Shown: one piece after another, positions 1-64,000 of the stretch
Numbering within the stretch: position 1 is the stretch's first letter
How the letters are laid out: every line of letters starts with the position of its first letter
Virus record (IMG/VR): IMGVR_UViG_3300023313_000005
Location: 1 to 64,000 of that record
Reading direction: 5' to 3' (one strand)
Source of the DNA: a virus
Length of the DNA stretch: 64,000 bases
Notes under the pieces: generated by a model
Seen by the model: the letters and a program-made list of their open reading frames with translations, nothing else
The model's database searches: none
Told to the model about the DNA's origin: nothing
Position numbers and translations under genes: made by a program

Positions 1-1
1 A

Positions 2-3000
2 CTAGATGATATAGATAAATTAAAAACTCAATTTAGATCATTAGAAGACTTAATGACTAAAGTTAAAGATAGATATAAAGAGGAAACAAAAACTAAAAAA
101 CAAAGAATAAAAGAATTAAAAAATACTACTAGGAATGTAGTAAGAAATAGAATAGCTGACGAAATTACTAAAGAGATATTTGATGCTGTTTATTCAATAT
201 ACCAAGCAGATCCTGATAATTTTACAGATATAGAAGGGGTAGAACGTGCAATTGATGAATTAAAAATAATAAAGGGTTCGTTACAAGCTAGAACTAATGC
301 TAATAATTGGAAAATTAATAATAAAACTTTTGTTAAGATACATGTTAGAATTAGGGATTTGGAAGATATCTTAAAGAAAGCTAAAGATAATGCTAATAAT
401 CGTGATATAGCACAAGACTTATCGTTAGTAGATAAGATTAAACAAATATATAAAAGTATAGGAGTTACTATTAAAGAAGATGGGAGCTATGAAATAGATA
501 ATAATGAGTTAACTGACACCATAAAAGAAGTCGTAGGAGAGACTTATTTTAAAAAGATAATGGATGATGCCAAAGATAATGCAGCACGTCCGTATCACCC
601 TATTTATGCAGAAGTAATTATCCATAAAATAAAAAACAGTAGAAAAGTAAAGAGTGCATTAAAGAAACAGATTTCATTATCCGCTGAATCTATAAAATTA
701 AAAGGATTAGAAGATTGGAAAACAGAAATAAAGTCTAGACCTAGTAGAATTTTAGAAAATTATATACATTTAGTATTTAATGTAACCGATATACAAAATG
801 AGAATAAAAAGAATCATCCTTTTTCTGTATACAAAAGAAATCAAAACTTTTATGAGTTTTATAGACTAGTATTAGCCGCCCCTGAAAATAGTTTATTTTT
901 ACAAAATGGTATAACAAAAGACGAAATTGTTGATGAATTAAAGAAAATTACTCATCTAATTAGTTATGTATCATTAGCATATAAAGTAAAATCTGATTTT
1001 GATATTGTAAATTCTGTAGTTGCAGAAATTAACACATTTCAAAATATAAAAAAAGAGAATGGGGATAACACTATAATAGCACCATCTATACAACAAGAAA
1101 TTGCTTTACGTGAATTACAAGAATTTTGGGGAGCATCTTTTAGTAGACAGTATCAGGGTAATATTGCATATTTGAAGGGGATAGCAGGTACAGGTAAGAC
1201 TACAGCAATGAGTTTTATTGTAAAGTATTTGGGTTTATCTAAGAGTGAAATATTAGCATCTGGTCATTCTAAAACATCTTCTCATAATTTAAATCAAGGA
1301 CTTGGTATAGATAGTAATAAATCTGTAGAAGAATTAACAAAAGAAGATCTTAAAGGAAAAAAATTAATAATTGTAGATGAAATAGCGGGCACCACATTTA
1401 AACAATTTGAGCATTTAATTGAATTAACAAAGGATGAAAAAATAAAAGTTATTGTATTAGGAGACCCATTACAGATCATAAGAGAAAGAGTATCTCCTAT
1501 GGATATAAATGTAACTAAATCCAGAAGAATTGATATCTCTCCGTTAACTGTAGTTTATAGAACAGATGTGGGTATAATTAATACAATAGGTGGTTTATTT
1601 CGAGATAATTTCAAAGAGATCTCAAATGTAGTATTATCTGCAAATAATGAGATAGGTCAGGCCGGTGCTATGGGTATGCATTCAGCATTAGGTTTTATAG
1701 AAATGGATAGTGCTATAACAAATAATGCTACCGATAAATCAGCAATTATAGTAGCTAATGAAGAACAAAGAGTAGAGCTTGAAGAAAGATATAAAGATTC
1801 TCCTGCTAAAGTAATATTATATACAGATGCACAAGGTAGAACTTTCGATAATGTTTTTATATTCTTAAATAAAGATGAAAGGAATATAAAAAATGAAAAA
1901 TGGAAAGATATTCATGAGTTTAATACAGCAATGTATAATATGGTTAGCCGAGCTCAGAATTATGCTGTGATATTAGGAAGTAATATGGGATTTACTAATA
2001 GTATAGACCCCAGTATAGGACAGCGTACATCAGATAGCGAGAAGAATAAGGAGGAAAATGAGATTCGTCACTATGAAAATAAAAAGTTTGAACACGATGT
2101 ATTATCAAAATATTTAGATGATGTTGAGAAACCTGATAACTACAATCCATCAGAAAATCCACCTCCCATTACACCTCCCGATACTGACTCTGAAGATGAC
2201 TCAGATGATAATACTCCAGTACCAGGCACTAGTAGCGATGGTGTAAATGATGGATGGAGAAGACAACCTCCTACTGGTGCTAAATCACCATCTAATCATA
2301 GATTATGGTTCCCTTCTAGTAGGTTTATAAATTTACAAAAATTATCAATTAATAATATATCAGAAATAATTGATCCGTTAGTAAAAGCAGGTTCTAAAGT
2401 AGTTATATATAGAACAAGGTATGAAGGAGAAGATGCTTATTATGTATTAGGGCAGCTTAAAGATAGTGATAAATATGGACAAATCGCAATTTTATCTAAA
2501 GAAGAATTAGAAACAGAGTTTGGTAAAAATGTATCTGCTGTTGATTCGGGATATGGATCTTTGATTAGAACTTCTGATAGTAAAGTATTTAAGTTACCAA
2601 ATGGTGATGGGGGAGTTGTTTATAAGGGTACAGTAAGCTATGCGAGTCCTTTATCTTATGAATATAGTAATGCTATCCAAAAAGAAGGTAATGGGATTAC
2701 TTCTTATATAAAAGATATTTTTGAGCACGGAATGTTTGTAATGGCAGGGCTTCCTATTCCAGATGGAATTAAGTATGAATATAAAATATATACTAAAAAA
2801 GAAATAACAGAACTTGAAAAAATAGATACAGGGGTAGCGAGATTTGGATTACATCCTGGTGTGCCATATATGGCTATAACAATACCGGGTCATAAAATAC
2901 CTCAACATATTAGATTAAATTCACGAGCATTAAATGAGACTGATGATGAAGTAAAAACCATGATGGAATTCATGAGTATTGTTGATGATATTGAAAAAAC

Positions 3001-6000
3001 TTCTAATCTGAAATTAGGTACTCAAGAATTTAATGATGCTCTTTCTAAATTTAGAAGTAACTATAGTCTTACATTGTTAGCTAATGGGGAAGTTAAAGTG
3101 AAAAAAAAGAGACGAACTAGTAATTTTAATTATTCATCAGCTACAGCAAAGGCGTTAACTAAACTAGTTCCTTATATTTATACAGGTGTATCTAAAGTAA
3201 AAACTATTACTGAAGAAGAATTTGAAAAAGAAGAATACGATACTAATAAATTTGATGCAATAAAGCGAGGGAAAAATTATGTATTACAATATAAAAATAC
3301 AGAAACTCTAGAACATATTGCAGTATTAAGTAAGGGTAAAGGTAAAGCACAGAACGCATTTAATAGAATTGCTTTAGCTAATAGTTACGCTGATTCAAAA
3401 GATAAAGAAACATATAAACAACATAAGCAATATATGTATGTTTCAGAAAGAAGAAGGTCTGATGGAAAAAGAATTGTTGTTGCTAAATCATTGGTTACTG
3501 ATCCTCGTCAAAGTAAAAAATACTATCAATTTATTTTAAATACACTTAAAGACCATATAGAAAATGGGTCTGCACCAGAAGGTGTTACAAGTGTTAGATG
3601 GATTAATGAAAAAAATGTAGCAGAAGCAGAAGCTTATATTACATCACAGGGTATTATTTCAGTAGAACAATTACATGATATAAAAGAGTCATTCTCTAAT
3701 GTAGTTACTTCTGATTTTTTAAAAGGACTATTTAAGTTTGATGAATCAGGTAATCATTCTTCATCAGGATATTGGTTGCGTAAACCACTTTTTTTAAGTG
3801 ATATGCAAAAATCAGAAAATGAGATTGAAAAATTATTAACTACAAAAGTAAAATCTATTACCCCTACTGAGATAGAAATAGAAAATAGTACTCAACAAAA
3901 AGCATCACCTTCTGATAATAGTTCGTCACAGCCTTCCCCACGTTCTGCAAGAAGAGGAAGAGGTGGTAGAAGAACTTTAAAATCAACAGATGATTCCGGT
4001 AATTTAGGTGTTGAAATTACTTTAGAAGAAGCTAGAAAGTTAGCAAAACAATTAATACCTGGAATTACAGAAGAAGAATTAGAGTTTGTTAGTAACCATA
4101 TACTAGCTCAAAAAGCATTACCTGGTGAAGATTTATTAGGTTTAATGGAAGATGGTGTAGTGTGGGTATCGACATTACAAAATGGTAAGACTGTACACAA
4201 GAATGTATTAAGACATGAGCTCTTCCATTTATTGTTTAATTATTATTTAGCTACAGATTTTAAAAATGAATTATTAAATTTAGCAAAAAATGAGATAAAT
4301 GGTTTTGATACATTAAATATTGTAGAACAAGAAGAAAAGTTAGCTGTATTATTTCAAAATTATGTTAAACGTAAGTCATCTGTAAGTTATAAAATAGGTC
4401 AAATATTTAAAAAACTTTTAAAATTATTAGGATTTGTTAGTAGAAAATCAATAACATTAAATGATTTATTTGAACAAATAGAACATAATGAAGGGTTACG
4501 GTCTTCTAAACAATCCGGCATTATTACACGCAGGACATTAATTGATATAAGGAATACATTTAAAACAACTGCTAATTATAGAGCAGCAGAAAATTATGTC
4601 ATAGATGCAATATATGATTTTTATGATTCTGATGAAGGGATACCTCTTAATTTTACAGAATCTATAATAGAAGTGTTAAATCTGATTAAAGAAGATCGTA
4701 GTTATATTGAAAAAATTCCGGCTAAACAAAGAACTTCTTACCAAGTTGATGATTTAGAAATGTATAATATTTTATTAACTCCTTCTGGAAAAAATAGAAT
4801 AGTATATGATGATTTAATTAATGAGATATATCCTAATTTTGAATTTAGTAAATCAGGTAAATTATTAAAACCAAAAGATAACGAAGTTAATTTATCAGAA
4901 CATATTACTTCTGTAAATACAAGAAATGAAGAATTAAGTACTACTGACTTGGTGAAACATTTCATGTATAATATAGTTAAAGATAGGATAGTTACACTTA
5001 AAGAATATGAAAAATATTGGAAAGATCATTATGATAAAAAACCTATTGGTAGTAAGACAGGATTGTATCATTTAATAACTAAAGATACAGGTGAAATAGT
5101 TAAAGAAGTATTAGATCCGTCTTTTGTATATGTTAAGCTATTACAAGGATTCACATCATTAGATTTAAGTAAAAATATAATATCTCAATTAAGTGAATTA
5201 TTACCTAATACTACTAGTTCGGAAGGAGCAATATTTGAAGCACTTGCTACACTCTATGAAAGGGCTACTAATGAAGTATTAGGTAATGCGTTAATTAGTG
5301 ACTATAACTTTGGTGAATTTATAAGCCCTATTAAATTTGTAATAAATAGAGATAAGGTAAAGAATCCTTCCAAAAGTGGATTAGAGCTTGTTATTAAGCG
5401 TAAAAATATGTCTACAGAAGAATTTTTAAATAAAATAGCAAAATTATTACAAAATAAAGTTAATGACAGTAGAATAGATTTACAATTAATAATTGATTTA
5501 TATAGAAGATCGGTAGCTGCTAATTTATGGACAGAAATATCAAGTCATTTTGGTTCACAAAGGGAATCTCATTTAAAAACAATTAAACAAAAATATCATT
5601 TTGTTAGACGAGATGGAATTACATATAGTGTTCCTGAAAATAAATACATCAATTCAAAACAACGTGGTCATCACACTGTAATTAAAGGATTATTGCATAA
5701 AGCATTATCAGATAATTTAGAAACCAAAGCCGATGTAACTGCTTTTTTGAAGAAACATAATAATGAAGGTACTAAATATATTCCTTATTTAAAGAGTAAT
5801 GACCTTAGTGAAAAATTTATAGGTTTAAAAGGAATATTAAGAGATTTGGGTTTAAAAGAACAAGTTGTTAAATCTATTCCTCTTCCTATAGTATCTAGTA
5901 TTGCTAATAATTTTTATTCTTTTCTTGTTAATGATTTGAAGGAAGTAGGGGATATAAAAAATGTAAATAAGGAAGAATCTGAAAATATTGATAATAATAT

Positions 6001-9000
6001 TGAATATGTAACAACCAGTGATGTTATTGATAAATCAGGTAATGGTATATTAAATTCAATTACCGCATGGTTAATAGCAGATAAACCATTTTTGAGAGCA
6101 ACTTCTGCAATAAATGCTGAAGGAGAAAAGGTATATTTATTCCATATGTCTTCTAACGGTATTGATATTATTGATAATCTTTTATCTAATGGTAAATTCG
6201 CAGGAAGTAAAGGGAAAAAATCTCACTTAGATTTACCTTCTCACTTAGAAGATTCTTTTTATGAGCATAATATTTTTATGACAGGTTTTCAAACAATGCA
6301 TAGATTAATTGATCATGACGGTACAATTAACAATGATTTTGGTACATTATACAAAAACGAAACTGATGCTAAATGGATGAACCGTGTATTTAATGCAGGG
6401 TTTATTGATGTTATAGCAAAAGGGTTGTCATCTAATCCTAGATATATACAGTATTTTTATACTATTTCCGATAGACCTAATATAATGGGAGTAGAAGTTA
6501 ATGTATTAGATCATACTCAAATTAAAGATTCTATAAAAAATATTATATTACAACATTTATCAAGACCTATTGAATTAGAGCATTATTTAAAAAACTTTAA
6601 TGTATTGAGTAATGCTAATTTTAAAATTCTAAATAAAGAAGATTTATTAAAATTAAGAGAGGCACAAGAAAAAAATAAAAATATAACTAAATTACTAAAT
6701 AAAATAGTAGAAAAAACATATAATAATTTACAACAAAAAGCGGATACTTTTACAGATACTTTATTATCAGAAAAATTTATAGCAGATATTAATTTAAATA
6801 AAGCTAAACTTAAAATTGATAATATTAAAAAAGAAATTGATAAAAATGATGAACAATCTGTAAAAGCAGAACCTGTTGTATCGAAGGCACCTAAGAAACA
6901 TGATGGTAAATATGTATTAGATAAAGAGACACTTCATCCTATGGCAGAATTGTTTTATATGAATAATTATATAAATAGTTATTCTTTAAATCAACTTGTT
7001 ACAGGAGATTATGCTGCATTTAAAAGTAAAGGACGTGATTTAGAAGCGTTAGATTTAGTTAAAAGAATGTCAGGAGTATTTGGTCCTGGTAAATTAGGAA
7101 ATACTGATTTATTATTAGGTAATAAACCTACATATAAAACTGTAGTAGTAGAAGATACTATTATGGATAAAGAACATGTTAAAAAATTCTTAGAGAAATT
7201 TTATGAAATAGAAGATGAGGTAAATGATGCGTTAAAAAAATACCAAGAACTTACAGAAATAACAGATGGGCAAGGATTTATTTTACCAAATAGGAGAGAT
7301 GATATATCTAAATCATACGGTGCTAGTTATGGATTAAAGAATGTATTAAAACCATCATATTATGGATTTAGTACTAAAGTAATAAATGGTGTTACCGTAC
7401 AGTTCCCTGTAATGCTTAAATACTCAGCTACAGTACTATCTGATAGTTTAGTCAATAATAACCCTGTATTACGTATTATACGAGATAATATGGAAAAACA
7501 CGGGATTGATGAATTAGTATTTGAATCAGCTATCAAAGAGGGAGTTCCTAAAAAAATTACATCTTTTGAAGAAATAAGTACAGAAGGGCATCAAATACAT
7601 CCTGATAGTATATTAGAATTACATTCTGATAAATTTAGATTACAGTTAAATCCTTATTCAGATATTGATGCTAAAGTAACACAACCTACACAATTACTTT
7701 ATTTTTTATCTGTACTTAAATTAAATGATAAACGGTCCGATAATGTTTATCAATCATTAGGTGAAATTATTAAATTAAATAGAGAATTATTTGGAACAGA
7801 TATAACTGAATCTGATATAATTAAAAAATTAAAACAATCATTTAAAAATAATAATAGGGAACAACGTTCTTTTGAATTATTAAATGAAGGGCTTTCTGTT
7901 AATTTCCCTGCACTTACCCAAAGCAGTATTATTCAATTTGCAAGTATGTTATCCAAAGATTCTGTACAAGTCAAATTTCCAGGATCTAAATTGATATTAC
8001 AAACTGATGAAGGAATTGTTAATCCAAATACTAAAGAAAGATTACAGTATGTAAACAAAAATGGTGAAATGTATGTAGAAGCAATCGTACCTAAAGGTTT
8101 ACGTGACATATTAAAAAAGGGTGATTTTATTACATCAGCAGATGCTGTAGCCTTTAGAGTACCTACTTCAGGATTACATTCAGCATTACCTATTAAAATA
8201 GTAGGATTTTATGATACTGAAAATACAAATAGTATTATTGTACCGAGAGAATCAATTGCAATTTTAGGGTTTGATTTCGATGTTGATTCATTATTTATAT
8301 TGAGAAGAGAGTATGATAAAAATGGATATCCAATAGGGTATCATGAAAAGAATAATTTATTTGAATTAGATTCTAAATTTTTAGAAAATATAGATACTAA
8401 TAGTAAAGAGGGTAAAAAGTTAGCTATAAAATATCATAAAAATATAATTATAGATAATATATTAAAAGCATTAAGTTCTAAAGATAATATAGAACATATG
8501 TTATCTCCTATTAGTTTACTCAGATTAGAAAAATACAAAGAAGAAAAATCAGTAGATCTATCTGATGTTTTGGATAATAGGTTAATGTTTAGGTCTAATT
8601 TTGATTCTGCTGCTCTTACTGGAGTATTTGCTAATGCATCTAAATCATTAGGTTATCTTGCTAAATTGAGAGATGGAAATAACAATAGCTTACCGTTAGT
8701 TGTTGAAGATAAATTTATTAAAATAAATGGTAAAATTTATAATTCATTTGTAGAGTTTGAAGAAAATACTAATATTTCAATTTTTGAAACATTAGATTCA
8801 TTATTAAATGCGGCATTAGATAATGTCAAAGTACAAATATTATATCATATTAATGCTAATGGTGTTACAGGTAATGCTATTGCTGTATTAGTGGGATTAG
8901 GTATTAATTTGGATACAATAGTTGATATATTAAATCAACCTGTTATTCGTCTATTAGGAACAACTAAATCAAAAAATGCGCTTTTTGAATTAAGAAATGA

Positions 9001-12000
9001 TTTATATGAAGCATATTTAAATTTAGAAAGTCGCGAATATAATAGAGAGGGCATATCTAAAAATTTACCTGAGATTAATGATGATATGTTAAAGACGAAT
9101 TTAAATAAAGATATTAATAATTTAACAGAAAATGAGATATTAAATCAATTAGCTGTATTAGAACAATTTGAATACGCAATGTTCTTAGGGGAAAAATTAG
9201 CTGATTTTTCTAAATCAATAAAATTCGCAAAAGAGTTACCTGTATTTGTTAAAGATATTAAATCTAATTTAGAATTATGGAATACGGTTAAATCTAAATT
9301 TATAGTTAATACTGAAAATATAGAAAAGAGATTACCTCACTTATATGAAGGGGGTAATACATTAGCAATGTTAAATGATATAATCGCAGAAGTGTATGAT
9401 ATACATGGCGAAAATTCATATGCTTTTCTTAATCAATTAAAAGAGGTATTTAATATTAAAATTAAATATAATTCTTTTGAAAATACTGAAGAATTAAAAA
9501 AAGAATTGGTTAAATATATTATATCAGGTATTGACTTATTAGATGAAATATTTGAAACTCCTCCATCAAAAATAGGTGCTAAATCATATAATAATATTGC
9601 AACGTGGAATAGAGAATTAATTCAACAACTATTAGATGAATTTTCTAAATTACCAAATAATATATTAATTAATTATTTAAATATACGTAATAATAAAATT
9701 AGTTTTACAGGAGGTGGTGATTTAAATGCTTCCCAACTTGTTGATTTTGAAGATGCTTTTTTAGAATTATCTGAATCTTTGCAACAAAAACTTATAAAAT
9801 ATGAGCTATTAAATAATGGGACATTATTTGGTACCAGTAATTTAAGTAGTATTATCCCAGGTGATATATTACAAGAAGCCAATAATGAAATAATACGTCA
9901 ATTTAAAAAATTACTTCCTTCATTACAAACTAATATACTTGAAACAGAAGAAGGTAAAGTGATTAAATTAGAAAATACTAATAATCATTTAGATTTTTTA
10001 ATTCAGGTAGCTCTTAATAACTCTAAACAATTACCGTATGTTTCAGTAAAAGCGGAAAAAGAAACTAAATTTTTAGCGGGGGTTACTGAACAAGGACTTT
10101 ATTATGATCTTAAATTTTTAAATCCTCAAACCAAAAGCGGTTTTAAATATTCTAAATCAGCATTTCCCAAATTTATAAAAAGAACATATAATGAAACATC
10201 TGAGGTAGTTTATATGCGAGTTACAGATCCTTTAACACACGAAGTGTTATATCAAAAAATAGGATTTGGAAGAAAACACAAAATAAATATTCGTACCAAA
10301 AATGTAAATACTGTTGAAAAAAATGCAATAGAATCTGCTTTTTCAGGTGCTCCTTATTTTAAAATAAAGAGTCACGATAACACCACATTTAATTCAACTC
10401 ATGAATTATCTAAAAATGAAATTGTATATTTGTATGTTGATGATAACAGGTTAGATGCGGAAAGTTATGAAATTGTAAAAGCAGTTAAGCGATATGATAT
10501 GATGGATGAGTTTTTAGGGTATATGTATACTGTAAAAAAAGTAAAAAGTAATCCATCTAGTAAGACATCTAGAGTATTTAACTTAGAAAGTAAAAGAATA
10601 AATGTAGATATAGTCGAAAATATTAACGAAGGGGATCATCTTGAATTAAATGAATTGTACGAATTGGTTTATAATTCAGAAGATGCGGGTTTAATATCTA
10701 GACTTGATGCTTTGAAAGGGTTACTTCCTGAAGGAATTAAAATAAAAGTAGTAAAACAATCAGATATTAAGGGCGAGGCTTCAGCATTTGCAGGATTTTC
10801 TACAGAAGAAGGACACTTTATAGTATTTGGTGATAAGAGTATTAGTTCACATAGTATAGTTCATGAATTAACACATATAGCATTATATAATTTAATAGAT
10901 AATTATATTAAAGTTGATAAAAGATATATAACAGATAAGCAATATTCATTAATGAGTAAATTAGAAGATATATTTTATTCATTACGAAATCACCCCAATT
11001 TAAAAGGAGAATATGGTTTAACAAATTTACATGAATTTATTTCTGAAGTAATGTCTAATAGTGAATTTAGAGAAAAACTATCTAATATTAATCACTATGA
11101 AAATAATAATCGTATTTCTCTTTTAGACAAAATTCTTAATTTTATAAAACAATTATTAGGGTTTGATTCTAAAATATCTAATGAGAGTATAGTTTCAGAT
11201 TCTGTATTAATGGTAAGTGATAAAATATTACAAGAGGTAATAACATCATATAAGGGTAATATTAAATCTAATTCTTCTTTTACTGCTAATTTAGAGTCAA
11301 ATACAGAAGACGATTCTGTAGATAATAACATAAAAGAATTAATAGAAAAATTAAAAACTGATATTACTAATAGAGATAAAGACGCTACAGTAGGGATAGA
11401 GAATGGAGAAGAAGCCGATTATTACATTGTTAATGGCGAAAAGATACCTAGGGTTCACACGGTTGTTTCAGAGTTCTCTAACGCCTTTAAAAATAAGACC
11501 GGATCTATTGCAGAAAGGGCTGCTAATAAATATTGGATAGAGGGTATAGATCATGACACTAAATTAAATACTGATTTAGGAGAAATGACCTATGAAACTT
11601 ATGTAGAATATAAAGATAAAGAAATAAAGGATAATAAATTACGTGGTAAAATAAACCATAAAATATTAGAGACAGCCGGAATGAATGAGACGGAAACTAT
11701 GAAAGCTATGCAAGATATTAAAGATAAATTAGCTGAAATAGGGATGTCTATAATGCCTTTCCAATGGTTATTTAAAAATAAAGAAACTATATTAGAAAAA
11801 TATGGTATTAATATTAAAGACGACGTATTATTATCAGAAAAAACAATTTATTCTACGCTTTTAAATTTAGTAGGTACTCCTGATTTAGTATCCATAGATA
11901 AATTTGGTAGGTTAAGTATTACTGATTGGAAAACAGGAAGTGCATTTAATGTGGAATTTGTTAATACCATAATGAAATATGGTGATCAAGTTATAGATGT

Positions 12001-14806
12001 TACTGATAGTCAAAGAACAAGGGCTAAATTACAAATCATGCTTTATGCGTTAATGATAAAAATGAATAACCCTGAAGCAACATTTAAACATTTACAAGTT
12101 GCTTGGATACCGGGGGAATCAGCCATGTTTATGAATGACCATAAATCTCAAGTAGAAATTAACGTGTATTTAAATATGTTAGAAACATATTTTAAAACTG
12201 AAAAGCCTGAGATATATGAAACTATGATAAAAGAATCTCCGAATATTTTTAATCATTCTCATTATAGCTCAGTAGAAACTGAATTAAAAGAACAATTAAA
12301 TAGTAGTTCTGCTGTACATACATTAGAGCATAAACAGGCATTGCTTACAGAATTAATTAGTAAAAGTGCTACAGGTGTAACATTAAATGCTACCCAAAGA
12401 GATCAAGTAAATAAATTAACATATGAAATAATCGAATTAAAAAAGGATCCATCTGTTATATTAAATGCTGATATTGAAAAAATGGGATTGTCTGATATGA
12501 CAGTATCTAAATTATACTCAGGTCTATATTCGGATACAGACAATCCATTTCTTCATACATTTGAGCAATTAATGCAAGAAGGTAAAGAGAAAGTACATAG
12601 ACTTTATACTGAGAAAAAAAATAAATTTGATAGGTTAATGCTTCCTATTTTTAATAATTATTTAAAACGTAATGGGAAATCTTTAGTGGCTAATATGACA
12701 CATAAACAATTAAATTTTGTTAAATATTATATAGGAAATGGTAAAGGTTTATTTGATTTTGCTTATGTAAATAGAACAAAGGATAATTTTAATTATTTAG
12801 ACTTTGTTACTCCTAGTGATGCTCAGTGGTCAAATTTATCTGATTCTGAAAAAAGATTAATGTTATATATAATAGAAGAATTTAAAAAACCGTTTGATGA
12901 AAAAACAGGGTATTTAAATAAAGTTATTACAAAAGATAGATATGGTAGAGATCTTACTTCAATGGATTTAATTAATAGGAATAGAGCAATACCCTTTAAA
13001 TATACACCTAGTTTTATGCCTCGTGTACCAATGGGTACTGAAGAAGTTCGTCAACAATACCCTTTATTTTCTAAAGAAAAAATTAAGCATTTGTTTCGTA
13101 AACATATGACTACATATATAGAAGATAATTTTGAAGGTTATCGTAGTCAGGAAGCATTGCCTATGAAATATTTAGGGAATAGTCATATTATAAGTTCTGG
13201 AAATTATAGTAAGAATTTAGAAATAATATTTGATAAATTCATAAAAGGATCGTTAATGAAAGAACATATGCAAGATGCATATTCTATAGGTAAAGGATTG
13301 GAAATATTCTTTGATTCTAAAAAGGAAGGTACAGAAGATTTAATGCCTAATACTACTAAATTTTTAAAAGAAAAGATTAATATGGATATACTAGATAAAC
13401 ATCGTAAAGGTAGTATATCTCGTAAGAAATTAAAAATAGGTAAATATACATTATCTCCTCATAATATTACAAGGATGATAACTAAAATTACTAGTGCTCC
13501 AATAATGTGGTTACAACCAATCAATGGTACTAGAAATGGTATATTTATATCAATGCTAAATGCTAAAAAAGCAGTATCAGACTCAATTTATTCTAAATTA
13601 GCAGGTGTTGAAGAATCAGTAGTTGATTTCACACTTCCCGATTTAACAGCAGCGTGGGGAGAATGGGCTAAAATGTCAGCAGCTATGATAACTGGTAATG
13701 GTAAACATAATAAAATGTGGCTAATGGCTAAAGAGTTTAGATATTTACCAGATAATTATGATTGGGCTACCAGAAGTAATTTATTAATGACAGAACGTAA
13801 AGATTTAAGAACTGCTGCTTTTGGTAGTAGAACTATGTATATGTTTCATACATTGCCTGAAGAATGGCATGCTATGATGATTATGGTTGCACAAATGAAA
13901 AATATGAAACATAATGGTAAATCAATGTATGACAATTATGAAGTAGTAACAAAAGACGGAGTATCTCATTTAGAGTGGGTAGGAGGTGTTAGAGGAGTAG
14001 TTAAAAATAAAGAGACGGGAGAAGTAATTAAAGAATTGAGGGGATTGGACCACAAAGAAATGATACGTTTGAAGAGAGTTTATCAACAAATGCATGGTGG
14101 TTATAGGAGGGATGAAAGAACTGTCATGGAGGCTTTCATATGGGGGAAATTGATATTACAATTTAAAAAATATTTACCATCAGTATTACAAAATGCTTTT
14201 AAATCTAAACATGTAGATTACTCCATAGGTAATTATGAATTTACCGGTGATAAAGAAAATGGAGTTGAGGTAATGGAGTGGGTAGGTAGAATGACAGAAG
14301 GAAGATGGTTAGTAATGGGTAAAGTAATTGCTAATATGATTAAAATTCAAAATAATCCTGATTACAAATTTAAAACAATGCCTCCTCAGATGAAAAAGGA
14401 ACTCATTGATGGATTAGTGACATTATCATCTTGGGCATTACTATATGCGAATTATTTAATGATATTTGCAGGAGCAGATGATGATGATTCATTTAAGAAA
14501 TTGACTAATATAATTATTCAAAATTATAGTCAACAATATAATATTTGGGACATAGGCCGTAACTTTACTACAGCGCCTGCTTCGATTACTAAAACTTATG
14601 ATGCTACTAACGCATTGGGTACATTAATGTTATCATCAATGCTTTACTCATTTAATGTAGACAATCAATTAACTAATAGAGGAGAGTTACGTGGATGGAC
14701 TCAGACTAGAAGGTCGCTTCCGTATTTATCTACTTATTATAATATAGTAAGATTTATGGAACATTCAGATGATGCTGAAACATATATTCCTTTTAGAGTG
14801 AGATAA
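2..14806 (+). CDS. Giant virion RNA polymerase polyprotein (SF1 helicase-like, zincin, double-psi beta-barrel RNAP, zincin, PD-(D/E)XK-like domains); 5'-truncated by the window
   Basis: Frame is open from nt 2, so the ATG at 53 is probably internal. Catalytic DxDxD motif GFDFDVD (DFDVD at 8273-8287); Walker A GIAGTGKT, IVDE, LGDPLQ, AQGRTFD, MVSRA; HELFH and HELTH zincin motifs; GTPDLV..TDWKTG. Matches the crAss-like/phi14:2 vRNAP architecture. Confidence 0.9.
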   Translation, partial: LDDIDKLKTQFRSLEDLMTKVKDRYKEETKTKKQRIKELKNTTRNVVRNRIADEITKEIFDAVYSIYQADPDNFTDIEGVERAIDELKIIKGSLQARTNANNWKINNKTFVKIHVRIRDLEDILKKAKDNANNRDIAQDLSLVDKIKQIYKSIGVTIKEDGSYEIDNNELTDTIKEVVGETYFKKIMDDAKDNAARPYHPIYAEVIIHKIKNSRKVKSALKKQISLSAESIKLKGLEDWKTEIKSRPSRILENYIHLVFNVTDIQNENKKNHPFSVYKRNQNFYEFYRLVLAAPENSLFLQNGITKDEIVDELKKITHLISYVSLAYKVKSDFDIVNSVVAEINTFQNIKKENGDNTIIAPSIQQEIALRELQEFWGASFSRQYQGNIAYLKGIAGTGKTTAMSFIVKYLGLSKSEILASGHSKTSSHNLNQGLGIDSNKSVEELTKEDLKGKKLIIVDEIAGTTFKQFEHLIELTKDEKIKVIVLGDPLQIIRERVSPMDINVTKSRRIDISPLTVVYRTDVGIINTIGGLFRDNFKEISNVVLSANNEIGQAGAMGMHSALGFIEMDSAITNNATDKSAIIVANEEQRVELEERYKDSPAKVILYTDAQGRTFDNVFIFLNKDERNIKNEKWKDIHEFNTAMYNMVSRAQNYAVILGSNMGFTNSIDPSIGQRTSDSEKNKEENEIRHYENKKFEHDVLSKYLDDVEKPDNYNPSENPPPITPPDTDSEDDSDDNTPVPGTSSDGVNDGWRRQPPTGAKSPSNHRLWFPSSRFINLQKLSINNISEIIDPLVKAGSKVVIYRTRYEGEDAYYVLGQLKDSDKYGQIAILSKEELETEFGKNVSAVDSGYGSLIRTSDSKVFKLPNGDGGVVYKGTVSYASPLSYEYSNAIQKEGNGITSYIKDIFEHGMFVMAGLPIPDGIKYEYKIYTKKEITELEKIDTGVARFGLHPGVPYMAITIPGHKIPQHIRLNSRALNETDDEVKTMMEFMSIVDDIEKTSNLKLGTQEFNDALSKFRSNYSLTLLANGEVKVKKKRRTSNFNYSSATAKALTKLVPYIYTGVSKVKTITEEEFEKEEYDTNKFDAIKRGKNYVLQYKNTETLEHIAVLSKGKGKAQNAFNRIALANSYADSKDKETYKQHKQYMYVSERRRSDGKRIVVAKSLVTDPRQSKKYYQFILNTLKDHIENGSAPEGVTSVRWINEKNVAEAEAYITSQGIISVEQLHDIKESFSNVVTSDFLKGLFKFDESGNHSSSGYWLRKPLFLSDMQKSENEIEKLLTTKVKSITPTEIEIENSTQQKASPSDNSSSQPSPRSARRGRGGRRTLKSTDDSGNLGVEITLEEARKLAKQLIPGITEEELEFVSNHILAQKALPGEDLLGLMEDGVVWVSTLQNGKTVHKNVLRHELFHLLFNYYLATDFKNELLNLAKNEINGFDTLNIVEQEEKLAVLFQNYVKRKSSVSYKIGQIFKKLLKLLGFVSRKSITLNDLFEQIEHNEGLRSSKQSGIITRRTLIDIRNTFKTTANYRAAENYVIDAIYDFYDSDEGIPLNFTESIIEVLNLIKEDRSYIEKIPAKQRTSYQVDDLEMYNILLTPSGKNRIVYDDLINEIYPNFEFSKSGKLLKPKDNEVNLSEHITSVNTRNEELSTTDLVKHFMYNIVKDRIVTLKEYEKYWKDHYDKKPIGSKTGLYHLITKDTGEIVKEVLDPSFVYVKLLQGFTSLDLSKNIISQLSELLPNTTSSEGAIFEALATLYERATNEVLGNALISDYNFGEFISPIKFVINRDKVKNPSKSGLELVIKRKNMSTEEFLNKIAKLLQNKVNDSRIDLQLIIDLYRRSVAANLWTEISSHFGSQRESHLKTIKQKYHFVRRDGITYSVPENKYINSKQRGHHTVIKGLLHKALSDNLETKADVTAFLKKHNNEGTKYIPYLKSNDLSEKFIGLKGILRDLGLKEQVVKSIPLPIVSSIANNFYSFLVNDLKEVGDIKNVNKEESENIDNNIEYVTTSDVIDKSGNGILNSITAWLIADKPFLRATSAINAEGEKVYLFHMSSNGIDIIDNLLSNGKFAGSKGKKSHLDLPSHLEDSFYEHNIFMTGFQTMHRLIDHDGTINNDFGTLYKNETDAKWMNRVFNAGFIDVIAKGLSSNPRYIQYFYTISDRPNIMGVEVNVLDHTQIKDSIKNIILQHLSRPIELEHYLKNFNVLSNANFKILNKEDLLKLREAQEKNKNITKLLNKIVEKTYNNLQQKADTFTDTLLSEKFIADINLNKAKLKIDNIKKEIDKNDEQSVKAEPVVSKAPKKHDGKYVLDKETLHPMAELFYMNNYINSYSLNQLVTGDYAAFKSKGRDLEALDLVKRMSGVFGPGKLGNTDLLLGNKPTYKTVVVEDTIMDKEHVKKFLEKFYEIEDEVNDALKKYQELTEITDGQGFILPNRRDDISKSYGASYGLKNVLKPSYYGFSTKVINGVTVQFPVMLKYSATVLSDSLVNNNPVLRIIRDNMEKHGIDELVFESAIKEGVPKKITSFEEISTEGHQIHPDSILELHSDKFRLQLNPYSDIDAKVTQPTQLLYFLSVLKLNDKRSDNVYQSLGEIIKLNRELFGTDITESDIIKKLKQSFKNNNREQRSFELLNEGLSVNFPALTQSSIIQFASMLSKDSVQVKFPGSKLILQTDEGIVNPNTKERLQYVNKNGEMYVEAIVPKGLRDILKKGDFITSADAVAFRVPTSGLHSALPIKIVGFYDTENTNSIIVPRESIAILGFDFDVDSLFILRREYDKNGYPIGYHEKNNLFELDSKFLENIDTNSKEGKKLAIKYHKNIIIDNILKALSSKDNIEHMLSPISLLRLEKYKEEKSVDLSDVLDNRLMFRSNFDSAALTGVFANASKSLGYLAKLRDGNNNSLPLVVEDKFIKINGKIYNSFVEFEENTNISIFETLDSLLNAALDNVKVQILYHINANGVTGNAIAVLVGLGINLDTIVDILNQPVIRLLGTTKSKNALFELRNDLYEAYLNLESREYNREGISKNLPEINDDMLKTNLNKDINNLTENEILNQLAVLEQFEYAMFLGEKLADFSKSIKFAKELPVFVKDIKSNLELWNTVKSKFIVNTENIEKRLPHLYEGGNTLAMLNDIIAEVYDIHGENSYAFLNQLKEVFNIKIKYNSFENTEELKKELVKYIISGIDLLDEIFETPPSKIGAKSYNNIATWNRELIQQLLDEFSKLPNNILINYLNIRNNKISFTGGGDLNASQLVDFEDAFLELSESLQQKLIKYELLNNGTLFGTSNLSSIIPGDILQEANNEIIRQFKKLLPSLQTNILETEEGKVIKLENTNNHLDFLIQVALNNSKQLPYVSVKAEKETKFLAGVTEQGLYYDLKFLNPQTKSGFKYSKSAFPKFIKRTYNETSEVVYMRVTDPLTHEVLYQKIGFGRKHKINIRTKNVNTVEKNAIESAFSGAPYFKIKSHDNTTFNSTHELSKNEIVYLYVDDNRLDAESYEIVKAVKRYDMMDEFLGYMYTVKKVKSNPSSKTSRVFNLESKRINVDIVENINEGDHLELNELYELVYNSEDAGLISRLDALKGLLPEGIKIKVVKQSDIKGEASAFAGFSTEEGHFIVFGDKSISSHSIVHELTHIALYNLIDNYIKVDKRYITDKQYSLMSKLEDIFYSLRNHPNLKGEYGLTNLHEFISEVMSNSEFREKLSNINHYENNNRISLLDKILNFIKQLLGFDSKISNESIVSDSVLMVSDKILQEVITSYKGNIKSNSSFTANLESNTEDDSVDNNIKELIEKLKTDITNRDKDATVGIENGEEADYYIVNGEKIPRVHTVVSEFSNAFKNKTGSIAERAANKYWIEGIDHDTKLNTDLGEMTYETYVEYKDKEIKDNKLRGKINHKILETAGMNETETMKAMQDIKDKLAEIGMSIMPFQWLFKNKETILEKYGINIKDDVLLSEKTIYSTLLNLVGTPDLVSIDKFGRLSITDWKTGSAFNVEFVNTIMKYGDQVIDVTDSQRTRAKLQIMLYALMIKMNNPEATFKHLQVAWIPGESAMFMNDHKSQVEINVYLNMLETYFKTEKPEIYETMIKESPNIFNHSHYSSVETELKEQLNSSSAVHTLEHKQALLTELISKSATGVTLNATQRDQVNKLTYEIIELKKDPSVILNADIEKMGLSDMTVSKLYSGLYSDTDNPFLHTFEQLMQEGKEKVHRLYTEKKNKFDRLMLPIFNNYLKRNGKSLVANMTHKQLNFVKYYIGNGKGLFDFAYVNRTKDNFNYLDFVTPSDAQWSNLSDSEKRLMLYIIEEFKKPFDEKTGYLNKVITKDRYGRDLTSMDLINRNRAIPFKYTPSFMPRVPMGTEEVRQQYPLFSKEKIKHLFRKHMTTYIEDNFEGYRSQEALPMKYLGNSHIISSGNYSKNLEIIFDKFIKGSLMKEHMQDAYSIGKGLEIFFDSKKEGTEDLMPNTTKFLKEKINMDILDKHRKGSISRKKLKIGKYTLSPHNITRMITKITSAPIMWLQPINGTRNGIFISMLNAKKAVSDSIYSKLAGVEESVVDFTLPDLTAAWGEWAKMSAAMITGNGKHNKMWLMAKEFRYLPDNYDWATRSNLLMTERKDLRTAAFGSRTMYMFHTLPEEWHAMMIMVAQMKNMKHNGKSMYDNYEVVTKDGVSHLEWVGGVRGVVKNKETGEVIKELRGLDHKEMIRLKRVYQQMHGGYRRDERTVMEAFIWGKLILQFKKYLPSVLQNAFKSKHVDYSIGNYEFTGDKENGVEVMEWVGRMTEGRWLVMGKVIANMIKIQNNPDYKFKTMPPQMKKELIDGLVTLSSWALLYANYLMIFAGADDDDSFKKLTNIIIQNYSQQYNIWDIGRNFTTAPASITKTYDATNALGTLMLSSMLYSFNVDNQLTNRGELRGWTQTRRSLPYLSTYYNIVRFMEHSDDAETYIPFRVR

Positions 14807-14807
14807 A

Positions 14808-14831
14808 AAAGAGGGGATTTCTCCCCTCTTT
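14808..14831. terminator. Bidirectional intrinsic terminator between convergent blocks
   Basis: AAAGAGGGGA-tttc-TCCCCTCTTT stem-loop directly after the vRNAP stop. Confidence 0.8.
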
Positions 14832-14876
14832 CTAAATTCACATATTATAAACTACTAGGGCAACCTAACGCTTATA

Positions 14877-15230
14877 TCATCTATTATCTCCATCACCTTG
14901 TATAGTATTATTAATTCTGCGTTTATTTAATTTAATTAAATTTCTAACAGCAATTGTTTCTAAATCTATATTTAGTGAATCAGACAATGCGGCAACATAC
15001 CATAATACATCACCTATTTCTTTGCTTAGTTCTCTAATAAAGTTATCATCTAACTCTTTGTCACCGCGCATTACTTTTTTTACTTTATTAGCTATTTCAC
15101 CTGCTTCTCCTACCAGACCCATTGTAGTATATACAATAGCATCATCGTCAGAATAAACAGCTGTAGCTAGTGCTTCATCTTGGTACTCATTAAGAGTTAA
15201 TGTCGAATCATCTCCAATATCCAAATTCAT
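14877..15230 (-). CDS. MazG-like nucleotide pyrophosphohydrolase
   Basis: LNEYQ..A..TA, GLVGEAGE, KEIGDVLWY, N..KL..R motifs. Confidence 0.9.
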   Translation of the reverse strand: MNLDIGDDSTLTLNEYQDEALATAVYSDDDAIVYTTMGLVGEAGEIANKVKKVMRGDKELDDNFIRELSKEIGDVLWYVAALSDSLNIDLETIAVRNLIKLNKRRINNTIQGDGDNR

Positions 15231-15399
15231 AATGTATTTCTTTCCATTTTAATAATTTATACTTAATAGGTCTTTTAAAATTACCTATCTGTTTATTTTT
15301 TGAAATATAATTACAAGTTATCGGTTCGTTATTATCAAAATAACCTAATATTCTTTGAAATTTTTTAGGTTCTTGTTTTGTAATATCTATCCATTCCAT
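15208..15399 (-). CDS. Hypothetical protein, DUF551-like (start probably at MEWIDI)
   Basis: MEWIDITKQEP N-terminus; starts immediately after the RNR stop. Confidence 0.5.
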   Translation of the reverse strand: MEWIDITKQEPKKFQRILGYFDNNEPITCNYISKNKQIGNFKRPIKYKLLKWKEIHYEFGYWR

Positions 15400-15400
15400 A

Positions 15401-17599
15401 TTATAATATTTCACATTTACCACCTGCACATGATATTGATCCCAATGTATCAATATTTACATAAGATGGTTTTAAATTAATAGTTTTCCAATCAATAGTT
15501 ACTAAATTATTGTTTATATCATTCCATCTTTTAAAATTATGGACATCTTTTAAACAATAAGTCATACGTTTATAATCATTATTAAAATAATTTTTACTAA
15601 ACTTTTTAGCTCGTCTTATCCAATCTCTTTGTAAAAGATTTTCAGAAGTTTCTATAGATAGATCAATTCCTTTATTTAATAAAGTATCACATGCTAGCCA
15701 TAAATTATTATTAAAAGCATGTAATCCGTCTACAATTAATCCTGAAGCAAAAATACTAGCATTTCCATATTCAGATAGAATTTCTTCGGGAGTATATATT
15801 GCAATAAAAGGTGCTTGGTTATAATCTTTATCTCCTGTTTTATCAATTAAAGATATTCCTGTAAACCATTCCTTATTATCATAAATATATTTACTAACTT
15901 TATCCCAGTCGTCTACTATGATAGTATTTGATACATTATGTCGTAATTTTTTATCAATACATAATTCTTCATTAGTACCATATTCTATCCAATTTTGACG
16001 TACTATTTTAACATAAGATAATTGATTAACTCCCAATAATTCTTTCTTAAATAAAGAATTAGGATTTACTTCTATTGGAAAACTAAATATATAATCTGTA
16101 TTATTAGCACTCCATACAGATTCTTCTACAGCTTTTGGATTTAAATTTTTAAATATTAATCCCTCATCTTCTTCTTTATTTACTTGAATATTTCTTATAT
16201 ATCTACGTGAATGTTCTCCATGAATTCCACTAGCTGTTTCTAATAATATAGAAGTATTTCCAGAAGGTTTTACTGTAGTAGTTCGTGCTGATTGATTAAT
16301 CTTTATAAGAGCAGCTATTTCTTTATTTACCTTTTTGATTAATTCAGCACCTTTTTTCTGTAAAGATTTGTTAAATAAAACAGAAGGATTATTCATCCAT
16401 CCAGTTAAAGAACAGCCCAATAGAGCTTCTTTATTAAATATCTGTCTAGATATACTAGGAATGTATTTAAAGTCTGTATATGACGCTTGTATAGTGCCTA
16501 AAATGGCTGCTCCTTCACATGCTTTGAGGAATGTTTCTTCATTATCACATAATCCTCCATTTATTTCACATAAATTACAGCCTTGCCATCCTGATATTCC
16601 ATCTTTTGTTTTAGGTATCATAGATATTTCAACACAAGGATTATACACTATATCTTCATTATCACTCCATACAAAACCTGGTTCTCCCCATTCCTTTACT
16701 TTATTAATTATTTTATCAAATTCTTCTTTACTAGTACTATTTCGTAATAATACTACAGAGTTATTTGATCTAGCGCGTTGAGGATTTTCAGAATACCAGT
16801 TTCCTGTTTTAGCATTTAACATATCATGATCATCATGACTAAATAAACATATTGTTGCAGAACGTCTTACGCCACCGCTTAATACAGCGTCGGACATATA
16901 CATTATACAATCATATGCAATAATAGATTTAAATATACCAATAGAATTATTTAATAAAGTTTCTATTTTAATTATACTATTACGTAGCCCATCGGAACCA
17001 GGAGCTTTAAATCCTCCTGATATATATGATCCTTTAGGTCTAATCTGAGAATAATCAAAATCTATTCTATATCCTGAATATTTATTATATTTGTTATCTA
17101 CTGTAGTATAAGAACTAATTAATACACCTATTGCATCTGACCATCCTTCTATTGAGTCTTCTATTACAAAAGTTTTAACTCCCTTTTCTCTAGATTCTAT
17201 ATCAGGTAATTTATTAGTATGACATTTTTGTACACTAAATCCTACACCACATCCGCATAATAACCAATACATGCATTCATTAAAAAATTCAATTCTATCA
17301 ACATATCCTGTAATACAATTAAACATTTTAGCTTCATGTTTTAAAATAGGGGCACCCCCGAATTGGAGTGCCCTTTGTGAACCTAAAATTAATTTATCTT
17401 TATATAATTGTTCAGCTAATTGAATTTTATCTTCTAATTCATTAGACATTACATCATTTAATTTTAAACGATGCATATCCATTACTCTTTTTACGGATTC
17501 ATCCCATGTTTCTTTTCTATTTAAATTATCAATATATTTAGCATAACTACTTTGGAATTTATAATCTGCTAATAATTTTCTACCTTTGTTTATGTCCAT
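15401..17599 (-). CDS. nrdJ: Class II (adenosylcobalamin-dependent) ribonucleotide reductase
   Basis: GGVRRSA, NPCVEI, CNLCE, TTVKPSG, C-terminal CAGGKC; no small-subunit gene nearby. Confidence 0.85.
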   Translation of the reverse strand: MDINKGRKLLADYKFQSSYAKYIDNLNRKETWDESVKRVMDMHRLKLNDVMSNELEDKIQLAEQLYKDKLILGSQRALQFGGAPILKHEAKMFNCITGYVDRIEFFNECMYWLLCGCGVGFSVQKCHTNKLPDIESREKGVKTFVIEDSIEGWSDAIGVLISSYTTVDNKYNKYSGYRIDFDYSQIRPKGSYISGGFKAPGSDGLRNSIIKIETLLNNSIGIFKSIIAYDCIMYMSDAVLSGGVRRSATICLFSHDDHDMLNAKTGNWYSENPQRARSNNSVVLLRNSTSKEEFDKIINKVKEWGEPGFVWSDNEDIVYNPCVEISMIPKTKDGISGWQGCNLCEINGGLCDNEETFLKACEGAAILGTIQASYTDFKYIPSISRQIFNKEALLGCSLTGWMNNPSVLFNKSLQKKGAELIKKVNKEIAALIKINQSARTTTVKPSGNTSILLETASGIHGEHSRRYIRNIQVNKEEDEGLIFKNLNPKAVEESVWSANNTDYIFSFPIEVNPNSLFKKELLGVNQLSYVKIVRQNWIEYGTNEELCIDKKLRHNVSNTIIVDDWDKVSKYIYDNKEWFTGISLIDKTGDKDYNQAPFIAIYTPEEILSEYGNASIFASGLIVDGLHAFNNNLWLACDTLLNKGIDLSIETSENLLQRDWIRRAKKFSKNYFNNDYKRMTYCLKDVHNFKRWNDINNNLVTIDWKTINLKPSYVNIDTLGSISCAGGKCEIL

Positions 17600-18180
17600 A
17601 TATTTTTTTCTATTTTTATATTTAACATATCAATATTAAATGTTTCTTTACTCATATCAGGAATTGAACTAACGTCTTGTGTTCTAGGAATATGTACAAT
17701 AGAATTACAACGTGGTTCAGATAATTCTTTTTCTAATTCTAGATACAATTCTTCTGATCTATATAAAATTTGTCTAAGTTTTAATATAAAATCAAAGTGT
17801 TGATCTTTAAAGAATTTGAAAATATAATTTTTATATTCATCATCCATATATGAATATTTACCTTTTAAAAATAAAAAATAATTTTGTTCATATCCTTCGG
17901 GTAAATTATAAACATACATAACATATTCCTCATTAATTACATAATGGTCATTATATAAATATTTATTAATTAACCATTCATGCAATTCAGTATACCATTT
18001 TTTATTGTTTCGATATAATAAAAATATTTTATCCGTATATTTTGTTTGAGTATTATCCCTAACAAAACATCCAGATAGATTAGAATATTCGGAATATTTT
18101 CCGCCTAATAATGGTAAAACGTAAGTAAAAGATTTGTTCTTTAATCTTAATGTGCTTACTTTTTTTACCATCTCTGTCAT
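17590..18180 (-). CDS. Hypothetical protein
   Basis: 196-aa ORF tightly packed in the replication operon. Confidence 0.7.
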   Translation of the reverse strand: MTEMVKKVSTLRLKNKSFTYVLPLLGGKYSEYSNLSGCFVRDNTQTKYTDKIFLLYRNNKKWYTELHEWLINKYLYNDHYVINEEYVMYVYNLPEGYEQNYFLFLKGKYSYMDDEYKNYIFKFFKDQHFDFILKLRQILYRSEELYLELEKELSEPRCNSIVHIPRTQDVSSIPDMSKETFNIDMLNIKIEKNIWT

Positions 18181-18183
18181 TAT

Positions 18184-18960
18184 TTATATTAGTTTAGATA
18201 AATCAATAGATTCATTATCATCATTATTGATATGATTAATAATTGGTTCTTTTGGTAAATAACCAATTGTACTCTCCATATCAAAATCATTACATAACAT
18301 ATAAATCATATTAAATGTTTCATAAAATCGTGTTATTCCTTCATGTATTCCATATTTTTTTATATATTCATTTATACAAATACTTTGATAAGTATCTGTT
18401 GCTAATTTATTTTCAAATAGTTTATTAACTGTTTTTATTCCCATGCCTTCTAATCCTTCTATACCATCTGTAGAATCTCCCATTAAAGTTTGTGTAAAAA
18501 TAAATCTATTTACATCATCATACGTTACTGTTATAAATGCATTTTTACTATAATTATAATGAGTACCTATGTTTTGATATAATACATCTTTATCAATTGC
18601 TGATATTATATTATTAGTATATTTTGTACTAAAATATGAAACTAAATCATCCGCTTCTAAATTAGTATCATAATATGCGTTATAATTTTGTATCATATAT
18701 TCTTTTAATGCATAGAATATAGGAGGTTTAGATACATCTTTCCTATTATGCTTATAACCTTTACTGTATTTATAATTTTTATATCTAAAACACTTGCCTT
18801 TTGTAATAAATAATATATATTTAGTAGTGTTACATGATTTATTAATATCATTAATTAATGTATTTAATCGTTTAATAGATGCTTCATATGATCGATCTAA
18901 GTCATTTTTTCTGGGTAAACTTAAATATAATATAGAATCTGCGTCTATTAAATTAACCAT
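18184..18960 (-). CDS. 5'-3' exonuclease (FEN/T7 gp6-like)
   Basis: LIDADS, YKHNR, LEADD, IDKD, LMGDSTDGIEGLEGMG motifs. Confidence 0.9.
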   Translation of the reverse strand: MVNLIDADSILYLSLPRKNDLDRSYEASIKRLNTLINDINKSCNTTKYILFITKGKCFRYKNYKYSKGYKHNRKDVSKPPIFYALKEYMIQNYNAYYDTNLEADDLVSYFSTKYTNNIISAIDKDVLYQNIGTHYNYSKNAFITVTYDDVNRFIFTQTLMGDSTDGIEGLEGMGIKTVNKLFENKLATDTYQSICINEYIKKYGIHEGITRFYETFNMIYMLCNDFDMESTIGYLPKEPIINHINNDDNESIDLSKLI

Positions 18961-19315
18961 TTCTAATTTGTTTTATCATATTATAATACGTATTTTTTTT
19001 CATATATACAAATTCTCCTTGAGGTAAAAATATTCCTTTTTCAGAACGCTTAACATGTTTGTGAAAAATAACTAAATCTTTTTCATCTCGTCCTGTATTT
19101 AATAAAATATTATTTATTTCTCGTTTACTTATTGATTTCTTTATTTTACATTGAATATCATGGAGTAATTCATCTCCAAATATATCAATGCCTTTATTAT
19201 CCATATTACGTGATTCACTTCTTGAAGTAACACAAAACATGTTCATATTTTTTAGTTCATTAACTATTTGTCGTTCATAGTTATGACCTGCTGTTCGATT
19301 ACGATTTTTAGCCAT
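18953..19315 (-). CDS. PD-(D/E)XK endonuclease, Holliday junction resolvase-like
   Basis: GHNYER, GIDI, IQCK motifs. Confidence 0.75.
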   Translation of the reverse strand: MAKNRNRTAGHNYERQIVNELKNMNMFCVTSRSESRNMDNKGIDIFGDELLHDIQCKIKKSISKREINNILLNTGRDEKDLVIFHKHVKRSEKGIFLPQGEFVYMKKNTYYNMIKQIRNG

Positions 19316-20321
19316 TGTTTATATTGTTACTCAATAAATGTTTATTTATTAATTCCATAGTATTACTTTTCCCCTCATTATAAATATAATCAGATATGTC
19401 TTTATAAATAGGTGTTATAAATATACTAAATTCTGGAAATCTATTATGTAATTTATGTGCCGCTATTTTACCTGTTTTATCATTATCATAATTAATAATT
19501 ATATTATCTGCTATTGTTTGTAACATGTTTATTTTATCATCAGATATTAATGTTTGTTCTCCTATAGGACATATAGCTGATAGTCCTAAACTATCATATA
19601 CCATTACATCTTTATATGATGATGTAATTATTAAAGTATTAACATGATTAGGTAATTGTTCTAATCCCATTAATGGGGAATTTTTAGCATTAGTTCTAAA
19701 TTTATCTTTCTTATTATAAGCATATGGTCTATATATTTGTATCTCTTTTGTTTTTTTAGATATTAAATATTCAAATAATGGATCTTTTTTAAATTTACCA
19801 TACCATATTATTTTTCCTATAAATGCTCTAAATATAGGTCTGACATTAAATTTAGAAAGTATTTCGGTAGTTATATTATATTTATACCAATAATCTAAAT
19901 GGAAAGGTTTAAATTTATTATAACATTCATTTATTAATTGTGTTCTTTTATCTTTTTTTACTATAAATTTTTGACTAATTTGTGTAGAGTAAGGTAAATA
20001 TTTATCATTAAATGTTTTAGGCATTAAACATAAATTAAAATCATGATCAATTATTTGTATAACTTCTTGCAAAAAAGAAGAATTTAAATCTAATTTATTA
20101 GCAATAGCACACATCATAAAACAGTCTCCTGATAAATCAATATGAGAAGTATCTCTAAATATTAGTCTATTTGATTTGTTATAATAAAAATAACATCCTG
20201 GATTTTTATCTTCCCTAAATGGATTTTTATATTGTTTTTTTAAAGCAACTTTAATACCCAAATAACGTTCCATAATTGATATTTCATCTATTAATGATAA
20301 TATTGTATATGTTGTTATCAT
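19308..20321 (-). CDS. DNA primase (DnaG/Toprim)
   Basis: NPFREDKNP N-terminal domain; IITSSYKD and YDNDKTG Toprim motifs; KDISD. Confidence 0.85.
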   Translation of the reverse strand: MITTYTILSLIDEISIMERYLGIKVALKKQYKNPFREDKNPGCYFYYNKSNRLIFRDTSHIDLSGDCFMMCAIANKLDLNSSFLQEVIQIIDHDFNLCLMPKTFNDKYLPYSTQISQKFIVKKDKRTQLINECYNKFKPFHLDYWYKYNITTEILSKFNVRPIFRAFIGKIIWYGKFKKDPLFEYLISKKTKEIQIYRPYAYNKKDKFRTNAKNSPLMGLEQLPNHVNTLIITSSYKDVMVYDSLGLSAICPIGEQTLISDDKINMLQTIADNIIINYDNDKTGKIAAHKLHNRFPEFSIFITPIYKDISDYIYNEGKSNTMELINKHLLSNNINNG

Positions 20322-20335
20322 GTTATATAGGTAAT

Positions 20336-20360
20336 AAAAGGAGGGGAAAACCCCTCCTTT
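20336..20360 (-). terminator. Intrinsic terminator-like hairpin after SSB
   Basis: AAAGGAGGGG-aaaa-CCCCTCCTTT. Confidence 0.7.
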
Positions 20361-20365
20361 AATGA

Positions 20366-21133
20366 TTAAAATAAATTATTAGTATCTAATGCATCGGAAC
20401 TCATTTCAGTATCTGTAGAGGGAGTTGGTTTATTATATTTTTGTAACTCCATGCTATTTTGAAAATCTGATTTCCAAGGATATGACTCATCGTTAGCATA
20501 TTTTTCCATGTTACCAGTGGAAGTAATATGTCCTCTATTGAAATACCCTTTATATACATCTTGGTAAAGACCATCCTTAACACCTAATAGTACAATAATT
20601 TCTTTACCGTATTTTTGAAGAATATCATTTAATTCTGATACATCTCCATTAAATATAGCATCCAAATTAGATAATACTAAATTAGTATCTGGATCATTAG
20701 TATTAGCGTTAATCGATGCTATAATTAAACGATATAATGATTCTTCACCTACTTTACATTTACGTACAGATGTAGTATCATACCAATCATATTGAATATT
20801 ATTAACATCATTAACATACAAAGTTTTTCCTTTGTTATTAATTATTTGAAAATTACCCGATTGAGATACTTTATCTCTATTTTCTAAAAATAAAGAAATC
20901 TTATTAATGAAATTATGATCTTTATTTTCAATAAAGAAATCTAATCTGATTTTTTTAAATTTATTTCCCTCATTATCAACTCCTTCTGAAACATATACTG
21001 GGGATTTTGCACTATCGCCATATATTTCTTGTAATTGAGAGTGAGTAGGATTAACATGAGTTATTTTAACGGGCATCATACCTGTCCATAATTGTTTATC
21101 AACACTTGTCGATTCTGTGAATTTAAATTCCAT
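20366..21133 (-). CDS. Putative single-stranded DNA-binding protein (crAss type)
   Basis: VNPT, RLDF motifs; acidic C-terminal tail ending LF; lies between the AAA ATPase and primase as in crAss-like phages. Confidence 0.65.
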   Translation of the reverse strand: MEFKFTESTSVDKQLWTGMMPVKITHVNPTHSQLQEIYGDSAKSPVYVSEGVDNEGNKFKKIRLDFFIENKDHNFINKISLFLENRDKVSQSGNFQIINNKGKTLYVNDVNNIQYDWYDTTSVRKCKVGEESLYRLIIASINANTNDPDTNLVLSNLDAIFNGDVSELNDILQKYGKEIIVLLGVKDGLYQDVYKGYFNRGHITSTGNMEKYANDESYPWKSDFQNSMELQKYNKPTPSTDTEMSSDALDTNNLF

Positions 21134-21138
21134 ATTTA

Positions 21139-21792
21139 TTAATTATTATAATTACTAATTGCTTTATTTACTATACTCAAATCATTAGGGATATACTCCT
21201 CTTTAAACATCCCTCTAGGTGATTTAGCAGGATATTTTTCAGTATGATTTGTTACAAAAGAATAACTAGTAGGTGATGTGGATGTGTCTACATCTGTGTA
21301 TAAAATTATTTCAAATAATCCTTCCAGTGTTATATAGGCATCAATCATTCTTCCTACAGTTTTCATTTTATATACGCCATCTTCTCCTACTTCGGGATGC
21401 CATAACATAAATACATTCAAATCATCTCTTAAATTACGTGCTGTTTGAAATATACTATTAATATGCACACCTATTTCATTAAATTTATCGTACCCTTTTT
21501 CACTAGCACGGTTCATAAATTCAAAACCCATTAGATATTGTCCATCATCTATCACAATGTTTTTAATATCTTTTCGGTCTTGATTTATTCCTTCTAAAAT
21601 TTGATTAATTACTTTCCAGTTATGTGTTTCTACATAATTTTTTAATTTTTCGTTATACAATTTTTTAAATCCTTTAATGGGGAGAGATTTACCTGCTACA
21701 CTTATTATATAAGTTTCTTTGTTATTTAATCCCTCAACGGATGTAGATTTACCTGTTCCACTTTTACCAACTATTGCAATTACTTCACTCAT
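21139..21792 (-). CDS. AAA-family ATPase (Sak4/AAA_24-like)
   Basis: Walker A GKSGTGKST, Walker B IVIDD, KTVGRMID, AKSP, IPNDL. Confidence 0.85.
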   Translation of the reverse strand: MSEVIAIVGKSGTGKSTSVEGLNNKETYIISVAGKSLPIKGFKKLYNEKLKNYVETHNWKVINQILEGINQDRKDIKNIVIDDGQYLMGFEFMNRASEKGYDKFNEIGVHINSIFQTARNLRDDLNVFMLWHPEVGEDGVYKMKTVGRMIDAYITLEGLFEIILYTDVDTSTSPTSYSFVTNHTEKYPAKSPRGMFKEEYIPNDLSIVNKAISNYNN

Positions 21793-22646
21793 ATTTTTAT
21801 ATATTTTATAATTTTATTTAATTCATGTAAATTGTGTATTCGTTTAGCTCCTACATCATAATGTCTATTATATGGGGCATCCATTAAATAACATAATATC
21901 CCATTTTTATTGAGATCGGCAAAGGTACGAAAATTATCGTCAACAAACAAATTTAAATTTTCTTTTTTTGCAGATTCTAATTTGGAACCTGAAGTACATA
22001 TTAATTTTACATTAGGATAATTATTTTTTATTAACCATTCTTTACGTATATTATAAAACTTTTTAGGCATTCCTGTTATATAACATGTTGGTTCAAAAGG
22101 AATGTCTTCAGGTTTTATTTTAATAGGTAAATTTTTCCAAAATGATGCTCTATTTGCTAATTTATTATACATTTCTTCCCATTTACCATTAGTCCAATGA
22201 TATATTTCTGTCGGATTTATATTAAGTAAAGATGCAATATAACCATTCATATCACATAATATATCATCAATATCTAATCCTATTCTAATTGTAGAATACA
22301 TATGATACTTACGATCATCTAAATGAGGATGGGTATAATAATACTCATTTAATGCCATAGCGTTCCATATGACATGCGTAATATGTAATAAATTGGTTTC
22401 CTTATCATAATCTTCACATAATTCATATGCGGCAAGATGTCTCTTTAAACTAGCTATACAAGTGCTCCAATCCATTCCCTTTTTCCAATTATCTTCTTCG
22501 TATTTTTCAGCACCTTTTTTATACAATTCTGCTAAATCAGCTAAAGGTAATGTAGGAATTAAATCATAACGAGGTTTGTCTTTATTATATCTCAATGCTT
22601 TATTTGAGAAATTCTTTAACGTATGTCCCATTTTGTACTTTTTCAT
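21789..22646 (-). CDS. dATP/dGTP diphosphohydrolase (DUF5664-like) fused to a HAD 5'-nucleotidase domain
   Basis: K.RYDLIP, GAEKY..DNW.KG, SLKRHL, D.ET.L.H..H..WNA; then LDIDDIL and FVDD. Confidence 0.8.
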   Translation of the reverse strand: MKKYKMGHTLKNFSNKALRYNKDKPRYDLIPTLPLADLAELYKKGAEKYEEDNWKKGMDWSTCIASLKRHLAAYELCEDYDKETNLLHITHVIWNAMALNEYYYTHPHLDDRKYHMYSTIRIGLDIDDILCDMNGYIASLLNINPTEIYHWTNGKWEEMYNKLANRASFWKNLPIKIKPEDIPFEPTCYITGMPKKFYNIRKEWLIKNNYPNVKLICTSGSKLESAKKENLNLFVDDNFRTFADLNKNGILCYLMDAPYNRHYDVGAKRIHNLHELNKIIKYIKI

Positions 22647-23667
22647 AATTTATATTTTCACTTTTAGGTAATTCCACCATTAAGCCATTTTCACCAATAA
22701 ATTGATATCCTATTCTATAATCATCTATTCCATATGAATTTTTAATTACCTTTAATGCTCTAAATCTATTATAATTTTTATTATTAACAAAATCTTTAAT
22801 ATTATATCCCATATAATCAAATACTTTTAATTTATATGGATTCATTAATCCAATTACAACATCTGCATTTTCATAAATATCTGCAGAACCTTTAAAATCT
22901 TTAGGTTGTACATCTATTTCTGTTTTAACTGCGCGGTATGTATCTTCAATACCTCTATTTAATTGAGATATATCTATAACAGTCATCCCGTAGTAATCAC
23001 GTAACACACTCATATATTCAGAATGTTTATCTAATATTGCTTTATCAGTGTTACATCCTTCTTCAGTACGTACTTTACCTATATGATCTGTAATATGTAT
23101 AATTATTTCATTAGGATTATCAGGAATATATCTAGTATTGTATTTATCAATAGGTTCTTTCTTTCCTCTGGATAATGCAAAGTTTTTAGCAAAACTATAT
23201 ACTTTTGTTGGGTGAGCGGCCCCATCTATTATAGTAATATGTTTTTCTAATTCTTTAAAAAAATCAGAGTATGAATCTATTATTGCAATATGTTCTTTAG
23301 ATAATTCAAATAATTTATTAGGCCATCCCATTAATGTGGGAACATCTAACAATATTCCATGATCTATATACATTAAATATGCTGTCCATTTTGCAATTTT
23401 TAATTCTTTAGATCGTTCCATAGAACGGTAAATCCAATGAATATTAATATTTGTTTTATTTTTTAACCACCACCTATAAGGTTCTAATACAAACATTGTA
23501 TCAACAATAGCTGTTTTACCACTACCGGGTAATCCTCCAAATAAATAATACATTCCTTTACCGAATACAATAGAAGAACCTAATTTCCCTTGTTTCAAAG
23601 GAATCCATGTGTGTAAACCATCTATTCCTTTTTGTACTTGTTGTCTAAATAAATTAAATGTTGTCAA
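22600..23667 (-). CDS. dnaB: Replicative DNA helicase (DnaB/SF4)
   Basis: GGLPGSGKT, SMER, TDHIG, ISQLNR, DFKGS..IYENADVV, KNSYG. Confidence 0.85.
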   Translation of the reverse strand: MTTFNLFRQQVQKGIDGLHTWIPLKQGKLGSSIVFGKGMYYLFGGLPGSGKTAIVDTMFVLEPYRWWLKNKTNINIHWIYRSMERSKELKIAKWTAYLMYIDHGILLDVPTLMGWPNKLFELSKEHIAIIDSYSDFFKELEKHITIIDGAAHPTKVYSFAKNFALSRGKKEPIDKYNTRYIPDNPNEIIIHITDHIGKVRTEEGCNTDKAILDKHSEYMSVLRDYYGMTVIDISQLNRGIEDTYRAVKTEIDVQPKDFKGSADIYENADVVIGLMNPYKLKVFDYMGYNIKDFVNNKNYNRFRALKVIKNSYGIDDYRIGYQFIGENGLMVELPKSENINYEKVQNGTYVKEFLK

Positions 23668-24191
23668 AAGTCTATAGTATTTGTTGATGTTACATTATTT
23701 TCACCATTAAGTATTGCTTCACATTCTTGTTCTAATGTACTAGTTTCTGAATCAAATATAAATTTTGAATTCTTTTTAGTATATTGCCAATTATAATGTT
23801 CTTGTCGAGTTAAATAATTAGTAGTGGCTTGTATAATAATATCTTTATCATATTGCGGAAATATTTTTTGAAATCTTACCATTCGTTTCTTACATTCTAA
23901 TGAGTTACCTGATACTCTATATCCATTAGGTAATAACATAGTAGGCCATAATGATAACCACTCTTTTATCCATGAATTAATTGATTCACTAGTGATATCT
24001 TTAAATAATCCGGGAGGAACATTTAATCCTCCCGAACTATTAATAAAACCTTTTGTAATTAACGAATCGTAAATATTAGACAAATTTAATTCTTTAATTT
24101 CTAAATTAATAAATTTTAAGTATAATGCTATATATTCATTAGCATTAATCTTATATTTTATTAACTTTTCTATGTCTATTACTACATTCAT
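23664..24191 (-). CDS. Hypothetical replication-associated protein
   Basis: 175 aa, coupled to dnaB by a 4-nt overlap. Confidence 0.6.
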   Translation of the reverse strand: MNVVIDIEKLIKYKINANEYIALYLKFINLEIKELNLSNIYDSLITKGFINSSGGLNVPPGLFKDITSESINSWIKEWLSLWPTMLLPNGYRVSGNSLECKKRMVRFQKIFPQYDKDIIIQATTNYLTRQEHYNWQYTKKNSKFIFDSETSTLEQECEAILNGENNVTSTNTIDF

Positions 24192-24389
24192 TACATTTTA
24201 TTATTTTATATTTATTAATTGTTATAAATTTTGTACCATGACAATATTTACAAACTTTATTATAACCATAATGTTCTAATATTTCGTCTATTGTATTCAT
24301 GTATTGTCATATATTTGTTTATATAATAACCCGTTGTTATGAAATCATATTCATTTTTTAAAAAATTAAATATTTGTTTATAACTTTTT

Positions 24390-25112
24390 TTAAACTCCGT
24401 AGTATTCATCATAGATATTATATTTTCCATAATTATCCTGTCTTTGATAAAAGTTTTCGGCATAAATTCTCCCATAATTGAATGAATATTTTCCATGAGT
24501 AGGGCATTCATCTCCTAAATAATTAGTATTAGAATACCATAATTGATGTTCTTTTTCATATACCCATTTACCTAATAATAAAATAGGTTTTTCGGGAAAC
24601 ATAATTGCTAATTTATTAGTATCTAATTTAATTAATCTTTCGGCATATACAGGATCTATTTTATAACATTCATATAACAAATTAAGAAGATTAGGTTTTA
24701 CCAATTCATTTTTAATTTTAAGTATAGTATCGGTATCGTTAGATTTATTCATGAGACTATATTCCCTAAATGTACCATTATGTGCAATTACTGGATATTT
24801 ACTATAACCTTCTTCTTGAGTTATATTATCTATATCACATACATAAGGATGACAATTTATTACGGATTTATCACCTACGGATACTTTACGTAAATGTACT
24901 ATTAATTCATCATTTTTTTGAACATTGAAATTTTTAATAGCTTTTAAAAAATTAGATATTTTAAAATATCCTTTAGATAAGTATATTTTATTATCTCTTT
25001 TTATGGAAAAACCTAATCCATCTTTATTTCGTAAATTAAAAGCTTCTATTGTACTTTTATTTAAAAATGATGTTACATCATCACCTTCTTTTTTAACTAT
25101 TATTAAACACAT
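24390..25112 (-). CDS. Class II (Ntn) glutamine amidotransferase
   Basis: Cys2 (MCLII), N.DG.G, HLR..S.G, NCHP, AHNG, DTD. Confidence 0.85.
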   Translation of the reverse strand: MCLIIVKKEGDDVTSFLNKSTIEAFNLRNKDGLGFSIKRDNKIYLSKGYFKISNFLKAIKNFNVQKNDELIVHLRKVSVGDKSVINCHPYVCDIDNITQEEGYSKYPVIAHNGTFREYSLMNKSNDTDTILKIKNELVKPNLLNLLYECYKIDPVYAERLIKLDTNKLAIMFPEKPILLLGKWVYEKEHQLWYSNTNYLGDECPTHGKYSFNYGRIYAENFYQRQDNYGKYNIYDEYYGV

Positions 25113-26446
25113 GATATAACACTTTTTAAATTATTAGTTTTATATACGTCATCGTTATTATCTAAATATTCTAGACGTTCATTATTTGCTTTTTTAAATT
25201 TTTCCTTACGTTCTTCAAAATATGAAATTAAATAATTAGATAATTTTTTATCATACACATTATTCAATATTGTTTTAATATGTATTTTAGATTTATTTAT
25301 GATATCTAATTGATTATTTTCAACATAATGAACAAACGCCATACAGAATAATATCCAATTTTTAATTTTATTAAAATTTAATGACGCTCCGTGAGGTCTA
25401 AATTCTATAGTATATGAATTATTATTTCTGATATTAAAATTAGCAGGTATTAAATTAATCCAATTATATCTTGGTAATCGATGCAGTGCGATATCATGTT
25501 GATATCTATCTGTATATCTTCCACCAGGATGATTATATGATTTATTATATTTATTACCTAATTGTCTAGATGGTAATATATGTTGATTTAACATAATATT
25601 ATATAAATATTCGTAAGCTAAATCTATACCATAATAATATCCATATTTTTTAATATAAGGTAATAAAACATAATTAATTTTATTAGCGTATGAATTATTT
25701 TTTCTACTAAGAGGAAGTGTTTCAAATACTTCCTCTTGTAAATGCATCGCTAATAGATTAGATAATACGGTAAATGCTTTATTATTAATAAATCCTCCAA
25801 TGTGAACATGTACGGCACATTTATGATCTATTTCGCATCTTTTATTTATAATATTTAGACTTTGTTTAAGATTATTCATTCCTAAATCACCTGATAAAAT
25901 ACCAGTTACATATTCTCCTCCTAATAAATCACCATCATCATTTACTAATGAACCATCTCTAACACAACTTAAATTTAAATTATGATCTGTATATAAAGCA
26001 GGGTGTAATCTACCACTACATGTTTCAATTTCTACCCCAAAAGTATATTTTAAATGTCCTGTAGAAATGTATGATGGTGATTTTGTGTTATTTGATGAAT
26101 TATGATATTCTGTATACCAACCTATATTTTTATTTTTAAATATAGATTTTTGTATATCATCAACTAAATCTTCACCATTATACGCCTCATATAACCCATA
26201 TTTACGAGCTGTATTTAAAGAATCATAAAATGTAATACGATTATAAGTATTATGTACTATCTTTTTTTCATATATGCCTATTGGGACATAATCTGTACTT
26301 ATAACATATGATGTCTTATCTTTAGTTTTTATTTTAACTAAATGTCTAGTATTAATTACACAAAAACCTGTATCTATATGAATTTTAGGACAGTATATTT
26401 CATATTTATTAGTATTTATAACAAATACACTTTTTTGTTTATCCAT
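25103..26446 (-). CDS. Amidoligase (COOH-NH2 ligase, glutamate-cysteine ligase-like fold)
   Basis: TFGVEIE, DGSL, E.V..IL, C.VHVH, RY.WIN, TIEFR motifs. Confidence 0.85.
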   Translation of the reverse strand: MDKQKSVFVINTNKYEIYCPKIHIDTGFCVINTRHLVKIKTKDKTSYVISTDYVPIGIYEKKIVHNTYNRITFYDSLNTARKYGLYEAYNGEDLVDDIQKSIFKNKNIGWYTEYHNSSNNTKSPSYISTGHLKYTFGVEIETCSGRLHPALYTDHNLNLSCVRDGSLVNDDGDLLGGEYVTGILSGDLGMNNLKQSLNIINKRCEIDHKCAVHVHIGGFINNKAFTVLSNLLAMHLQEEVFETLPLSRKNNSYANKINYVLLPYIKKYGYYYGIDLAYEYLYNIMLNQHILPSRQLGNKYNKSYNHPGGRYTDRYQHDIALHRLPRYNWINLIPANFNIRNNNSYTIEFRPHGASLNFNKIKNWILFCMAFVHYVENNQLDIINKSKIHIKTILNNVYDKKLSNYLISYFEERKEKFKKANNERLEYLDNNDDVYKTNNLKSVISCV

Positions 26447-27641
26447 AATAATCTACTATATTTTGTAATTCATTAACCTTTTTAATAACCTTTGATAATT
26501 TGAATTTTATTTTTTTAGGAACTACTTTTTGAATATTATGTAATTCCTTTTTAATATCAGTAGTTATTTTTTCACATACTTCATATGGATCATCATCATC
26601 TACATTATTTGTTTCGTTATGAAAAAGTTCCATTAATTTTTCAATATTGTCTATTAAAAATATATCATTAGTATTATCATTATAAGTTCTTAATAATTGA
26701 TATACACTATGTGTTTCATTATAAATGATTCTATCTTCTTTCCAAACTCTAGTACTAAATGTTGAAAAATTAAATACAGAACATGCTCCATATTTAGATG
26801 TCATAGTAATCCTACCTTTATAATTATAAACATTGGTAATATTATCAATTTTAGAATATCTAGTAAGACCAACATTATTATTTACCCATAATAAGAATTG
26901 ATTATTTTTTGTTATTTTTACCTTTTTCTTAATTAATGGATTTCTTTTAATTTTAACATTAGACTTATTTAAAATAACACCATCTTTTATTTGATAATGA
27001 ATAAAACTTTTAAATTCTTCAATTTTAGTACATCCTATTATTTTTAAAGGTTCTTTTTCTGAAGAAATATATATACTAGGTTCGTTATTTTGTGTAATTA
27101 TTCCATAATGAAGAGGTCTTTCTTCATCTTTATATATATTTAAGATATTAGTATCTTTAACATGCCACATTAACGCACATGCTCCTTCATAATCTGAAAG
27201 TATTTTAAGATTACCTATCGTATTAATATAATAAGGGAATATTTTAGAATCCACATCAATTGTGTAATTATTAAATGCATTATTTGGATACATATTATTA
27301 TATGTTTTTAATAACATATCTAAATTTCTAAGTGTTCCATTATGAGCACCTACTACATCTCCATACATAAAAGGATGTGTATTTTCAATACATACTGTTC
27401 CTACAGTAGCATGTCTAGTATGTCCTATAAATAAATTACTTTCTTTAAAATCATGATTTGTTAATACTTGATTAATAACTCCTCCTGTTTTTTTAAAAAC
27501 TCTATCTTCCCATTTGATTTTTTTATTATTATTAAAATAACCTGATGAGTGATAACCTCTATCTTGATTAAGAATAAATAATATTTTAATCAAATCTTTA
27601 TTATAATTGTTCTTTCCGGAATAACCTAATAATCCACACAT
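26439..27641 (-). CDS. Class II glutamine amidotransferase with C-terminal extension
   Basis: MCGLLG, RG..SSG, GHTRHAT.G, NTHPF, AHNGT, VDS, ERPL, SSE. Confidence 0.9.
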   Translation of the reverse strand: MCGLLGYSGKNNYNKDLIKILFILNQDRGYHSSGYFNNNKKIKWEDRVFKKTGGVINQVLTNHDFKESNLFIGHTRHATVGTVCIENTHPFMYGDVVGAHNGTLRNLDMLLKTYNNMYPNNAFNNYTIDVDSKIFPYYINTIGNLKILSDYEGACALMWHVKDTNILNIYKDEERPLHYGIITQNNEPSIYISSEKEPLKIIGCTKIEEFKSFIHYQIKDGVILNKSNVKIKRNPLIKKKVKITKNNQFLLWVNNNVGLTRYSKIDNITNVYNYKGRITMTSKYGACSVFNFSTFSTRVWKEDRIIYNETHSVYQLLRTYNDNTNDIFLIDNIEKLMELFHNETNNVDDDDPYEVCEKITTDIKKELHNIQKVVPKKIKFKLSKVIKKVNELQNIVDYYG

Positions 27642-27669
27642 ATATTATATTAATTTATAATTATAAAAA

Positions 27670-28125
27670 TTAAATACTGTCAACATCTGTTATTAAGATA
27701 TCATCATTATTTTTTGATACACTACCGCTTTTTGTTACGGATTTTATTTTTTCTCTAAATTTTCGATAATCATTATCTGCAATGATAGATCCTAATGGTT
27801 CATTAAAATAAATATATGCTTTATGTGTTTGATTATTATCATCAATCACACTAATTAATTTTCGTTTATACCATGACCCAGAATAATCATTTTCATTAAA
27901 TCCTTCTAGATAATCTAATTCCATTAATGTATCTTCATTAACTTCATATAATTCACCTTTTACAGGAAATTTACTCTTTACTCCTTCTGCTACATATGGA
28001 ATTCCCTCTTGATACATTTGATAATTAAATGCAGTTACTGCTTTACCTAAAAATTTAGAAGATCTTAGTAGATAGTTATTACCAAATCCTTGCATTAATG
28101 TTCCGTATACAAATACTTTTATCAT
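27670..28125 (-). CDS. Gamma-glutamylcyclotransferase (GGCT/AIG2-like)
   Basis: VFVYGTLM.G..N, V.GELYEV, LD.LEG, Y.R, AYIY. Confidence 0.9.
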   Translation of the reverse strand: MIKVFVYGTLMQGFGNNYLLRSSKFLGKAVTAFNYQMYQEGIPYVAEGVKSKFPVKGELYEVNEDTLMELDYLEGFNENDYSGSWYKRKLISVIDDNNQTHKAYIYFNEPLGSIIADNDYRKFREKIKSVTKSGSVSKNNDDILITDVDSI

Positions 28126-28127
28126 TT

Positions 28128-28880
28128 TTATTTAATTAAATTGTTAATAATTTTTGTTATTTCTGTTTTATATTTATTAAATACAATATTTCCATTTAAA
28201 GAAGGTGCTGAATTTATTTCTATAATCTTATATATTGGATTATTTCTAATTTCACCATTTTTATATTGGCTTTGTACTCGAACATCACAAGCACCTATAT
28301 CTAAATTAACTGCATTTAATGCTTTTACACAATCATTTACTATTTGTTCCCAATTAATTGGTTTTTCAAACATTTTATTATTTTCTAATATCCAATTAGA
28401 ATTATTAGAATTTCTATAGAATCGTGTAGTAGCTGTTGATTTTAATAATTTTCTACATGCATGAAAACATCCATTTTTAGAAACATGTATTCTATATTCT
28501 CTTACTCCTGAAAAATATTCTTCAAAAATATAATTTGAAAATTTTAATTTATTATAATTTTGCTCATCTCGTAATAAAAATATATCTTTAGCACGAGATC
28601 CATAAATAGGTTTAGCTATAATAGGGTATTTTAAATTATCAATTTTATATAATGAATATTTGCAAGTAGGAATATCATACTCATTAAAACATTGTTTCAT
28701 AATTCTTTTATTAGCACTATTTTTACATGCATTTGATGAATTAATTTCTAAATATTTATGTTTTAATGGAGTATTATGAGTAGAACCTAATCTAAGTAAT
28801 ACTCTTTTTGGAAAAAATGGTAATTCTTTTCTTAATCTATTATGAGAAGGATGTCGTGATCTAATTATAGGTTTAAACAT
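28128..28880 (-). CDS. ATP-grasp ligase (RimK-like)
   Basis: NK..MK, PIIAKP..GSRA, EEY, EYRIHV, GACDV, EINSAPS. Confidence 0.85.
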   Translation of the reverse strand: MFKPIIRSRHPSHNRLRKELPFFPKRVLLRLGSTHNTPLKHKYLEINSSNACKNSANKRIMKQCFNEYDIPTCKYSLYKIDNLKYPIIAKPIYGSRAKDIFLLRDEQNYNKLKFSNYIFEEYFSGVREYRIHVSKNGCFHACRKLLKSTATTRFYRNSNNSNWILENNKMFEKPINWEQIVNDCVKALNAVNLDIGACDVRVQSQYKNGEIRNNPIYKIIEINSAPSLNGNIVFNKYKTEITKIINNLIK

Positions 28881-28881
28881 T

Positions 28882-29610
28882 TTATACTTTTTTTAGACAT
28901 TTTATATTAATTGTTTTTTCTTTATTATGTTGATCAGTTACGATACAATAATTATTTTTAATACGCTTTACAATAAATAATTCATTTAATTTAGTATTAA
29001 TAGAATATTTATCATATTTTATATATTTTACAATATTACCTTTTTCTATCTTATTTTTTAATACTGATAATCCGTAATTAAAAATAGTATGTTCTAATTT
29101 ATATATTTTATTAATCGAAAATACACGACGAGTAAAAGGTTGTATAAAACAAGCTAAATTAAGAGAATGTGGCCATAATAACTTTTGATGGTTTTTTGCT
29201 ATATAAGTAACAGTTGGGGAAGCTATATCATTAACTGCATATAATTTCCTTGTATGAGATAATGAATTTACTTCGGTATTATCATTATATATAAAAAATT
29301 TACCAAATACATTTATATAAAGAACTTTATCATAATCAATATGAAAAGAAATTTCATTTGATTCTGTAGGATAATTATTATCTGCTAATAAAAAATGTTT
29401 TTTAGAATATAAATTACCGTCTATAGAAACATAATTCTTAGTAGTTTTATGAACATAATAATATGTATTATATATTAATTTATTTCCTGAATAACTTGCA
29501 CTATTGCTTAAAACTACCCCATTAGATAATATTATATCATTATCTATTTCAGATAAAGGTTTATAATTTTGAAATAACTGATCTCTGATTTGATTCTCTA
29601 ACTCTTCCAT
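28882..29610 (-). CDS. Hypothetical protein in the amidoligase cluster
   Basis: 242-aa ORF within the operon. Confidence 0.6.
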   Translation of the reverse strand: MEELENQIRDQLFQNYKPLSEIDNDIILSNGVVLSNSASYSGNKLIYNTYYYVHKTTKNYVSIDGNLYSKKHFLLADNNYPTESNEISFHIDYDKVLYINVFGKFFIYNDNTEVNSLSHTRKLYAVNDIASPTVTYIAKNHQKLLWPHSLNLACFIQPFTRRVFSINKIYKLEHTIFNYGLSVLKNKIEKGNIVKYIKYDKYSINTKLNELFIVKRIKNNYCIVTDQHNKEKTINIKCLKKV

Positions 29611-30391
29611 TTGTAATAATTGAAATATTATATTTATTAATAATATTAGTTGCTAATATTTTATCATTATTATTTATAGCATTGATTATATTACTTTTTA
29701 ATTCATTTGTAATTATATTATTATTATTAACAAAAGTTATTGCTTGTAAGGTTTGATTAAATACCCATTTTTGAAGTGATGTATTTTTTAACCAAAAATT
29801 AGAAATTGTACGGTACTCAATACCATATTTAGTAAATCTAAATCTACCCGCTTTTCCATATTCTTGTTTTCTAATATCATCATTATCCATAATTACAGCA
29901 GGTACTCCTAGAAATAAATCCATTGCTTTAACTAACTGTTCTGATATTTCCATCTCTGGCGTATCCCATCCTACATGTATATGACCTCCCGCAAATCTAT
30001 ATTTAGGATGAGGTTTTATGGGAGTCATCATATTAGTAGTCCATACATCAAAATCAATACTACATCCAAATGTAGATGCTTGTTTAGTTTTAAGAACTTT
30101 CTCTGAAAATTCCATAGAAGGGTCAGCTATTAATTTCATACCACTAGGTAATAATTTTGTAATTTCTGTTTTACAAAATTTTATTTCTCTTATAAAGGAC
30201 TTATAATCTATTACAGGAGGAATATTAAATTCTACCATTACATTATCTTCTTGTACAGCATGTCCGTTATTTGATAATTTGCGAGGTTTTCTTTTAGTTC
30301 CTCCTAAAAGTCCTTCTGCAGAAATTGAATTATTATTATTATCTATAATAAACATTTCGGGATCTGTTCCTATTGTTATATTAGTTATCAT
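29561..30391 (-). CDS. phiEco32-like COOH-NH2 ligase type 2
   Basis: IGTDPEMF, GGTK..P, QEDNV..EFNIPP, FGC, GGHIHVG, D..R...YGKAG.FR, GIEYR..SNFW. Confidence 0.9.
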   Translation of the reverse strand: MITNITIGTDPEMFIIDNNNNSISAEGLLGGTKRKPRKLSNNGHAVQEDNVMVEFNIPPVIDYKSFIREIKFCKTEITKLLPSGMKLIADPSMEFSEKVLKTKQASTFGCSIDFDVWTTNMMTPIKPHPKYRFAGGHIHVGWDTPEMEISEQLVKAMDLFLGVPAVIMDNDDIRKQEYGKAGRFRFTKYGIEYRTISNFWLKNTSLQKWVFNQTLQAITFVNNNNIITNELKSNIINAINNNDKILATNIINKYNISIITNGRVRESNQRSVISKL

Positions 30392-31059
30392 TTGTTATTA
30401 TTTATTGTTTTAATAATTCCAGAATTGTTGTGTAAATCATAATTATCACTAAAATCAAACCATGAAGTGTGATACACTTTAACTTTATTAATTATATCAA
30501 TAAACGGTTTACCTTTTATTAAAAATTTGTCATTTGATAAACATTCACTATTGTCTATGTTTTTAATAAAATTATCTACTGTACTATTGTTATAAAAAAT
30601 ACCAATTCTTAATAATAATAAATACATACTTAATAAATGAGGCTCAGATCCCCATTGTTTATCAAACCTTACTTTTATACATTTATTATGTAGTGATAAA
30701 TCTGTTTCATTTATTAATGTTTGTAATGTAATTATAGATTTTGGTATTTCAAAATTACGTTCAATATAATGAATAAAATGTTTTAAATTATTTACATTAT
30801 TTTTATTTAATTCAAAATCATCATGATGAAGTATTAATGTATATTTATTTCGTTTTTTTAATAAAGAAGAGTTACATTTAAATCCGTAAATTGATATATC
30901 ACGACCTGTAATTTGAGACCAAAATATATCTTGAAAATAATCTTTACAGTACGTTAAAGGTGTAATATTTATATTATTTTCAATTAAAGAAAATTGTATA
31001 CCTGATGTTACTGCTTCCTCTAATTTATGCTGTAAGTTGTTCTGAATAATTGTGATCAT
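30388..31059 (-). CDS. Hypothetical protein in the amidoligase cluster
   Basis: 223-aa ORF with CKDYFQD and H.NSGI motifs; 4-nt overlap with the ligase. Confidence 0.6.
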   Translation of the reverse strand: MITIIQNNLQHKLEEAVTSGIQFSLIENNINITPLTYCKDYFQDIFWSQITGRDISIYGFKCNSSLLKKRNKYTLILHHDDFELNKNNVNNLKHFIHYIERNFEIPKSIITLQTLINETDLSLHNKCIKVRFDKQWGSEPHLLSMYLLLLRIGIFYNNSTVDNFIKNIDNSECLSNDKFLIKGKPFIDIINKVKVYHTSWFDFSDNYDLHNNSGIIKTINNNK

Positions 31060-31639
31060 AACAATATTTTTTTAATAAATCTTTTACTAATTTACATGAA
31101 GGGTGAGAGGTCTCTTCATATTCAGGATGAAATTGTACCGCTAATGCATTTAAATCTTTATAATAAATAATTTCATATTCAATTACATTAGAAGTTATAT
31201 TAGTAGCTATTTTATTTTTACAAAATGCTAATGGTAAATATGAATTAATATTTGTAGGATTCATCATTTGATGATGATAACTATTAACTTTAATTACTTT
31301 ATTATTACAAATAATTTCATGATCTTTACAATTATGATTATTTACATCTTGAATTAATGATCCACCAGATACAACAGTTAGTAATTGAGCACCTCTACAT
31401 ATTCCTAATATTGGAATATTATGTAATTTAGCCATTTCAATTACTTTTATTTCTTTATAATCACGATTTTTATCTGGGATATCATTTTTTAAATCTTCAT
31501 ATTGATCATATAATTTAGCGTTTATATCAGTACCTCCTCCTAATATTACTAAATTAGCATCTTTTACAGTGTATACTTCTTTGTAATTACTTAACCATTC
31601 ATGTGATTCATTAGGTGATGTCATATAAATTTTAAGCAT
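31025..31639 (-). CDS. Class I glutamine amidotransferase / peptidase C26 (PuuD-like gamma-glutamyl hydrolase)
   Basis: GGGTDI, RD..E, GICRGAQ, NS.HHQ, QFHPE catalytic triad. Confidence 0.9.
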   Translation of the reverse strand: MLKIYMTSPNESHEWLSNYKEVYTVKDANLVILGGGTDINAKLYDQYEDLKNDIPDKNRDYKEIKVIEMAKLHNIPILGICRGAQLLTVVSGGSLIQDVNNHNCKDHEIICNNKVIKVNSYHHQMMNPTNINSYLPLAFCKNKIATNITSNVIEYEIIYYKDLNALAVQFHPEYEETSHPSCKLVKDLLKKYCYDHNYSEQLTA

Positions 31640-32198
31640 TTTTTAATAATTTTTTATTACGGTTATAAACATATGTTAAATCTGACATTAAATTGGTAAA
31701 TGATAACTCATCAATATACCAATCATCGCCTTCTTCATCAATTTCTAATTCGTGATCATTCATAATTACTCTTATATCAGAATAAAATTGATCATCATCT
31801 AATTGATAATATTCATCATTACTATTTTCACATGATGATATATAAGTAGATGACTTAATTACTATTTTGTATGTTGTACAACAATACCATAAATAATAAT
31901 TTAATTTATACAATACTCGTAATAAACTCTTATAAAACATATAATATGTCATATTAGGGAAATAATTACGTGTTAATGCATATAATGATGTTACTGATCT
32001 AGATGCATTAGTACTACAATTTATATAACCTGGAGTAATTATATTTGCTGTAGCAGGTGATCCTTTTTTTATATAATTTAATAAAAAAGAATATGGTGTC
32101 TTATATAAAAAATAAGGTGTTTCAGTATCTTTATTATAAATTTTCATCATAGGACACATATCTAACGCTCTTTTTGAATTAAAATTGTAATTTTTCAT
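31632..32198 (-). CDS. Hypothetical protein
   Basis: 188-aa ORF overlapping both neighbours. Confidence 0.6.
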   Translation of the reverse strand: MKNYNFNSKRALDMCPMMKIYNKDTETPYFLYKTPYSFLLNYIKKGSPATANIITPGYINCSTNASRSVTSLYALTRNYFPNMTYYMFYKSLLRVLYKLNYYLWYCCTTYKIVIKSSTYISSCENSNDEYYQLDDDQFYSDIRVIMNDHELEIDEEGDDWYIDELSFTNLMSDLTYVYNRNKKLLKNA

Positions 32199-32733
32199 AA
32201 TCTCTTTTAATTATTAGATTTTTAATTACATGATATTTATTATTTTTACCATATAAAATAGAATTATGTTTTTTTATTTTATATTTATATTCTTTGAATG
32301 TTAATATTTTTTGATCTTTAAAATCGGTTGAATTATTAGTATCACAATAATGACTATATTGCAATAATTCAATAGGATTTAAATCAAAATTATCTTTTAG
32401 CCATTTGAAAGTTTTTAATATTGTGTTTCTTTCTTTATCTATATAAGATATCAGTTTTATAAGTAACTTTAAACTATTAAATGTATGTTCGTTACCCATT
32501 AAAATTAATTCATTAGTTTTAGTATTTATAGAAAATGGTAAATTTAAATCATTTTTTATAAAATCTAACCATTCATCAATTAAGATACCTGTCATATCAC
32601 CATCTATTGTAATAATAACATCTTTAATTTTATCTTTAATTTTAAGTAATTTAAATTCATCATACGTATTAGCTAAATCATAGTATATATAATTGTTATC
32701 TGTTTCTATTGATATATATAAATTGGGTTCCAT
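32179..32733 (-). CDS. Hypothetical protein
   Basis: 184-aa ORF directly downstream of polB. Confidence 0.6.
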   Translation of the reverse strand: MEPNLYISIETDNNYIYYDLANTYDEFKLLKIKDKIKDVIITIDGDMTGILIDEWLDFIKNDLNLPFSINTKTNELILMGNEHTFNSLKLLIKLISYIDKERNTILKTFKWLKDNFDLNPIELLQYSHYCDTNNSTDFKDQKILTFKEYKYKIKKHNSILYGKNNKYHVIKNLIIKRDYEKLQF

Positions 32734-32734
32734 A

Positions 32735-34540
32735 TTAAAATAAAGTTAATTGTTTATTTTCAATTACGTTTATAATTTTATAACATTCTCTAATATAATA
32801 ATTCATATTTATATTTTTTAAATAATTAATATTACTATCATAGTCATTTAATATTGTAACATTAAAACCTGATTCAATAGCTTCTATACGTCCATCTTCG
32901 TGGTGTTTATACAATGAATTATTACTATTGGATATAATATATCTATTTGTTTTTTGTAATCGTTTATACCCCTTTAAAGTGTGTAATATAGTAGCCCATC
33001 CTTTAGTAGCTGTAAAACTTTTACAAAAATCAAATATGTTACATTCATTTAATGATTGTTCTATTGGAATAGATTTTAAAAAATAATTACTAATTGCGAT
33101 TCTTACTGCTTTCATAGAATGATTTTTATGCCAATCTCTTTCTATTTCAAAAGCACCTTTATATTTTATTTTGTTATCAATTGTACAAGCTATATAATTA
33201 TTTACATCACGTATTATCATTTGTTTATAATTAACATATTCTAATTCTAAATTAGTTAATTTTTCCCATGATTTACATATTTGTATACATTTATTATATT
33301 CAGATTTTGGTAATAATATTGTTAATCCATCTGTATTAATTTGTAACATTGTTACATCATATAATAAATCTACTATTTTTTCAGAAAGCATTGTTAATAA
33401 TAACTGACCATTAATAGTAATGTTCATTGTAAATAATGGGTCATATAAAAAACTATATTCACTATTAGATTTACCAAAAGATCCATTTAACGCAATTTTA
33501 ATTACATAATTCTGAGGAGTACCTTTTTTAAATGTTTTTCTTATTTCATATTGTTGTTTATATATTTTACAAAATGCTAAACCTAAATGTTTAGGATAAA
33601 AATTATTACTAATAGCTAAGTTAGGATAATATGATTTTACATCAATATCTAAAATCATATGAGTATTAGAATTAGAGTATCTTCCGGGTGAAATACAACC
33701 ATGAATTCCTCCTGTACCAAATTCATATTTAAAATTTTTATATATTACATTTAAATTTTTAAATACTCCTTTTGTTTCGGTAATAATTTTATTTTTAAGA
33801 ATTGATAGAAAATTGTTAAATTCTTTACTTGAATATTTAACATAAGGTAATATACAATCTTTTAATTTAATTTCTTTTCTATATGTACGTAATTGATTAA
33901 TTGTTGATATACTAGTATTTAATTCTTCAGATAATAGTTTTTTAAAAATACTTTCACCTATACCTGCATCAGGTTTATTTAATACATTTATATTATATAT
34001 TTTGCTAATTTCTTTTCTTAACTCAATTACAGGTAACGATTTTAAATAAAATTCATATGTTGAATCTACATCATTTATGCAATATTTTATTATATCAGGT
34101 ATTTGGTGTTTTTCTATAATAGCATCGGGCGATAATGGTAAATCTTGAACTTTTTTCCAACGTAATGCTATTTGTATTTTTTTCAAACTAGTACGTTTGG
34201 CTTTATTATCAAAATGCCAAATTTTATATAAATCTATTTGAGGAATAATTACTTCTGATTCATATATTGATGAATATTTACTATTTATTATTTCTTTACT
34301 TTTATTATATAATCCTTTTATATTTCTTGTTTTTATTAAATAATGTAATAAAGGATAATCATAATTAATATTATTAAATCCTATTAATTGAATATCAGAT
34401 AATAAAAATTTTATATATTCATCAAAGTCATTTTTACTGTCATGTAATATAAATATTTTAGTTTCTTTAGTTTTTATATTAAAGAATATACCACAGTGGA
34501 AATTTTTAAATTGTTCTAAATCATATATATAAGTATCCAT
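32735..34540 (-). CDS. polB: Family B DNA polymerase (crAss type)
   Basis: ExoI YDLE, ExoII GFNNINYD, YCINDV, motif A DVKSYYP, motif B KIALNGSFGK, motif C NTDG. Confidence 0.9.
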   Translation of the reverse strand: MDTYIYDLEQFKNFHCGIFFNIKTKETKIFILHDSKNDFDEYIKFLLSDIQLIGFNNINYDYPLLHYLIKTRNIKGLYNKSKEIINSKYSSIYESEVIIPQIDLYKIWHFDNKAKRTSLKKIQIALRWKKVQDLPLSPDAIIEKHQIPDIIKYCINDVDSTYEFYLKSLPVIELRKEISKIYNINVLNKPDAGIGESIFKKLLSEELNTSISTINQLRTYRKEIKLKDCILPYVKYSSKEFNNFLSILKNKIITETKGVFKNLNVIYKNFKYEFGTGGIHGCISPGRYSNSNTHMILDIDVKSYYPNLAISNNFYPKHLGLAFCKIYKQQYEIRKTFKKGTPQNYVIKIALNGSFGKSNSEYSFLYDPLFTMNITINGQLLLTMLSEKIVDLLYDVTMLQINTDGLTILLPKSEYNKCIQICKSWEKLTNLELEYVNYKQMIIRDVNNYIACTIDNKIKYKGAFEIERDWHKNHSMKAVRIAISNYFLKSIPIEQSLNECNIFDFCKSFTATKGWATILHTLKGYKRLQKTNRYIISNSNNSLYKHHEDGRIEAIESGFNVTILNDYDSNINYLKNINMNYYIRECYKIINVIENKQLTLF

Positions 34541-34550
34541 GTTTAAAATA

Positions 34551-34574
34551 AGAAAGGGGAATTACCCCCTTTCT
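34551..34574 (-). terminator. Terminator-like hairpin upstream of polB
   Basis: AGAAAGGGG/CCCCTTTCT stem. Confidence 0.55.
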
Positions 34575-34629
34575 GTTTAAGTTAAATTAATAATTCATAC
34601 ACATTAAAATTAAAGAACATGTACGTTCT

Positions 34630-34917
34630 TTAATCTTTTCTTTTTTTTATTTTAATATTATGAATACGTGAACATACTCTTAAAAATGAAACATCGTCAT
34701 CCTCAATCCAATATTTTATTAATAGTCTAGATTGTTTACTACTAATATGAAAAATATTACTTAATTTTAATATTAATATATAATCATCTAATTTAGAATT
34801 ATTATCTATGTAATTCCAAATTTCATCAGGATAAAATCGTATTTCTGAATAATGATTATAGTAATAAATTAAATATAGTATTGCTATTAATAAAAAAGTT
34901 ATAATTATTCCAATCAT
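34630..34917 (-). CDS. Small membrane-anchored protein (start likely MIGIII)
   Basis: Hydrophobic N-terminal segment IGIIITFLLIAILYLIYYY. Confidence 0.5.
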   Translation of the reverse strand: MIGIIITFLLIAILYLIYYYNHYSEIRFYPDEIWNYIDNNSKLDDYILILKLSNIFHISSKQSRLLIKYWIEDDDVSFLRVCSRIHNIKIKKRKD

Positions 34918-34991
34918 TAATTTATTGTTTTTTATGTTTAATAAATTACATTTAAATAAAATTTTAATTTTGTATCTATCATAATATATTT

Positions 34992-35228
34992 TTATAATGA
35001 ATTGAGTTCTTTCCATTTTCCCATAGACATAGACCCTTTATAACTATATTTTAATCCGTATCCACTTCCCCAATTAGTACCTTTTCCACTTCCCTCTCCA
35101 GACCCATTCCCTATTCCGCCTGTTGAACAACATCCACTACCATCCATATATCTATGTGTATAAAGATATTCTATATTATTCATATCTATAAGTATATTGT
35201 CTAATCTATCTATTGTAAAATCTATCAT
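34992..35228 (-). CDS. Array A peptide 18 (78 aa)
   Basis: MIDFTID...GxG repeats. Confidence 0.7.
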   Translation of the reverse strand: MIDFTIDRLDNILIDMNNIEYLYTHRYMDGSGCCSTGGIGNGSGEGSGKGTNWGSGYGLKYSYKGSMSMGKWKELNSL

Positions 35229-35236
35229 ATTATTTT

Positions 35237-35494
35237 TTAATAAATTGAACTATCTAAAATTAAAAATTCATTCCCAGTTCCAAGATCATGTCCCGTCCTT
35301 TCACTTTCACCATAATCTGCTATGTATAAATTTTCATGCTGAGTATTTACTAAACTACAATCTATCCATCCTCCGTATTTATTTCCTCCACCTGTTCCGT
35401 GTCCCATAGAATTAATTTTTGGTGCGGTAGAACTTAAAAATAATACCCCTCTAGGATAACATTCCCCATAATCATTAATATTATAATCTATCAT
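35237..35494 (-). CDS. Array A peptide 17 (85 aa)
   Basis: MIDYNINDYG...GNEFLIL. Confidence 0.7.
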   Translation of the reverse strand: MIDYNINDYGECYPRGVLFLSSTAPKINSMGHGTGGGNKYGGWIDCSLVNTQHENLYIADYGESERTGHDLGTGNEFLILDSSIY

Positions 35495-35745
35495 AATATA
35501 CTAATTTCTTCTCCTTTTCCGATATCATAATGATAAATATATTTATCATTATATGTACTTTCATATCCACATCCATATTTAGTTTCGTACGTGCATTGTA
35601 TATATCCTAACCCACACCCATTTCCATTTTTCTCTCCATACTCAGATGAATTTCCACTTCCGTGCCCATTTCCATATCTATAACCTTGTCCATTTCCTCT
35701 TCCCCCATGTCCCGTTCCTTTATTATTAAGTCTTGTATCTATCAT
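35491..35745 (-). CDS. Array A peptide 16 (84 aa)
   Basis: MIDTRLNNKG...EISIL. Confidence 0.75.
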   Translation of the reverse strand: MIDTRLNNKGTGHGGRGNGQGYRYGNGHGSGNSSEYGEKNGNGCGLGYIQCTYETKYGCGYESTYNDKYIYHYDIGKGEEISIL

Positions 35746-35939
35746 AATATATTTATATATTCATGTCCACATCCTTTTTCATCTATATATCCTATTCCAT
35801 ATCCACTTCCATATCCATCTTTTATTCCCTTTCCTAATCTATCTCCACCATCATCTCCCACTCCTTGTCCATATCCATACCCATTGGCATTCCCGAATTC
35901 ATACCAATTTCCATTATTATTAATATTATAATCTACCAT
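35742..35939 (-). CDS. Array A peptide 15 (65 aa)
   Basis: MVDYNINNNG...YINIL. Confidence 0.75.
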   Translation of the reverse strand: MVDYNINNNGNWYEFGNANGYGYGQGVGDDGGDRLGKGIKDGYGSGYGIGYIDEKGCGHEYINIL

Positions 35940-36238
35940 AATATATTGTTTATATATTCACATCCATCTCCATATCCACTTTCATGATTGTTTCCATATC
36001 CATTTCCGCACCCTTTTCTACAGCTATATCCATATCCATTTCCAAGTCCATCTCCATCTCCACATCCGTATCCTTTTCCATATCCTTTCCCATTTCCATA
36101 TCCATTTCCATTTCCATCTCCATCTCCAAGTCCATCTCCATCTCCATCTCCAAACCAATGCCTATATTTATTTCTATTACTATTTCCACATACTATTCTA
36201 TATCCTTTTTCATTAATATCAAGTGTTGCGTCAATCAT
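35933..36238 (-). CDS. Array A peptide 14 (101 aa)
   Basis: MIDATLDIN...INNILW. Confidence 0.75.
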   Translation of the reverse strand: MIDATLDINEKGYRIVCGNSNRNKYRHWFGDGDGDGLGDGDGNGNGYGNGKGYGKGYGCGDGDGLGNGYGYSCRKGCGNGYGNNHESGYGDGCEYINNILW

Positions 36239-36474
36239 AATATATCAATTTCATTTCCATTTCCGTTAATATATTTATTTATATAGTCATATACATAACC
36301 ATATCCGTATCCATATCCATTTTCATTATTATCATTATTTTCTTCTCCGTATCCTTCTCCGTAATCATCCCCATAACCGTCTCCATGTCCACCTCCATAT
36401 CCATGTCCTTTTTTATATCCAACATCATCAGAGAATATATAACATCCCCTATTATTATATTCTATATCTATCAT
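36235..36474 (-). CDS. Array A peptide 13 (79 aa)
   Basis: MIDIEYNNRG...EIDIL. Confidence 0.75.
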   Translation of the reverse strand: MIDIEYNNRGCYIFSDDVGYKKGHGYGGGHGDGYGDDYGEGYGEENNDNNENGYGYGYGYVYDYINKYINGNGNEIDIL

Positions 36475-36477
36475 AAT

Positions 36478-36711
36478 TTATAAAACAAAAGGTTCTTTCC
36501 ATTTCCCACGGTTATATCTATTCAATCCTATATTTTCACCATCTCCGACTCCTTGTCCATTACCTTTTCCACATTTATCTCCCCATCCACTACCTTCTCC
36601 ACGTCCATTACCTTGACCATATTTATTACCTACTCTTATATCATAATGCATTCCATTATCAATTAAATGTGATTTTTTATATCCATTATCATTATATTTT
36701 GTATCTATCAT
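36478..36711 (-). CDS. Array A peptide 12 (77 aa)
   Basis: MIDTKYNDNG...PFVL. Confidence 0.75.
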   Translation of the reverse strand: MIDTKYNDNGYKKSHLIDNGMHYDIRVGNKYGQGNGRGEGSGWGDKCGKGNGQGVGDGENIGLNRYNRGKWKEPFVL

Positions 36712-36848
36712 AATATATCATTTTCATACCCGTCCCCATACCCGGTTTCATTGTCATGTCCATCTTCACCACCATCTCCATGCCCATATTCATTTCCAAA
36801 CCCATTTTCATATTCTATTCTATTATTAGTAAATGCTGTATCTATCAT
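36708..36848 (-). CDS. Array A peptide 11 (46 aa, not in ORF track)
   Basis: Hand translation: MIDTAFTNNRIEYENGFGNEYGHGDGGEDGHDNETGYGDGYENDIL. Confidence 0.75.
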   Translation of the reverse strand: MIDTAFTNNRIEYENGFGNEYGHGDGGEDGHDNETGYGDGYENDIL

Positions 36849-37078
36849 AATGCGTTATTTTCATATCTTATTCCATAATTATTATATTTATAATTATATT
36901 CCTCTCCTCCACCATGTTTATTTCCATATCCATTCGCATGTCCTTTTCCATACCCATTTCCGTCTTCAAATCCATATCCACTTCCTTCTCTATATCCCCC
37001 TCCTTCTCCATTTCTATATCCTATTTCATGTCCTATTTTATGTCCTGTTCCAATATTATTAAAATTTACATCTATCAT
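36845..37078 (-). CDS. Array A peptide 10 (77 aa; start corrected from 37126)
   Basis: MIDVNFNNIG...ENNAL. Confidence 0.75.
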   Translation of the reverse strand: MIDVNFNNIGTGHKIGHEIGYRNGEGGGYREGSGYGFEDGNGYGKGHANGYGNKHGGGEEYNYKYNNYGIRYENNAL

Positions 37079-37338
37079 GATATAGTATTTACATATCCGT
37101 AACCATTTCCATCTCCATATCCGCATCCATCTATATATCCGTATCCATTTGCATATCCATATCCGTATCCTTTCCCATTTTCATATCCGTCCCCACATCC
37201 ATATCCATTAATATCCCCATCCCCATTTCCATATCCATATCCATATCCATATCCATGTTTACTCTCACATCCGTGTCCTTTTCCGTATCCGTATCCTATT
37301 CCACTATCATTATTATTATTAAATTTTACATCTATCAT
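37075..37338 (-). CDS. Array A peptide 9 (87 aa)
   Basis: MIDVKFNNNN...VNTIS. Confidence 0.75.
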   Translation of the reverse strand: MIDVKFNNNNDSGIGYGYGKGHGCESKHGYGYGYGYGNGDGDINGYGCGDGYENGKGYGYGYANGYGYIDGCGYGDGNGYGYVNTIS

Positions 37339-37514
37339 AATACATCGTTTATATCCTCATTTCTATCGTTTCCGTATCCATCTCCACATCCATTCCCGTA
37401 TCCATCCCCATATCCATATCCATATCCACTTCCATTTCTATCTCCTTGCCCATATTCGTATCCTCTTCCATATCCATATTCTATTCCGATATTACTAAAA
37501 TTTGTATCTATCAT
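37335..37514 (-). CDS. Array A peptide 8 (59 aa, not in ORF track)
   Basis: Hand translation: MIDTNFSNIGIEYGYGRGYEYGQGDRNGSGYGYGYGDGYGNGCGDGYGNDRNEDINDVL. Confidence 0.75.
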   Translation of the reverse strand: MIDTNFSNIGIEYGYGRGYEYGQGDRNGSGYGYGYGDGYGNGCGDGYGNDRNEDINDVL

Positions 37515-37729
37515 AATATACGAATTTCTATTCCTATTCCATTTCTATTTTCATGATTATATTCTTCTCCAAACATAAATCTTTTTCCAAATCCTTTTTT
37601 GAGTTCACTATCATACCATTTTGTATTTTCACTCCATTTTCCAAGTCTAGTACTATATCCTGTTCCAGATTCCTCCCCTAATCTTTCTAAATAACTAAAT
37701 CCCTTATTGTTAAAAGTTCTATCTATCAT
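37511..37729 (-). CDS. Array A peptide 7 (72 aa)
   Basis: MIDRTFNNKG...EIRIL. Confidence 0.75.
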   Translation of the reverse strand: MIDRTFNNKGFSYLERLGEESGTGYSTRLGKWSENTKWYDSELKKGFGKRFMFGEEYNHENRNGIGIEIRIL

Positions 37730-37896
37730 AGTATAGTATAATTATTTCCATTCCCTTCTCCATATTCATTACCATGTCCTCCACCATGTCCGTGACCATA
37801 CCCATTTCCATAATTATCTCCACATGACAATCCATATTTTATTTCAAATGTTATTCCATATCCATTTCCATCAGTATTGATATTCATATCTATCAT
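37726..37896 (-). CDS. Array A peptide 6 (56 aa, not in ORF track)
   Basis: Hand translation: MIDMNINTDGNGYGITFEIKYGLSCGDNYGNGYGHGHGGGHGNEYGEGNGNNYTIL. Confidence 0.75.
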   Translation of the reverse strand: MIDMNINTDGNGYGITFEIKYGLSCGDNYGNGYGHGHGGGHGNEYGEGNGNNYTIL

Positions 37897-38105
37897 AATA
37901 TATCATTTATTTTTTCATAACTATGTCCATATCTATATCCATTTCCTTTACCATATCCATTCCCATTTCCACATCCATTTTTATAATCGTCCCCATTTCT
38001 ACTTCCGGATCCATATCCATATCCTCTTCCGTCTCCATAGCCATTTCCAAATCCAGATCCGTATCCATATCCAACACCATTAATATTAAGTTTTGTATTT
38101 ATCAT
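37893..38105 (-). CDS. Array A peptide 5 (70 aa)
   Basis: MINTKLNING...INDIL. Confidence 0.75.
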   Translation of the reverse strand: MINTKLNINGVGYGYGSGFGNGYGDGRGYGYGSGSRNGDDYKNGCGNGNGYGKGNGYRYGHSYEKINDIL

Positions 38106-38118
38106 AGTACATAAATTT

Positions 38119-38397
38119 TTATTCTATATATATATCATCTCCTATACCATATCCATCTCCCGCACCATTCTTATATCCTTTCCCATTTCCATATATATTT
38201 CCTTTTCCATTTCCACATCCATTCCCGTCTCCACATCCATTTTTATCTCCATATCCACATCCATTTCCAAACCCATTCCCGTACCCTATTCCATTTTCAG
38301 ACTCGCTTCCATATCCATATCCTAATTTACTTCCATACCCATACCCTTCTCCATATTCGTATTCTATTCCGGTATTGTTAAAATATGTATCTATCAT
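38119..38397 (-). CDS. Array A peptide 4 (92 aa)
   Basis: MIDTYFNNTGIEY... Confidence 0.75.
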   Translation of the reverse strand: MIDTYFNNTGIEYEYGEGYGYGSKLGYGYGSESENGIGYGNGFGNGCGYGDKNGCGDGNGCGNGKGNIYGNGKGYKNGAGDGYGIGDDIYIE

Positions 38398-38594
38398 AAT
38401 ATATTATTTTTATCTCCATATCCATAACCATGTCCATTTCCATTTCCATTTCCATATTTCTTTCCGTATTCATATGTATTTCCATACCCATATGCATTTC
38501 CTTTTCCATAATTATATCCAGTATTAGAACTATATCCATCTCCAAATCCATTTCTATATTCTATTCCAGTATTATTAAAACTTGTGTCTATCAT
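38394..38594 (-). CDS. Array A peptide 3 (66 aa)
   Basis: MIDTSFNNTGIEY...KNNIL. Confidence 0.75.
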   Translation of the reverse strand: MIDTSFNNTGIEYRNGFGDGYSSNTGYNYGKGNAYGYGNTYEYGKKYGNGNGNGHGYGYGDKNNIL

Positions 38595-38818
38595 AGTATA
38601 TCATTTATACATCCATATCCACTTCCATCCTCATATCCATTTCCATCCCCACATCCTTCTCCGTATCCATTTCCGTTTCCGTATTCATTGCCATATCCAT
38701 TTCCATCCCCATTTTCATTTCCACATCCATTTCCGTACCCATATCCGTATCCTATTCCATTTTCATATCCATATTCATCTTCACCATATCCATTAATATT
38801 AAGTTTTGTATCTATCAT
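38591..38818 (-). CDS. Array A peptide 2 (75 aa)
   Basis: MIDTKLNING...INDIL. Confidence 0.75.
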   Translation of the reverse strand: MIDTKLNINGYGEDEYGYENGIGYGYGYGNGCGNENGDGNGYGNEYGNGNGYGEGCGDGNGYEDGSGYGCINDIL

Positions 38819-39012
38819 AATATATTTTCATTTCCGCGTCCATACCCATATCCGTATCCATCTCCATTTCCTTGTCCATGTCCATGTCCATATCCCCCAT
38901 ATCCATTTCCGTGTCCCCTTCCATCTCCATTTCCATGTCTATTCCCAGATCCATATTGACTATCATAACTGATTTTATGATGTCCTGTACTATTAAAATA
39001 TATATCTATCAT
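38815..39012 (-). CDS. Array A peptide 1 (65 aa)
   Basis: MIDIYFNSTG...NENIL. Confidence 0.75.
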   Translation of the reverse strand: MIDIYFNSTGHHKISYDSQYGSGNRHGNGDGRGHGNGYGGYGHGHGQGNGDGYGYGYGRGNENIL

Positions 39013-39025
39013 AACTCATAAAATT

Positions 39026-39052
39026 AAAAGGGGAGATATTACTCTCCCCTTT
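39026..39052 (-). terminator. Terminator-like hairpin at the head of array A
   Basis: AAAGGGGAGA/TCTCCCCTTT stem followed by a T-run on the minus strand. Confidence 0.7.
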
Positions 39053-39078
39053 ATTTGACTAAAATTTAGTGCATTGAC

Positions 39079-39486
39079 TTAAAGATTAATAGCAGTCTGA
39101 GCTTCACGTTCTCGGATTTGGTCTTCCATTTTCTGAATAATAGCATCTATGCTCTCTGCAGACTTAGATGATATCTTCCAATAAGGAATAGTAGAGAATT
39201 GTTCAACTGCCTCATCAGTCATTCTAATAACTTCTATGGCAGTCATACTATTTTGAATTACAGGCATTGTAAATTCACATTCAGAGGGTTTACTAGAACC
39301 TAAAGTAGCTAATTCTGATAGAGTATGAGCTCCTGCCCAAGACCTAATTCTTCTTGTTTTTTGGAGTGTTACATACATTCCATTTTTGGTATCTTTAACA
39401 TTTACTAATTTACCAAAATGTACTCCTGCAGAGTATGTTCTTACAATTACTTGTTCGCCTAAATCTGGATGATTTGTGTTTTCCAT
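39079..39486 (-). CDS. DUF6948-like protein
   Basis: VIVRTYSAGVHFG, RRI.SW.GA.TLSELA..G, IEVI motifs (recalled family signature). Confidence 0.7.
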   Translation of the reverse strand: MENTNHPDLGEQVIVRTYSAGVHFGKLVNVKDTKNGMYVTLQKTRRIRSWAGAHTLSELATLGSSKPSECEFTMPVIQNSMTAIEVIRMTDEAVEQFSTIPYWKISSKSAESIDAIIQKMEDQIREREAQTAINL

Positions 39487-39505
39487 GGTTTTTGTTTATT
39501 AATTA

Positions 39506-39772
39506 TTAATCAATTGAGTTCATCATTTTTTTAGTTACAGGATTATATTCCTGTTGTACTATTTTTATTACACATGGGGTATCTTCACTTGTTTTTACAG
39601 TAAAGTGATGACCATGCTCCACAATAACAGCCCCATTAGGTTCCAGAACTACTGTACCCATTTTTTCAAACTTCTTAATTACTTTTACATCAGTAGATTT
39701 CTTTAAATCCACATAATGTTCTCCATTACTGTGCTCCAGAATCAATTTCTGATTTTCTTGTTCTGTATTCAT
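39506..39772 (-). CDS. Small HxxH protein, copy A
   Basis: EHGHH and QQEYNPVTK; paralog of 45504-45770. Confidence 0.75.
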   Translation of the reverse strand: MNTEQENQKLILEHSNGEHYVDLKKSTDVKVIKKFEKMGTVVLEPNGAVIVEHGHHFTVKTSEDTPCVIKIVQQEYNPVTKKMMNSID

Positions 39773-39788
39773 TTGTTTGTTTTTATGC

Positions 39789-40550
39789 TCAAGATTGAGC
39801 GGTTAATAATTCAAAATATGATTTTTTAGACATATGTATAGGATCTTCATTAGGTAAAGGTACTATTTTCTTATCCATTTCAAATAAGAATACATCTCCT
39901 TGACGTATAATACTTTTAATATGACCTTCCATAGATGGATAATACATACATAAACTAGCAACTGCTTCTAAAGGAGATCCATTTTTAAAATGTTCAGGTA
40001 CCCATAACCAATGTTCGTCATTAGTACTAGTACAATGACATCTAATTACAGGTACTATAGGATCTTCTACTGCATCAGGATCTTGTAATTTTGTAATATC
40101 CACATGCCATAGTTCATACATTACATGATAATCTATTTCCTCCATCTTATCTAATGTTTCATTATATACCCTATTGATAAGATGTTCTCCTTCAGTTTTT
40201 ATTCTTTCTGAAGGTAAATTATCCATCATCTCTCTAATAGAAATAACTCCAAATAAAGCAGCTCTATAGTTGCTATTTTTAATGCTAAATGCCTCTTGAT
40301 AGGTATATTTATCAAAAGCATCCCAATAAGCCATTAATCCCTCTATATAAGCGGCTTCTTCAAATTCCCCATAAGTACAAATATCTTCAATCATAGGATC
40401 AAAGAATCTGGATTTAGCCCGTTTAAAATTATCATTGTACTTTGTTTTTAAAAATCTTATGATTGTAGGATCTTTTAAGGTAGCATTATTCACCTGAAAA
40501 GTTTTACTCTCTGAGTAGTACGTAATACCTTCAATTGGTAATGTTTTCAT
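39789..40550 (-). CDS. DUF6745-like protein, copy A
   Basis: YEL, CHCTST..EHWLWV, A.AS, RQGDVF, YF.LLTAQS; paralog of 45736-46554. Confidence 0.7.
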   Translation of the reverse strand: MKTLPIEGITYYSESKTFQVNNATLKDPTIIRFLKTKYNDNFKRAKSRFFDPMIEDICTYGEFEEAAYIEGLMAYWDAFDKYTYQEAFSIKNSNYRAALFGVISIREMMDNLPSERIKTEGEHLINRVYNETLDKMEEIDYHVMYELWHVDITKLQDPDAVEDPIVPVIRCHCTSTNDEHWLWVPEHFKNGSPLEAVASLCMYYPSMEGHIKSIIRQGDVFLFEMDKKIVPLPNEDPIHMSKKSYFELLTAQS

Positions 40551-40583
40551 AATTAATTAATCTGTTTGTGTTTATATCTGTAT

Positions 40584-40826
40584 TTATTTTTGTAAAATAC
40601 CAAAAGAATCTCCGTTTCCTTTTGAAGTTGATAAATTTAATATTATTCCAGTTCCTACATCAGATTCATATTCAAGTCTATGTATATTTCCTTTTCCATT
40701 TCCTTTACCATCACCAATTCCTATCCCATCACCATCACCATATCCAGTTCCTTGGTTATATCCTAAACTATCTATTAATGAATCTAAACCTCCACGTCCA
40801 GTTTTTTTAAATTTATAATCTATCAT
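40584..40826 (-). CDS. Outlying MID-family Gly-rich peptide (80 aa)
   Basis: MIDYKFKKTG...GDGDGIGIGDG...FGILQK. Confidence 0.7.
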   Translation of the reverse strand: MIDYKFKKTGRGGLDSLIDSLGYNQGTGYGDGDGIGIGDGKGNGKGNIHRLEYESDVGTGIILNLSTSKGNGDSFGILQK

Positions 40827-41016
40827 TATTAAATGTAATAACTATTTTTTCTATTCCATATCCAGGTCTAGATATTTGTTCTTTGCATTCGTTATTTAAA
40901 TCATGTGTAACTGAAGCTTCAATTATAATATTTCTGATAATTTTATGTTGACTCACATAATAAGAAACTTCAGAATCTACAAAACTTCCGAAATTAGTAA
41001 AGTTTATATCTATCAT
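40813..41016 (-). CDS. Outlying MID-family peptide (67 aa; start corrected from 41058)
   Basis: MIDINFTNFG...; junction ATATTATGATAGATA identical to array A. Confidence 0.6.
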   Translation of the reverse strand: MIDINFTNFGSFVDSEVSYYVSQHKIIRNIIIEASVTHDLNNECKEQISRPGYGIEKIVITFNNDRL

Positions 41017-41026
41017 AATATACATA

Positions 41027-41164
41027 TTATTTTTGAGTACGTAATCTTTCCACCTCATTCTCCATTACCTGAAGTAACTTCTGAAGTTGGTTGTACGTTG
41101 GTAGGTCGTTGTAAGATAGTGATAATTCCACACCATCTCTTTCAAAGGTTATCTTGTTTTTCAT
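41027..41164 (-). CDS. Hypothetical protein (45 aa, not in ORF track)
   Basis: Hand translation: MKNKITFERDGVELSLSYNDLPTYNQLQKLLQVMENEVERLRTQK. Confidence 0.45.
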   Translation of the reverse strand: MKNKITFERDGVELSLSYNDLPTYNQLQKLLQVMENEVERLRTQK

Positions 41165-41200
41165 TCTATAACTCTTTTGTCATTACATCTAAGTTTGAGA

Positions 41201-41458
41201 CTACACAAGCTCAAAATACCTCTCAAATTCCCAAACAACCCAATCTCTTTTACTTCTTGATAGCTTTGATTTTTTCTGTTGGATTAATTCGTATTCTTTC
41301 ACAATATCAACCGATAACATTTGTTTTGACCTTTTATCATAAAAGTCAGTAAAACCAAAAGCGGCACTCATAGTTAATATAGTTGTCATTGTTTTACTTA
41401 TCGGTTTCCTTTTTGGGAGTTCTCTTTCCCTGTATTTCAATCCGTTTATTTCTATCAT
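41201..41458 (-). CDS. Hypothetical protein
   Basis: 85 aa; EYELIQQKKSKLSRSKRD motif; ATGA-coupled. Confidence 0.65.
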   Translation of the reverse strand: MIEINGLKYRERELPKRKPISKTMTTILTMSAAFGFTDFYDKRSKQMLSVDIVKEYELIQQKKSKLSRSKRDWVVWEFERYFELV

Positions 41459-41655
41459 TTCACAACTCTTTTAATATTTCCTCTATTTATTAATTCTTGA
41501 CATTCTTCAAGAGTTCCTTGACAATCAATAAATTCTATATGTTTTACTCTCCATGCAAAATATCCATCTGTTTTTAAATCCCTAAATCTATTAGGAAATC
41601 TACTTACTTGGATTCCGAATTTACCATTTTCAAATTCTACTATTCTTGGTTTCAT
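41455..41655 (-). CDS. Hypothetical protein
   Basis: 66 aa; A-rich initiation region. Confidence 0.6.
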   Translation of the reverse strand: MKPRIVEFENGKFGIQVSRFPNRFRDLKTDGYFAWRVKHIEFIDCQGTLEECQELINRGNIKRVVK

Positions 41656-41665
41656 TTGTTTTGTT

Positions 41666-41842
41666 TTAATATTTTAAATCTTCTGTAATTATATCTATAA
41701 CTACCATTAATAATACTATAAATAATACTACCCGAATCCGAAACAATGTATCTAAATCTGTTATATTTATATCATTTTTGAGGAATATTACAAGAATTAG
41801 AGAAATTCCTACTACTGATAGGTATTTGATTAGTTTTTTCAT
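41666..41842 (-). CDS. Small two-TM membrane protein, tandem paralog 2 (58 aa, not in ORF track)
   Basis: MKKLIKYLSVVGISLILVIFLKNDINITDLDTLFRIRVVLFIVLLMVVIDIITEDLKY. Confidence 0.65.
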   Translation of the reverse strand: MKKLIKYLSVVGISLILVIFLKNDINITDLDTLFRIRVVLFIVLLMVVIDIITEDLKY

Positions 41843-41846
41843 CTTA

Positions 41847-42020
41847 TTAATCTATATCTTTTGTTATTACAGCTGTGAGGATTATAAATAGCGCTGTAAA
41901 TGCTATCATTGCAAATCTATCAAAAGGAGATGATTCCATTATATTAGTGTCACCTTTGATGAATATTATAAGAAGTAAGGTAAGCCCTACTACTGATAGG
42001 TATTTGATTAGCTTTCTCAT
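41847..42020 (-). CDS. Small two-TM membrane protein, tandem paralog 1 (57 aa, not in ORF track)
   Basis: MRKLIKYLSVVGLTLLLIIFIKGDTNIMESSPFDRFAMIAFTALFIILTAVITKDID. Confidence 0.65.
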   Translation of the reverse strand: MRKLIKYLSVVGLTLLLIIFIKGDTNIMESSPFDRFAMIAFTALFIILTAVITKDID

Positions 42021-42289
42021 TCCTTTTTGTCTTTAATGAATACTTTTAATGTTCTTCCCTCGTCTTGTAAACTCAACTCTACTTCGCAATGCTTGTTTTT
42101 GTTTACGTATTTTCTGCCTTTCGGGTCTATCACCTCTACTCTGGTGACTTCGCTTAATTCTACTAGCGTTCCTTTCACCACCCAATCTTCAAAGCCGTCA
42201 AACTCCGCACAGCTTCTTTCCATTTCTTCCAACTCCTCCTCTGTGACTAGACGAAGTTCGTTGTCTGATAGTTCAATTAGTATCTTCAT
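42017..42289 (-). CDS. Hypothetical protein
   Basis: 90 aa; VTRVEVID..GR.YV...SLQDEGRTLKVF. Confidence 0.7.
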   Translation of the reverse strand: MKILIELSDNELRLVTEEELEEMERSCAEFDGFEDWVVKGTLVELSEVTRVEVIDPKGRKYVNKNKHCEVELSLQDEGRTLKVFIKDKKE

Positions 42290-42436
42290 TTTGTTTTGTT
42301 TTTTAAACTAACACGTTGTATGTGGTCTGAACGTCTTGACAAGCATAATAATAAATGTCTGCAGTTCCCGTTCGTGTTGCCTCATATTAACATTGTTTAT
42401 ACGCCATGCTGCGCACGGGCGCATACACGGGTGTTA

Positions 42437-42736
42437 TCAACAAGGTGGTTTGCACCATTCTTTTACTATCATATTTTCAAAGTTGTATTTCCAGCAATTA
42501 TCATTTTCCCACCATTCATTAATTCCGTATTTACCATTTTCGTATTTAACAAACACTTGTTTGTCATCAGTAGGTAAGGCATCTTTAATCGCTACCCAAT
42601 TGCTAATATGTGGTATAGATAATTGCTCTATACAGTGGTTTATTAATTCGTGTAAAGTCCAGTAACTATCGCAGTTGTTGTCTATTTTTTCAACTGGGTT
42701 TATTCCCATTTCTTCTAATAATTTTCTTGTTGTCAT
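42437..42736 (-). CDS. DUF551-like protein
   Basis: WVAIKDALP...V..W..PP C-terminal pattern. Confidence 0.6.
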   Translation of the reverse strand: MTTRKLLEEMGINPVEKIDNNCDSYWTLHELINHCIEQLSIPHISNWVAIKDALPTDDKQVFVKYENGKYGINEWWENDNCWKYNFENMIVKEWCKPPC

Positions 42737-42748
42737 TTTGGTTTTATT

Positions 42749-42994
42749 TTAAAGTTCAACTCTTTTTTTGTAGTAAATCTCGTCCGTGATTCCATCCTCC
42801 AACTCTATCACTAAGACAATGTCCTCACCCCTTTCCTCTCTGGTCACAGAAAGCACCCCCACATCTTCACTGATTAGCCGCCCGTCCAATGTTTCCACGA
42901 TGGTGGGCATATCTATTATCTGATCTCGCTTGAAGTGCTCCTCGTGGAAGACTACTCCGTCTGTGGTTATTCGTTTGTATGGGCTTATATCCAT
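42749..42994 (-). CDS. Hypothetical protein
   Basis: 81-aa ORF in the operon. Confidence 0.55.
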   Translation of the reverse strand: MDISPYKRITTDGVVFHEEHFKRDQIIDMPTIVETLDGRLISEDVGVLSVTREERGEDIVLVIELEDGITDEIYYKKRVEL

Positions 42995-43512
42995 GATGAT
43001 TTTTCAATTAATTCCTTATGGAATTCTGCAAACTTTTTTGCTCTTTTTTTTGTTGGGAAAGCAAGGAATGATATTTTATCGCGTGTTTCTAGAATCTCAT
43101 AACTTGGCTCCCCACAAATAGGTAGTATTATAGATTTAGCTGTTTTATCGTACCATTCTAAATTCTTTTCTTCTTCCCAATTTGGACTCCAATCTCCATT
43201 ATAATCAGCTACCAATTGGGATAGCATGGCTTTGGCAATACTAGCTTCTGCTTGCTTTCTTGTTTTGAATATATTACCATCATTATCAGTTCTGCGTGGA
43301 ATACCTATTGGATAAATATTACTAAAAGCATCTATCCAATACCCTCCTACTTTTTCTAACTCTTCCCGAGTCTTTAATTTCCCTTCTTGTGGCTCTTCCT
43401 TGAGTGTCTTTAACACCCTCTCCAATTCTGGAATATCTTTTTTTGAAACTGTGATTTTGACTGTGTCGGTATTCAATTCTGTTACTTTCATGTTATTTGT
43501 TTTTGATTGCAT
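42985..43512 (-). CDS. Hypothetical protein
   Basis: 175 aa; FKT..QAEA, N.DW.PNW, F.T...A..F motifs. Confidence 0.7.
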   Translation of the reverse strand: MQSKTNNMKVTELNTDTVKITVSKKDIPELERVLKTLKEEPQEGKLKTREELEKVGGYWIDAFSNIYPIGIPRRTDNDGNIFKTRKQAEASIAKAMLSQLVADYNGDWSPNWEEEKNLEWYDKTAKSIILPICGEPSYEILETRDKISFLAFPTKKRAKKFAEFHKELIEKSSWI

Positions 43513-44080
43513 TTTCTAAATGTAAAAAGTACGCTTTATATGCTTTGTACATTGCTTCTATTCTGATAAATTCTTCTGTACCTCTTTTTGTTTCAAATTC
43601 GTCATCACCCTTAAACCATTCATCCCATTGTTCAATAGTTTTGCATTCACATCCAATTTTTATTTTATTATTCACTATACCAAAACTCCATTTTGAGTAA
43701 ATAGGCATAATTGCATTACTTATATCTGCTCTACGAAGGTTTACCCCGTCAAAGTTTACTCCACGAAGGTCTGATTCACGAAGGTCTGCTTCATCGAGGA
43801 TTGATTCACAAAGGTTTGCTCCACGAAGGTCTGCTCTGTAAAGGTTTGCTCCACGAAAATCTACTCTACGAAGGTTGGTTTCATAAAGATTTGCTCCACG
43901 AAGGTTAGCTTCATAAAAGTTGGCTTCAAAAAGGTTGGCTCCACAAAAATTTGCTTCAAAAAGATTGGCCCCATGAAAGTCTGCCCCACGGAGGTCAGCT
44001 CTACGCAAGTAGGCTCCTATTAATGTATCGCCTTCAATTTCTTTTAATACTTTTCCGTTAAAATCTTTAATTTGTATCAT
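43493..44080 (-). CDS. Pentapeptide repeat protein
   Basis: About 20 A(D/N)(L/F)xx repeats; C-terminal IKIGC....I..W domain. Confidence 0.9.
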   Translation of the reverse strand: MIQIKDFNGKVLKEIEGDTLIGAYLRRADLRGADFHGANLFEANFCGANLFEANFYEANLRGANLYETNLRRVDFRGANLYRADLRGANLCESILDEADLRESDLRGVNFDGVNLRRADISNAIMPIYSKWSFGIVNNKIKIGCECKTIEQWDEWFKGDDEFETKRGTEEFIRIEAMYKAYKAYFLHLENAIKNK

Positions 44081-44135
44081 GACTTTTTGATTACATTTTT
44101 TAATGTAATAAATATATCAACAATATTTATTTATA

Positions 44136-44288
44136 TTACAATTCATAACTTAATATATGTTTATATTTAATATGAGTATAAGGCGTAAACATTGAATTAA
44201 ATTTATTTGCAATCATTATAGTAAATTTTAAATTTGGATAATCAAGTCTAGTACGTGCTTTACAATCTTTGAGTATTACCAGTTTCAT
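44136..44288 (-). CDS. Array B peptide 9 (50 aa)
   Basis: MKLVILKDCKARTRLDYPNLKFTIMIANKFNSMFTPYTHIKYKHILSYEL. Confidence 0.7.
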   Translation of the reverse strand: MKLVILKDCKARTRLDYPNLKFTIMIANKFNSMFTPYTHIKYKHILSYEL

Positions 44289-44434
44289 AGTTTATAAGTT
44301 TTTTTAGATTCGTATATAATATGACTATAGGGTAAATATACTGAATAATATCTAGTAGATATTATTATATTGTATGGTTCATTATAATAACTAATACTTT
44401 TTGCTTTACAATTTTTAAGTATAATTAATTTCAT
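44285..44434 (-). CDS. Array B peptide 8 (49 aa)
   Basis: MKLIILKNCKAKSISYYNEPYNIIISTRYYSVYLPYSHIIYESKKTYKL. Confidence 0.7.
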   Translation of the reverse strand: MKLIILKNCKAKSISYYNEPYNIIISTRYYSVYLPYSHIIYESKKTYKL

Positions 44435-44583
44435 AGCTCATAAAAATTTTTAGATTTGTATCTAATACGACTATAAGGTAAATATAATGAATGATATGCA
44501 TCAGATATTATTATATCATATGGCATAAAATATTGACTGAGTGTATTTATTGTTTTACAATCTCTAAATATTATTAACTTCAT
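44431..44583 (-). CDS. Array B peptide 7 (50 aa)
   Basis: MKLIIFRDCKTINTLSQYFMPYDIIISDAYHSLYLPYSRIRYKSKNFYEL. Confidence 0.7.
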   Translation of the reverse strand: MKLIIFRDCKTINTLSQYFMPYDIIISDAYHSLYLPYSRIRYKSKNFYEL

Positions 44584-44723
44584 GGCCAATAAAAGGTTAT
44601 ACTTTTATAATATATCTTAAAATAAGGAGTATAAAATATCTTATATCTAAAATCTATATAAAGGTTAGAATCATCTGGTTTATTAGTATGAAATTCACAA
44701 TTTTTAATTACAATTAGTCTCAT
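44580..44723 (-). CDS. Array B peptide 6 (47 aa)
   Basis: MRLIVIKNCEFHTNKPDDSNLYIDFRYKIFYTPYFKIYYKSITFYWP. Confidence 0.7.
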   Translation of the reverse strand: MRLIVIKNCEFHTNKPDDSNLYIDFRYKIFYTPYFKIYYKSITFYWP

Positions 44724-44860
44724 AAGTAATAAGTAGTTATAGTTTTAAATTTAATTTTATAGCGAGAAAAACAAAATATATTATTTTGTAATACTATAGG
44801 GTAAGTTACGTATTTAAGTTCATTAGCTAGTTTACAGTCTTTAAGTGTTATTAGTTTCAT
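44720..44860 (-). CDS. Array B peptide 5 (46 aa)
   Basis: MKLITLKDCKLANELKYVTYPIVLQNNIFCFSRYKIKFKTITTYYL. Confidence 0.7.
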   Translation of the reverse strand: MKLITLKDCKLANELKYVTYPIVLQNNIFCFSRYKIKFKTITTYYL

Positions 44861-45003
44861 ACCATATGAATTTTCATTTTTTCACCTTTTATACAAAAAT
44901 TAAAAGTGTATAATGTTATAAATTGATAATCTAAAAGTACACTATAAAATATAGATGAATGATAATCATGTATTACACAATTTTTTATTATTATTAATCT
45001 CAT
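44857..45003 (-). CDS. Array B peptide 4 (48 aa)
   Basis: MRLIIIKNCVIHDYHSSIFYSVLLDYQFITLYTFNFCIKGEKMKIHMV. Confidence 0.7.
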   Translation of the reverse strand: MRLIIIKNCVIHDYHSSIFYSVLLDYQFITLYTFNFCIKGEKMKIHMV

Positions 45004-45155
45004 AATTGATACATTTTACAATTTCCAAATTTTACATTTTTAATACTTATTAATGCATATGAAGTAGTAGATACATGATATTTATAGCATATAAGATCTA
45101 CAAAAGGTAAATATTGAGTAAAATCTTCATTTATAGGAATTACTATTAAATTCAT
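45000..45155 (-). CDS. Array B peptide 3 (51 aa)
   Basis: MNLIVIPINEDFTQYLPFVDLICYKYHVSTTSYALISIKNVKFGNCKMYQL. Confidence 0.65.
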   Translation of the reverse strand: MNLIVIPINEDFTQYLPFVDLICYKYHVSTTSYALISIKNVKFGNCKMYQL

Positions 45156-45301
45156 AACTCATATTTGTTAGAATAACTATACATAATACAAATATCACTT
45201 AGGTATAAAAGATAATTATTACTACATAGATCTGAATTTAATACAATATTTGAAATAGAAGAAGTAATATCGGCATATTTATTTAATAGTACTAAAGTCA
45301 T
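45152..45301 (-). CDS. Array B peptide 2 (49 aa)
   Basis: MTLVLLNKYADITSSISNIVLNSDLCSNNYLLYLSDICIMYSYSNKYEL. Confidence 0.7.
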   Translation of the reverse strand: MTLVLLNKYADITSSISNIVLNSDLCSNNYLLYLSDICIMYSYSNKYEL

Positions 45302-45447
45302 AATTCATATCTATTAGAATATTTATATGTAATGCAAATATTACCTATATATAAAAGATAAATATCACTATATAGATCTGAAATTAACCTATCGTTTGAT
45401 GAAAGCATAAAAATATCATCATATTTATTTAATATTACTAAAGTCAT
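45298..45447 (-). CDS. Array B peptide 1 (49 aa; start corrected from 45507)
   Basis: MTLVILNKYDDIFMLSSNDRLISDLYSDIYLLYIGNICITYKYSNRYEL. Confidence 0.7.
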   Translation of the reverse strand: MTLVILNKYDDIFMLSSNDRLISDLYSDIYLLYIGNICITYKYSNRYEL

Positions 45448-45465
45448 ATTTTGTTGTGTTGTAAT

Positions 45466-45496
45466 AAAAAGGTGCAGAGAATTTCCCCACACCTTT
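45466..45496 (-). terminator. Terminator-like hairpin at the head of array B
   Basis: Minus strand AAAGGTGTGGGGA-aat-TCTCTGCACCTTT (with G-U pairs) followed by a T-run. Confidence 0.6.
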
Positions 45497-45503
45497 AACC
45501 CTA

Positions 45504-45770
45504 TCAATCAAATGCATCCTGTAACATTTTAGTTACAGGGTTCAGCTCTTGTTGAGTATATTTAATGATGTTTTCACTTTCTGTTTTTAATGTCCCATGC
45601 TCGCCATGGGTTACTATTCCGTTACTACCTGTTTTGATGAGAAGAGCACCTTTATACTCCTCACTAACAATGTCCCCTTTTACCTCTAAAGTATGAGGAT
45701 GGGTAGACTTTTGAATTATTAATTTTTCCATTATATTAAGATTGTGCTGTGAGTAATCCAAAATACTCAT
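45504..45770 (-). CDS. Small HxxH protein, copy B (start may be the internal MEKLII)
   Basis: THPH, THGEH, QQELNPVTK; paralog of 39506-39772. Confidence 0.75.
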   Translation of the reverse strand: MSILDYSQHNLNIMEKLIIQKSTHPHTLEVKGDIVSEEYKGALLIKTGSNGIVTHGEHGTLKTESENIIKYTQQELNPVTKMLQDAFD

Positions 45771-46554
45771 CAGCTGTTAAACTTCTTTTTTTGGGGTTGT
45801 AAGATATTAAATCTTTTAGTTCTTCAATATCTTTATCATATTCTGTGATAAAAACATCTCCTTGACGTTTTATCTCTTTGATGTAAGGAATAACTGATTC
45901 ATGAAAGACTGCCGTAGATGCTATGGCTGTTAAAGCACTATTGTCTTCAGGTTTATTTACCCAAAGATAATGCTCTTCATTAGTAGTGGTACACCAGCAC
46001 TTAACTACATATAGTTTATTAGTACTAAATTTAGTTCCATCAACTTCTAGTAATTCATAAACTACATGGTAATCTTTCATACCGGTAAAATTACCTTCAT
46101 AATCGAATGTTTTATGAGTTACTTCCTTACCTCCTACATCTATAGTAGTATAACCCATACCCTCTATCAATTCTTTTACATCCAACAATTCAAATACTAA
46201 AATTTGAAAGGCATTATTTTTGATTTCGAATGCCTCTTTAAATGTTATAGGAGGAATATCCTCCCACATATCTAATAGTATCTCTACTTTAGACACACAA
46301 CTTTTAAAAATGTTAGCACCTTCTATTTCTTCTCCTTCGGCTATTTTCTTGTCAATTTTTTCAGGGAGCTCTCGGAATTTGTTTATAATAGTATTTTCAA
46401 ATTCTTTCTTAGTTCCCTTCAACTTATAATATTGGATAAGTTCTTTTTTTGTAATACCTATCCAAATATCAGTTGTTGCCTCGTATTTTAATTCTGATGT
46501 TACCTCTATGATATGGAGGTTTTTTAACTTACGAAGTTTATTTTCATCTTTCAT
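45736..46554 (-). CDS. DUF6745-like protein, copy B
   Basis: YEL, CWCTTT..EHYLWV, AIAS, RQGDVF, YF.LLTAQS. Confidence 0.7.
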   Translation of the reverse strand: MKDENKLRKLKNLHIIEVTSELKYEATTDIWIGITKKELIQYYKLKGTKKEFENTIINKFRELPEKIDKKIAEGEEIEGANIFKSCVSKVEILLDMWEDIPPITFKEAFEIKNNAFQILVFELLDVKELIEGMGYTTIDVGGKEVTHKTFDYEGNFTGMKDYHVVYELLEVDGTKFSTNKLYVVKCWCTTTNEEHYLWVNKPEDNSALTAIASTAVFHESVIPYIKEIKRQGDVFITEYDKDIEELKDLISYNPKKRSLTADEYFGLLTAQS

Positions 46555-46573
46555 GTTTATTGAATTTTGGTTT

Positions 46574-47269
46574 TTAATATAAAAAAGATATATGTTGTCT
46601 AATATTAAATTTAGAATCTTCTATTAATAATAAACATTGATTAGAATTTATTAAAGTATCTATAAAAATATAGTCTTTATCTAATTCTATATTATCTCTT
46701 TTTGTATGACCTACTACTTGAATATAATCATCTATTCCATACAATTTTAAAGATCTAGGACGTATCCATAAAGGTCCTGCGAGTTGTGAATCACCATGCG
46801 GATCAACACCTCTAAATGTAAATGATAGAGGTTTATATTTAAATAGTTCATTTAAATCAAATGCTATGGTGTCGGATTTAGGATTTATACCTACATTTTC
46901 ACACCAAATTTTACTTACTCCCGCATGAGTAAACAAATAATAATCATATTCATAAGCTATTTGAAATAATTCTAAATTATCAGTAATTAATTTTTGTATC
47001 TCAAATGCTGAAGATTGATATCCTGAATAACGCTCATTAATATTTGGGAAATAGTGATAGTCATGATTTCCAATTAATAAAATTGTATTATCAAAATTAT
47101 CATTTTTATATTTTAATATTTCCTTAAAATTATGAACTTGTTCTACTAAACTATGATTAAAACTATCAAAATAGTCACCAATAAATATTACTTTATCAGG
47201 ATTTGTTTTCTCAATGTGATCCTTCCATTTAGTACAGCCATGGATATCACCAATAACTAATGTTTTCAT
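46574..47269 (-). CDS. Calcineurin-like metallophosphoesterase
   Basis: GDIHG, GDYFD, GNHD, THAG, PLWIR, GHT. Confidence 0.9.
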   Translation of the reverse strand: MKTLVIGDIHGCTKWKDHIEKTNPDKVIFIGDYFDSFNHSLVEQVHNFKEILKYKNDNFDNTILLIGNHDYHYFPNINERYSGYQSSAFEIQKLITDNLELFQIAYEYDYYLFTHAGVSKIWCENVGINPKSDTIAFDLNELFKYKPLSFTFRGVDPHGDSQLAGPLWIRPRSLKLYGIDDYIQVVGHTKRDNIELDKDYIFIDTLINSNQCLLLIEDSKFNIRQHISFLY

Positions 47270-47517
47270 GTTACTGATTTGTATACTTCTGGAAATAAAT
47301 TATTTCCATAAAGTATTGGTTTATTAAATGCTGATTTTAGAACTTCATGTGTCCATTCTAAATCAGATAATTTTCTAGCACTCATTGTAGAAAGTTCATA
47401 TTTAAATGGTTTATTATTTAAATCAAAAAATACATGACCTATTCTAAGAGTTACATTACCGTCATCATTTAATAATGCAATAACTCTAAATTCCCAATTT
47501 CTATATGATTTCTTCAT
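47266..47517 (-). CDS. Hypothetical protein (start at MKKSYRNW, downstream of the tRNA)
   Basis: The longer track start overlaps the tRNA. Confidence 0.6.
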   Translation of the reverse strand: MKKSYRNWEFRVIALLNDDGNVTLRIGHVFFDLNNKPFKYELSTMSARKLSDLEWTHEVLKSAFNKPILYGNNLFPEVYKSVT

Positions 47518-47532
47518 AATTTTTAAAATTTG

Positions 47533-47617
47533 TACCCGGAGCGGGACTTGAACCCGCACGAGCGCAATGCTCATTGGATTTTAAGTCCAACGTGTCTACC
47601 AATTCCACCATCTGGGC
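47533..47617 (-). tRNA. tRNA-Leu (anticodon TAA), no encoded CCA
   Basis: GCCCAGA acceptor, D-arm TGGTGGAATTGGTAGACAC, anticodon arm TTGGA-CTTAAAA-TCCAA, long variable arm, T-arm GCGGG-TTCAAGT-CCCGC. Confidence 0.95.
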
Positions 47618-47625
47618 AAATTAAT

Positions 47626-47650
47626 AAAAAGGGGGAGTAATTCCCCCTTT
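47626..47650 (-). terminator. Terminator-like hairpin immediately upstream of the tRNA
   Basis: AAAGGGGGA-gtaat-TCCCCCTTT. Confidence 0.6.
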
Positions 47651-47653
47651 ATT

Positions 47654-47860
47654 TTATCCTTTGAAAATAGTCTTTCCTTTAAATTTTCTGTCTAACCATC
47701 TTGTAAAGGGAGTTTTTCCCCTTTTACAAGAGAAATCTAAAGGTGCAACTTTGGTGGTTGTTAACCACCTCTGATTAACAATGATTTTTTTTTGTTCTAA
47801 TGGAACGTATTTATCTCTTAGAAAATTCGATTGTGCTTTTGTGAAATCACTCTGTTTCAT
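47654..47860 (-). CDS. Hypothetical basic protein
   Basis: 68-aa ORF followed by a hairpin. Confidence 0.55.
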   Translation of the reverse strand: MKQSDFTKAQSNFLRDKYVPLEQKKIIVNQRWLTTTKVAPLDFSCKRGKTPFTRWLDRKFKGKTIFKG

Positions 47861-48014
47861 GGTAATACTTTTTAATTTGGGTTTAATATTCCGTTTAAAT
47901 AAATTACTACTTTACATTTATCTGTAATTATGATAAATGCTTTTTTGTTTACATCATACCCGGAACTTTTAGGTAAATTGATGTCGTGCATATACTGGAA
48001 TAAATTTTGTAAGT

Positions 48015-48377
48015 TCATAACTTATCAGTGTTATATGTCCATTTGAATTGATGATCTCTTGTAAACCATATTATTACATCCGGTTTATCTAATTTAATAT
48101 CACATTTTAATACGAAATACTCATCCATGTGTTTAGGATCTATCCAAATAGATTTTGTCCTATTTACAGTGGTAATATCTATTCTAGTATTATCGGATAC
48201 TAAAACATCAATACCATCTGTATATTCAGATAATACATATTCTACCATTAAATCGTCTGATTCTATGGTGATTATACATGCCTTTTTTTCAGGGTTTATA
48301 ATATTACCCCTAAAATATAATTGAGCATTGAGATTTAATCCCATTCCCAATAACATAATAATAAATAGATTTTTCAT
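48015..48377 (-). CDS. Hypothetical secreted protein
   Basis: Signal peptide ending LNA/Q, typical of Bacteroidota (Gln at +1). Confidence 0.65.
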   Translation of the reverse strand: MKNLFIIMLLGMGLNLNAQLYFRGNIINPEKKACIITIESDDLMVEYVLSEYTDGIDVLVSDNTRIDITTVNRTKSIWIDPKHMDEYFVLKCDIKLDKPDVIIWFTRDHQFKWTYNTDKL

Positions 48378-48577
48378 GTTTTTTGTTTTAATAGTTTAAA
48401 TAAAACTAATATGGACAGTTGAATACTACCCATATTAGTCAATTATGAGGTGCTACTTCCCCTCATTAGTCAACCTTTGAATAAAAGGATTTAATATTTT
48501 TTAGATAAAAAAGGGAAGGGAGAAATTCTCTCCCTATCCCTATATTAAACCAAAAAACACCTCTGAATCAGAGGTAA

Positions 48578-48829
48578 TTATAAAGTAGTTTCAATATTCT
48601 CTTTCCGACGTTTTTTTCTGAGATCTGTTATCTCATTGAATAAGGTATCATCATGGACAATTTTTTTAAGTTTGTCCATGATAGTGTTATATCCAGTGCC
48701 ATAACTACTATCCTCGTTAGCTATACTCGATAAAAGATTACGTAAATCACGTGATCTTTTATCAATTGGCGCATTTGCCAATTGATATAAGTACTCAAAT
48801 TGCTCGTTTGTTAATACTATTCGTTTCAT
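48578..48829 (-). CDS. Hypothetical protein
   Basis: 83-aa ORF. Confidence 0.55.
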   Translation of the reverse strand: MKRIVLTNEQFEYLYQLANAPIDKRSRDLRNLLSSIANEDSSYGTGYNTIMDKLKKIVHDDTLFNEITDLRKKRRKENIETTL

Positions 48830-48849
48830 GGTATTTTATTTTTTTTGGA

Positions 48850-49116
48850 TTAATAATATTCTGTCAAAAGCATTATTATTGATGTATATAGTATCAATAA
48901 TAGTATTCTTAAAAATAATTTTAAGATTCTATCTGGTTTTACCCAGATGGAAAATGATGCCGCAATACAACACATTACGGCCATTGAGCCATATGCGCAT
49001 GCAACATTTGTTGTATCCAATGGGTAAATACCCCATGAATATAAATCCCAGGATAAACCTCCTAGGACTATCGATAGTAATACTACCATTACTGATAATG
49101 CTCTTTGATTTTTCAT
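48850..49116 (-). CDS. Hypothetical membrane protein
   Basis: Three hydrophobic segments. Confidence 0.55.
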   Translation of the reverse strand: MKNQRALSVMVVLLSIVLGGLSWDLYSWGIYPLDTTNVACAYGSMAVMCCIAASFSIWVKPDRILKLFLRILLLILYTSIIMLLTEYY

Positions 49117-49144
49117 TTTTTTGTTTTTTTTGGATTAATAGAAA

Positions 49145-49876
49145 CTCATCCCTTTGATATTATCGCAGGGATGAGGGAATAGGGTATAATCTTCACATTT
49201 TTTAGAAAGGATGATTACACAATGGCCACTTCCTGCAATAAGTTGTTACAGGAAGATTTGGACAGCTCTTTGGCTGTTAGTCTTAAATACTAACCACAAG
49301 GACTTCTCCTTATGACTCCCCTCCCGAAGGGTTTAGTTTTTTGGTACGGCGGGATCTACCTCTATATTTGTAGTTATAGTTGTAGCACGTACCTTTAATA
49401 AAATTTACATATACCTCTGTTAGTGAATCACATACAGGTCGAGGTAATAGCTGCATATGATATAATTGTAAGCCCATCCCTTAGATTACTCTTTGGGATG
49501 GGATAAGATTAGTCATTATACAAGGTATTCATTATGATGATACCAATACCTGTTGGGATGAATATCATCCCACAGGCTACCCTAAATAAATTTACTCCTG
49601 GGTATTTTAGGAGTAAAAATGTTCCTAGGGATGTTATAAACATCCCTATTAGTGTGATTATTAGTTTCTTCATGGTTTGTTTATTGGTTTGAGCGTAGTA
49701 AATACCTAAACTTACATGATATGTAGACCAAATAGCACTCTATTGAGTGTATTTTGCACCAATAAGTTGACCCGATACTGTTAACTTGGTAAAAAATAAT
49801 GTTTTTAATAATGCTATACTTATTTGACCCGATACTGTTAAGTATATTTAAAAAAACCCCCTACATATGTAGGGGG
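49145..49876. other. Non-coding region dense in hairpins and repeats
   Basis: Four CATCCC/GGGATG stems, an 18-bp direct repeat and a 20-bp palindrome. Confidence 0.7.
49767..49841. repeat. 18-bp direct repeat TTGACCCGATACTGTTAA, two copies (49767-49784, 49824-49841)
   Basis: Exact match of both copies. Confidence 0.85.
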
Positions 49877-49887
49877 CTTGGGGTGGG

Positions 49888-50313
49888 TTAAAAATCAAAA
49901 TCTTCTTCCTCAACTTCTTCATCCTCTTTAACTTCAACGCCTTCAGGGGCTTTTACGCCCCATTTAAGGCGCTCTTTGCCCTCTTTGTTTTCGTGAACTT
50001 CGAATGTAAGTTCAACATCCTTTGAAAGGTTTAACAAAGTGTTTTTGTCAGTGCACTGCACCGACTCCACGGATTGCGCAACCCCTTTTTGATTGGTGAT
50101 AACACCAACCAAATTGCAAGGTTTGCTACCGTACCACCCCTTACTCTCATGTCCTGATGGGGTAACGGGTTCACCAAATGTGAATCCCTGAACTTTGATA
50201 GTGTAAAACCCATGCTCTAATCCGCATGAGAAACTATCAAAACAAAAGATATTATCTATCTTTTGTTTCAATGCTGTTAATGGAGCATTGGTTAATTTAT
50301 GTATTTTGTTCAT
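49888..50313 (-). CDS. Hypothetical protein with an SSB-like acidic tail
   Basis: Ends EDEEVEEEDFDF; followed by a palindrome and T-run. Confidence 0.65.
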   Translation of the reverse strand: MNKIHKLTNAPLTALKQKIDNIFCFDSFSCGLEHGFYTIKVQGFTFGEPVTPSGHESKGWYGSKPCNLVGVITNQKGVAQSVESVQCTDKNTLLNLSKDVELTFEVHENKEGKERLKWGVKAPEGVEVKEDEEVEEEDFDF

Positions 50314-50473
50314 AATTCATGCGCGTTGGTAGGACGCACCCCCTTTTAAGTTTGTAAAATGTGAAAATCTGACGTTTCAGGACTTGCAAAACGCTGCGTG
50401 ATGCAGAATTTTTGAGGCCGTTTTACGCCAGTAAAGCCTTAGGGGGTTTTTTTTGGGGTACAACACCCCCTCA

Positions 50474-50552
50474 AAATTTTAGAAAAAATATAAAAAAACA
50501 CTTTTAAAATTTTAGAAAAAAATAAAATTTAGTAATTTTTAGAAAAAATAAA
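50474..50552. repeat. Three imperfect AT-rich direct repeats of (A)ATTTTAGAAAAAA(A)TA
   Basis: Seen directly in sequence. Confidence 0.6.
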
Positions 50553-50559
50553 AAATAAA

Positions 50560-50587
50560 AAAAGCCCCACAAATATGCAGGGCTTTT
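50560..50587 (-). terminator. Intrinsic terminator
   Basis: AAAAGCCC...GGGCTTTT stem with flanking A/T runs. Confidence 0.65.
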
Positions 50588-50751
50588 AGATAGTTCCTCC
50601 TTTTTTAGAAAGGTTTATGCTCGAACAAATCGGAAGTGATTGAGCAACCTGCACTTCCGCAATTAAACTGTGTTTTCATAATTTAAATTTTAAGTTAATA
50701 CGGTGAGGGGCATTTCACCACACCCCTCGTGATAAGCAGTAGCGAATATTC

Positions 50752-51123
50752 TCAGCGAGAACGGCGGCCTATCAAAATGTTTTTTAAGTTAGTGTATAAT
50801 AGCTCAAATAGTCCACTAAATATTAGTTTAATACCTATAAAGCATAGTAAAGGATTATTAGTTGTGAGACTAAATAGAAGCTGCCATGAGGTATGAAAGA
50901 CGAATTGGGATAGGTGCCACCCATCTGTAAATGATACAAACCATCTTGATGATCCCCAAAACTTCTCTTTTTTTACATATTTGTTGTTGATGATAACTGT
51001 CTTCCATTTTTTAGTCCAAGATTCAGATTTATTCCAATAGGATATATTGAAAAGATTTTCTGAAGATAGATCCATTATTACATTACTTACTACTAGAAGA
51101 CTTATTAGAAATATATATATCAT
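50752..51123 (-). CDS. Hypothetical membrane protein
   Basis: SW.KKWK, F.SS.WFV..TDGWH motifs; hydrophobic termini. Confidence 0.7.
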   Translation of the reverse strand: MIYIFLISLLVVSNVIMDLSSENLFNISYWNKSESWTKKWKTVIINNKYVKKEKFWGSSRWFVSFTDGWHLSQFVFHTSWQLLFSLTTNNPLLCFIGIKLIFSGLFELLYTNLKNILIGRRSR

Positions 51124-51310
51124 ATGATGTTAATAGGTTGTAGAATACTGTTATTTTTATTACAATCATTAATATTGTAAAGAGGTATATTTTATCAGAG
51201 ATACTTATTATTATACCATAGGTTATAAAAAATAAGAAAAACAGTGTGAACAGTAGTCTTTCTTTAATTAGAAACTTCCAAAAGTTTAGTATAAATAAGT
51301 ATTTTATCAT
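51083..51310 (-). CDS. Hypothetical membrane protein
   Basis: Two hydrophobic segments. Confidence 0.45.
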   Translation of the reverse strand: MIKYLFILNFWKFLIKERLLFTLFFLFFITYGIIISISDKIYLFTILMIVIKITVFYNLLTSYDIYISNKSSSSK

Positions 51311-51433
51311 TTTTTAAAAAAGATAGATATTGAATATAGTTCCTGCAGTAACTATCGTGAAGTGTTACCCTATAGTACTCGCGTACTAGGGTTTCATCGA
51401 ATGTTCCTGCGTCACATCCGCATCACTTCTATG

Positions 51434-51465
51434 CAAAGATACTACTTTTTTTTGAGACTACCAAA
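51434..51465 (-). promoter_or_regulatory. Bacteroidota sigma-A-type promoter, leftward
   Basis: TTTG-N20-TATCTTTG on the minus strand. Confidence 0.7.
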
Positions 51466-51522
51466 TTTTTTAAGTACTTTTTTATAACTTTTTTTGTATA
51501 TCCTATTAATTTTTATTGAATA

Positions 51523-51554
51523 TTTGGTATTTAGAAATATTTTATTTATATTTG
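51523..51554 (+). promoter_or_regulatory. Bacteroidota sigma-A-type promoter, rightward
   Basis: TTTG-N20-TATATTTG. Confidence 0.75.
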
Positions 51555-51572
51555 TATAAAAATAAACAAGTT

Positions 51573-51857
51573 ATGGGAACAAAACATTCAGGTCAATATA
51601 AAAGGAAGGTTATTGTGGATAAAGTAATACCTTCTTTTGAGAGTAAAGCTACTGAAATTGTACATGAGAATGGTGTGATGTATGTAGTGGAGTTAACGCT
51701 TCCTCAAGATAGGAAGTTATTTTTAGATTATTATAATACTCAAGAACATAATCAAACAGGTAATGGTTATATATATCAAAGATCTCCATTTATGTATGCT
51801 GATCCAACAGAAAATAATAGAATATATAGACTTACTAATTTTGATAGAAAAAAATAA
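51573..51857 (+). CDS. Hypothetical protein (ATG at 51573, downstream of the promoter)
   Basis: MGTKHSGQY... Confidence 0.6.
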   Translation: MGTKHSGQYKRKVIVDKVIPSFESKATEIVHENGVMYVVELTLPQDRKLFLDYYNTQEHNQTGNGYIYQRSPFMYADPTENNRIYRLTNFDRKK

Positions 51858-51868
51858 ATAGTAAATAT

Positions 51869-51900
51869 GTTGTGTATATAAAATATATTTTGTATATTTG
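51869..51900 (+). promoter_or_regulatory. Bacteroidota-type promoter
   Basis: GTTG-N20-TATATTTG followed by C. Confidence 0.65.
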
Positions 51901-51931
51901 CACAAATAATGTATAACTATAATAAAAATAC

Positions 51932-52756
51932 ATGGAAAATGTACTAATTAAAAATGTGAATTTAATTCCAGAAGTAGAACAGTTTAATGCTTCTGTATTA
52001 TTGCAAGTAGGTATGCTCTATAAAAGAGGTAATATTTGGTCTAAGCCAATTTTAAACAATTATCCTGGTAATGTATTGTTTAATGGAGTAACTGATGTTA
52101 AAAGTGATAATAATAATTTTATTCTCACATATGAAGGCGGTAGTAAAAAATATTTAGAAGCAACATCAGAGGGTATTGATTATAGATTATGGAACAATGC
52201 TTCACCGGATAAAGCTACAAATGTCAAATTATTAGTGAAAGGTAATCCTAAAAGAGATCTGTATAATGTTAACCTGACTGTTAATATCGAATACCTAAAT
52301 GATAATACTACTCTAATACGTAATTTATCTACGTTTAATAACGAATTATGGGAAAATGTTCAATTTAATCAAGAGTTGAGAACATTAGGTTTCCAATGGT
52401 ACTTGCATGGTGTATCAGGTGGTGATTTTGCCCAAGGTGATTTTATAGCTAATGATAATAAATTGGATTTTAATACAGGTAATGGTGATAGTAGATATTG
52501 TGTTATTACAATAGATCCTAACTTCCCAATTGCTAATAAAGCAGGAATAGAGGATGTTAATGGAAATATTGTAGCTGCACATTATTATTTAAATTATGAA
52601 AAGGAAGTGCTAGATATAGGTGATGAATATCTAACCTTAATTGCTTACACACGTACAAAAAAGATGCATAGAGGGTTGGTAGATAATAATCATCCAGATA
52701 GTGATTTAAATATTTCTTTACAACAGTTATTTCCTAATAAAAAATTAACAAGATGA
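51932..52756 (+). CDS. Hypothetical protein
   Basis: 274-aa ORF. Confidence 0.75.
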   Translation: MENVLIKNVNLIPEVEQFNASVLLQVGMLYKRGNIWSKPILNNYPGNVLFNGVTDVKSDNNNFILTYEGGSKKYLEATSEGIDYRLWNNASPDKATNVKLLVKGNPKRDLYNVNLTVNIEYLNDNTTLIRNLSTFNNELWENVQFNQELRTLGFQWYLHGVSGGDFAQGDFIANDNKLDFNTGNGDSRYCVITIDPNFPIANKAGIEDVNGNIVAAHYYLNYEKEVLDIGDEYLTLIAYTRTKKMHRGLVDNNHPDSDLNISLQQLFPNKKLTR

Positions 52757-53634
52757 ATATTACAAAACAAGAATGGTCTGATATTATCAATACCGAATGG
52801 GGTCTTAACCTAAGTGATTATGAAATAACCACTAGTAATGGGGTAATGCTCACTAGAACCAATGCATTAAAACCATGGCACGCTATTAAAGCTAATGCTA
52901 TGGCTAAACAATCAATACCTGGTTTAATAGGTGATATTTCAACTATAACCTTTATTGACACAAGTACTGCAGAGTTGGTAGTTGATTATATAAAATATGG
53001 TAAGCACCAGTATAGGGTATTTCATATCATTAAAATAGGTGTTGAATTAAATGTTATTCTTAAACAGAATAATGGGTATGCAGACTTCATAGTAAGTAAA
53101 ATGGAAGATTTAAAAAGTGACCCTAATTTTTATGCTAATCTGAATAGTTGGTTGGGCACTAATTCGTACGAAATAATGAATGATTATGATGTAGCATTAC
53201 TTATGACGTATAGGACGTTTAATGTTAGAAAAATAGCAGTAGATGCAGTTTTGGACAATGCTACTTTAGTGTTTAACGTGACTAACCAAAATGATGTGAT
53301 TAATGTAGATATGGTTCTATATAATGGAGATACTCAAATAGAAACAAACGGTAATTTAATATATTTCACACCAAGAGGTAATCACTTTAGTCATAGGTAT
53401 AAAGGAGGATCTGAGCTAGGGTCATCTCTTAGTATTTCCACAGATTTTAGAAATAGGGAACCTGGCGTACAACATTTATATGCTGAATCTATAGATGATT
53501 TGAAAAATCTATATTTATTTGGGAAAGCACAGGCAATGGGTGATTCAGGGGAAGTTAAATATTTTACTACAGCTATGGTAATAGATATAGATAATATAGC
53601 AAGCTTTTATAAATATGCCGAATTAAACAAATAA
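52753..53634 (+). CDS. Hypothetical protein
   Basis: 293-aa ORF, ATGA-coupled. Confidence 0.75.
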   Translation: MNITKQEWSDIINTEWGLNLSDYEITTSNGVMLTRTNALKPWHAIKANAMAKQSIPGLIGDISTITFIDTSTAELVVDYIKYGKHQYRVFHIIKIGVELNVILKQNNGYADFIVSKMEDLKSDPNFYANLNSWLGTNSYEIMNDYDVALLMTYRTFNVRKIAVDAVLDNATLVFNVTNQNDVINVDMVLYNGDTQIETNGNLIYFTPRGNHFSHRYKGGSELGSSLSISTDFRNREPGVQHLYAESIDDLKNLYLFGKAQAMGDSGEVKYFTTAMVIDIDNIASFYKYAELNK

Positions 53635-53721
53635 TGGAAAAAGGCAAAAAAACTATCGACAGTATATGGACAATTTGGTTTGTTTATATACTGTTGATAG
53701 TAATTATGTTAATAATAGGTC

Positions 53722-53982
53722 ATGGACAATAACTTAAAATATATTATAAATGAAATAGAGTCCCTTACCCCTGATGATAATATAAGTGTAAAAGTTTCTT
53801 GGACGATGGGAAATGAGTATCACGGTGTTACAGAAGTATCTAAACTATTTAATAATATTGCAGAAATGGAAGATGCAGGTATTTATAGTAGTAATAGAGA
53901 AGTAACTGCATTTTCAGAAAAAGGGTTATCTAAATTAATAGGGATGGGATTTAGTGAGAGTGAAATAATAAAAAAATATTAA
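53722..53982 (+). CDS. Hypothetical protein
   Basis: 86-aa ORF. Confidence 0.6.
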   Translation: MDNNLKYIINEIESLTPDDNISVKVSWTMGNEYHGVTEVSKLFNNIAEMEDAGIYSSNREVTAFSEKGLSKLIGMGFSESEIIKKY

Positions 53983-53985
53983 GCA

Positions 53986-54378
53986 ATGGAGATACCAATG
54001 GGAGTGTCATCCAAAGAAGAAGTATTAGAACATTATAATAGAATTATAAATACATTCTTAGATGATAAAATGAAATTAACAAAAGGAGAAGTAAGAGCAT
54101 TGGCTCTTATAATGCTTATGGATAATAAGGATAGAACTCCTATAGACAGAGAAGCAATGCTTCTTGATTTTAAAACAGTGAAAGAGAGGATAATGTTCGA
54201 TATGGATGTAAGTAAAGCAAGATTAGGTAACATATTAACATCACTTCGTAAGAAAGGAGCAATAAAAACCACACAAAACGGAGATGAACTGAATCCTATC
54301 TTTAGCTCTATCATTAATGAAGAACCTCCTTTCAATTTGAATATAGTATGGCATATAAACAAGAAAGAAGAAATTTAA
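53986..54378 (+). CDS. Putative winged-helix DNA-binding protein
   Basis: LTKGEV..L and L.NILTSLRKKGAI...LNP pattern. Confidence 0.6.
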   Translation: MEIPMGVSSKEEVLEHYNRIINTFLDDKMKLTKGEVRALALIMLMDNKDRTPIDREAMLLDFKTVKERIMFDMDVSKARLGNILTSLRKKGAIKTTQNGDELNPIFSSIINEEPPFNLNIVWHINKKEEI

Positions 54379-54635
54379 CACGTCCTGTTAAAAAAGCATG
54401 TCATAAAGCAAGTATAGATTTAAACATCCCTAAACCAATTGTAGAAGAAGTAATATATAGATATTACAGGATGATTGCTGATGAAATCAAAAAGGGCGAT
54501 GTTATGGATGACAATACATTTCATATATTTAATATAATAGGATTAGGTAAATTATACCCGAGTAAAAGAAAAATAAACTATCGTAGAAATAAAAAACAAA
54601 AAGAAAATGGAGGCAAAACTAGCAATAAAAATTGA
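54348..54635 (+). CDS. HU/IHF-like DNA-binding protein
   Basis: A..LNIP...VEEV...I...IKKG....I.GLGKL pattern; crAss-typical position upstream of terminase. Confidence 0.6.
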   Translation: MAYKQERRNLTRPVKKACHKASIDLNIPKPIVEEVIYRYYRMIADEIKKGDVMDDNTFHIFNIIGLGKLYPSKRKINYRRNKKQKENGGKTSNKN

Positions 54636-54810
54636 TGATGAGAGAGTGTTTACAGAGTTTAGGTTTAAACCCGCAGAAGTTAAAGGATTTTATGTAACAA
54701 ATGACGATGAGGAAGGAATAAAATATTGTACGATACAATTAGGAGATACTGATTATAGTTTGTTATATACAGAAAACTTATATGAAGATTTATTAGCAGT
54801 AATAGAATGA
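54607..54810 (+). CDS. Hypothetical protein
   Basis: 67 aa, overlaps its neighbours. Confidence 0.6.
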   Translation: MEAKLAIKIDDERVFTEFRFKPAEVKGFYVTNDDEEGIKYCTIQLGDTDYSLLYTENLYEDLLAVIE

Positions 54811-55157
54811 TAGATTTTGTAGAATTACCTAAAGGAGATATTAAGTTAAGATTATACAATTCTTTCAAACCTTTCAGATTAAAAGCTGAAGATACAGGTT
54901 CGTTAGAAGAAACAAAAGAAGAATATAGGATTCGTCAAAAAACCATTAAACGATTTTATAAACAAAGAAAAAATGTAAAACATGTATCTACAATGTTGAT
55001 TCCTTCATTGGATAATAACGGTGATATGATATATAATGACAAAGGAAATCCTGTATTTTTAGGAAAAACAAAAGGTAAAACATATATTAAAAACGACAGT
55101 TCTACACATTTTAAAAGAGCAGATCATTTAAAACAAATTAAAAATGGAAAAGAGTAA
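54807..55157 (+). CDS. Hypothetical protein
   Basis: 116 aa; ET.EEY.IR and G.TYIK motifs. Confidence 0.65.
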   Translation: MIDFVELPKGDIKLRLYNSFKPFRLKAEDTGSLEETKEEYRIRQKTIKRFYKQRKNVKHVSTMLIPSLDNNGDMIYNDKGNPVFLGKTKGKTYIKNDSSTHFKRADHLKQIKNGKE

Positions 55158-55551
55158 AGTAAGTTTGAACATTGATTCGATACCGGAAGATCAACCTATA
55201 ATGAAAAATAATTTTACAGTAGAAGAAGCTATTAATTATCTAAAAGATAATAATTATTCACCTATTAGTGACGGGGTACTATTCTATGTGAAGTATGTTG
55301 ATGAGATAGACGAAAAACCAGAACAGCTCATTGGTACAAAATCACAAGAAGATGCTATAATGGAAGAATATGAAAAAGCATGGGTTGATGTAGTAGCTGT
55401 TGGTCCCGAAGTAACTACAACAAAAATAGGAGATAAGATATTAATTAACCCTAAGTTTTGGGTAACAGCAATAATGGAAGTATATATTAATGGTTTGAAA
55501 TTTGGGTTGCTAAAAGAAGGTCTTATAGCAATGACTCATAGTAAAAAATAA
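55144..55551 (+). CDS. groES: GroES-like co-chaperonin
   Basis: P..D.V, VVAVGPEV...KIGDKIL, L.E..I.; adjacent to groEL. Confidence 0.65.
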   Translation: MEKSKVSLNIDSIPEDQPIMKNNFTVEEAINYLKDNNYSPISDGVLFYVKYVDEIDEKPEQLIGTKSQEDAIMEEYEKAWVDVVAVGPEVTTTKIGDKILINPKFWVTAIMEVYINGLKFGLLKEGLIAMTHSKK

Positions 55552-55558
55552 AGGTCAA

Positions 55559-57181
55559 ATGGTAAGGAGAGTAGTATTTAACGCTGATGCTAGGCAAAAA
55601 TTATTGTCTGGCATCAGCATTCTAGCAAATGCAGTAAAAGTTACATTGGGACCTAAAGGTCGAAATGTGATAATTGATAAAAACTTTATAACACCTCATA
55701 TTACTAAAGATGGTGTAACTGTAGCACAAGATATTATATTAGAAGAAAGAGTTCCTAATATCGGGTGTTCTATGATTAAAACAATCGCGAGAAAAACAGC
55801 AGAAGAAGCAGGCGATGGGACAACAACAGCAACTGTTTTAGCACATTCTATTTTTTCTTTAGGGATGAAAGCATTGGATGAATATAATCCTATAGATATA
55901 AAAAGAGGAATGGATAAAGCTGTAAAATCAGTAACTGATTATATTAAAAAAGTATCAACAAAAGTTACTAATTTAAAAGAAGTAGCCGTTATAGCTACTA
56001 ATGGCGATATTGAAATGGGCAATCTAATTGCAGAAATAATGGGAAAAATAGGTAAAGAGGGTACAGTTACTGTAGAAAATTCCAATTCCCATAAAACATA
56101 CTATGAAATAGTGGAGGGGCATAAATATGATTCCGGATACATTTCTCCGTATTTTGTAACTAATAATGATAAACAATCCGTTGAATTTGATAATTCTATG
56201 GTATTGGTAACTGACGAAAAGATAAATAGTTATGATGTAATAGAAGGATTTGTTCAGTTATGCCATTCTAAAGGAGCACCATTACTTATTATATGTGAAG
56301 AAATGAGTGGGCAAGCTTTATATCTATTGTTGGCTAATAAAGCAAATAAAGGACTTCAAGTATGTGTTACATCAGCACCGGGTTACGGAGGCCAACGTAA
56401 AGCATTACTTGAAGATATAGCAGGTAGTACAGGAGCTACTTTATTGGGTAATAGTTATGGAAGACCGTTCCATATGTATAACGGAGACAAACTAAAAGCT
56501 AGTGTTTTGGGAGGTGCTAAAAGAATAGTAGTTAACAGAGAAGGAACTATTATCATAGGAGGTAATGCATCTAAGGATAAAATACAAAATATGATTAGTA
56601 CTATAGAACAGCACCGTGATCTAGAGCCAGACAAGGCAGTAAAAGAATTATTTACCTCACGAATAGCAAGACTAAAAGGGGGAGTAGCAGTACTAAAAGT
56701 TGGCGGTTATAGTGAAGTAGAAGTGAATGAGAAAAAAGATAGAATTGACGACGCAATTAGGGCAGTCCAGTCTTCTATGGAGGAGGGTATAGTAGCAGGA
56801 GGAGGTACTACGTACATAAATGCTATTGGCAGTATTAATATAAAGGACGCAATTAATGTTTCTGAAGAAAAGGGCATGGAGATTATAAAGGAAGCATTAG
56901 AAACTCCATTTAATAGGATAGCGATAAACGCAGGACATGATCCAAAAGAAATTAAAAAACAAATAACTACTACAATAGGGTATGATTTTAGAGATGATGA
57001 AATTTGTGATTTATTGAAAAAAGGAATAGTAGATCCTGCTAAAGTATTGAGAGTAGCTTTGGAAAATGCAGTAAGTGTTTCAGGACTATTGTTAACTACA
57101 GAGTGCATTGTTTACAATAAACTTACTGATATTGATGTAGCCATGTTAGCAAAAGGACCTCAAATGAACAAACATAAATAG
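55559..57181 (+). CDS. groEL: Chaperonin GroEL
   Basis: TLGPKGRNV, TKDGVTVA, AGDGTTTATVLA, GYISPYF, EKKDRIDDA, EEGIVAGGG, GIVDPAKV. Confidence 0.97.
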   Translation: MVRRVVFNADARQKLLSGISILANAVKVTLGPKGRNVIIDKNFITPHITKDGVTVAQDIILEERVPNIGCSMIKTIARKTAEEAGDGTTTATVLAHSIFSLGMKALDEYNPIDIKRGMDKAVKSVTDYIKKVSTKVTNLKEVAVIATNGDIEMGNLIAEIMGKIGKEGTVTVENSNSHKTYYEIVEGHKYDSGYISPYFVTNNDKQSVEFDNSMVLVTDEKINSYDVIEGFVQLCHSKGAPLLIICEEMSGQALYLLLANKANKGLQVCVTSAPGYGGQRKALLEDIAGSTGATLLGNSYGRPFHMYNGDKLKASVLGGAKRIVVNREGTIIIGGNASKDKIQNMISTIEQHRDLEPDKAVKELFTSRIARLKGGVAVLKVGGYSEVEVNEKKDRIDDAIRAVQSSMEEGIVAGGGTTYINAIGSINIKDAINVSEEKGMEIIKEALETPFNRIAINAGHDPKEIKKQITTTIGYDFRDDEICDLLKKGIVDPAKVLRVALENAVSVSGLLLTTECIVYNKLTDIDVAMLAKGPQMNKHK

Positions 57182-57182
57182 T

Positions 57183-57329
57183 ATGAAATCTAATATTGAT
57201 AATTATATTAATAATTTTTATATTTGCCCCAATTGTGGTGAAGAAATTATATCAAATAGTTTTAACATAAAAAGACATAATAAGTTAGAATGTAAAAAAT
57301 TAAATAAAAAGAATGAGCGTAATAAATAA
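57183..57329 (+). CDS. Small C2HC zinc-finger protein (48 aa, not in ORF track)
   Basis: MKSNIDNYINNFYICPNCGEEIISNSFNIKRHNKLECKKLNKKNERNK. Confidence 0.5.
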   Translation: MKSNIDNYINNFYICPNCGEEIISNSFNIKRHNKLECKKLNKKNERNK

Positions 57330-57867
57330 GTTTGATACCAACTCTAACTTTTGGAAGATGAATCCCCAGTTTAAAATACTGGAGCCGTTTAAATCTTTAT
57401 ATATCAAAGATAAAACTGCGGGGAAGAAATACACTTCTAAAGTAATGTGGGCGGTAGCTTTTTTATTAGACCCTTCTAAGGATAACATTTACAGAAATGT
57501 CCCTACAGATGAACGTAAAGAACTCATCTGTAGGGATTTTTTAGGTTATTCTGTATCTAAATTCGATAAGTACCAAAATATAATGGATTTTTATAAAAAA
57601 CAAGTTTTATCTCAAGCTGCTAAAAGTTTATTAGTATGGGAGGACATTATGACAGATAGAGAAAAGACATTAAAAGGTATGTATAAAGAAGCATTAAAAA
57701 ATAAAGATATTGATTTAATAGTCGAATTGGATAAATTATTAGCTACTACTCCTAAATATTATATGGATTATGATAAAATAAAAAAGACATTTTTAGAAGA
57801 AGAAGAATCCAATAATAGGGGTAAAGGGAATAGAGTCAAATCATTAACAGATACAGGTGAGATCTAA
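57313..57867 (+). CDS. Hypothetical protein, possible small terminase subunit
   Basis: NFW..NP, D.T..K..TSK.MWA motifs; overlaps the terL start. Confidence 0.55.
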   Translation: MSVINKFDTNSNFWKMNPQFKILEPFKSLYIKDKTAGKKYTSKVMWAVAFLLDPSKDNIYRNVPTDERKELICRDFLGYSVSKFDKYQNIMDFYKKQVLSQAAKSLLVWEDIMTDREKTLKGMYKEALKNKDIDLIVELDKLLATTPKYYMDYDKIKKTFLEEEESNNRGKGNRVKSLTDTGEI

Positions 57868-60800
57868 ACACATACCTAATTCAAAATTTATTGTAGGGGA
57901 TATACCTGAGTTTAATCCTGTTTCCCAATACTATGAACGACTTACCTGGTGGAAAGAACAGAAACGTAGGTGCATAGAAGGATATTGGGTAGATGGTAAA
58001 TGGTGCCCTGGTGTTTTATATTTTTATATAAATTTTTGGAATATAGAAGTAGAGGCAAGAGAAGGATCATTAGGTAAGGTAATTGGGACTCCGTGGTTTA
58101 GAGATTTAGAGTGGGACAAAGGGTATGTTATGGTAGAAGCAAGAGGGTTTTCCGGATTTACTAATGATGATGAATATACTTGTAACATTGCAGTATTAAA
58201 AAAAGAAGAATTACATAACGACGGATTATTAGATTTATATATAAAAAACGGATATGTTCGTAAGCAGGATTTAAGTAAAGAATATGTTCCCGCACGAGAA
58301 TATTTACGAAAAATACATAAAGGTAATTTAGGGAAACCACTATTCCAAAATGAGGCATGTAATGTAGTAGATTTGGAATCTCGCGGAGGAGGTAAAGATT
58401 TAAAATCAACAGAAGTAGTTTATACAGAAACAGGCAAACTACCCATTTCTAAAATCAAAGTAGGTGATCGTATTTTTGGCGCAGATGGTAAATTGACAAC
58501 AATAACTTCTCGTAAAGATTTTTATGATCAGCAACAGTACAGGGTAGTATTCTCTGATGGGAGAAGTATAGAATGTGGAGGAGGGCATTTATGGACAGTG
58601 TATAGTAGAAGTAAGCACGGATACAAGAAAAAAGTATTATCTCTTGATGACATAAGAAAAGATTATAAAATTGGTACACGGGGTGATAGTAGATATTTTG
58701 TACAATTATGCCAACCATTAGAATATTCTGAAAAAGAATTACCAATAGATCCTTATTATTTAGGATTATGGTTAGGTGATGGTAATTCAAATAATACATG
58801 TATAACTTCTGCCGACGAAGAAATAAAGGATAGTATTAAAAAATATGCTGAAGAGTTAGGTATGCGTATGAGCATTAGTTACCCTAACGAAACTGCTTCT
58901 GTTTATAGAATATGTGAATTAAAAAATGGTGTTGAAAATAAACTTATTACAAAATTAAAACAACTAAATGTTTTATATAATAAGCACATCCCTGATATAT
59001 ACTTACATAGTTCCAAAGAACAACGTCTAGAATTATTAAGAGGGCTTATGGATAGCGACGGATATGCGGATGAAAGACATATTGAATTAACTACTAGCTA
59101 TAAAGGCTTACAAAAAACAATTCCCGAACTAATTCATTCATTAGGAATTAGAACAAAAATACGCATCAAAAAGACTACGCATAAAAATAGTCTTAGAATA
59201 TCATTGTTAACAGATTTACGGATATTTAAACTTACCAGAAAACTTAAATTTGTAGGGAAAAATAGATCTAAATTTGCTATTACAAATAGAACAATGAGCG
59301 CTATACGTGAAATTATTCCAACAACCGTGCATCATTCTGTATGTATAAGTGTGGATAATACTGATTCTTTATTTGTAGCGGGCGAAGGTTGTATTGTAAC
59401 ACATAATTCTTTTTGGGGAGGTGGTAATATAGGTCATAATTTCTTATTCGATGGTGCTATTGATTATGATGTATACTTGTCTAAAAAAATGACAGATAAG
59501 CCTTTAACTACACAAACATTAGTAGGTGCTATAGATTCGTCTTTTTCTAAAGATTTGCTTGCTAAATTTAAATTAGGAATGAAGCATTTACCTGGAGCTA
59601 TAGAATATAATAATGAAACATATCCTTCCCCATTATCTATAGATTATACAGGATCATTAATGCCGGGTAAATTCTTAGTATCTACTGCTACTGGTAGTAA
59701 AATACATCATAGATCATTTAAAGATAATCCTTTAGCCGCAAACGGTACCAGGCCATCATTATCATATTTAGAGGAGGTCGGGTTCATGGATAATATAGAA
59801 GAATCGTTAGGGGCAATGAAAGAATGTGTTGCATCTGGAGAAAGACAATTCGGAAGTATTTACATGTTTGGTACAGGAGGTCTATTTAAAGGGATGGCAT
59901 CAATGCATATGAGTAATATATTTTATAATCCTTCCGATTATAATTGTTTGGAATTTGATGATGAATGGGAAGGGCGTGGTAAAATTGGTTATTTTATACC
60001 TGCGTATAGAACACTTAATGGATTTAAAGAAACTGAAGATTATATAACGAATGATGAAAAGGCATTAAATTTTTTATTAAAAGAACGTAAATCAGTATTA
60101 AAAAATAAAATTAAATATGCATCGGAAGTAATTAATAGACCTATAAAACCTTCTGAAATATTCTTTTCTACAGAAGGTACTTTCTTCCCATTAACTGAAC
60201 TTAAACAGAGTCAGGAGAACTTACTAAAAAATGATAAATTATTAAACGCATCATGGAAAGGATTTGTTGTAATATCAGAAGATGATACATTAATATGGAA
60301 AAATACGGATGATATGCCTATAACACAATGGCCCTATAAAGCAGGTAAAATGGGGGAAGGCTGTATAGAAATATTTGAAATGCCTGTAAAAAATGTAGAA
60401 AATGAGGTAGTAAATAATATATATATTGCAGGATGTGACCCGGTTGACGATGATGGCTTTGAAGGGTCATTACAATCATCATTTATTATGAATAGGCTTA
60501 CGGGTAGAATAGTTGCTGAATACACAGCACGTCATGAAAGGGCAGACCAATATTATGAGAATTTAAGAAAATTACTTTTATTTTTTAACGCAAAGTGTAA
60601 TTATGAAAATAACAAAAAGGGTTTATTTCAGTATTTTCATAATATGAATTGTTCATATCTATTATCAGAAACCCCTAAATTATTAAGGGATCAAGGCATG
60701 GTTAGAACAGTAAGCATTGGTAACAAGTCGTATGGTACACCTGCTAATCAATATGTTAATAGATGGGCTAGAGATTTAATAAAGAAATGGTTATTAGAAC

Positions 60801-61072
60801 CTGCTATTAACAAAGATAACAACATAAATGCCGATACTATACGTTCTATTGCATTAATAGAAGAATTAATAAGATGGACAGATAAGGGTAATTTTGATAG
60901 GGTATCAGCATTGGGGATGTTAATGATATTAAAAGAAGAAAAATATAAAAACGCAGTAAGTTTAGAAACCACACATCAATCAATATTTAATAGATGGTCA
61001 GGTAGATTAAAGAAGAAAGGTATCGGTTATAAAAAAGCTATTACGAAACAAAATTTTTTACAGAATAATTAA
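57857..61072 (+). CDS. terL: Terminase large subunit, intein-containing
   Basis: WW.EQ.RRC.EG, YFY.NF, Walker A RGGGK^S split by the intein, Walker B YLEEVG, GTGG, AGCDPVDDD nuclease motif, YENN, NFDRVSA. Confidence 0.93.
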   Translation: MRSKHIPNSKFIVGDIPEFNPVSQYYERLTWWKEQKRRCIEGYWVDGKWCPGVLYFYINFWNIEVEAREGSLGKVIGTPWFRDLEWDKGYVMVEARGFSGFTNDDEYTCNIAVLKKEELHNDGLLDLYIKNGYVRKQDLSKEYVPAREYLRKIHKGNLGKPLFQNEACNVVDLESRGGGKDLKSTEVVYTETGKLPISKIKVGDRIFGADGKLTTITSRKDFYDQQQYRVVFSDGRSIECGGGHLWTVYSRSKHGYKKKVLSLDDIRKDYKIGTRGDSRYFVQLCQPLEYSEKELPIDPYYLGLWLGDGNSNNTCITSADEEIKDSIKKYAEELGMRMSISYPNETASVYRICELKNGVENKLITKLKQLNVLYNKHIPDIYLHSSKEQRLELLRGLMDSDGYADERHIELTTSYKGLQKTIPELIHSLGIRTKIRIKKTTHKNSLRISLLTDLRIFKLTRKLKFVGKNRSKFAITNRTMSAIREIIPTTVHHSVCISVDNTDSLFVAGEGCIVTHNSFWGGGNIGHNFLFDGAIDYDVYLSKKMTDKPLTTQTLVGAIDSSFSKDLLAKFKLGMKHLPGAIEYNNETYPSPLSIDYTGSLMPGKFLVSTATGSKIHHRSFKDNPLAANGTRPSLSYLEEVGFMDNIEESLGAMKECVASGERQFGSIYMFGTGGLFKGMASMHMSNIFYNPSDYNCLEFDDEWEGRGKIGYFIPAYRTLNGFKETEDYITNDEKALNFLLKERKSVLKNKIKYASEVINRPIKPSEIFFSTEGTFFPLTELKQSQENLLKNDKLLNASWKGFVVISEDDTLIWKNTDDMPITQWPYKAGKMGEGCIEIFEMPVKNVENEVVNNIYIAGCDPVDDDGFEGSLQSSFIMNRLTGRIVAEYTARHERADQYYENLRKLLLFFNAKCNYENNKKGLFQYFHNMNCSYLLSETPKLLRDQGMVRTVSIGNKSYGTPANQYVNRWARDLIKKWLLEPAINKDNNINADTIRSIALIEELIRWTDKGNFDRVSALGMLMILKEEKYKNAVSLETTHQSIFNRWSGRLKKKGIGYKKAITKQNFLQNN
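58397..59407 (+). mobile_element. Class 3 intein (337 aa) with a LAGLIDADG homing endonuclease
   Basis: Begins DLK after GGGK and ends VTHN before Ser+1; HLW, VCI and THN give the WCT triad; LGLWLGDG and LRGLMDSDG. Confidence 0.9.
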
Positions 61073-61135
61073 AAAAGTGTATTACATAAAATAATATATA
61101 TATATATTTGTAAATTGTTATAAATTATCATATAG

Positions 61136-63637
61136 ATGACTGTAAGTAGAATTAAAAAAGAAGGTTCTTCGGGAGCAAAATTTCCTCCACAAAAAAAGTC
61201 AACTAGCGAAAAAGGTAAATCTTTTGGTATAGAATGCATAGAGGGTGCTGAAAATTTAGCATTGTTTTCAAGTCATGAAATTAGGCAATCATATTATAAT
61301 AAAAAGAAAAATTATGATTTGGCTAATGATATAATTGATTTAAAAGATGTAGAATCGGTATGTAGCCCATTAGGATTAGATATGTCAACTTTCCCTGCTA
61401 CAATGCAAAATTATCCATTAGCTAACCCTAAGATTAAGCTATTGATGGGAGAGGAAATGAAACGTCCTTTTGAATTTAGAGTAAGATCTACAAATCCAAA
61501 TACTGCTAATAAGAAGGAAGAAGCATACAAAAATGATATTTTGGAGTATGCAATGAATAATATAAGTAAAGAAGGTCTCGATGAGAAACAAGTTACCATT
61601 GAGATGGATAAAATAAAAAGATATTACGATTATACGTATCAAGATTTTCATGAAAAAATGGCATCTGATATATTGTCGTATTTTTGGAAAGAACAAGATT
61701 TAAGTGATAAATTTTCTAAAGGATTTCAGGATGCTCTTATCGCAGGTGAAGAAATATATAGGATTGATATTGTTGCAGGTGAGCCTGTGGTTGTCAAATG
61801 TAATCCCCTTAACATATTTACATACGGTATGGGTGAGAGTCCATACTTGGATGATGCTGATATTATAATAGAAGATACATATGTATCTATAGGTAAGGTT
61901 ATTGATGAGTTTTATGAATATTTGAAACCAGAAGATATAAACGAGTTAGAAGAACAACGTACTAATAAAACAGGATCTAGGAGTAGCACAGGAGATACAT
62001 TAAATTATAAAAACTTTTTTCCACAGTTATTATCATCTACATTTACAGGAGAATCATTTACTGTATCTAGTAATGAAGGAAGAAATCGTTTTGGTGGATA
62101 TAGAGACGACGCAGGTAATATTAGAGTGACAAGGGTAGTATGGAAATCACGACGTAAAATAGGCAAGCTTACATATTATGATGAATTTGGTGATATGCAA
62201 CATACCATTGTAGATGAATATTATAAACCAAATAAATTAGAAAATGAATCAGTAAAATGGTTATGGGTAAATGAATATTGGGAAGGTACTCGTATAGGAA
62301 AAGATTTATATGTAAAAATACAACCCCGTCCAATTCAATTCAGATCTATTAATAATTTGTCCAAATGTAAATCTGGATATGTAGGTACAGCATATAATAT
62401 TAATAGCTCTCGAGCTAGATCATTGTATGACCAAATGAAACCTTATCAGTATTTGTATAATATTTTTATGTATAGGACTGAATTAGCATTTGCTAAATAT
62501 AAAGGACCCATAATGGAAATTAATGCCGCAGCTATTCCAGACGATATGGATCTCGAAGAATGGTTGTATTATGCTGAAGTTACAGGTTATGCGTTAATGG
62601 ATCCATTCAATGAATCAAAAAAAGGACCTTCTCAAGGTACATTAGCGGGATCTATGAATACCGTAGGTGGTAAAATATTATCGGATGATTCTATAGGTAA
62701 CTACATACAGTCTAATATACAAATGCTACGTTATATAGAAGAGCAATTAGGTTCTATTTCCGGAGTTTCTCAACAACGTCAAGGTCAAATTGAAACTAGG
62801 GAGTTAGTAGGAAATGTTGAAAGGGCTGTATCACAAAGTGCTCATATTACAGAGCCCTGGTTTCATACACATGAACATGTTAAATTGAGAGTACTTAATG
62901 TTTTATTAGAAACGGCAAAGTATTGTTTTAAAGACGAAACTGATAAAAGATTACAATTTGTTACAGATGATATGTCTACTATCACAATTAATGTTGATGG
63001 TAAAATGCTGAATGAATCTGAATATTCGGTATTTGTAAATAGTGGAATGAGAGATTTAGAATTTGAACAAGCATTGAAACAATTGGCGCAAGCAGGTTTG
63101 CAGAGCGGTAAACTAAATTTTGCAGACGTAGTTAAAGTGTATCAGGCTAATAATATGACAGATAAGGCTAAACTAATAGAAGAGGCAGAAGCTAAAAAAG
63201 CACAAAGTGATGCAGAACAGCAACAAAAACAACAAGAGCATGAACAACAATTACAGCAAGCTCAACAACAAGCTGCACAAGAATTAGCTAAAATGCAAAT
63301 TGAAAATAGGGAGGATGAGCAAGCTGCTAAATTAGAAGAGATAAAAGTAAAAGCAGAAGAGGAACGTAAAACCCTTCTTTTAAAATCTCAAGTAGAAAAT
63401 GAATTAACAGCTAATGCTAAAGATTTAGAACGAGAAAAATTAAGAATAAATAAAGAGATAGAACAAGAAAAATTAAAATTAGAGAAAGAAATATCTGAAA
63501 ATCAATTACGTGTCAAACAAAAAGAATTAGATGCCACATTGGCATTTAAACGTCAAGAATCAAATAATAAATTAAAAGTAGAGCGTGAAAAAATGATTGC
63601 GGATAGAAAAGCAAGAAATAAAAATAATAGTAAATAG
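61136..63637 (+). CDS. Portal protein (crAss type)
   Basis: NYDL.N, L.GEE.KRP, D.LI.GEE, W.NE.WEG..IG, KPYQ.LY, G...QR.GQI..RE.VG.VER, coiled-coil C-terminus; follows terL. Confidence 0.9.
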   Translation: MTVSRIKKEGSSGAKFPPQKKSTSEKGKSFGIECIEGAENLALFSSHEIRQSYYNKKKNYDLANDIIDLKDVESVCSPLGLDMSTFPATMQNYPLANPKIKLLMGEEMKRPFEFRVRSTNPNTANKKEEAYKNDILEYAMNNISKEGLDEKQVTIEMDKIKRYYDYTYQDFHEKMASDILSYFWKEQDLSDKFSKGFQDALIAGEEIYRIDIVAGEPVVVKCNPLNIFTYGMGESPYLDDADIIIEDTYVSIGKVIDEFYEYLKPEDINELEEQRTNKTGSRSSTGDTLNYKNFFPQLLSSTFTGESFTVSSNEGRNRFGGYRDDAGNIRVTRVVWKSRRKIGKLTYYDEFGDMQHTIVDEYYKPNKLENESVKWLWVNEYWEGTRIGKDLYVKIQPRPIQFRSINNLSKCKSGYVGTAYNINSSRARSLYDQMKPYQYLYNIFMYRTELAFAKYKGPIMEINAAAIPDDMDLEEWLYYAEVTGYALMDPFNESKKGPSQGTLAGSMNTVGGKILSDDSIGNYIQSNIQMLRYIEEQLGSISGVSQQRQGQIETRELVGNVERAVSQSAHITEPWFHTHEHVKLRVLNVLLETAKYCFKDETDKRLQFVTDDMSTITINVDGKMLNESEYSVFVNSGMRDLEFEQALKQLAQAGLQSGKLNFADVVKVYQANNMTDKAKLIEEAEAKKAQSDAEQQQKQQEHEQQLQQAQQQAAQELAKMQIENREDEQAAKLEEIKVKAEEERKTLLLKSQVENELTANAKDLEREKLRINKEIEQEKLKLEKEISENQLRVKQKELDATLAFKRQESNNKLKVEREKMIADRKARNKNNSK

Positions 63638-63704
63638 TAACAATAACTGGTTATCTAAAATGCTATTACAATGTTAAAAAGTTAAGCATATTAATTAAAA
63701 AACT

Positions 63705-63736
63705 TTTGGAAGTAATATTTATAATAATTAAATTTG
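63705..63736 (+). promoter_or_regulatory. Bacteroidota-type promoter
   Basis: TTTG-N20-TAAATTTG. Confidence 0.65.
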
Positions 63737-63743
63737 TAGCAAA

Positions 63744-64000
63744 ATGGAAAAAACAGAACTAGGATTAGATCAATTAGCCAAGCAAATAAAGGGAGAGGGA
63801 TCATTTGTAATACCCGAAACTACTCCCAAGCCTGCTGATATACCTGACGATAAAGTTGTAGAAAATCAAGAAGGTAATGTAAACCAAAATACTAATGGTG
63901 ATGAGTCATTAGAAGATGATAATATTTTAAATAAACCTATTGACATAAGTGATGCGGTAAATATACCACCGAGTTCATCTGATGATAATGAGCCCCCTGC
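63744..64000 (+). CDS. Acidic protein after portal (putative scaffold); 3'-truncated
   Basis: MEKTELGLDQLAKQ...; frame open to the window end. Confidence 0.6.
   Translation, partial: MEKTELGLDQLAKQIKGEGSFVIPETTPKPADIPDDKVVENQEGNVNQNTNGDESLEDDNILNKPIDISDAVNIPPSSSDDNEPP

Follow-up and report, generated by a model that had tools for sequence, protein, structure and literature searches.

Analysis of a 64,000-nt stretch of a microbial-mat phage genome (hereafter, the window) revealed two old copies of an unstudied unit of two genes, with a terminator-like hairpin and a series of very small paralogous genes behind each copy. In one clade of these units, denoted hub pairs, the hub genes are regularly followed by a hairpin resembling an intrinsic terminator and then by tandem arrays of tiny paralogs, and the family of the array tracks the hub subfamily: A-type hubs are found with DUF6948 and Gly-X genes, and B-type hubs with MORN-like genes. 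The succession of hub gene(s), hairpin and array recurs in other phages for both hub subfamilies. Given this recurrence in dozens of uncultured phages, the layout represents a real, undescribed gene neighbourhood; our literature search found no description linking MORN-type arrays to a conserved hub pair.

Organization of the locus

The initial annotation had delineated a duplicated minus-strand arrangement of hub pair, hairpin and micro-ORF array, all parts of which were recovered in the window at the same or nearly the same positions. The inventory comprises 18 contiguous Gly/Tyr/Asn-rich ORFs with two diverged members, an orphan family of nine ORFs, one DUF6948 gene and two gene pairs that are paralogous to each other. 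The two arrays (18 and nine ORFs, all intact and abutting) are embedded in DNA with a local G+C content of 24-33% and belong to the replication/early block; terminase and portal are encoded on the other strand. Sequencing depth is even over both arrays, at about 35-45x, in a second assembly of the source run, which comes from the same sample and is thus not independent. The affinity to Crassvirales initially envisaged was not confirmed: the best matches of the DNA polymerase among GenBank phages, about 38% identical, are to Proteus and Klebsiella phages.

The hub pair

Hub pair A consists of a large protein of 253 aa (40550-39789) and a small protein of 88 aa (39772-39506), and hub pair B of a large protein of 272 aa (46554-45736) and a small protein of 88 aa (45770-45504), all encoded on the minus strand. 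The paralogy of the two pairs claimed at the outset is clear, with 35% identity both between the large proteins (E 5e-34) and between the small proteins (E 9e-12); these are the only copies in the genome. Homologs of the large and small proteins are encoded side by side in 70 of about 78 viral loci and so form a conserved pair. In the tree of the large proteins, hub A clusters with the hubs of two loci (L001 and L032; support 95/97) that also adjoin DUF6948/Gly-X, and hub B belongs to clade I, outside the hub A group. The large protein of hub B, of the B-type, retains the invariant columns (C-x-C-T-x-T..E-H, R-x-G-D, E and Y-F), and H26, H55, H58, Q73, E75, P78 and a C-terminal D are invariant among 27 homologs of the small protein. 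The two copies of this uncharacterised unit of two proteins diverged anciently. Invariant positions in the large protein (Cys-x-Cys, Glu-His and Arg-x-Gly-Asp), together with the three His, the Gln, the Glu and the terminal Asp of the small one, suggest that the hub pair is probably a two-subunit metal-binding protein.

The large hub proteins had originally been described as DUF6745-like. By sequence, this assignment is not confirmed: the Pfam DUF6745 model matches neither of the two proteins (E up to 0.1) nor any of 16 members of the hub family (E up to 0.01). A weak fold-level link remains. The AF2 model of the large protein of hub A (pLDDT 90) has no confident fold match in a structure search, and the second-ranking match in the viral structure library is a DUF6745 protein of Microcystis phage LMM01, a weak Foldseek match (probability 0.99, E 0.05) with 23% identity over 106 columns and a TM of 0.17-0.25. 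No paper on DUF6745 was found. PADLOC-DB models matched neither the hub proteins nor DUF6948 nor the bacterial homologs of the hub, and searches of Pfam, PHROGs, NCBIfam and PADLOC identified no RiPP enzyme, protease or exporter/transporter among the hub proteins and the scanned neighbor genes.

DUF6948 and the Gly-rich array

The gene at 39486-39079 (minus strand; 135 aa), initially annotated as DUF6948-like, encodes a true member of Pfam family DUF6948 (PF22253; E 3.8e-19, score of 69 bits with the cut-off at 27). The AF2 model of this protein (pLDDT 91) shows the predicted five-stranded, bent beta-barrel of the Sm/LSm fold with an extra C-terminal helix. Nearly all of the top Foldseek matches are Sm/LSm proteins, with a probability of about 1.0 and a TM by target of 0.55-0.71, though with E of 0.02-0.09, and the rmsd from archaeal Sm proteins is 2.5-2.8 A over 85-87 columns. 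Sequence similarity to Sm proteins in general is just 9-17%. We found no paper mentioning DUF6948.

Among 80 DUF6948 loci sampled, 67 contain a Gly-X ORF, the start of which usually overlaps the DUF6948 stop codon, and 77 lack the hub; thus, the near-universal, primary partner of Gly-X is DUF6948 rather than the hub. In the window, array A begins 66 nt past DUF6948, behind a hairpin, and its Gly-rich members are like those of the 67 loci. Array A is an amplified form of this widespread phage pair of DUF6948 (predicted to be Sm-like) and Gly-X. It differs from the usual pair in the presence of 18-20 Gly-X copies instead of one, in the richness of its members in Asn/Tyr/Lys rather than Ser/Asp/Tyr, in the hairpin that stands in place of an overlapping start, and in the embedded hub pair.

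Array A (39012-34992, minus strand) consists, as first reported, of 18 chained Gly/Asn/Tyr-rich ORFs of 46-101 aa, with the head MID(T)xFNNxG and a tail that is mostly N(D)IL; the ATGA coupling is found at 13 of the 17 junctions, as 4-nt overlaps. The composition is dominated by Gly (26%), Asn (12%) and Tyr (12%), with Gly at approximately every second core residue. Both additional members listed for this family are present upstream of hub pair A (41016-40584, minus strand) and start with MIDxxF; one (40826-40584) keeps the Gly-X core and the other (41016-40813) has lost it. The cores of the array members are about 32% identical in adjacent and distant copies alike, and the array is therefore old.

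Two further features of this region were recorded: additional reading frames are open in the Gly-X region, and an odd joint, 37445 to 38173, is present in the source-run contigs.

The same two kinds of elements are combined in those Sm/LSm/Hfq proteins, such as SmD1 and Acinetobacter Hfq, that have a Gly-rich or RG-rich tail. The window likewise would join an Sm-like barrel, as modeled, to a Gly-rich low-complexity segment, but here the Gly-rich segment is encoded as a polypeptide of its own, in amplified form, and the likeness derives from the fold model.

The orphan array

Array B (45447-44136, minus strand) consists of nine ORFs of 46-51 aa, in agreement with the first description, all of them chained; ORFs 1 and 7 start at an internal ATG, not at the TTG of the ORF list. 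Neighboring copies are more similar than distant ones (0.37 versus 0.29, p 0.03). Searches against 1.84 billion representative proteins retrieved no relatives of this family besides its own members, comparison with MORN gave no relation (hhalign probability of 0.1%), and no ORF of the window matches a MORN HMM. Array B is an orphan nine-gene family that occupies the site of the MORN-like arrays in the relatives of hub B. When one member of family A and one of family B were compared with Pfam, neither had a match (E below 0.001), and no member of SUKH, Imm or another immunity family was detected.

The conserved terminal Leu of both peptide families, previously regarded as an element of shared design, is accounted for by the TTATGA stop/start overlap, in which the last codon, TTA, gives the A of the next ATG; this residue is no evidence of a docking strand.

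Terminator-like hairpins

Both arrays are preceded by minus-strand hairpins with GC-rich stems followed by U runs, one in the gap between DUF6948 and array A (39052-39027; 10-bp stem, -16.5 kcal/mol, z -4.3) and the other between hub pair B and array B (45496-45466; 13-bp stem, -15.9 kcal/mol, z -3.4). Two similar ones lie on this strand, at 34574-34551, ending the array A unit ahead of the DNA polymerase gene, and at 47650-47628, upstream of the genes for the phosphoesterase and hub B. The AAGGGG..CCCCTT motif of the 39052-39027 hairpin occurs three times in the window, compared to 0.01 expected. A terminator-like hairpin is also found in the gap between hub gene and array in loci L205, L217, L200, L026 and L006, and L213 contains a visible, unscored candidate. 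Because the hairpins resemble intrinsic terminators, the hub genes and the arrays are probably separate transcripts.

Hub subfamilies and their associated small genes

All 16 clusters of A-type hubs (37-72% identical to each other) are associated with DUF6948 and/or Gly-X, and all 12 with a long enough flank include DUF6948, in neighborhoods with at least five different gene orders; none of the 57 B-type metagenome loci contains DUF6948 or Gly-X. Three or more Gly-X copies are present in 9 of 17 hub-linked clusters but in just 2 of 77 loci without a hub (Fisher p 1e-6, relatedness ignored). The link of A-type hubs to DUF6948/Gly-X may go back to a single ancestral event, that is, one change in the tree, in which case these statistics overstate independence.

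MORN-like small genes, often abutting the hub, accompany B-type hubs in 33 of the 57 metagenome loci and 18 of about 32 viral loci (fetched flanks of up to 8 kb), and there are none at clade II hub loci or hub-less DUF6948 loci. A member of the L018 array passes the MORN_2 model (PF07661) with 55 bits against a cut-off of 29.6, and the MORN_2-like arrays of the B-type relatives reach 46 HMM-matching ORFs in 16 kb. The MORN genes of L018 are located up to 6 kb away from the hub; one subclade has a lone MORN-like gene about 10 bp upstream of the large hub gene.

The enrichment of arrays beside hubs, suggested from the window, extends to A-type and B-type loci but not to clade II, where arrays are found in none of 36 rows; many hub pairs lack arrays and, therefore, the hub does not need them. 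Conversely, Gly-X arrays exist independently of the hub, in L086 and L095. Of the initial proposal that each hub pair works with its own library of small proteins, the recurrent layout and the subfamily-specific small proteins hold up, whereas the main partner of Gly-X is DUF6948.

Homologs of the hub are also encoded in Bacteroidota chromosomes, where the hub C-terminal domain ends a protein of 588-674 aa in 9 of 13 loci. Two of four scanned long homologs contain a weak match to the receptor L domain, in a repeat-like region, and in one Flavobacterium locus the hub pair is followed by an LRR_4 protein.

Comparison with known gene arrays

Homogeneous polyimmunity loci of polymorphic-toxin systems are tandem arrays of distantly related small paralogs (Zhang et al. 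2012, PMC3482391), suggested to be expressed as a single polycistronic message and to constitute a pre-emptive set against varied toxins (PMC3482391). The window also contains tandem, distantly related small paralogs, but in a phage instead of a bacterial chromosome, and with no known toxin partner. Tandem arrays of MORN-repeat genes in large phages and families of repeat-protein genes in giant viruses are known (PMC5753266), and the relatives of hub B, which lie amid diversified tandem paralogs with conserved ends, resemble these to that extent; the window differs in that it carries no MORN gene and family B is unrelated to MORN.

Functional linkage and alternative explanations

The region is best explained as a composite of the DUF6948 and disordered Gly-X pair, two hub units and an orphan nine-gene family. 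The Gly-X gene has been multiplied here into 18 (+2) genes, which form an old array, fully intact and coupled in translation. Our preferred reading, to which we assign a probability of roughly 0.45, is that the hub-array linkage is functional, with the hub pair as the core and the arrays as partner libraries that act on the host. Under this scenario, the hub pair would serve all partners as a shared core for effector or processing functions, and the arrays would supply diversified, interchangeable small partners (binders, decoys or clients) recognised via their conserved N-terminal heads, with the Gly-X proteins docking through a DUF6948 ring. The arrays would be expressed from their own coupled transcripts or through terminator read-through, and would likely act on host proteins or defenses early in infection.

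A serious contender, albeit one we hold tentatively, is that the hub is merely a conserved operon-end gene and that the site behind its terminator gathers and amplifies lineage-specific, 'moron'-like small genes (Gly-X together with DUF6948, MORN or family B) that would be functionally independent of the hub. The terminator that splits the hub genes from the array, both in the window and at five or more further loci, argues against functional linkage and for separate transcription units, and the array-less clade II hubs, the hub-less Gly-X arrays and the remote MORN genes of L018 point in the same direction. Furthermore, the cargo at this one position comes from three families without structural relationship (Gly-X, which is disordered, the MORN hairpins, and orphan family B), such that one shared docking mode is unlikely, and the B-type hub of the window itself carries the orphan family, not MORN. 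A passive hotspot does not, however, sit easily with the persistence of A-type hubs beside DUF6948/Gly-X across the different gene orders and at identities down to 37%, with the far more common amplification of Gly-X where the hub is present, or with the subclade in which a lone MORN-like gene immediately precedes the hub; nor does it predict the longer bacterial proteins that contain the hub domain, with their weak repeat-like match, or the LRR neighbor.

Prochlorosins exemplify RiPP systems in which one enzyme serves many substrates, and the hub pair could, by analogy, be a metal-dependent modifying or processing enzyme acting on the tiny proteins as substrates with a leader-like head and a variable core. 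Every array indeed has conserved heads of 8-20 residues and hypervariable cores, and the invariant Cys, His, Glu and Asp of the two hub proteins would be consistent with a metal site. We nevertheless consider this improbable: neither the hub proteins nor the scanned neighbors matched a known family of RiPP enzymes, proteases or exporters, very short heads precede long cores (40-90 aa), the opposite of typical RiPP precursors, the MORN-like members are folded repeat proteins rather than peptides, and DUF6948 and Gly-X pairs without a hub are the rule.

Internal proteins of phage T4 carry a capsid-targeting tag of roughly 10 residues. Tandem phage genes whose products start with a short conserved head and continue into a hypervariable body might similarly encode variable cargo that is packaged and injected with the DNA against host defenses, but the location of the arrays in the replication/early block, opposite in strand to terminase and portal, and the failure to find a link to a prohead protease render this quite improbable. 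The chance that the arrays are low-complexity DNA or an assembly artifact with accidental ORFs, as the additional open frames and the odd joint could hint, is very small, considering that all 27 ORFs adjoin one another precisely, in most cases through an ATGA overlap, although stop codons are frequent in such AT-rich DNA, that the heads are conserved, that homologous Gly-X genes follow DUF6948 in 67 of 80 other loci, and that depth over the arrays is even in the second assembly from the same sample.

Returning to the functional linkage of hub and arrays, a broader and distinctly speculative extension, which we rate as unlikely, is that phages and Bacteroidota share a modular system with the hub pair as its effector core, which interchangeable recognition proteins would direct to many targets. 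If so, the recognition parts of the bacterial systems would be integrated into the longer hub protein or supplied by an LRR protein encoded next to it, whereas those of the phages would exist as free proteins, multiplied into libraries of MORN-like proteins, of Gly-X proteins acting via a DUF6948 ring, or of orphan family B. The hub and its arrays would then be the counterpart, in viruses of prokaryotes, of the ankyrin/F-box families of poxviruses or of LRR-plus-ligase effectors.

The hub genes and their arrays

All of the elements recorded in the initial annotation (arrays, paralogous hub genes, DUF6948 and hairpins) are present in the window. The two hub pairs, each consisting of a gene for a large protein and a gene for a small HxxH-type protein (hub A, 40550-39789 and 39772-39506; hub B, 46554-45736 and 45770-45504; minus strand), are paralogs, with E-values of 5e-34 for the large and 9e-12 for the small proteins. 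Array A (39012-34992, minus strand) comprises 18 abutting ORFs of 46-101 aa that start with the head MID(T)xFNNxG, have cores rich in Gly, Asn and Tyr (26%, 12% and 12%, respectively) and overlap by ATGA at 13 of the 17 junctions; two diverged members with this head lie upstream of hub A (41016-40584, minus strand). Array A is old: an adjacency test yielded no signal of recent tandem duplication, the cores being ~32% identical in adjacent and distant copies alike. Such low identity (no pair above 51%), combined with 18 intact frames, speaks for prolonged selection acting on every copy and against a recent burst of amplification. A search of IMG/VR with a junction 17-mer revealed no sister array; its 36 matches were single and scattered.

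Array B (45447-44136, minus strand) consists of nine abutting ORFs of 46-51 aa that are rich in Tyr and Ile (Tyr 12% vs 6% in the large proteins of the phage) and show a weak neighbour effect (identity of 0.37 for adjacent vs 0.29 for distant copies, p 0.03); by eye, none of the sequences contains a hydrophobic segment of the length that a membrane helix needs. These genes constitute an orphan family. An exhaustive profile search of 1.84 billion representative proteins retrieved only the peptides themselves and two junk repeat proteins, an absence that is weak evidence given that small ORFs often are uncalled in this collection, and the family HMM recognized only its own members among 159 fetched loci. 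Kinship with MORN proteins was considered and rejected, hhalign indicating no relation. The terminal Leu that the two families have in common, previously taken for a sign of a common protein design, is instead forced by the TTATGA junction, in which the A of the downstream start codon is also the last base of TTA, the final sense codon.

Contigs produced by an independent assembler from the same source run and sample cover both arrays at even depth, so that a collapsed or inflated repeat is unlikely. In one source-run contig, of depth 27, position 37445 is followed by 18 other letters and then by 38173, so that 727 bases, or about four array units, are missing; this joint may reflect either variation in copy number or a misjoin caused by the repeats. 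A metatranscriptome run of this sample yielded nothing over the region, which bears neither way on expression. Between the two arrays lies a third tandem family with two paralogous members of 57-58 aa (41666-42020, minus strand), both of which begin with M(K/R)KLIKYLSVVG and contain hydrophobic stretches. The 29 tiny tandem-family genes take up ~5.6 kb, or ~7%, of the 75.5-kb record.

Gene content of the phage

The source record, from a microbial-mat metagenome, spans 75,553 bases, with an estimated completeness of 76%; its first 64 kb, which form the window, vary between 20% and 37% G+C. The window encodes a family B DNA polymerase, ribonucleotide reductase, primase, portal, one tRNA-Leu, a GroEL-like chaperonin (55559-57181, plus strand; PHROG E 7e-135) and a large terminase. 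The best matches of the polymerase among GenBank phages, ~38% identical, come from Proteus and Klebsiella phages, and nothing was found that would support the placement of the phage in the Crassvirales. The terminase is unusually long (57857-61072, plus strand; 1,071 aa), and its N-terminal half also matches DnaC-like loader and primase P-loop families, so the gene may be a fusion or carry an inserted domain. The contig start cuts into a giant ORF (2-14806, plus strand) of 4,934 aa or more, which alone accounts for about one fifth of the record and contains a superfamily 1 helicase/AAA_30 region (residues ~370-610) and a PD-(D/E)XK nuclease domain (~3855-4020). Adjacent amidoligase-like and glutamine-amidotransferase-like genes (25103-27641, minus strand) form a pair whose products may modify nucleotides or peptides. 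Array B is followed closely by the gene for a 195-aa pentapeptide-repeat protein (43493-44080, minus strand; Pfam E 4e-33), a family to which DNA-mimic gyrase protectors such as MfpA and Qnr belong.

A conserved hub family in phages and Bacteroidota

The hub pair forms a unit of its own and is widely conserved. At least 137 relatives of the large protein were detected in IMG/VR and at least 325 in the metagenome collection; tblastn found none in GenBank phages, and the family matched nothing in Pfam, NCBIfam or PADLOC and only chance-level entries in PHROGs (E 0.001 and above). The small gene adjoins the large one in 70 of ~78 loci; its product matched only unnamed viral clusters in the Atlas, and Pfam recognized none of 27 members. 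The earlier label of the large protein as DUF6745-like has no sequence support, leaving a weak structural echo, and we found no paper on DUF6745. The large protein is modelled with a pLDDT of 90 and has no clear fold match (best Foldseek E-value against the PDB, 0.056; best Z-score in the wide VIA-align search, 4.5), nor did its sequence profile retrieve anything from the PDB. A reading of the C-T-S-T motif as that of an ADP-ribosyltransferase was dropped, no such enzyme being among the best fold-search matches. The invariant positions, Cys-x-Cys-Thr-x-Thr..Glu-His, Arg-x-Gly-Asp and Glu in the large protein and three His, Gln, Glu, Pro and a C-terminal Asp in the small one, suggest that the two proteins share a putative metal site.

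The hub pair was also identified in 13 bacterial genomes, all from Bacteroidota or unclassified MAGs, which makes a Bacteroidota host plausible for the phage. In nine of the 13, the C-terminal domain of the hub ends a 588-674-aa protein; these long proteins (loci L280-L288, positions ~4480-6560; Kordia, Tenacibaculum, Chitinophagales, Chryseobacterium and others) are encoded immediately downstream of the small hub gene. Among four long hub proteins scanned, one matches the receptor-L-domain above the Pfam cut-off and another just below it. The chromosomal pair of Flavobacterium caseinilyticum (L277:2012-7898) is flanked by a GmrSD-type restriction enzyme, a protein in which a DnaA-type ATPase domain is joined to FtsZ/tubulin domains, and, in this one Flavobacterium locus, an LRR_4 protein that follows the hub pair. 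With these neighbours, the locus resembles a defence island or a mobile element; PADLOC and NCBIfam returned nothing for the hub proteins.

Array families track hub subfamilies

In a tree of 65 large hub proteins, 29, including both window copies, belong to clade I and 36 to clade II. Within clade I, hub A groups with the hubs of two comparison loci (L001 and L032) and not with hub B, so either the duplication is old or one copy was acquired. None of the 36 clade II hubs is accompanied by an array, and their neighbours, DUF6915, DUF4241 and a helicase, give no functional lead. Among clade II loci L033-L077, 42 have a conserved gene of ~232 aa that belongs to no Pfam family directly before the large hub gene and DUF6915 ~700 bases upstream, and a DEAD/ResIII helicase is found ~1 kb downstream of the large gene in 19 loci.

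A further 80 metagenome hub loci divide into 23 of the A-type and 57 of the B-type, many with short contig flanks in which absences are uninformative. Together with the viral loci, the A-type loci form 16 clusters with 37-72% mutual identity; DUF6948, its GxGxG-rich partner (Gly-X) or both are present in all 16, and DUF6948 in all 12 clusters with a sufficiently long flank, in at least five gene orders. Each array carries a distinct head, for example, MNIKISRG 11 times, MVFEVENSLC eight times and MNIVVETYG six times. Neither DUF6948 nor Gly-X occurs at any of the 57 B-type metagenome loci; MORN_2-like small genes instead adjoin the hub in 33 of these and in 18 of ~32 viral loci, with numbers ranging from a single gene, ~10 bp before the hub, to 46 ORFs that match the HMM over 16 kb. 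At three loci (L230, 16.4 kb; L219; L220), the 10-16 kb surrounding the B-type hub contain 34-46 ORFs with MORN-like HMM matches, among the densest small-gene arrays found.

The gene at 39486-39079 (minus strand) is, by sequence match, a true member of DUF6948 (PF22253). Its AF2 model (pLDDT 91) retrieves almost exclusively Sm/LSm proteins in structure searches; a DUF6948 profile retrieved nothing from PDB sequences, and we found neither a paper on DUF6948 nor a description of glycine-rich phage paralog arrays. Among 80 loci sampled from more than 557 IMG/VR matches to DUF6948, Gly-X follows directly on the same strand in 67, usually overlapping the DUF6948 stop codon, and a hub is present in three; conversely, Gly-rich ORFs occur in five of 79 hub loci, all five also with DUF6948. 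Gly-X has DUF6948 as its main partner, and array A belongs first to DUF6948. Many IMG/VR contigs (L088, L090, L096, L101, L122, L134, L155, L159 and others) stop within the Gly-X ORF at a distance of a few hundred bases from DUF6948; assemblies seem to break often at these repeats, so that Gly-X copy numbers are probably undercounted.

Functional or positional association

The architecture of hub, hairpin and array, interpreted initially as a hub pair with its own library of small proteins, recurs in other loci and tracks the hub subfamily, which strengthens this interpretation in one respect; as a whole it is supported in part and had to be corrected with respect to DUF6948, the terminal Leu, DUF6745 and the hairpins. 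Each of the four hairpins along the minus strand combines a stable GC-rich stem with a subsequent U run and is shaped like an intrinsic terminator. They delimit successive units (phosphoesterase and hub B; array B through hub A and DUF6948; array A and a 128-aa membrane-type ORF; polymerase), setting each array apart from its hub. A terminator-like hairpin separates hub gene and array in five other loci as well (L205, L217, L200, L026 and L006), and a sixth (L213) has an unscored candidate.

We give a functional link between hub and array a probability of roughly 0.45. In its favour, subfamily-specific partners persist through rearrangements, hub-array adjacency is tight, the bacterial forms are longer and partly repeat-like, and amplification is greater where the hub is present: nine of 17 hub-linked clusters vs two of 77 hub-less loci have at least three Gly-X copies (Fisher p 1e-6, uncorrected for relatedness). 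A purely positional link, with the hub as the anchor of a hotspot, is a serious, if somewhat doubtful, alternative. It accommodates the terminators, the array-free clade II, the structural disparity of the three array families, and the independence of the DUF6948-Gly-X pair from the hub, with Gly-X arrays in two hub-less loci (L086 and L095); the A-type link, moreover, possibly stems from one ancestral event. Hub B of the window is accompanied by an orphan family where its relatives have MORN genes, as if the cargo at a fixed site had been replaced. Readings of the arrays as precursor peptides, packaged proteins or artefacts share the remaining probability. The association of hub and array is new here, as are the longer hub proteins of bacteria and the orphan family.

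Tiny, fast-diverging tandem protein families of phages are a large and barely tested pool of host-directed functions. To these, the present observations add a conserved two-protein unit located beside three unrelated kinds of arrays in phages, the core domain of which, in bacteria, is part of longer proteins or has an LRR protein as its neighbour. A functional link would make the hub the founder of a new protein family, probably with a metal site, and provide a handle on the targets of the arrays, through co-purifying array members and host proteins; if the link is only positional, the hub pair would still be a marker for hypervariable accessory islands in uncultured Bacteroidota-type phages.

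Follow-up and report, generated by a model that had tools for sequence, protein, structure and literature searches.

Several Sm/LSm/Hfq proteins carry glycine-rich tails: SmD1, SmD3 and SmB have Gly-Arg tails, LSm4 has an RGG tail, and Acinetobacter Hfq has GGFGGQ repeats with an acidic tip. The [G/S]Y[G/S] domains of the FUS/EWS/TAF15 type and the Tyr-Gly domain of PEX13 are condensate or gel formers. Among many-precursor RiPP loci, the prochlorosins comprise many precursors served by one enzyme. The C. elegans nlp/cnc genes are clusters encoding GYG-rich antimicrobial peptides. In phages, the VIPR vrRNAs contain tandem GGY/NN pentamer repeats and a conserved tail, are bound by a partner protein, and fall into seven types (bioRxiv 10.64898/2026.04.26.720920).

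Array A consists of 18 minus-strand ORFs of 46-101 aa, which fill positions 34992-39012 of the window (the whole 64-kb stretch of viral DNA that was analysed). Its closest counterpart is a phage gene pair, a single-copy DUF6948 (PF22253) gene with a (Gly-Ser/Tyr/Asp)n gene, for which no descriptive paper was found; the best GenBank label for the Gly-X gene is 'fibroin heavy chain-like protein' (Ralstonia phage NK-7). Array members and single-copy proteins alike are small, with period-2 Gly and a Tyr/Asp-rich X position, and both are encoded by hexamer microsatellites immediately downstream of DUF6948, on the same strand and in an early/replication region. However, array A has 18-20 copies instead of 1, a 66-nt hairpin spacer instead of a 13-nt overlap, and an X of Tyr/Asn/Asp with little Ser and more Lys/Glu/His/Cys; it also has its own MIDxxFNNxG head and ..IL tail, uses GGA rather than GGC, and includes members without the repeat. 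Array A very probably represents an extreme amplification of this widespread gene, normally present in one copy beside an Sm-like protein.

As in Sm/LSm/Hfq, the phage module combines a small Sm-fold protein with a disordered tract of the glycine-dipeptide type, and in two rare natural fusions (P0177 and P0148) the Gly-rich tail likewise lies at the C-terminus, in frame after DUF6948; unlike those tails, the phage tract is usually a separate polypeptide, is acidic/aromatic rather than basic, and is here multiplied 18-20 fold. The FUS-type and PEX13 domains resemble the array A proteins in their Tyr residues, which are separated by Gly with Ser/Asn/Asp, in their predicted disorder and in the absence of a hydrophobic core, whereas array A encodes much shorter, free-standing phage proteins with strict period-2 Gly. 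Prochlorosins and nlp/cnc peptides also form tandem small-gene families whose ends are conserved and whose Gly/Tyr-rich middles vary, but array A is found in a cytoplasmic phage context without a long leader, signal peptide or adjacent maturation enzyme. VIPR loci resemble array A as phage tandem units with a GG-punctuated variable repeat and a conserved end, located beside a small protein of the nucleic-acid-binding type; they differ in having pentamers in RNA rather than hexamers in codons and a RAMP rather than an Sm-like partner, and the units of array A are under coding selection. Homology among low-complexity proteins such as those of array A cannot be proved.

Organization of array A

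The features of the locus are as follows (-, minus strand).

38815..39012 (-): member 1, 65 aa, MIDIYFNSTG..NIL
38591..38818 (-): member 2, 75 aa, ATGA-coupled
38394..38594 (-): member 3, 66 aa, ATGA-coupled
38119..38397 (-): member 4, 92 aa, ATGA-coupled, end IE rather than IL
37893..38105 (-): member 5, 70 aa, MIN head, preceded by a 13-nt spacer
37726..37896 (-): member 6, 56 aa, ATGA-coupled
37511..37729 (-): member 7, 72 aa, Gly-X mostly gone (G 14%), frame still open
37335..37514 (-): member 8, 59 aa, ATGA-coupled
37075..37338 (-): member 9, 87 aa, ATGA-coupled
36845..37078 (-): member 10, 77 aa when read from an internal ATG, which yields a MID head; longest ORF start 37126
36708..36848 (-): member 11, 46 aa, ATGA-coupled
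36478..36711 (-): member 12, 77 aa, basic, pI 9.1
36235..36474 (-): member 13, 79 aa
35933..36238 (-): member 14, 101 aa, longest member, ATG ATT GAC head
35742..35939 (-): member 15, 65 aa, MVD head
35491..35745 (-): member 16, 84 aa, ATGA-coupled
35237..35494 (-): member 17, 85 aa, repeat mostly gone
34992..35228 (-): member 18, 78 aa, divergent head MIDFTIDRLD
40584..40826 (-): outlying member with Gly-X core, 80 aa, MIDYKFKKTG, upstream of the hub gene
40813..41016 (-): outlying member without Gly-X core, 67 aa from an internal ATG, MIDINFTNFG head
39079..39486 (-): DUF6948 gene, 135 aa, Pfam PF22253 E 3.8e-19
39027..39052 (-): G+C-rich hairpin AAAGGGG..CCCCTTT plus T-run, 15 nt ahead of member 1
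34551..34574 (-): second hairpin copy, closing the unit of array and 128-aa ORF, 11 nt ahead of the gene for DNA polymerase
34630..35016 (-): 128-aa ORF containing one hydrophobic segment, final gene in the hairpin-bounded unit, 25-nt overlap with member 18
39789..40550 (-): hub protein, 253 aa, adjoining DUF6948 in five lineages
39506..39772 (-): hub partner, 88 aa

The count of 18 takes member 10 from its internal ATG at 37078, not from the longest start. Sixteen members start with MID, one with MVD and one with MIN; [IVA]L-stop endings are found in 13 of the 18 and ATGA overlaps at 13 of the 17 junctions. An earlier note on this DNA had given the same number, lengths, starts, endings and overlaps, all of which were recovered on recounting. 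Glycine accounts for 26% of the residues, Asn and Tyr for 12% each and Asp for 7%. Successive Gly residues are 2 codons apart in 231 cases, 4 in 46 and 6 in 18, as against 1 in 16 and 3 in only 2, an even spacing far beyond chance that bears out the period-2 cores noted earlier. The cores are hexamer microsatellites in DNA (TRF period 6/12/18), and the repeat is largely lost in four members. Two further family members with the same head are located upstream (40584-40826 and 40813-41016), and a profile of array A found almost no matches beyond its own contig.

In an independent unitig assembly of the only public run with this DNA, probably from the source sample, array A is tiled with 0 mismatches at 27-38x, with flanks alike; no single contig in that assembly spans the array. 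One unitig connects 37445 to 38173, skipping 727 nt, and may be a deletion variant. Array A is directly downstream of the DUF6948 gene, from which it is separated by a terminator-like hairpin in the 66-nt spacer; this G+C-rich hairpin has only three copies in the 64 kb. No family was found for the 128-aa ORF. The structure model of the hub protein is confident, and neither a known fold nor a functional lead was found for it.

Coding capacity and the head/tail junction

At the level of sequence, the units of array A are demonstrably protein-coding and old. TAR stops number 0 against 163 TAY codons, whereas the other NAR:NAY codons stand at 146:293 (Fisher p = 3e-24). The chance of an ORF being stop-free after position-wise shuffling is P <= 0.04 for each ORF and <= 0.002 for most, and the other two frames contain 2-17 stops each. 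ORF length modulo 6 is 0 in 10 members and 3 in 8; such steps of 3 rather than 6 indicate that the codon, rather than the hexamer, sets the constraint. For Y, N, D, H, C, K and E, codon usage matches that in the phage's long genes. Gly codons are GGA in 77% of cases, compared with 52% in reference genes of the same phage, and across the wider Gly-X family GGC reaches 64-81%, whatever the GC content; these biases hint at some extra nucleotide-level constraint. GGY makes up 83-91% of Gly codons in the family, again at any GC content. The heads are 14-31% diverged in DNA, with neighbours no more alike than distant copies, and start, frame and stop are kept in 18/18 copies in DNA of 25-33% GC, in which a random frame soon meets a stop. 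This combination of old divergence and intact frames in low-GC DNA implies purifying selection on each copy. The absence of an SD motif at array A is normal, since the phage has such motifs at 0 of 27 genes.

Are the head and tail protein features? The earlier note had argued for protein-level selection on them, which is not upheld: third codon positions of the head are conserved as well as first and second positions, and the IL-stop tail and MID head are contiguous parts of a single DNA block that spans -6..+9 at the stop/start overlap (TATATT-ATG-ATA-GAT). As a single conserved DNA junction, this block does not demonstrate a protein feature and can equally be a translation-coupling signal. 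The synonymous head codons cited in favour of the claim are real, with one ATT and two GAC, yet their number is too small for the weight given to them.

DUF6948 and its Gly-X partner in other phages

The AF2 model of the DUF6948 protein (pLDDT 93.8) is an Sm/LSm-like barrel with an unusual C-terminal helix. Its approximately 36 top structural matches are all Sm/LSm proteins, the best with Z 7.9 and rmsd 1.9 over 68 residues; a Z below 8 shows a shared fold only, leaving RNA binding and ring formation as candidate properties. The conserved loops RTYSAGV and RRIWxWxGA differ from the Sm1/Sm2 motifs.

A Gly-X ORF is directly downstream of DUF6948 in 51 of 61 other viral loci. The pair is present in six of the eight GenBank phage records checked (Ralstonia NK-7, Pectobacterium Koroua, Chlorobiaceae CV-1-33, Vibrio IKEMa6-1, Iodobacter PhiPLPE and a Podoviridae genome), and the other two have a short Gly-X segment inside a longer protein. 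The earlier statement that DUF6948 often accompanies a single GYGDG-rich ORF is thus confirmed, and the association is strong. SD-like motifs are present in the four of the six records for which the sequence upstream was read. An overlap of exactly 13 nt between the Gly-X start and the DUF6948 end, which includes the invariant Trp codon, is found in 51 of 63 pairs. The X residue is S in 36-39%, Y in 25-29% and D in 22-24% in all GC bins (genome GC 0.3-0.65), while TAT:TAC shifts from 69:13 to 15:262 across these bins; Ala GCN codons number 18 against 171 expected, and Ser AGY codons 41 against 3.5 expected. Gene order and these codon patterns show that DUF6948 and the Gly-X ORF form a strongly conserved pair, with selection acting on amino acids. 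Copy number is usually 1, with 5-6 in a few loci and 18-21 in one other contig, the only equal of array A, so that the 18-fold expansion is as exceptional as first suggested.

Origin and possible role of the array

The best explanation, with a probability of about 0.6, is that array A, with its 18 members plus 2 nearby, arose by lineage-specific tandem amplification of a phage (Gly-X)n gene that is normally single and coupled to DUF6948. Judged from reading frames and gene order, array A very probably consists of real genes that are amplified members of the DUF6948/Gly-X module.

That the repeats are guide-like non-coding RNAs resembling VIPR is already largely refuted and can be given hardly any weight. 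Phage arrays of G-G-pyrimidine-punctuated repeats beside small proteins do act as guide RNAs (bioRxiv 10.64898/2026.04.26.720920), and array A offers units of a conserved junction with a variable GGN-punctuated repeat, a GGY preference in the family and a neighbour with an RNA-chaperone-like fold; however, its period is 6, whereas all seven VIPR types are pentamers, in-frame stops are excluded, unit lengths step by 3, and X identity is kept through synonymous change and both Ser codon families, with Ala avoided. Conserved ATG starts, the SD motifs in proteobacterial phages, the lack of any Rfam match or ribozyme, and the lack of a RAMP-like fold among the neighbours also oppose it. It is improbable, although less so, that array A is a functionless, slippage-prone microsatellite gene duplicated by unequal recombination at the junction and tolerated, perhaps with low-level translation behind a terminator. 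The hexamer cores, the hairpin ahead of the array and the possible deletion variant fit such an origin, and the conserved 15-nt junction block suits unequal crossing-over, but the retention of every start, frame and stop despite diverged heads, with no adjacency effect, and the independent array of 18-21 copies in another phage are against it.

A somewhat stronger, still unlikely, alternative assigns array A to the hub and 88-aa pair instead of DUF6948, as a diversified library of small repeat proteins, e.g., binders or immunity-like proteins directed against host defence proteins. Both hub paralogs in the window precede an array (array B lies at 44136-45507), families of at least 4 small ORFs occur at 8 of 79 hub loci compared with 1 of 80 DUF6948 loci, the latter also with a hub, and the two largest Gly-X arrays (in the window and, with 21 copies, in L014) are both in hub-carrying phages. 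In this phage clade DUF6948 is, in addition, firmly linked to the hub/88-aa pair, and three hub loci have MORN-like arrays of 10-24 members (L017, L029 and L037); array A may therefore owe equally to the hub context. Nevertheless, Gly-X ORFs track DUF6948, being present in 5 of 6 hub loci with it and 0 of 73 without it; at one locus (L104), 6 Gly-X copies occur without a hub within 7 kb, no similarity was detected between the MORN-like arrays and array A or B, and the hub fold gives no functional lead. Much less probable is a set of RiPP-like precursors with MIDxxFNNxG as leader, a hypervariable core and a C-terminal recognition end, for which the candidate processor would be an amidoligase/ATP-grasp-type cluster (amidoligase, GATase, COOH-NH2 ligase and GGACT; 24390-32198, same strand, ~2.3 kb downstream of the array's last gene). 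A conserved head, variable core and many tandem copies agree with this proposal, whereas the head, of only ~10 residues, shares its DNA-level conservation with the stop before it, no leader-like region or modifying enzyme was found in support, and the cores lack a conserved Cys/Ser/Thr pattern. Moreover, a hairpin and the DNA polymerase gene stand between array A and the cluster, and single-copy Gly-X genes in >50 other phages adjoin DUF6948, not such enzymes.

Under the amplification of the DUF6948-coupled gene, the products would be small, intrinsically disordered proteins, mostly acidic and rich in Tyr/Asn, that the phage makes early in infection; their translation would depend on stop/start coupling, the host making no use of Shine-Dalgarno sequences. 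More tentatively, and by analogy, they might be trans-acting low-complexity partners of the Sm-like protein, serving as 'tails' or clients of its ring. Such tails could gate the binding surface of the ring or drive a Tyr-Gly-mediated condensate or gel with RNA, in a manner comparable to Sm proteins with their Gly-Arg tails, to Hfq with its Gly-rich and acidic C-terminal domains, and to FUS-like Gly-Tyr domains. Beta-solenoid, amyloid and decoy roles, also put forward in the earlier note, are likewise hypothetical. A higher dosage and a pool of net charges from -12 to +3 would result from amplification. The head and tail would most simply be a coupling junction kept by selection, while the slippage-prone hexamer cores would diverge quickly. 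In the ESM Atlas, look-alikes of 52-86 aa make up 30 viral clusters, at 0.94-0.95. The phage carrying array A comes from a microbial mat.

Organization and assembly of array A

The window comes from a linear IMG/VR virus record of 75.5 kb with an estimated completeness of 76%. Its sequence is rich in A+T, and its genes include those for a P22-like portal, a DNA polymerase and a chaperonin. Array A and the genes adjoining it are arranged as follows.

34992-39012, minus strand: array A, 18 consecutive ORFs of 46-101 aa
39079-39486, minus strand: DUF6948 (PF22253) gene
39506-39772, minus strand: 88-aa partner of the hub
39789-40550, minus strand: hub, a 253-aa protein
40584-40826: outlying member with an array A head, upstream of the neighbouring genes
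40813-41016: outlying member with an array A head, upstream of the neighbouring genes

The layout described in the earlier note was re-observed in full: 18 ORFs with M(I/V)(D/N) heads (MID in 16, MVD in one and MIN in one), [IVA]L-stop at the end of 13, and ATGA overlaps at 13 of the 17 junctions. The products contain 26% Gly, 12% Asn, 12% Tyr and 7% Asp, and the spacing between Gly residues is even in about 300 of about 330 intervals, indicative of a Gly period of two. The intervening residue X is Tyr, Asn or Asp, with Ser at only 4%, versus 36-39% among 60 canonical members of the Gly-X family. Net charge ranges from -12 to +3, the repeat has been lost in four members, and the cores are not alignable.

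Only one public run was found to contain the array DNA, a microbial-mat metagenome that probably represents the source sample, and no RNA run is listed as containing it. Unitigs assembled independently from this metagenome cover all of array A with 0 mismatches at 27-38x, a depth similar to that of the flanks; none of its contigs spans array A. One unitig (27x) joins 37445 to 38173, skipping 727 nt with 18 other letters in between, which may reflect either a population variant with a shorter array or an assembly path caused by the repeats. A metatranscriptome from the same sample (5 million letters) gave no match on the stretch. The array DNA matched no GenBank phage, and the exact junction motif gave only single chance matches in IMG/VR. 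Apart from the contig of the array itself, a profile search returned a single 85-aa GYG protein (E 1.8e-3), low complexity defeating HMMER, and the ESM Atlas returned 30 viral look-alike clusters at 0.94-0.95.

Protein-coding genes or guide RNAs?

Phage guide-RNA arrays (VIPR) built of GGY/NN repeats have been described in a 2026 preprint (bioRxiv 10.64898/2026.04.26.720920), and the possibility that array A is a set of guide RNAs therefore had to be weighed. All VIPR types are pentameric, with tandem YNNGG (bioRxiv 10.64898/2026.04.26.720920), whereas array A is made of hexamers (TRF periods 6/12/18). Ten units have a length of 0 mod 6 and eight a length of 3 mod 6, and the constraint is therefore the codon. 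Of 449 GG occurrences, 352 are in phase with codon position 1, and the in-frame codons include 163 TAY and no TAR, against 293:146 for other NAY:NAR (Fisher p = 3e-24). Shuffles confined to codon positions left each unit stop-free with a probability of at most 0.04, mostly at most 0.002, and each of the other two frames contains 2-17 stops. Y, N, D, H, C, K and E are encoded with the same codon preferences as in the long genes of the phage. The lack of a Shine-Dalgarno (SD) motif before the units is normal here, since none of 27 genes of this phage has one. Rfam matched only a tRNA in 34000-47800. As to a neighbour of the RAMP fold, the partner in VIPR, two neighbours were modelled: the hub model has no clear PDB match, and the DUF6948 model matches Sm rather than RRM/RAMP. 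The heads differ by 14-31% at the DNA level, and neighbouring copies are no more alike than distant ones, so the array is old; that all copies of an old array are intact argues for purifying selection on each of them. The units of array A are protein-coding, with a protected frame.

Selection on the termini was gauged by codon-position conservation in codons 2-11 of the heads. Conservation at third positions (1.14 bits) was on a par with that at first (1.19 bits) and second (1.06 bits) positions. The most strongly conserved block, TATATT-ATG-ATA-GAT at -6..+9, takes in the IL-stop of a gene together with the MID of its successor, so that the "fixed head and tail" amount to a single DNA junction. 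The protein-level selection that the earlier note had read from synonymous head codons is not borne out by these values, and a stop/start coupling signal in an SD-less host fits the junction equally well as a protein motif. Other arrays conserve their junctions likewise, including non-coding spacers.

The DUF6948 and Gly-X pair across phages

The pairing of DUF6948 with a single GYGDG-rich ORF, which the earlier note had raised, holds widely. Among 80 DUF6948 loci fetched from at least 564 viral contigs with DUF6948, a (Gly-X)n ORF directly follows the gene in 51 of the 61 loci with enough downstream DNA. Among GenBank entries, the pair is also found in phages of Ralstonia, Pectobacterium, Chlorobiaceae, Vibrio and Iodobacter, as well as in a Podoviridae genome. 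Upstream sequence was examined for four of these GenBank phages, and all four have SD-like motifs before the Gly-X start. An overlap of exactly 13 nt between the ATG/GTG of the repeat gene and the end of DUF6948, with an invariant Trp codon shared, was seen in 51 of 63 pairs. The first gene of array A also lies downstream of DUF6948 on the same strand, but it is separated from it by a 66-nt spacer with a hairpin, and the DUF6948 protein of the window has an extra C-terminal helix. The 13-nt overlap is also lost in three other hub-carrying phages (L011, L014, L043). No paper was found on DUF6948, on its Gly-X pair, or on fibroin-like, GYGDG-type or Sm-like glycine-rich phage proteins. The pair is nevertheless common, in phages of Proteobacteria, of Chlorobi and of SD-less hosts, and is mis-annotated in databases: in Chlorobiaceae phage CV-1-33 (L090, 3286-3531), the call for gene_25 uses the wrong frame (MAMAMA..) and covers a GYGDG-frame gene equipped with an SD and an ATG of its own; in Iodobacter phage PhiPLPE (L097, 1161-1409), the Gly-X ORF after gp84 has no gene call; and in Ralstonia phage NK-7 the gene is annotated "fibroin heavy chain-like".

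In a set of 60 distinct partners, Ser makes up 36-39% of X, Tyr 25-29% and Asp 22-24% at any genome GC, while Tyr codons shift from a TAT:TAC ratio of 69:13 to one of 15:262 across GC bins. Ala codons are tenfold depleted (18 observed, 171 expected) and the second Ser codon family is twelvefold enriched (41 observed, 3.5 expected under independence). Residue identity thus stays constant while codons drift, which indicates amino-acid-level selection. In these 60 genes (L098-L177) Gly is encoded by GGC in 64-81%, even at GC under 0.40 with T-ending Tyr and Asp codons, whereas the SD-less phage of the window uses GGA (77%); the GGC bias could come from a need to avoid GGAGG strings, which resemble an SD, in SD-using hosts.

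Copy number is one in 41 loci and 5-6 in three (L101 and L102, which are near-identical contigs, and L104). The 18-fold expansion, suspected to be exceptional, does lie at the extreme of this distribution; it is not unique, since IMGVR_UViG_3300021142_000007 carries 18-21 Gly-X copies with a head of their own, MEIxSYGKNxD. What the window adds is the largest in-row amplification so far, a decoupling from DUF6948 and a link with the hub pair.

A DUF6948 profile search yielded 2643 clusters at 50% identity. The AlphaFold model, built from a 39-sequence alignment, has a pLDDT of 93.8 and aligns best with SmAP1 (1loj), at Z 7.9 and an rmsd of 1.9 over 68 residues, with about 36 top rows all Sm/LSm; Foldseek, whose top matches were likewise Sm/LSm, gave a probability of 1.0 at E 0.01. 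DUF6948 is thus modelled as an Sm/LSm-type five-stranded bent beta-barrel, an assignment at the fold level only, with Z under 8, and its sequence matched no solved Sm protein in the PDB. In a few members, such as the homologues P0177 and P0148, a Gly-rich tract is fused in frame to the DUF6948 C-terminus. Such Rosetta-stone fusions support the idea that the tract works with the Sm-like domain. In two human-faecal phage scaffolds (L094, L096), DUF6948 is followed by a 170-190-aa protein in which an N-terminal helix leads to just a short GYGSGYGDGYG-type segment and then to a globular domain; in a larger partner of this kind the Gly-X tract can thus serve as a linker.

The hub pair, further arrays and hairpins

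A single hub sequence used as query gave no viral-contig match, whereas a hub alignment found at least 138 relatives in viral contigs, with the invariant motifs CWCTxTxxEH and RQGDVF. The hub protein matched no GenBank phage. Its AF2 model (pLDDT 89.5) gave no match at E <= 1e-3 in a fold search (best Z 4.9), and PDB sequence searches with the hub, DUF6948 and one array member returned nothing significant. The 88-aa partner (HGxH..QQEYNP) lies beside the hub in most loci. DUF6948 adjoins the hub and this partner in five lineages, in varying order and with the canonical overlap lost. Among 79 hub loci, Gly-X ORFs were found in 5 of the 6 with DUF6948, versus 0 of the 73 without. The window has a second hub module, with a second array directly after it.

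44136-45507, minus strand: array B, ten tandem ORFs of 46-69 aa with MKLIILKDC.. heads and ..YEL tails, mostly ATGA-coupled, with no family match
45504-45770: 88-aa partner of the second hub
45736-46554: second hub copy, 36% identical to the first

Hub loci are enriched for large MORN-like arrays, none of which was found in 76 DUF6948 loci without a hub. Six hub-carrying loci (L017, L024, L029, L035, L037, L039) have tandem arrays of up to about 24 genes for 55-130-aa MORN-like proteins, with MNQYNDKG.. or MQDKKP.. heads, HGYWE motifs and ..EFYL or ..YYAR tails. Homology of the array A heads (..YNDNG) to these heads (..YNDKG) was rejected on an HMM comparison; an HMM of 63 MORN-like array proteins, run against arrays A and B with all filters off, gave a best E of 0.46.

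The 64 kb contain just three copies of a G+C-rich hairpin, AAGGGG..CCCCTT (0 expected); the distance from each copy to the gene start that follows is 11-15 nt.

34554-34571: before the DNA polymerase gene
39028-39051: before array A
47629-47649: before tRNA-Leu

With hairpins on both sides, array A and a 128-aa ORF form a bounded unit, which would be reached by read-through or cut out by processing. The three hairpins may serve in termination or in RNA processing and so divide the early region into units. A Sigma-70 promoter scan gave no more hits than the shuffle expectation.

Possible roles of the Gly-X products

Sm proteins carry Gly-Arg tails, Hfq has Gly-rich or acidic tails, and FUS-like domains are low-complexity counterparts. 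By analogy with these, we give a probability of about one in four to the reading that Gly-X products act with a putative ring of the Sm-like protein, in gating or assembly. The array products would be disordered, mostly acidic Tyr/Asn-Gly proteins that act in trans, either gating the binding surface of the ring or driving Tyr-Gly assembly with RNA, and amplification of the array would raise both dose and diversity. A bolder and distinctly less probable extension is that about 20 diversified low-complexity "tails" make up a trans-acting library for a single Sm-like ring, welded to the hub and 88-aa pair in this clade. As infection proceeds, different tails could retune which RNAs or proteins the ring targets, or the material properties of a Tyr-Gly condensate.

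Four alternatives were considered. The array could be a hub-linked repertoire of small binders. It could also supply precursor peptides to the nearby amidoligase cluster. No enzyme lies inside the hairpin-bounded unit, the cluster is about 2.3 kb off, past the polymerase gene, and the array A head is about 10 aa long and conserved as DNA. The other two are a tolerated microsatellite expansion and the guide-RNA reading weighed above.

Provided that the Sm-like protein is an RNA binder and that the repeats either form condensates or tune it, the pair would be a phage counterpart of the low-complexity tails of Sm/LSm proteins; should the tail library exist, it would be a combinatorial low-complexity-protein system without a described counterpart in bacterial viruses. 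Array A, with its 18-20 intact and old copies, is a natural experiment on the dosage and variability of a low-complexity protein of a bacterial virus, and its non-repeat members and conserved ends are possible handles for biochemistry.

Other features of the window

53-14806, plus strand: giant ORF of at least 4917 aa, open at the window start
24390-32198, minus strand: two class-II GATases, Amidoligase_2, GGACT cyclotransferase, phiEco32-like COOH-NH2 ligase, Peptidase_C26/class-I GATase and unknown ORFs, between the helicase region and the DNA polymerase
43493-44080, minus strand: pentapeptide-repeat protein of 195 aa (Pfam E 4e-33), in the early region between the two hub modules
57857-61072, plus strand: 1071-aa protein with Hom_end/LAGLIDADG homing-endonuclease domains at residues ~382-447

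The giant ORF contains an SF1 helicase/AAA_30 region near residues 370-610 and a PD-(D/E)XK nuclease domain near 3855-4020. At 57857-61072 the endonuclease domains probably represent an insertion of intein type in a large phage gene, which immediately precedes that of the portal (61136-63637).

Follow-up and report, generated by a model that had tools for sequence, protein, structure and literature searches.

Poxviruses are known for gene accordions, in which a host-antagonist gene is tandemly amplified and the copies then diverge; such accordions are short-lived increases in the copy number of a single known antagonist. The genomes of crAss-like phages contain blocks of short genes that lack outside homologues and are suspected of encoding anti-CRISPR proteins (Yutin et al., 2021, PMC7886860). 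We analyzed array B, a series of nine small genes within a stretch of viral DNA of 64,000 nucleotides (the window). The genome that carries it is that of an uncultured crAss-like phage, with a microbial mat as its probable source: its portal protein shows 39% identity, across 79% of the protein, to that of crAss001 and relatives (E 2e-136), and the same genome encodes a giant ORF of 4934 aa and a terminase of phrog_6681. Array B resembles the poxvirus accordions in its tandem copies, in having recent duplicates beside old, diverged ones, and in its near-neutral or diversifying change, whereas it differs in retaining nine long-diverged genes and in having no known target. It shares with the short-gene blocks of crAss-like phages the small size of its genes and their lack of homologues outside the lineage. 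Unlike those blocks, it is a tandem array of genes of uniform length, six of the nine being demonstrable paralogues, with an ATGA overlap at every junction and a positional tie to a duplicated gene pair; a tandem paralogue array with these features is not described in PMC7886860.

Layout, coding status, and divergence of array B

An earlier note on this DNA had described nine ATGA-joined ORFs of 46–51 aa in positions 44136–45447, and we found all nine there, tiled on the minus strand and named B1–B9 in transcription order. All nine start with ATG, all eight junctions are ATGA overlaps, the internal stops are all TGA, and the final stop, that of B9, is TAA. The first gene, B1 (45298–45447, minus strand, 49 aa), has the head MTLVILNKYDD and the tail YEL, and is followed by its recent duplicate B2 (45152–45301, minus strand, 49 aa). 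B3 (45000–45155, minus strand, 51 aa) is a singleton with the head MNLIVIP and the tail YQL, and has ATGA at both ends of its 51 open codons. The next three genes are B4 (44857–45003, minus strand, 48 aa; head MRLIIIKNC, tail HMV), B5 (44720–44860, minus strand, 46 aa; head MKLITLKDC, tail YYL), and B6 (44580–44723, minus strand, 47 aa; head MRLIVIKNC, tail YWP). B7 (44431–44583, minus strand, 50 aa counted from the ATG; head MKLIIFRDC, tail YEL) precedes its recent duplicate B8 (44285–44434, minus strand, 49 aa), and the array ends with B9 (44136–44288, minus strand, 50 aa). The heads, tails, and duplicate pairs quoted in the note were correct: the head M(K/R)L..(K/R)(N/D)C is present in six of the nine ORFs and the tail YxL in seven, and the amino acid identity is 63% for B1/B2 and 57% for B7/B8. 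The ORFs had also been called hidden, which is true of a 60-aa ORF track but not of the source database, whose gene caller had already called at least eight of the nine. A signal peptide or lipoprotein was considered and rejected, as the hydrophobic head comprises just six residues and the Cys is at position 9. We also rejected a single long gene read by serial −1 frameshifting, as the junctions have no slippery heptamer.

The proposal that ORFs so uniform and so consistently coupled are unlikely to arise by chance was borne out. The coding frame of the array B units contains no stops, and each of the other five frames contains 1–11 per unit. Nine ORFs of at least 45 aa were observed, compared with a maximum of four in 5000 first-order Markov shuffles. 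In a neutral-drift simulation with the same composition, the probability that an ORF remained intact was ∼0.014 after 36 substitutions and ≤0.002 after 60–75, and in most array B gene pairs about half of the bases are different. B1 and B2 carry, relative to each other, a frame-restoring pair of indels that leaves the reading frame open. The ATGA overlap alone dictates that codon 2 starts with A (and so encodes K, R, N, or T) and that the last codon ends in A, so the choice of K, R, N, or T at residue 2 is a consequence of the overlap. Elsewhere, synonymous codons are used at the conserved Leu, Lys, and Glu positions (Leu3, Leu6, and the terminal Leu are encoded variously by TTA, CTA, CTG, CTT, CTC, and TTG), which argues that selection acts at the protein level; the terminal Leu of B9 is encoded by TTG and is retained in the absence of any downstream overlap constraint. 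Comparison of the sequences shows that selection holds the array B frames open and preserves the termini of the proteins. This evidence rests on comparison between paralogues, because relatives of array B are absent from all of the collections searched.

The nine proteins had been taken for one family with a conserved Cys, and here the analysis supported part of the claim. In leave-one-out HMM searches, only B4–B9 were supported as one family (E values of 4e-5 for B4, 7e-5 for B5, 2e-6 for B6, and 5e-15 for B7). B1 and B2 form a separate pair, each being recognized only when the other was in the model, and B3, which stands alone, was not recognized by a profile built from the remaining eight proteins (E 16). 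The Cys is present in six of the nine proteins. The description of the set as diversified was accurate: pairwise identity ranges from 15% to 63%, and entropy rises from minima at the two ends of the proteins, head and tail, to a maximum at residues 10–24. The two recent pairs are each 76% identical at the DNA level, with dN/dS values of 0.68 (B1/B2) and 0.86 (B7/B8), and values near 1 in recent pairs are equally expected of weakly constrained genes. We found no convincing periodicity that would indicate an internal repeat within the proteins (best offset z 2.05).

Searches of 5.8 billion proteins and of 1.84 billion cluster representatives found no homologue of array B outside its own contig, and the nine proteins had no match in Pfam (E up to 1), PHROGs, PADLOC, or the PDB sequences. 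A search of the ESM Atlas with B9 gave only sub-threshold rows, and nothing was found when five related viral records were searched with the array B profile or metagenome contigs with B8. An exhaustive profile search identified no longer protein of any length that contains a B unit; its sole long matches, P0009 and P0010, are translated tandem satellites and not relatives of array B. By these searches, the array B proteins are unique to this phage.

The expectation that the products are small beta-rich proteins was supported by an AlphaFold model of B9, which is all-beta with six strands (pLDDT 86.8, confident in two of the five models) and in which confidence peaks in the first ten and last ten residues. 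Comparison of this model with PDB and BFVD structures (Foldseek) and with 48,161 chains (VIA-align) found nothing above noise.

The upstream gene pair and its arrays

Array B lies downstream of two genes and a hairpin. The first gene (45736–46554, minus strand) encodes a 272-aa protein, the hub, with an invariant C-terminal module (CxC..EH..RQGD..YFxL); the second (45504–45770, minus strand) encodes its small partner, an 88-aa His-motif protein (STxxH ... HGEHGT ... QQExNP). The hairpin (45468–45496, minus strand) has a 13-bp stem and a U-rich run, is terminator- or attenuator-like (dG −17.2 kcal/mol, z −2.6), and is located 20 nt before the start of B1. Paralogues of the hub (39789–40550; 35% identity, E 5e-34) and of the partner (39506–39772; 35% identity, E 9e-12) are found 6 kb away in the window, where they precede an equivalent hairpin (39027–39052) and a second array, array A, which is unrelated to array B. 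The layout of pair, strong hairpin, and array is therefore present twice in this genome. Other long runs of paralogous small genes were not found in the window, whose only other tight runs comprise three and five mostly unrelated genes. An Rfam scan found nothing but the tRNA, a scan for sigma-70 promoters showed no enrichment, and no HTH gene, such as the Aca-type regulators of anti-CRISPR loci, was identified beside array B.

Among 11 hub homologues, R230, Q231, and G232 are invariant and D233 is nearly so. In the partner, which is conserved in 30 viral loci and carries the QQExNP motif, H26 and H58 are invariant. The hub has 89 metagenomic relatives, all of which are unnamed; searches of GenBank phages and of metagenome contigs with the hub, and of viral contigs with its closest relative (P0059), found nothing. 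The hub resembles DUF6745 proteins in having an RQGD motif and a small His-motif partner gene beside it, but it falls below the Pfam threshold, and neither copy in the window matched DUF6745 (PF20530) at E values up to 10. Only a 396-aa homologue in contig G001 matches this family (E 3.5e-8), and it is homologous to the window hub solely in the last 85 residues of the latter, a stretch not covered by the Pfam match. Structural comparison of the hub with a DUF6745 cluster gave a TM score of 0.39, which is a weak lead, and nothing above noise was found when the 272-aa model was compared with PDB, BFVD, and the set of 48,161 chains (Foldseek, VIA-align).

Small genes also accompany the pair in other contigs. 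In G001, the pair is followed by a 189-aa gene and at least seven small ORFs; L024 has a large hub gene, a hairpin, and eight ATGA-coupled MORN-like genes; L054, L055, L056, and L061 have MORN_2-like mini-genes 40–125 nt from the small partner; and L062 has Gly/Tyr-rich mini-genes at a distance of 1.1 kb from the pair. The MORN_2 arrays (L024, L054, L055, and L061) are similar to array B in their position relative to the pair, in gene size (54–82 aa), in their overlapping stop/start junctions (ATGA or 11 nt), and in their conserved heads and aromatic-x-hydrophobic tails. They differ in that neither their sequences nor their profiles resemble those of array B, which contains 0.7% Gly and no MORN motif: the hhalign probability between the array B profile and that of the MORN-like hub-adjacent arrays was 0.1%, and PF07661 was unmatched. 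The array B profile likewise showed no similarity to the array profiles of G001, L049, and L024. A “DYELY” likeness of the G001 mini-proteins to the DUF6745 protein of the same contig was examined and found not to be significant. In L024 and L047, mini-genes are dispersed over more than 10 kb, and their adjacency to the pair may be positional. Judged by gene order, the pair-plus-array layout recurs in other phages with unrelated families of mini-proteins.

The reading that we favor, with a probability of roughly 0.4, is that array B is a coupled operon of beta mini-proteins that forms the variable half of a module whose constant core is the conserved 272-aa/88-aa pair. Array B would be a true operon, in which nine genes for all-beta mini-proteins of ∼50 residues are coupled in translation, and would have grown by local tandem duplication. 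The interior of the proteins would change fast between two strands that are retained, M-K/R-L-I-I-L-K-D/N-C at the N terminus and Y-x-L at the C terminus. We infer that translation is coupled by termination and reinitiation, that the mini-proteins are made from the transcript of the pair by read-through of the hairpin, and that they bind to the pair as its alternative small partners. The outcome would be several related complexes that differ in their surfaces, and these would have a host-directed role, most likely against some variable target in the host, for example one involved in defence or takeover. The link between pair and array is drawn from the two copies of the pair in this genome, each of which precedes a strong hairpin and then an array, and from the mini-gene arrays beside the pair in G001, L024, L054, L055, L056, L061, and L062. 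Against this module, 17 of the 24 dereplicated pair loci lack, within ∼7 kb, any family with at least three small paralogues, the window hub has no Pfam DUF6745 match, and array B has neither detectable homology to any other hub-adjacent array nor a clear internal repeat. The terminator-like hairpin between pair and array could equally indicate separate rather than joint expression.

A wider reading, which we regard as rather unlikely, is that the constant core formed by the pair can take up any one of many different small beta-proteins, each the product of a separate gene. The phage arrays would then be hard-wired libraries of exchangeable recognition subunits, with array A, array B, and the MORN-like arrays as independent solutions, and the binding surface would be diversified through gene number and not through mutagenesis.

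Alternative explanations

Array B might instead be an ordinary, fast-evolving accessory block of independent takeover or anti-defence genes amplified in tandem in the manner of a gene accordion, its adjacency to the pair reflecting nothing but its position in a variable region. We consider this possible, if somewhat unlikely. The suspected anti-CRISPR genes of crAss-like phages (PMC7886860) provide a precedent, and the window between 35 and 51 kb is packed with small ORFan genes, all on one strand. The dN/dS of 0.7–0.9 in the recent duplicates, the tendency toward greater similarity between neighboring array B genes (r −0.29, p 0.057), and the absence of arrays from most pair loci point in the same direction. 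An accessory block of this kind accounts less well for a duplicated pair in which each copy has its own array right after a similar hairpin, or for the presence, in other contigs, of at least four unrelated mini-protein families in arrays that lie within ∼100 nt of the pair. Nor did the proteins match the defence-related (PADLOC) or phage family (PHROGs) libraries.

The nine products might also be subunits of one hetero-oligomeric beta structure, such as the blades of a ring, with coupling ensuring equal amounts and the terminal strands pairing between neighbors. The perfect ATGA coupling, the conserved termini and variable interiors, and the uniform length of 46–51 aa, which is about that of one four-stranded blade, would all fit, and propellers are frequent among the low-scoring structural matches of B9. 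Every one of these matches is at noise level, however, with Z values of at most 3.0 (the best had an rmsd of 5.8 over 39 aligned residues), and recent duplicates at both ends and a variable copy make-up are ill-suited to a fixed stoichiometric machine. We judge a structure of this kind to be improbable.

It is also highly doubtful that array B is a tandem DNA repeat, selfish or in decay, in which open frames persist without protein function. Its GC content of 0.205 is the lowest of the region, dN/dS approaches 1, and the collections searched contained no homologues, as might be expected of such a repeat. Yet nine frames are open at ∼50% DNA divergence, where neutral drift would close 98%–99.9% of them, and the synonymous changes beneath conserved residues, the restored frame in B1/B2, and the confident predicted fold of B9 all argue for proteins.

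That the ORFs are RiPP-type precursor peptides with an N-terminal recognition sequence, processed by the pair or by an amidoligase/GATase (ATP-grasp) cluster 12 kb away in the same genome, is very improbable: several short genes in tandem whose products share a conserved head but vary in the body, together with the invariant, metal-ligand-like Cys and His residues of the pair, would suit such a system, but a compact beta domain and not disorder is predicted, the C terminus is conserved as much as the N terminus, a conserved core motif is absent, and no known modifying-enzyme family adjoins array B, whose neighbors matched no Pfam or PHROG enzyme family.

Implications for crAss-like phages

No part of the genomes of crAss-like and other Bacteroidota phages is less well understood than the blocks of short ORFan genes, and array B is a case in which the signs of selection are unusually clean and a fold is predicted. 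Its repeated context of conserved pair, hairpin, and array leads to a testable hypothesis, in which interchangeable partners combine with a core. Should the link between pair and array be real, it would represent a widespread and unpublished phage system; if it is not, array B would still illustrate in compact form how new mini-proteins are made and diversified by phages.

Coding evidence in array B

Array B comprises nine minus-strand ORFs (B1–B9, numbered in the direction of transcription) that tile positions 44136–45447 without gaps. All nine start with ATG, all eight junctions are ATGA overlaps that shift each gene by one base relative to the frame of the preceding one, and the last gene, B9, stops at TAA. 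The ORFs were all found on this strand where the earlier note had placed them, with heads, tails and duplicate pairs as quoted there, and at least eight had already been annotated by the source database's own gene caller.

The DNA of the array is 80% A+T, and so about one in ten random codons would be a stop. Each unit contains no stop in its coding frame and 1–11 in each of the other five. Composition-matched shuffling of the 1.3 kb (5000 shuffles) yielded at most four ORFs of at least 45 aa, compared with the nine observed, which bears out the proposal that the array is unlikely to have arisen by chance. Because the copies share ancestry, we also computed frame survival under neutral change: about 10% of frames were still open after 18 substitutions, 1.4% after 36, and at most 0.2% after 60–75. 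Base differences amount to 24% within the two recent pairs (B1/B2 and B7/B8) and to about half within most other pairs. A +1/−1 indel pair distinguishes B1 from B2; its two changes lie twelve bases apart and together return the sequence to frame. Conserved leucines are encoded by varied codons (Leu3 by TTA, CTA, and CTG; Leu6 by TTA, CTT, and CTC; the terminal Leu by TTA, CTA, and TTG). The open frames, the frame-restoring indels, and the synonymous codons under conserved residues indicate that selection acts on array B at the protein level, beyond a DNA repeat.

Family structure and predicted fold

The ATGA overlap imposes A at the start of the second codon and A at the end of the last. The K, R, N, or T at residue 2 is thus a by-product of the overlap, which fixes the first base of its codon. 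The terminal leucine is not: B9, whose end is overlapped by no gene, retains Leu (TTG).

The earlier note had described the nine as a single diversified family of small beta-rich proteins. In leave-one-out profile comparisons (best background match E about 0.03–0.3), B4–B9 formed one family, with E values of 7e-5 to 5e-15, but B1 and B2 were recognized solely via each other, and B3 had no match to the profile of the remaining members. These three resemble B4–B9 in length, hydrophobic head, and YxL tail, and their homology to B4–B9 was not detected by profile; the single family therefore held for six members. The diversification stood. dN/dS, limited to the two recent pairs as the older ones are saturated, was 0.68 for B1/B2 and 0.86 for B7/B8, and recent change has therefore been nearly neutral or diversifying. 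Variation is lowest at residues 1–9 and the last three residues and highest at residues 10–24. Adjacent members are 35% identical and distant members 26% (r −0.29, p 0.057), which weakly suggests that copies arose by tandem duplication in place. The residue composition is extreme, with Ile, Tyr, Leu, and Lys together accounting for 46% and Gly for 0.7%.

Searches of Pfam, PHROGs, PADLOC, and PDB sequences returned nothing for these proteins, and nothing outside their own contig matched them in an index of 5.8 billion proteins or when 1.84 billion cluster representatives were searched exhaustively with HMMER. The HMMER search also returned no fused or longer form of the unit, which is not a short repeat; its only two long matches were rejected as relatives, being translated satellites. 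With the nine-sequence alignment as input, AlphaFold predicted a six-strand all-beta fold for B9 (mean pLDDT 86.8, pTM 0.62), in agreement with the beta-rich character proposed earlier, although only two of five models were confident; confidence peaks over the ten residues at either end. The model showed no resemblance above noise to the PDB or to predicted viral structures (best Z 3.0), and many of the weak structural rows were single propeller blades, all at noise level.

The phage and its two hub modules

The window covers the initial 64 kb of an IMG/VR viral contig 75.5 kb long. Only one public run contains this contig, a microbial mat metagenome from which it probably came. GC content across the window is 0.20–0.38, and the contig carries genes for DNA polymerase, primase, ribonucleotide reductase, GroEL, large terminase, and portal. 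The portal shares 39% identity with its counterpart in Bacteroides phage crAss001 and the gene content includes a plus-strand ORF of at least 4934 aa (2–14806, running off the window start), and so the phage is a distant crAss-like phage; the giant ORF presumably encodes that group's giant virion RNA polymerase or cargo-type protein. The 1071-aa terminase (57857–61072, plus strand) matches its PHROG in two separate stretches, which suggests an insertion (an intein or an added domain).

Upstream of array B lies the hub pair, a 272-aa protein (45736–46554) and an 88-aa His-motif partner (45504–45770). The 272-aa protein has a 253-aa paralogue at 39789–40550 (35% identity, E 5e-34), and the 88-aa proteins that follow each large protein (the second at 39506–39772) are likewise paralogues (35% identity, E 9e-12). 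Both pairs are followed on the 3' side by a strong terminator-like hairpin with a U-rich tail, and an array begins another 20–25 nt on. The minus-strand hairpins before array B (45468–45496), before array A (39027–39052, 3' of a DUF6948 gene), and upstream of tRNA-Leu (47628–47650) have a common core, AAAGG(G/U)G...C(C/A)CCUUU, followed by a U/A-rich run; this is probably the phage's standard intrinsic terminator.

Array A (34992–39012, minus strand) contains about 18 Gly/Tyr/Asn-rich mini-genes of 46–101 aa with MID.. heads, ..IL tails, and mostly ATGA junctions, in the order paralogous hub pair, DUF6948 gene, hairpin, mini-genes; it accounts for the extreme GC skew (−0.7) of 35–39 kb. The only other tightly packed small-ORF runs in the 64 kb are two short ones, made up of mostly unrelated genes, between the arrays. 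Also between the two modules, at 41666–42020 on the minus strand, are two adjacent 57–58-aa paralogues (MRKLIKYLSVVGL.., MKKLIKYLSVVGI..) with a hydrophobic segment. No terminator-like fold was found 3' of array B, and transcription probably runs on into the gene directly downstream, which encodes a pentapeptide-repeat protein (43493–44080, minus strand; PF00805, E 4e-33), a further beta-repeat protein in the apparent transcription unit.

Hub pairs elsewhere and the possible role of array B

Metagenomic relatives of the large hub protein number 89, none of them named. Only one, a 396-aa protein of viral contig G001, carries a Pfam domain, DUF6745; the window protein falls below the Pfam threshold for it. 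Homology between the two is confined to the C-terminal 85 residues, an invariant CxC..EH..RQGD..YFxL module, so that "DUF6745-like" applies to the window protein only by transitivity; a weak structural lead points in the same direction. The literature searched contained no mention of DUF6745 or DUF6948.

We examined 45 viral loci that each have the large or the small hub gene. Next to the pair in G001 (portal 61% identical) come a 189-aa gene and then at least seven ORFs of 45–58 aa, several of which overlap by 4 nt. The large gene of L024 precedes a terminator-like hairpin and eight ATGA-coupled MORN-like genes (54–81 aa), all ending F-Y/F/V-L. In L054, L055, L056, and L061, the small partner is flanked by MORN_2-like mini-genes at a distance of 40–125 nt; those of the first three (e.g. 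L055 7290–9951) have fixed ..YYAR tails, MQDK heads, and 11-nt overlaps, a second fixed junction type in hub-adjacent arrays. An unrelated contig carries five small Gly/Tyr-rich paralogues (head MNIKISKGEGSGYG; L062 4538–5857) 1.1 kb from its hub pair, similar in composition to array A.

Under a strict definition (at least three small paralogues, phmmer E < 1e-4), 7 of 24 dereplicated loci contain an array; the remainder have none, or have larger paralogues with a common MI(K/R)LKxLLxE head. Such proteins lie downstream of the pair at L021 7682–12562, L026 7052–8724, L040 1197–5077, and L052 2283–4747; they are 150–670 aa long, and some are SGNH-hydrolase-like. This N-terminal tag, ending L-x-E, is reminiscent of the T4 capsid-targeting sequences, which are cleaved by the prohead protease.

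The closest published counterpart of array B is the blocks of short genes, lacking outside homologues, that occur in many crAss-like genomes (Yutin et al., 2021; PMC7886860). Anti-CRISPR functions were suspected there, and none was found by the authors' predictor (PMC7886860). Array B is a variant of such blocks. We put at roughly nine in ten the probability that it consists of real, selected genes for small beta proteins, products of tandem duplication that are expressed together as a single coupled unit.

Whether its products work with the hub pair is less certain. This genome has two copies of the pair, each with an array, and in other contigs arrays of unrelated mini-proteins also lie next to the pair, which makes the proposed joint action more likely than not. 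The main rival is that array B belongs to no module and is simply a generic accessory block, evolving fast at a variable position in the genome. Array B has no detectable relationship to the hub-adjacent arrays of other contigs, and adjacency is weak evidence in L024 and L047 because their mini-genes are scattered over more than 10 kb. Lesser alternatives are that the products form one hetero-oligomeric assembly, that they are modified-peptide precursors, or that the ORFs are functionless repeats, the last of which would sit poorly with the signs of protein-level selection.

If the array B proteins do act with the pair, the most economical mechanism would be a constant core, the hub pair, with the B proteins as alternative small partners. 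Their conserved terminal strands would then supply the fold they share, or an edge for docking, and the variable segment at residues 10–24 may present a surface that differs from one partner to the next.
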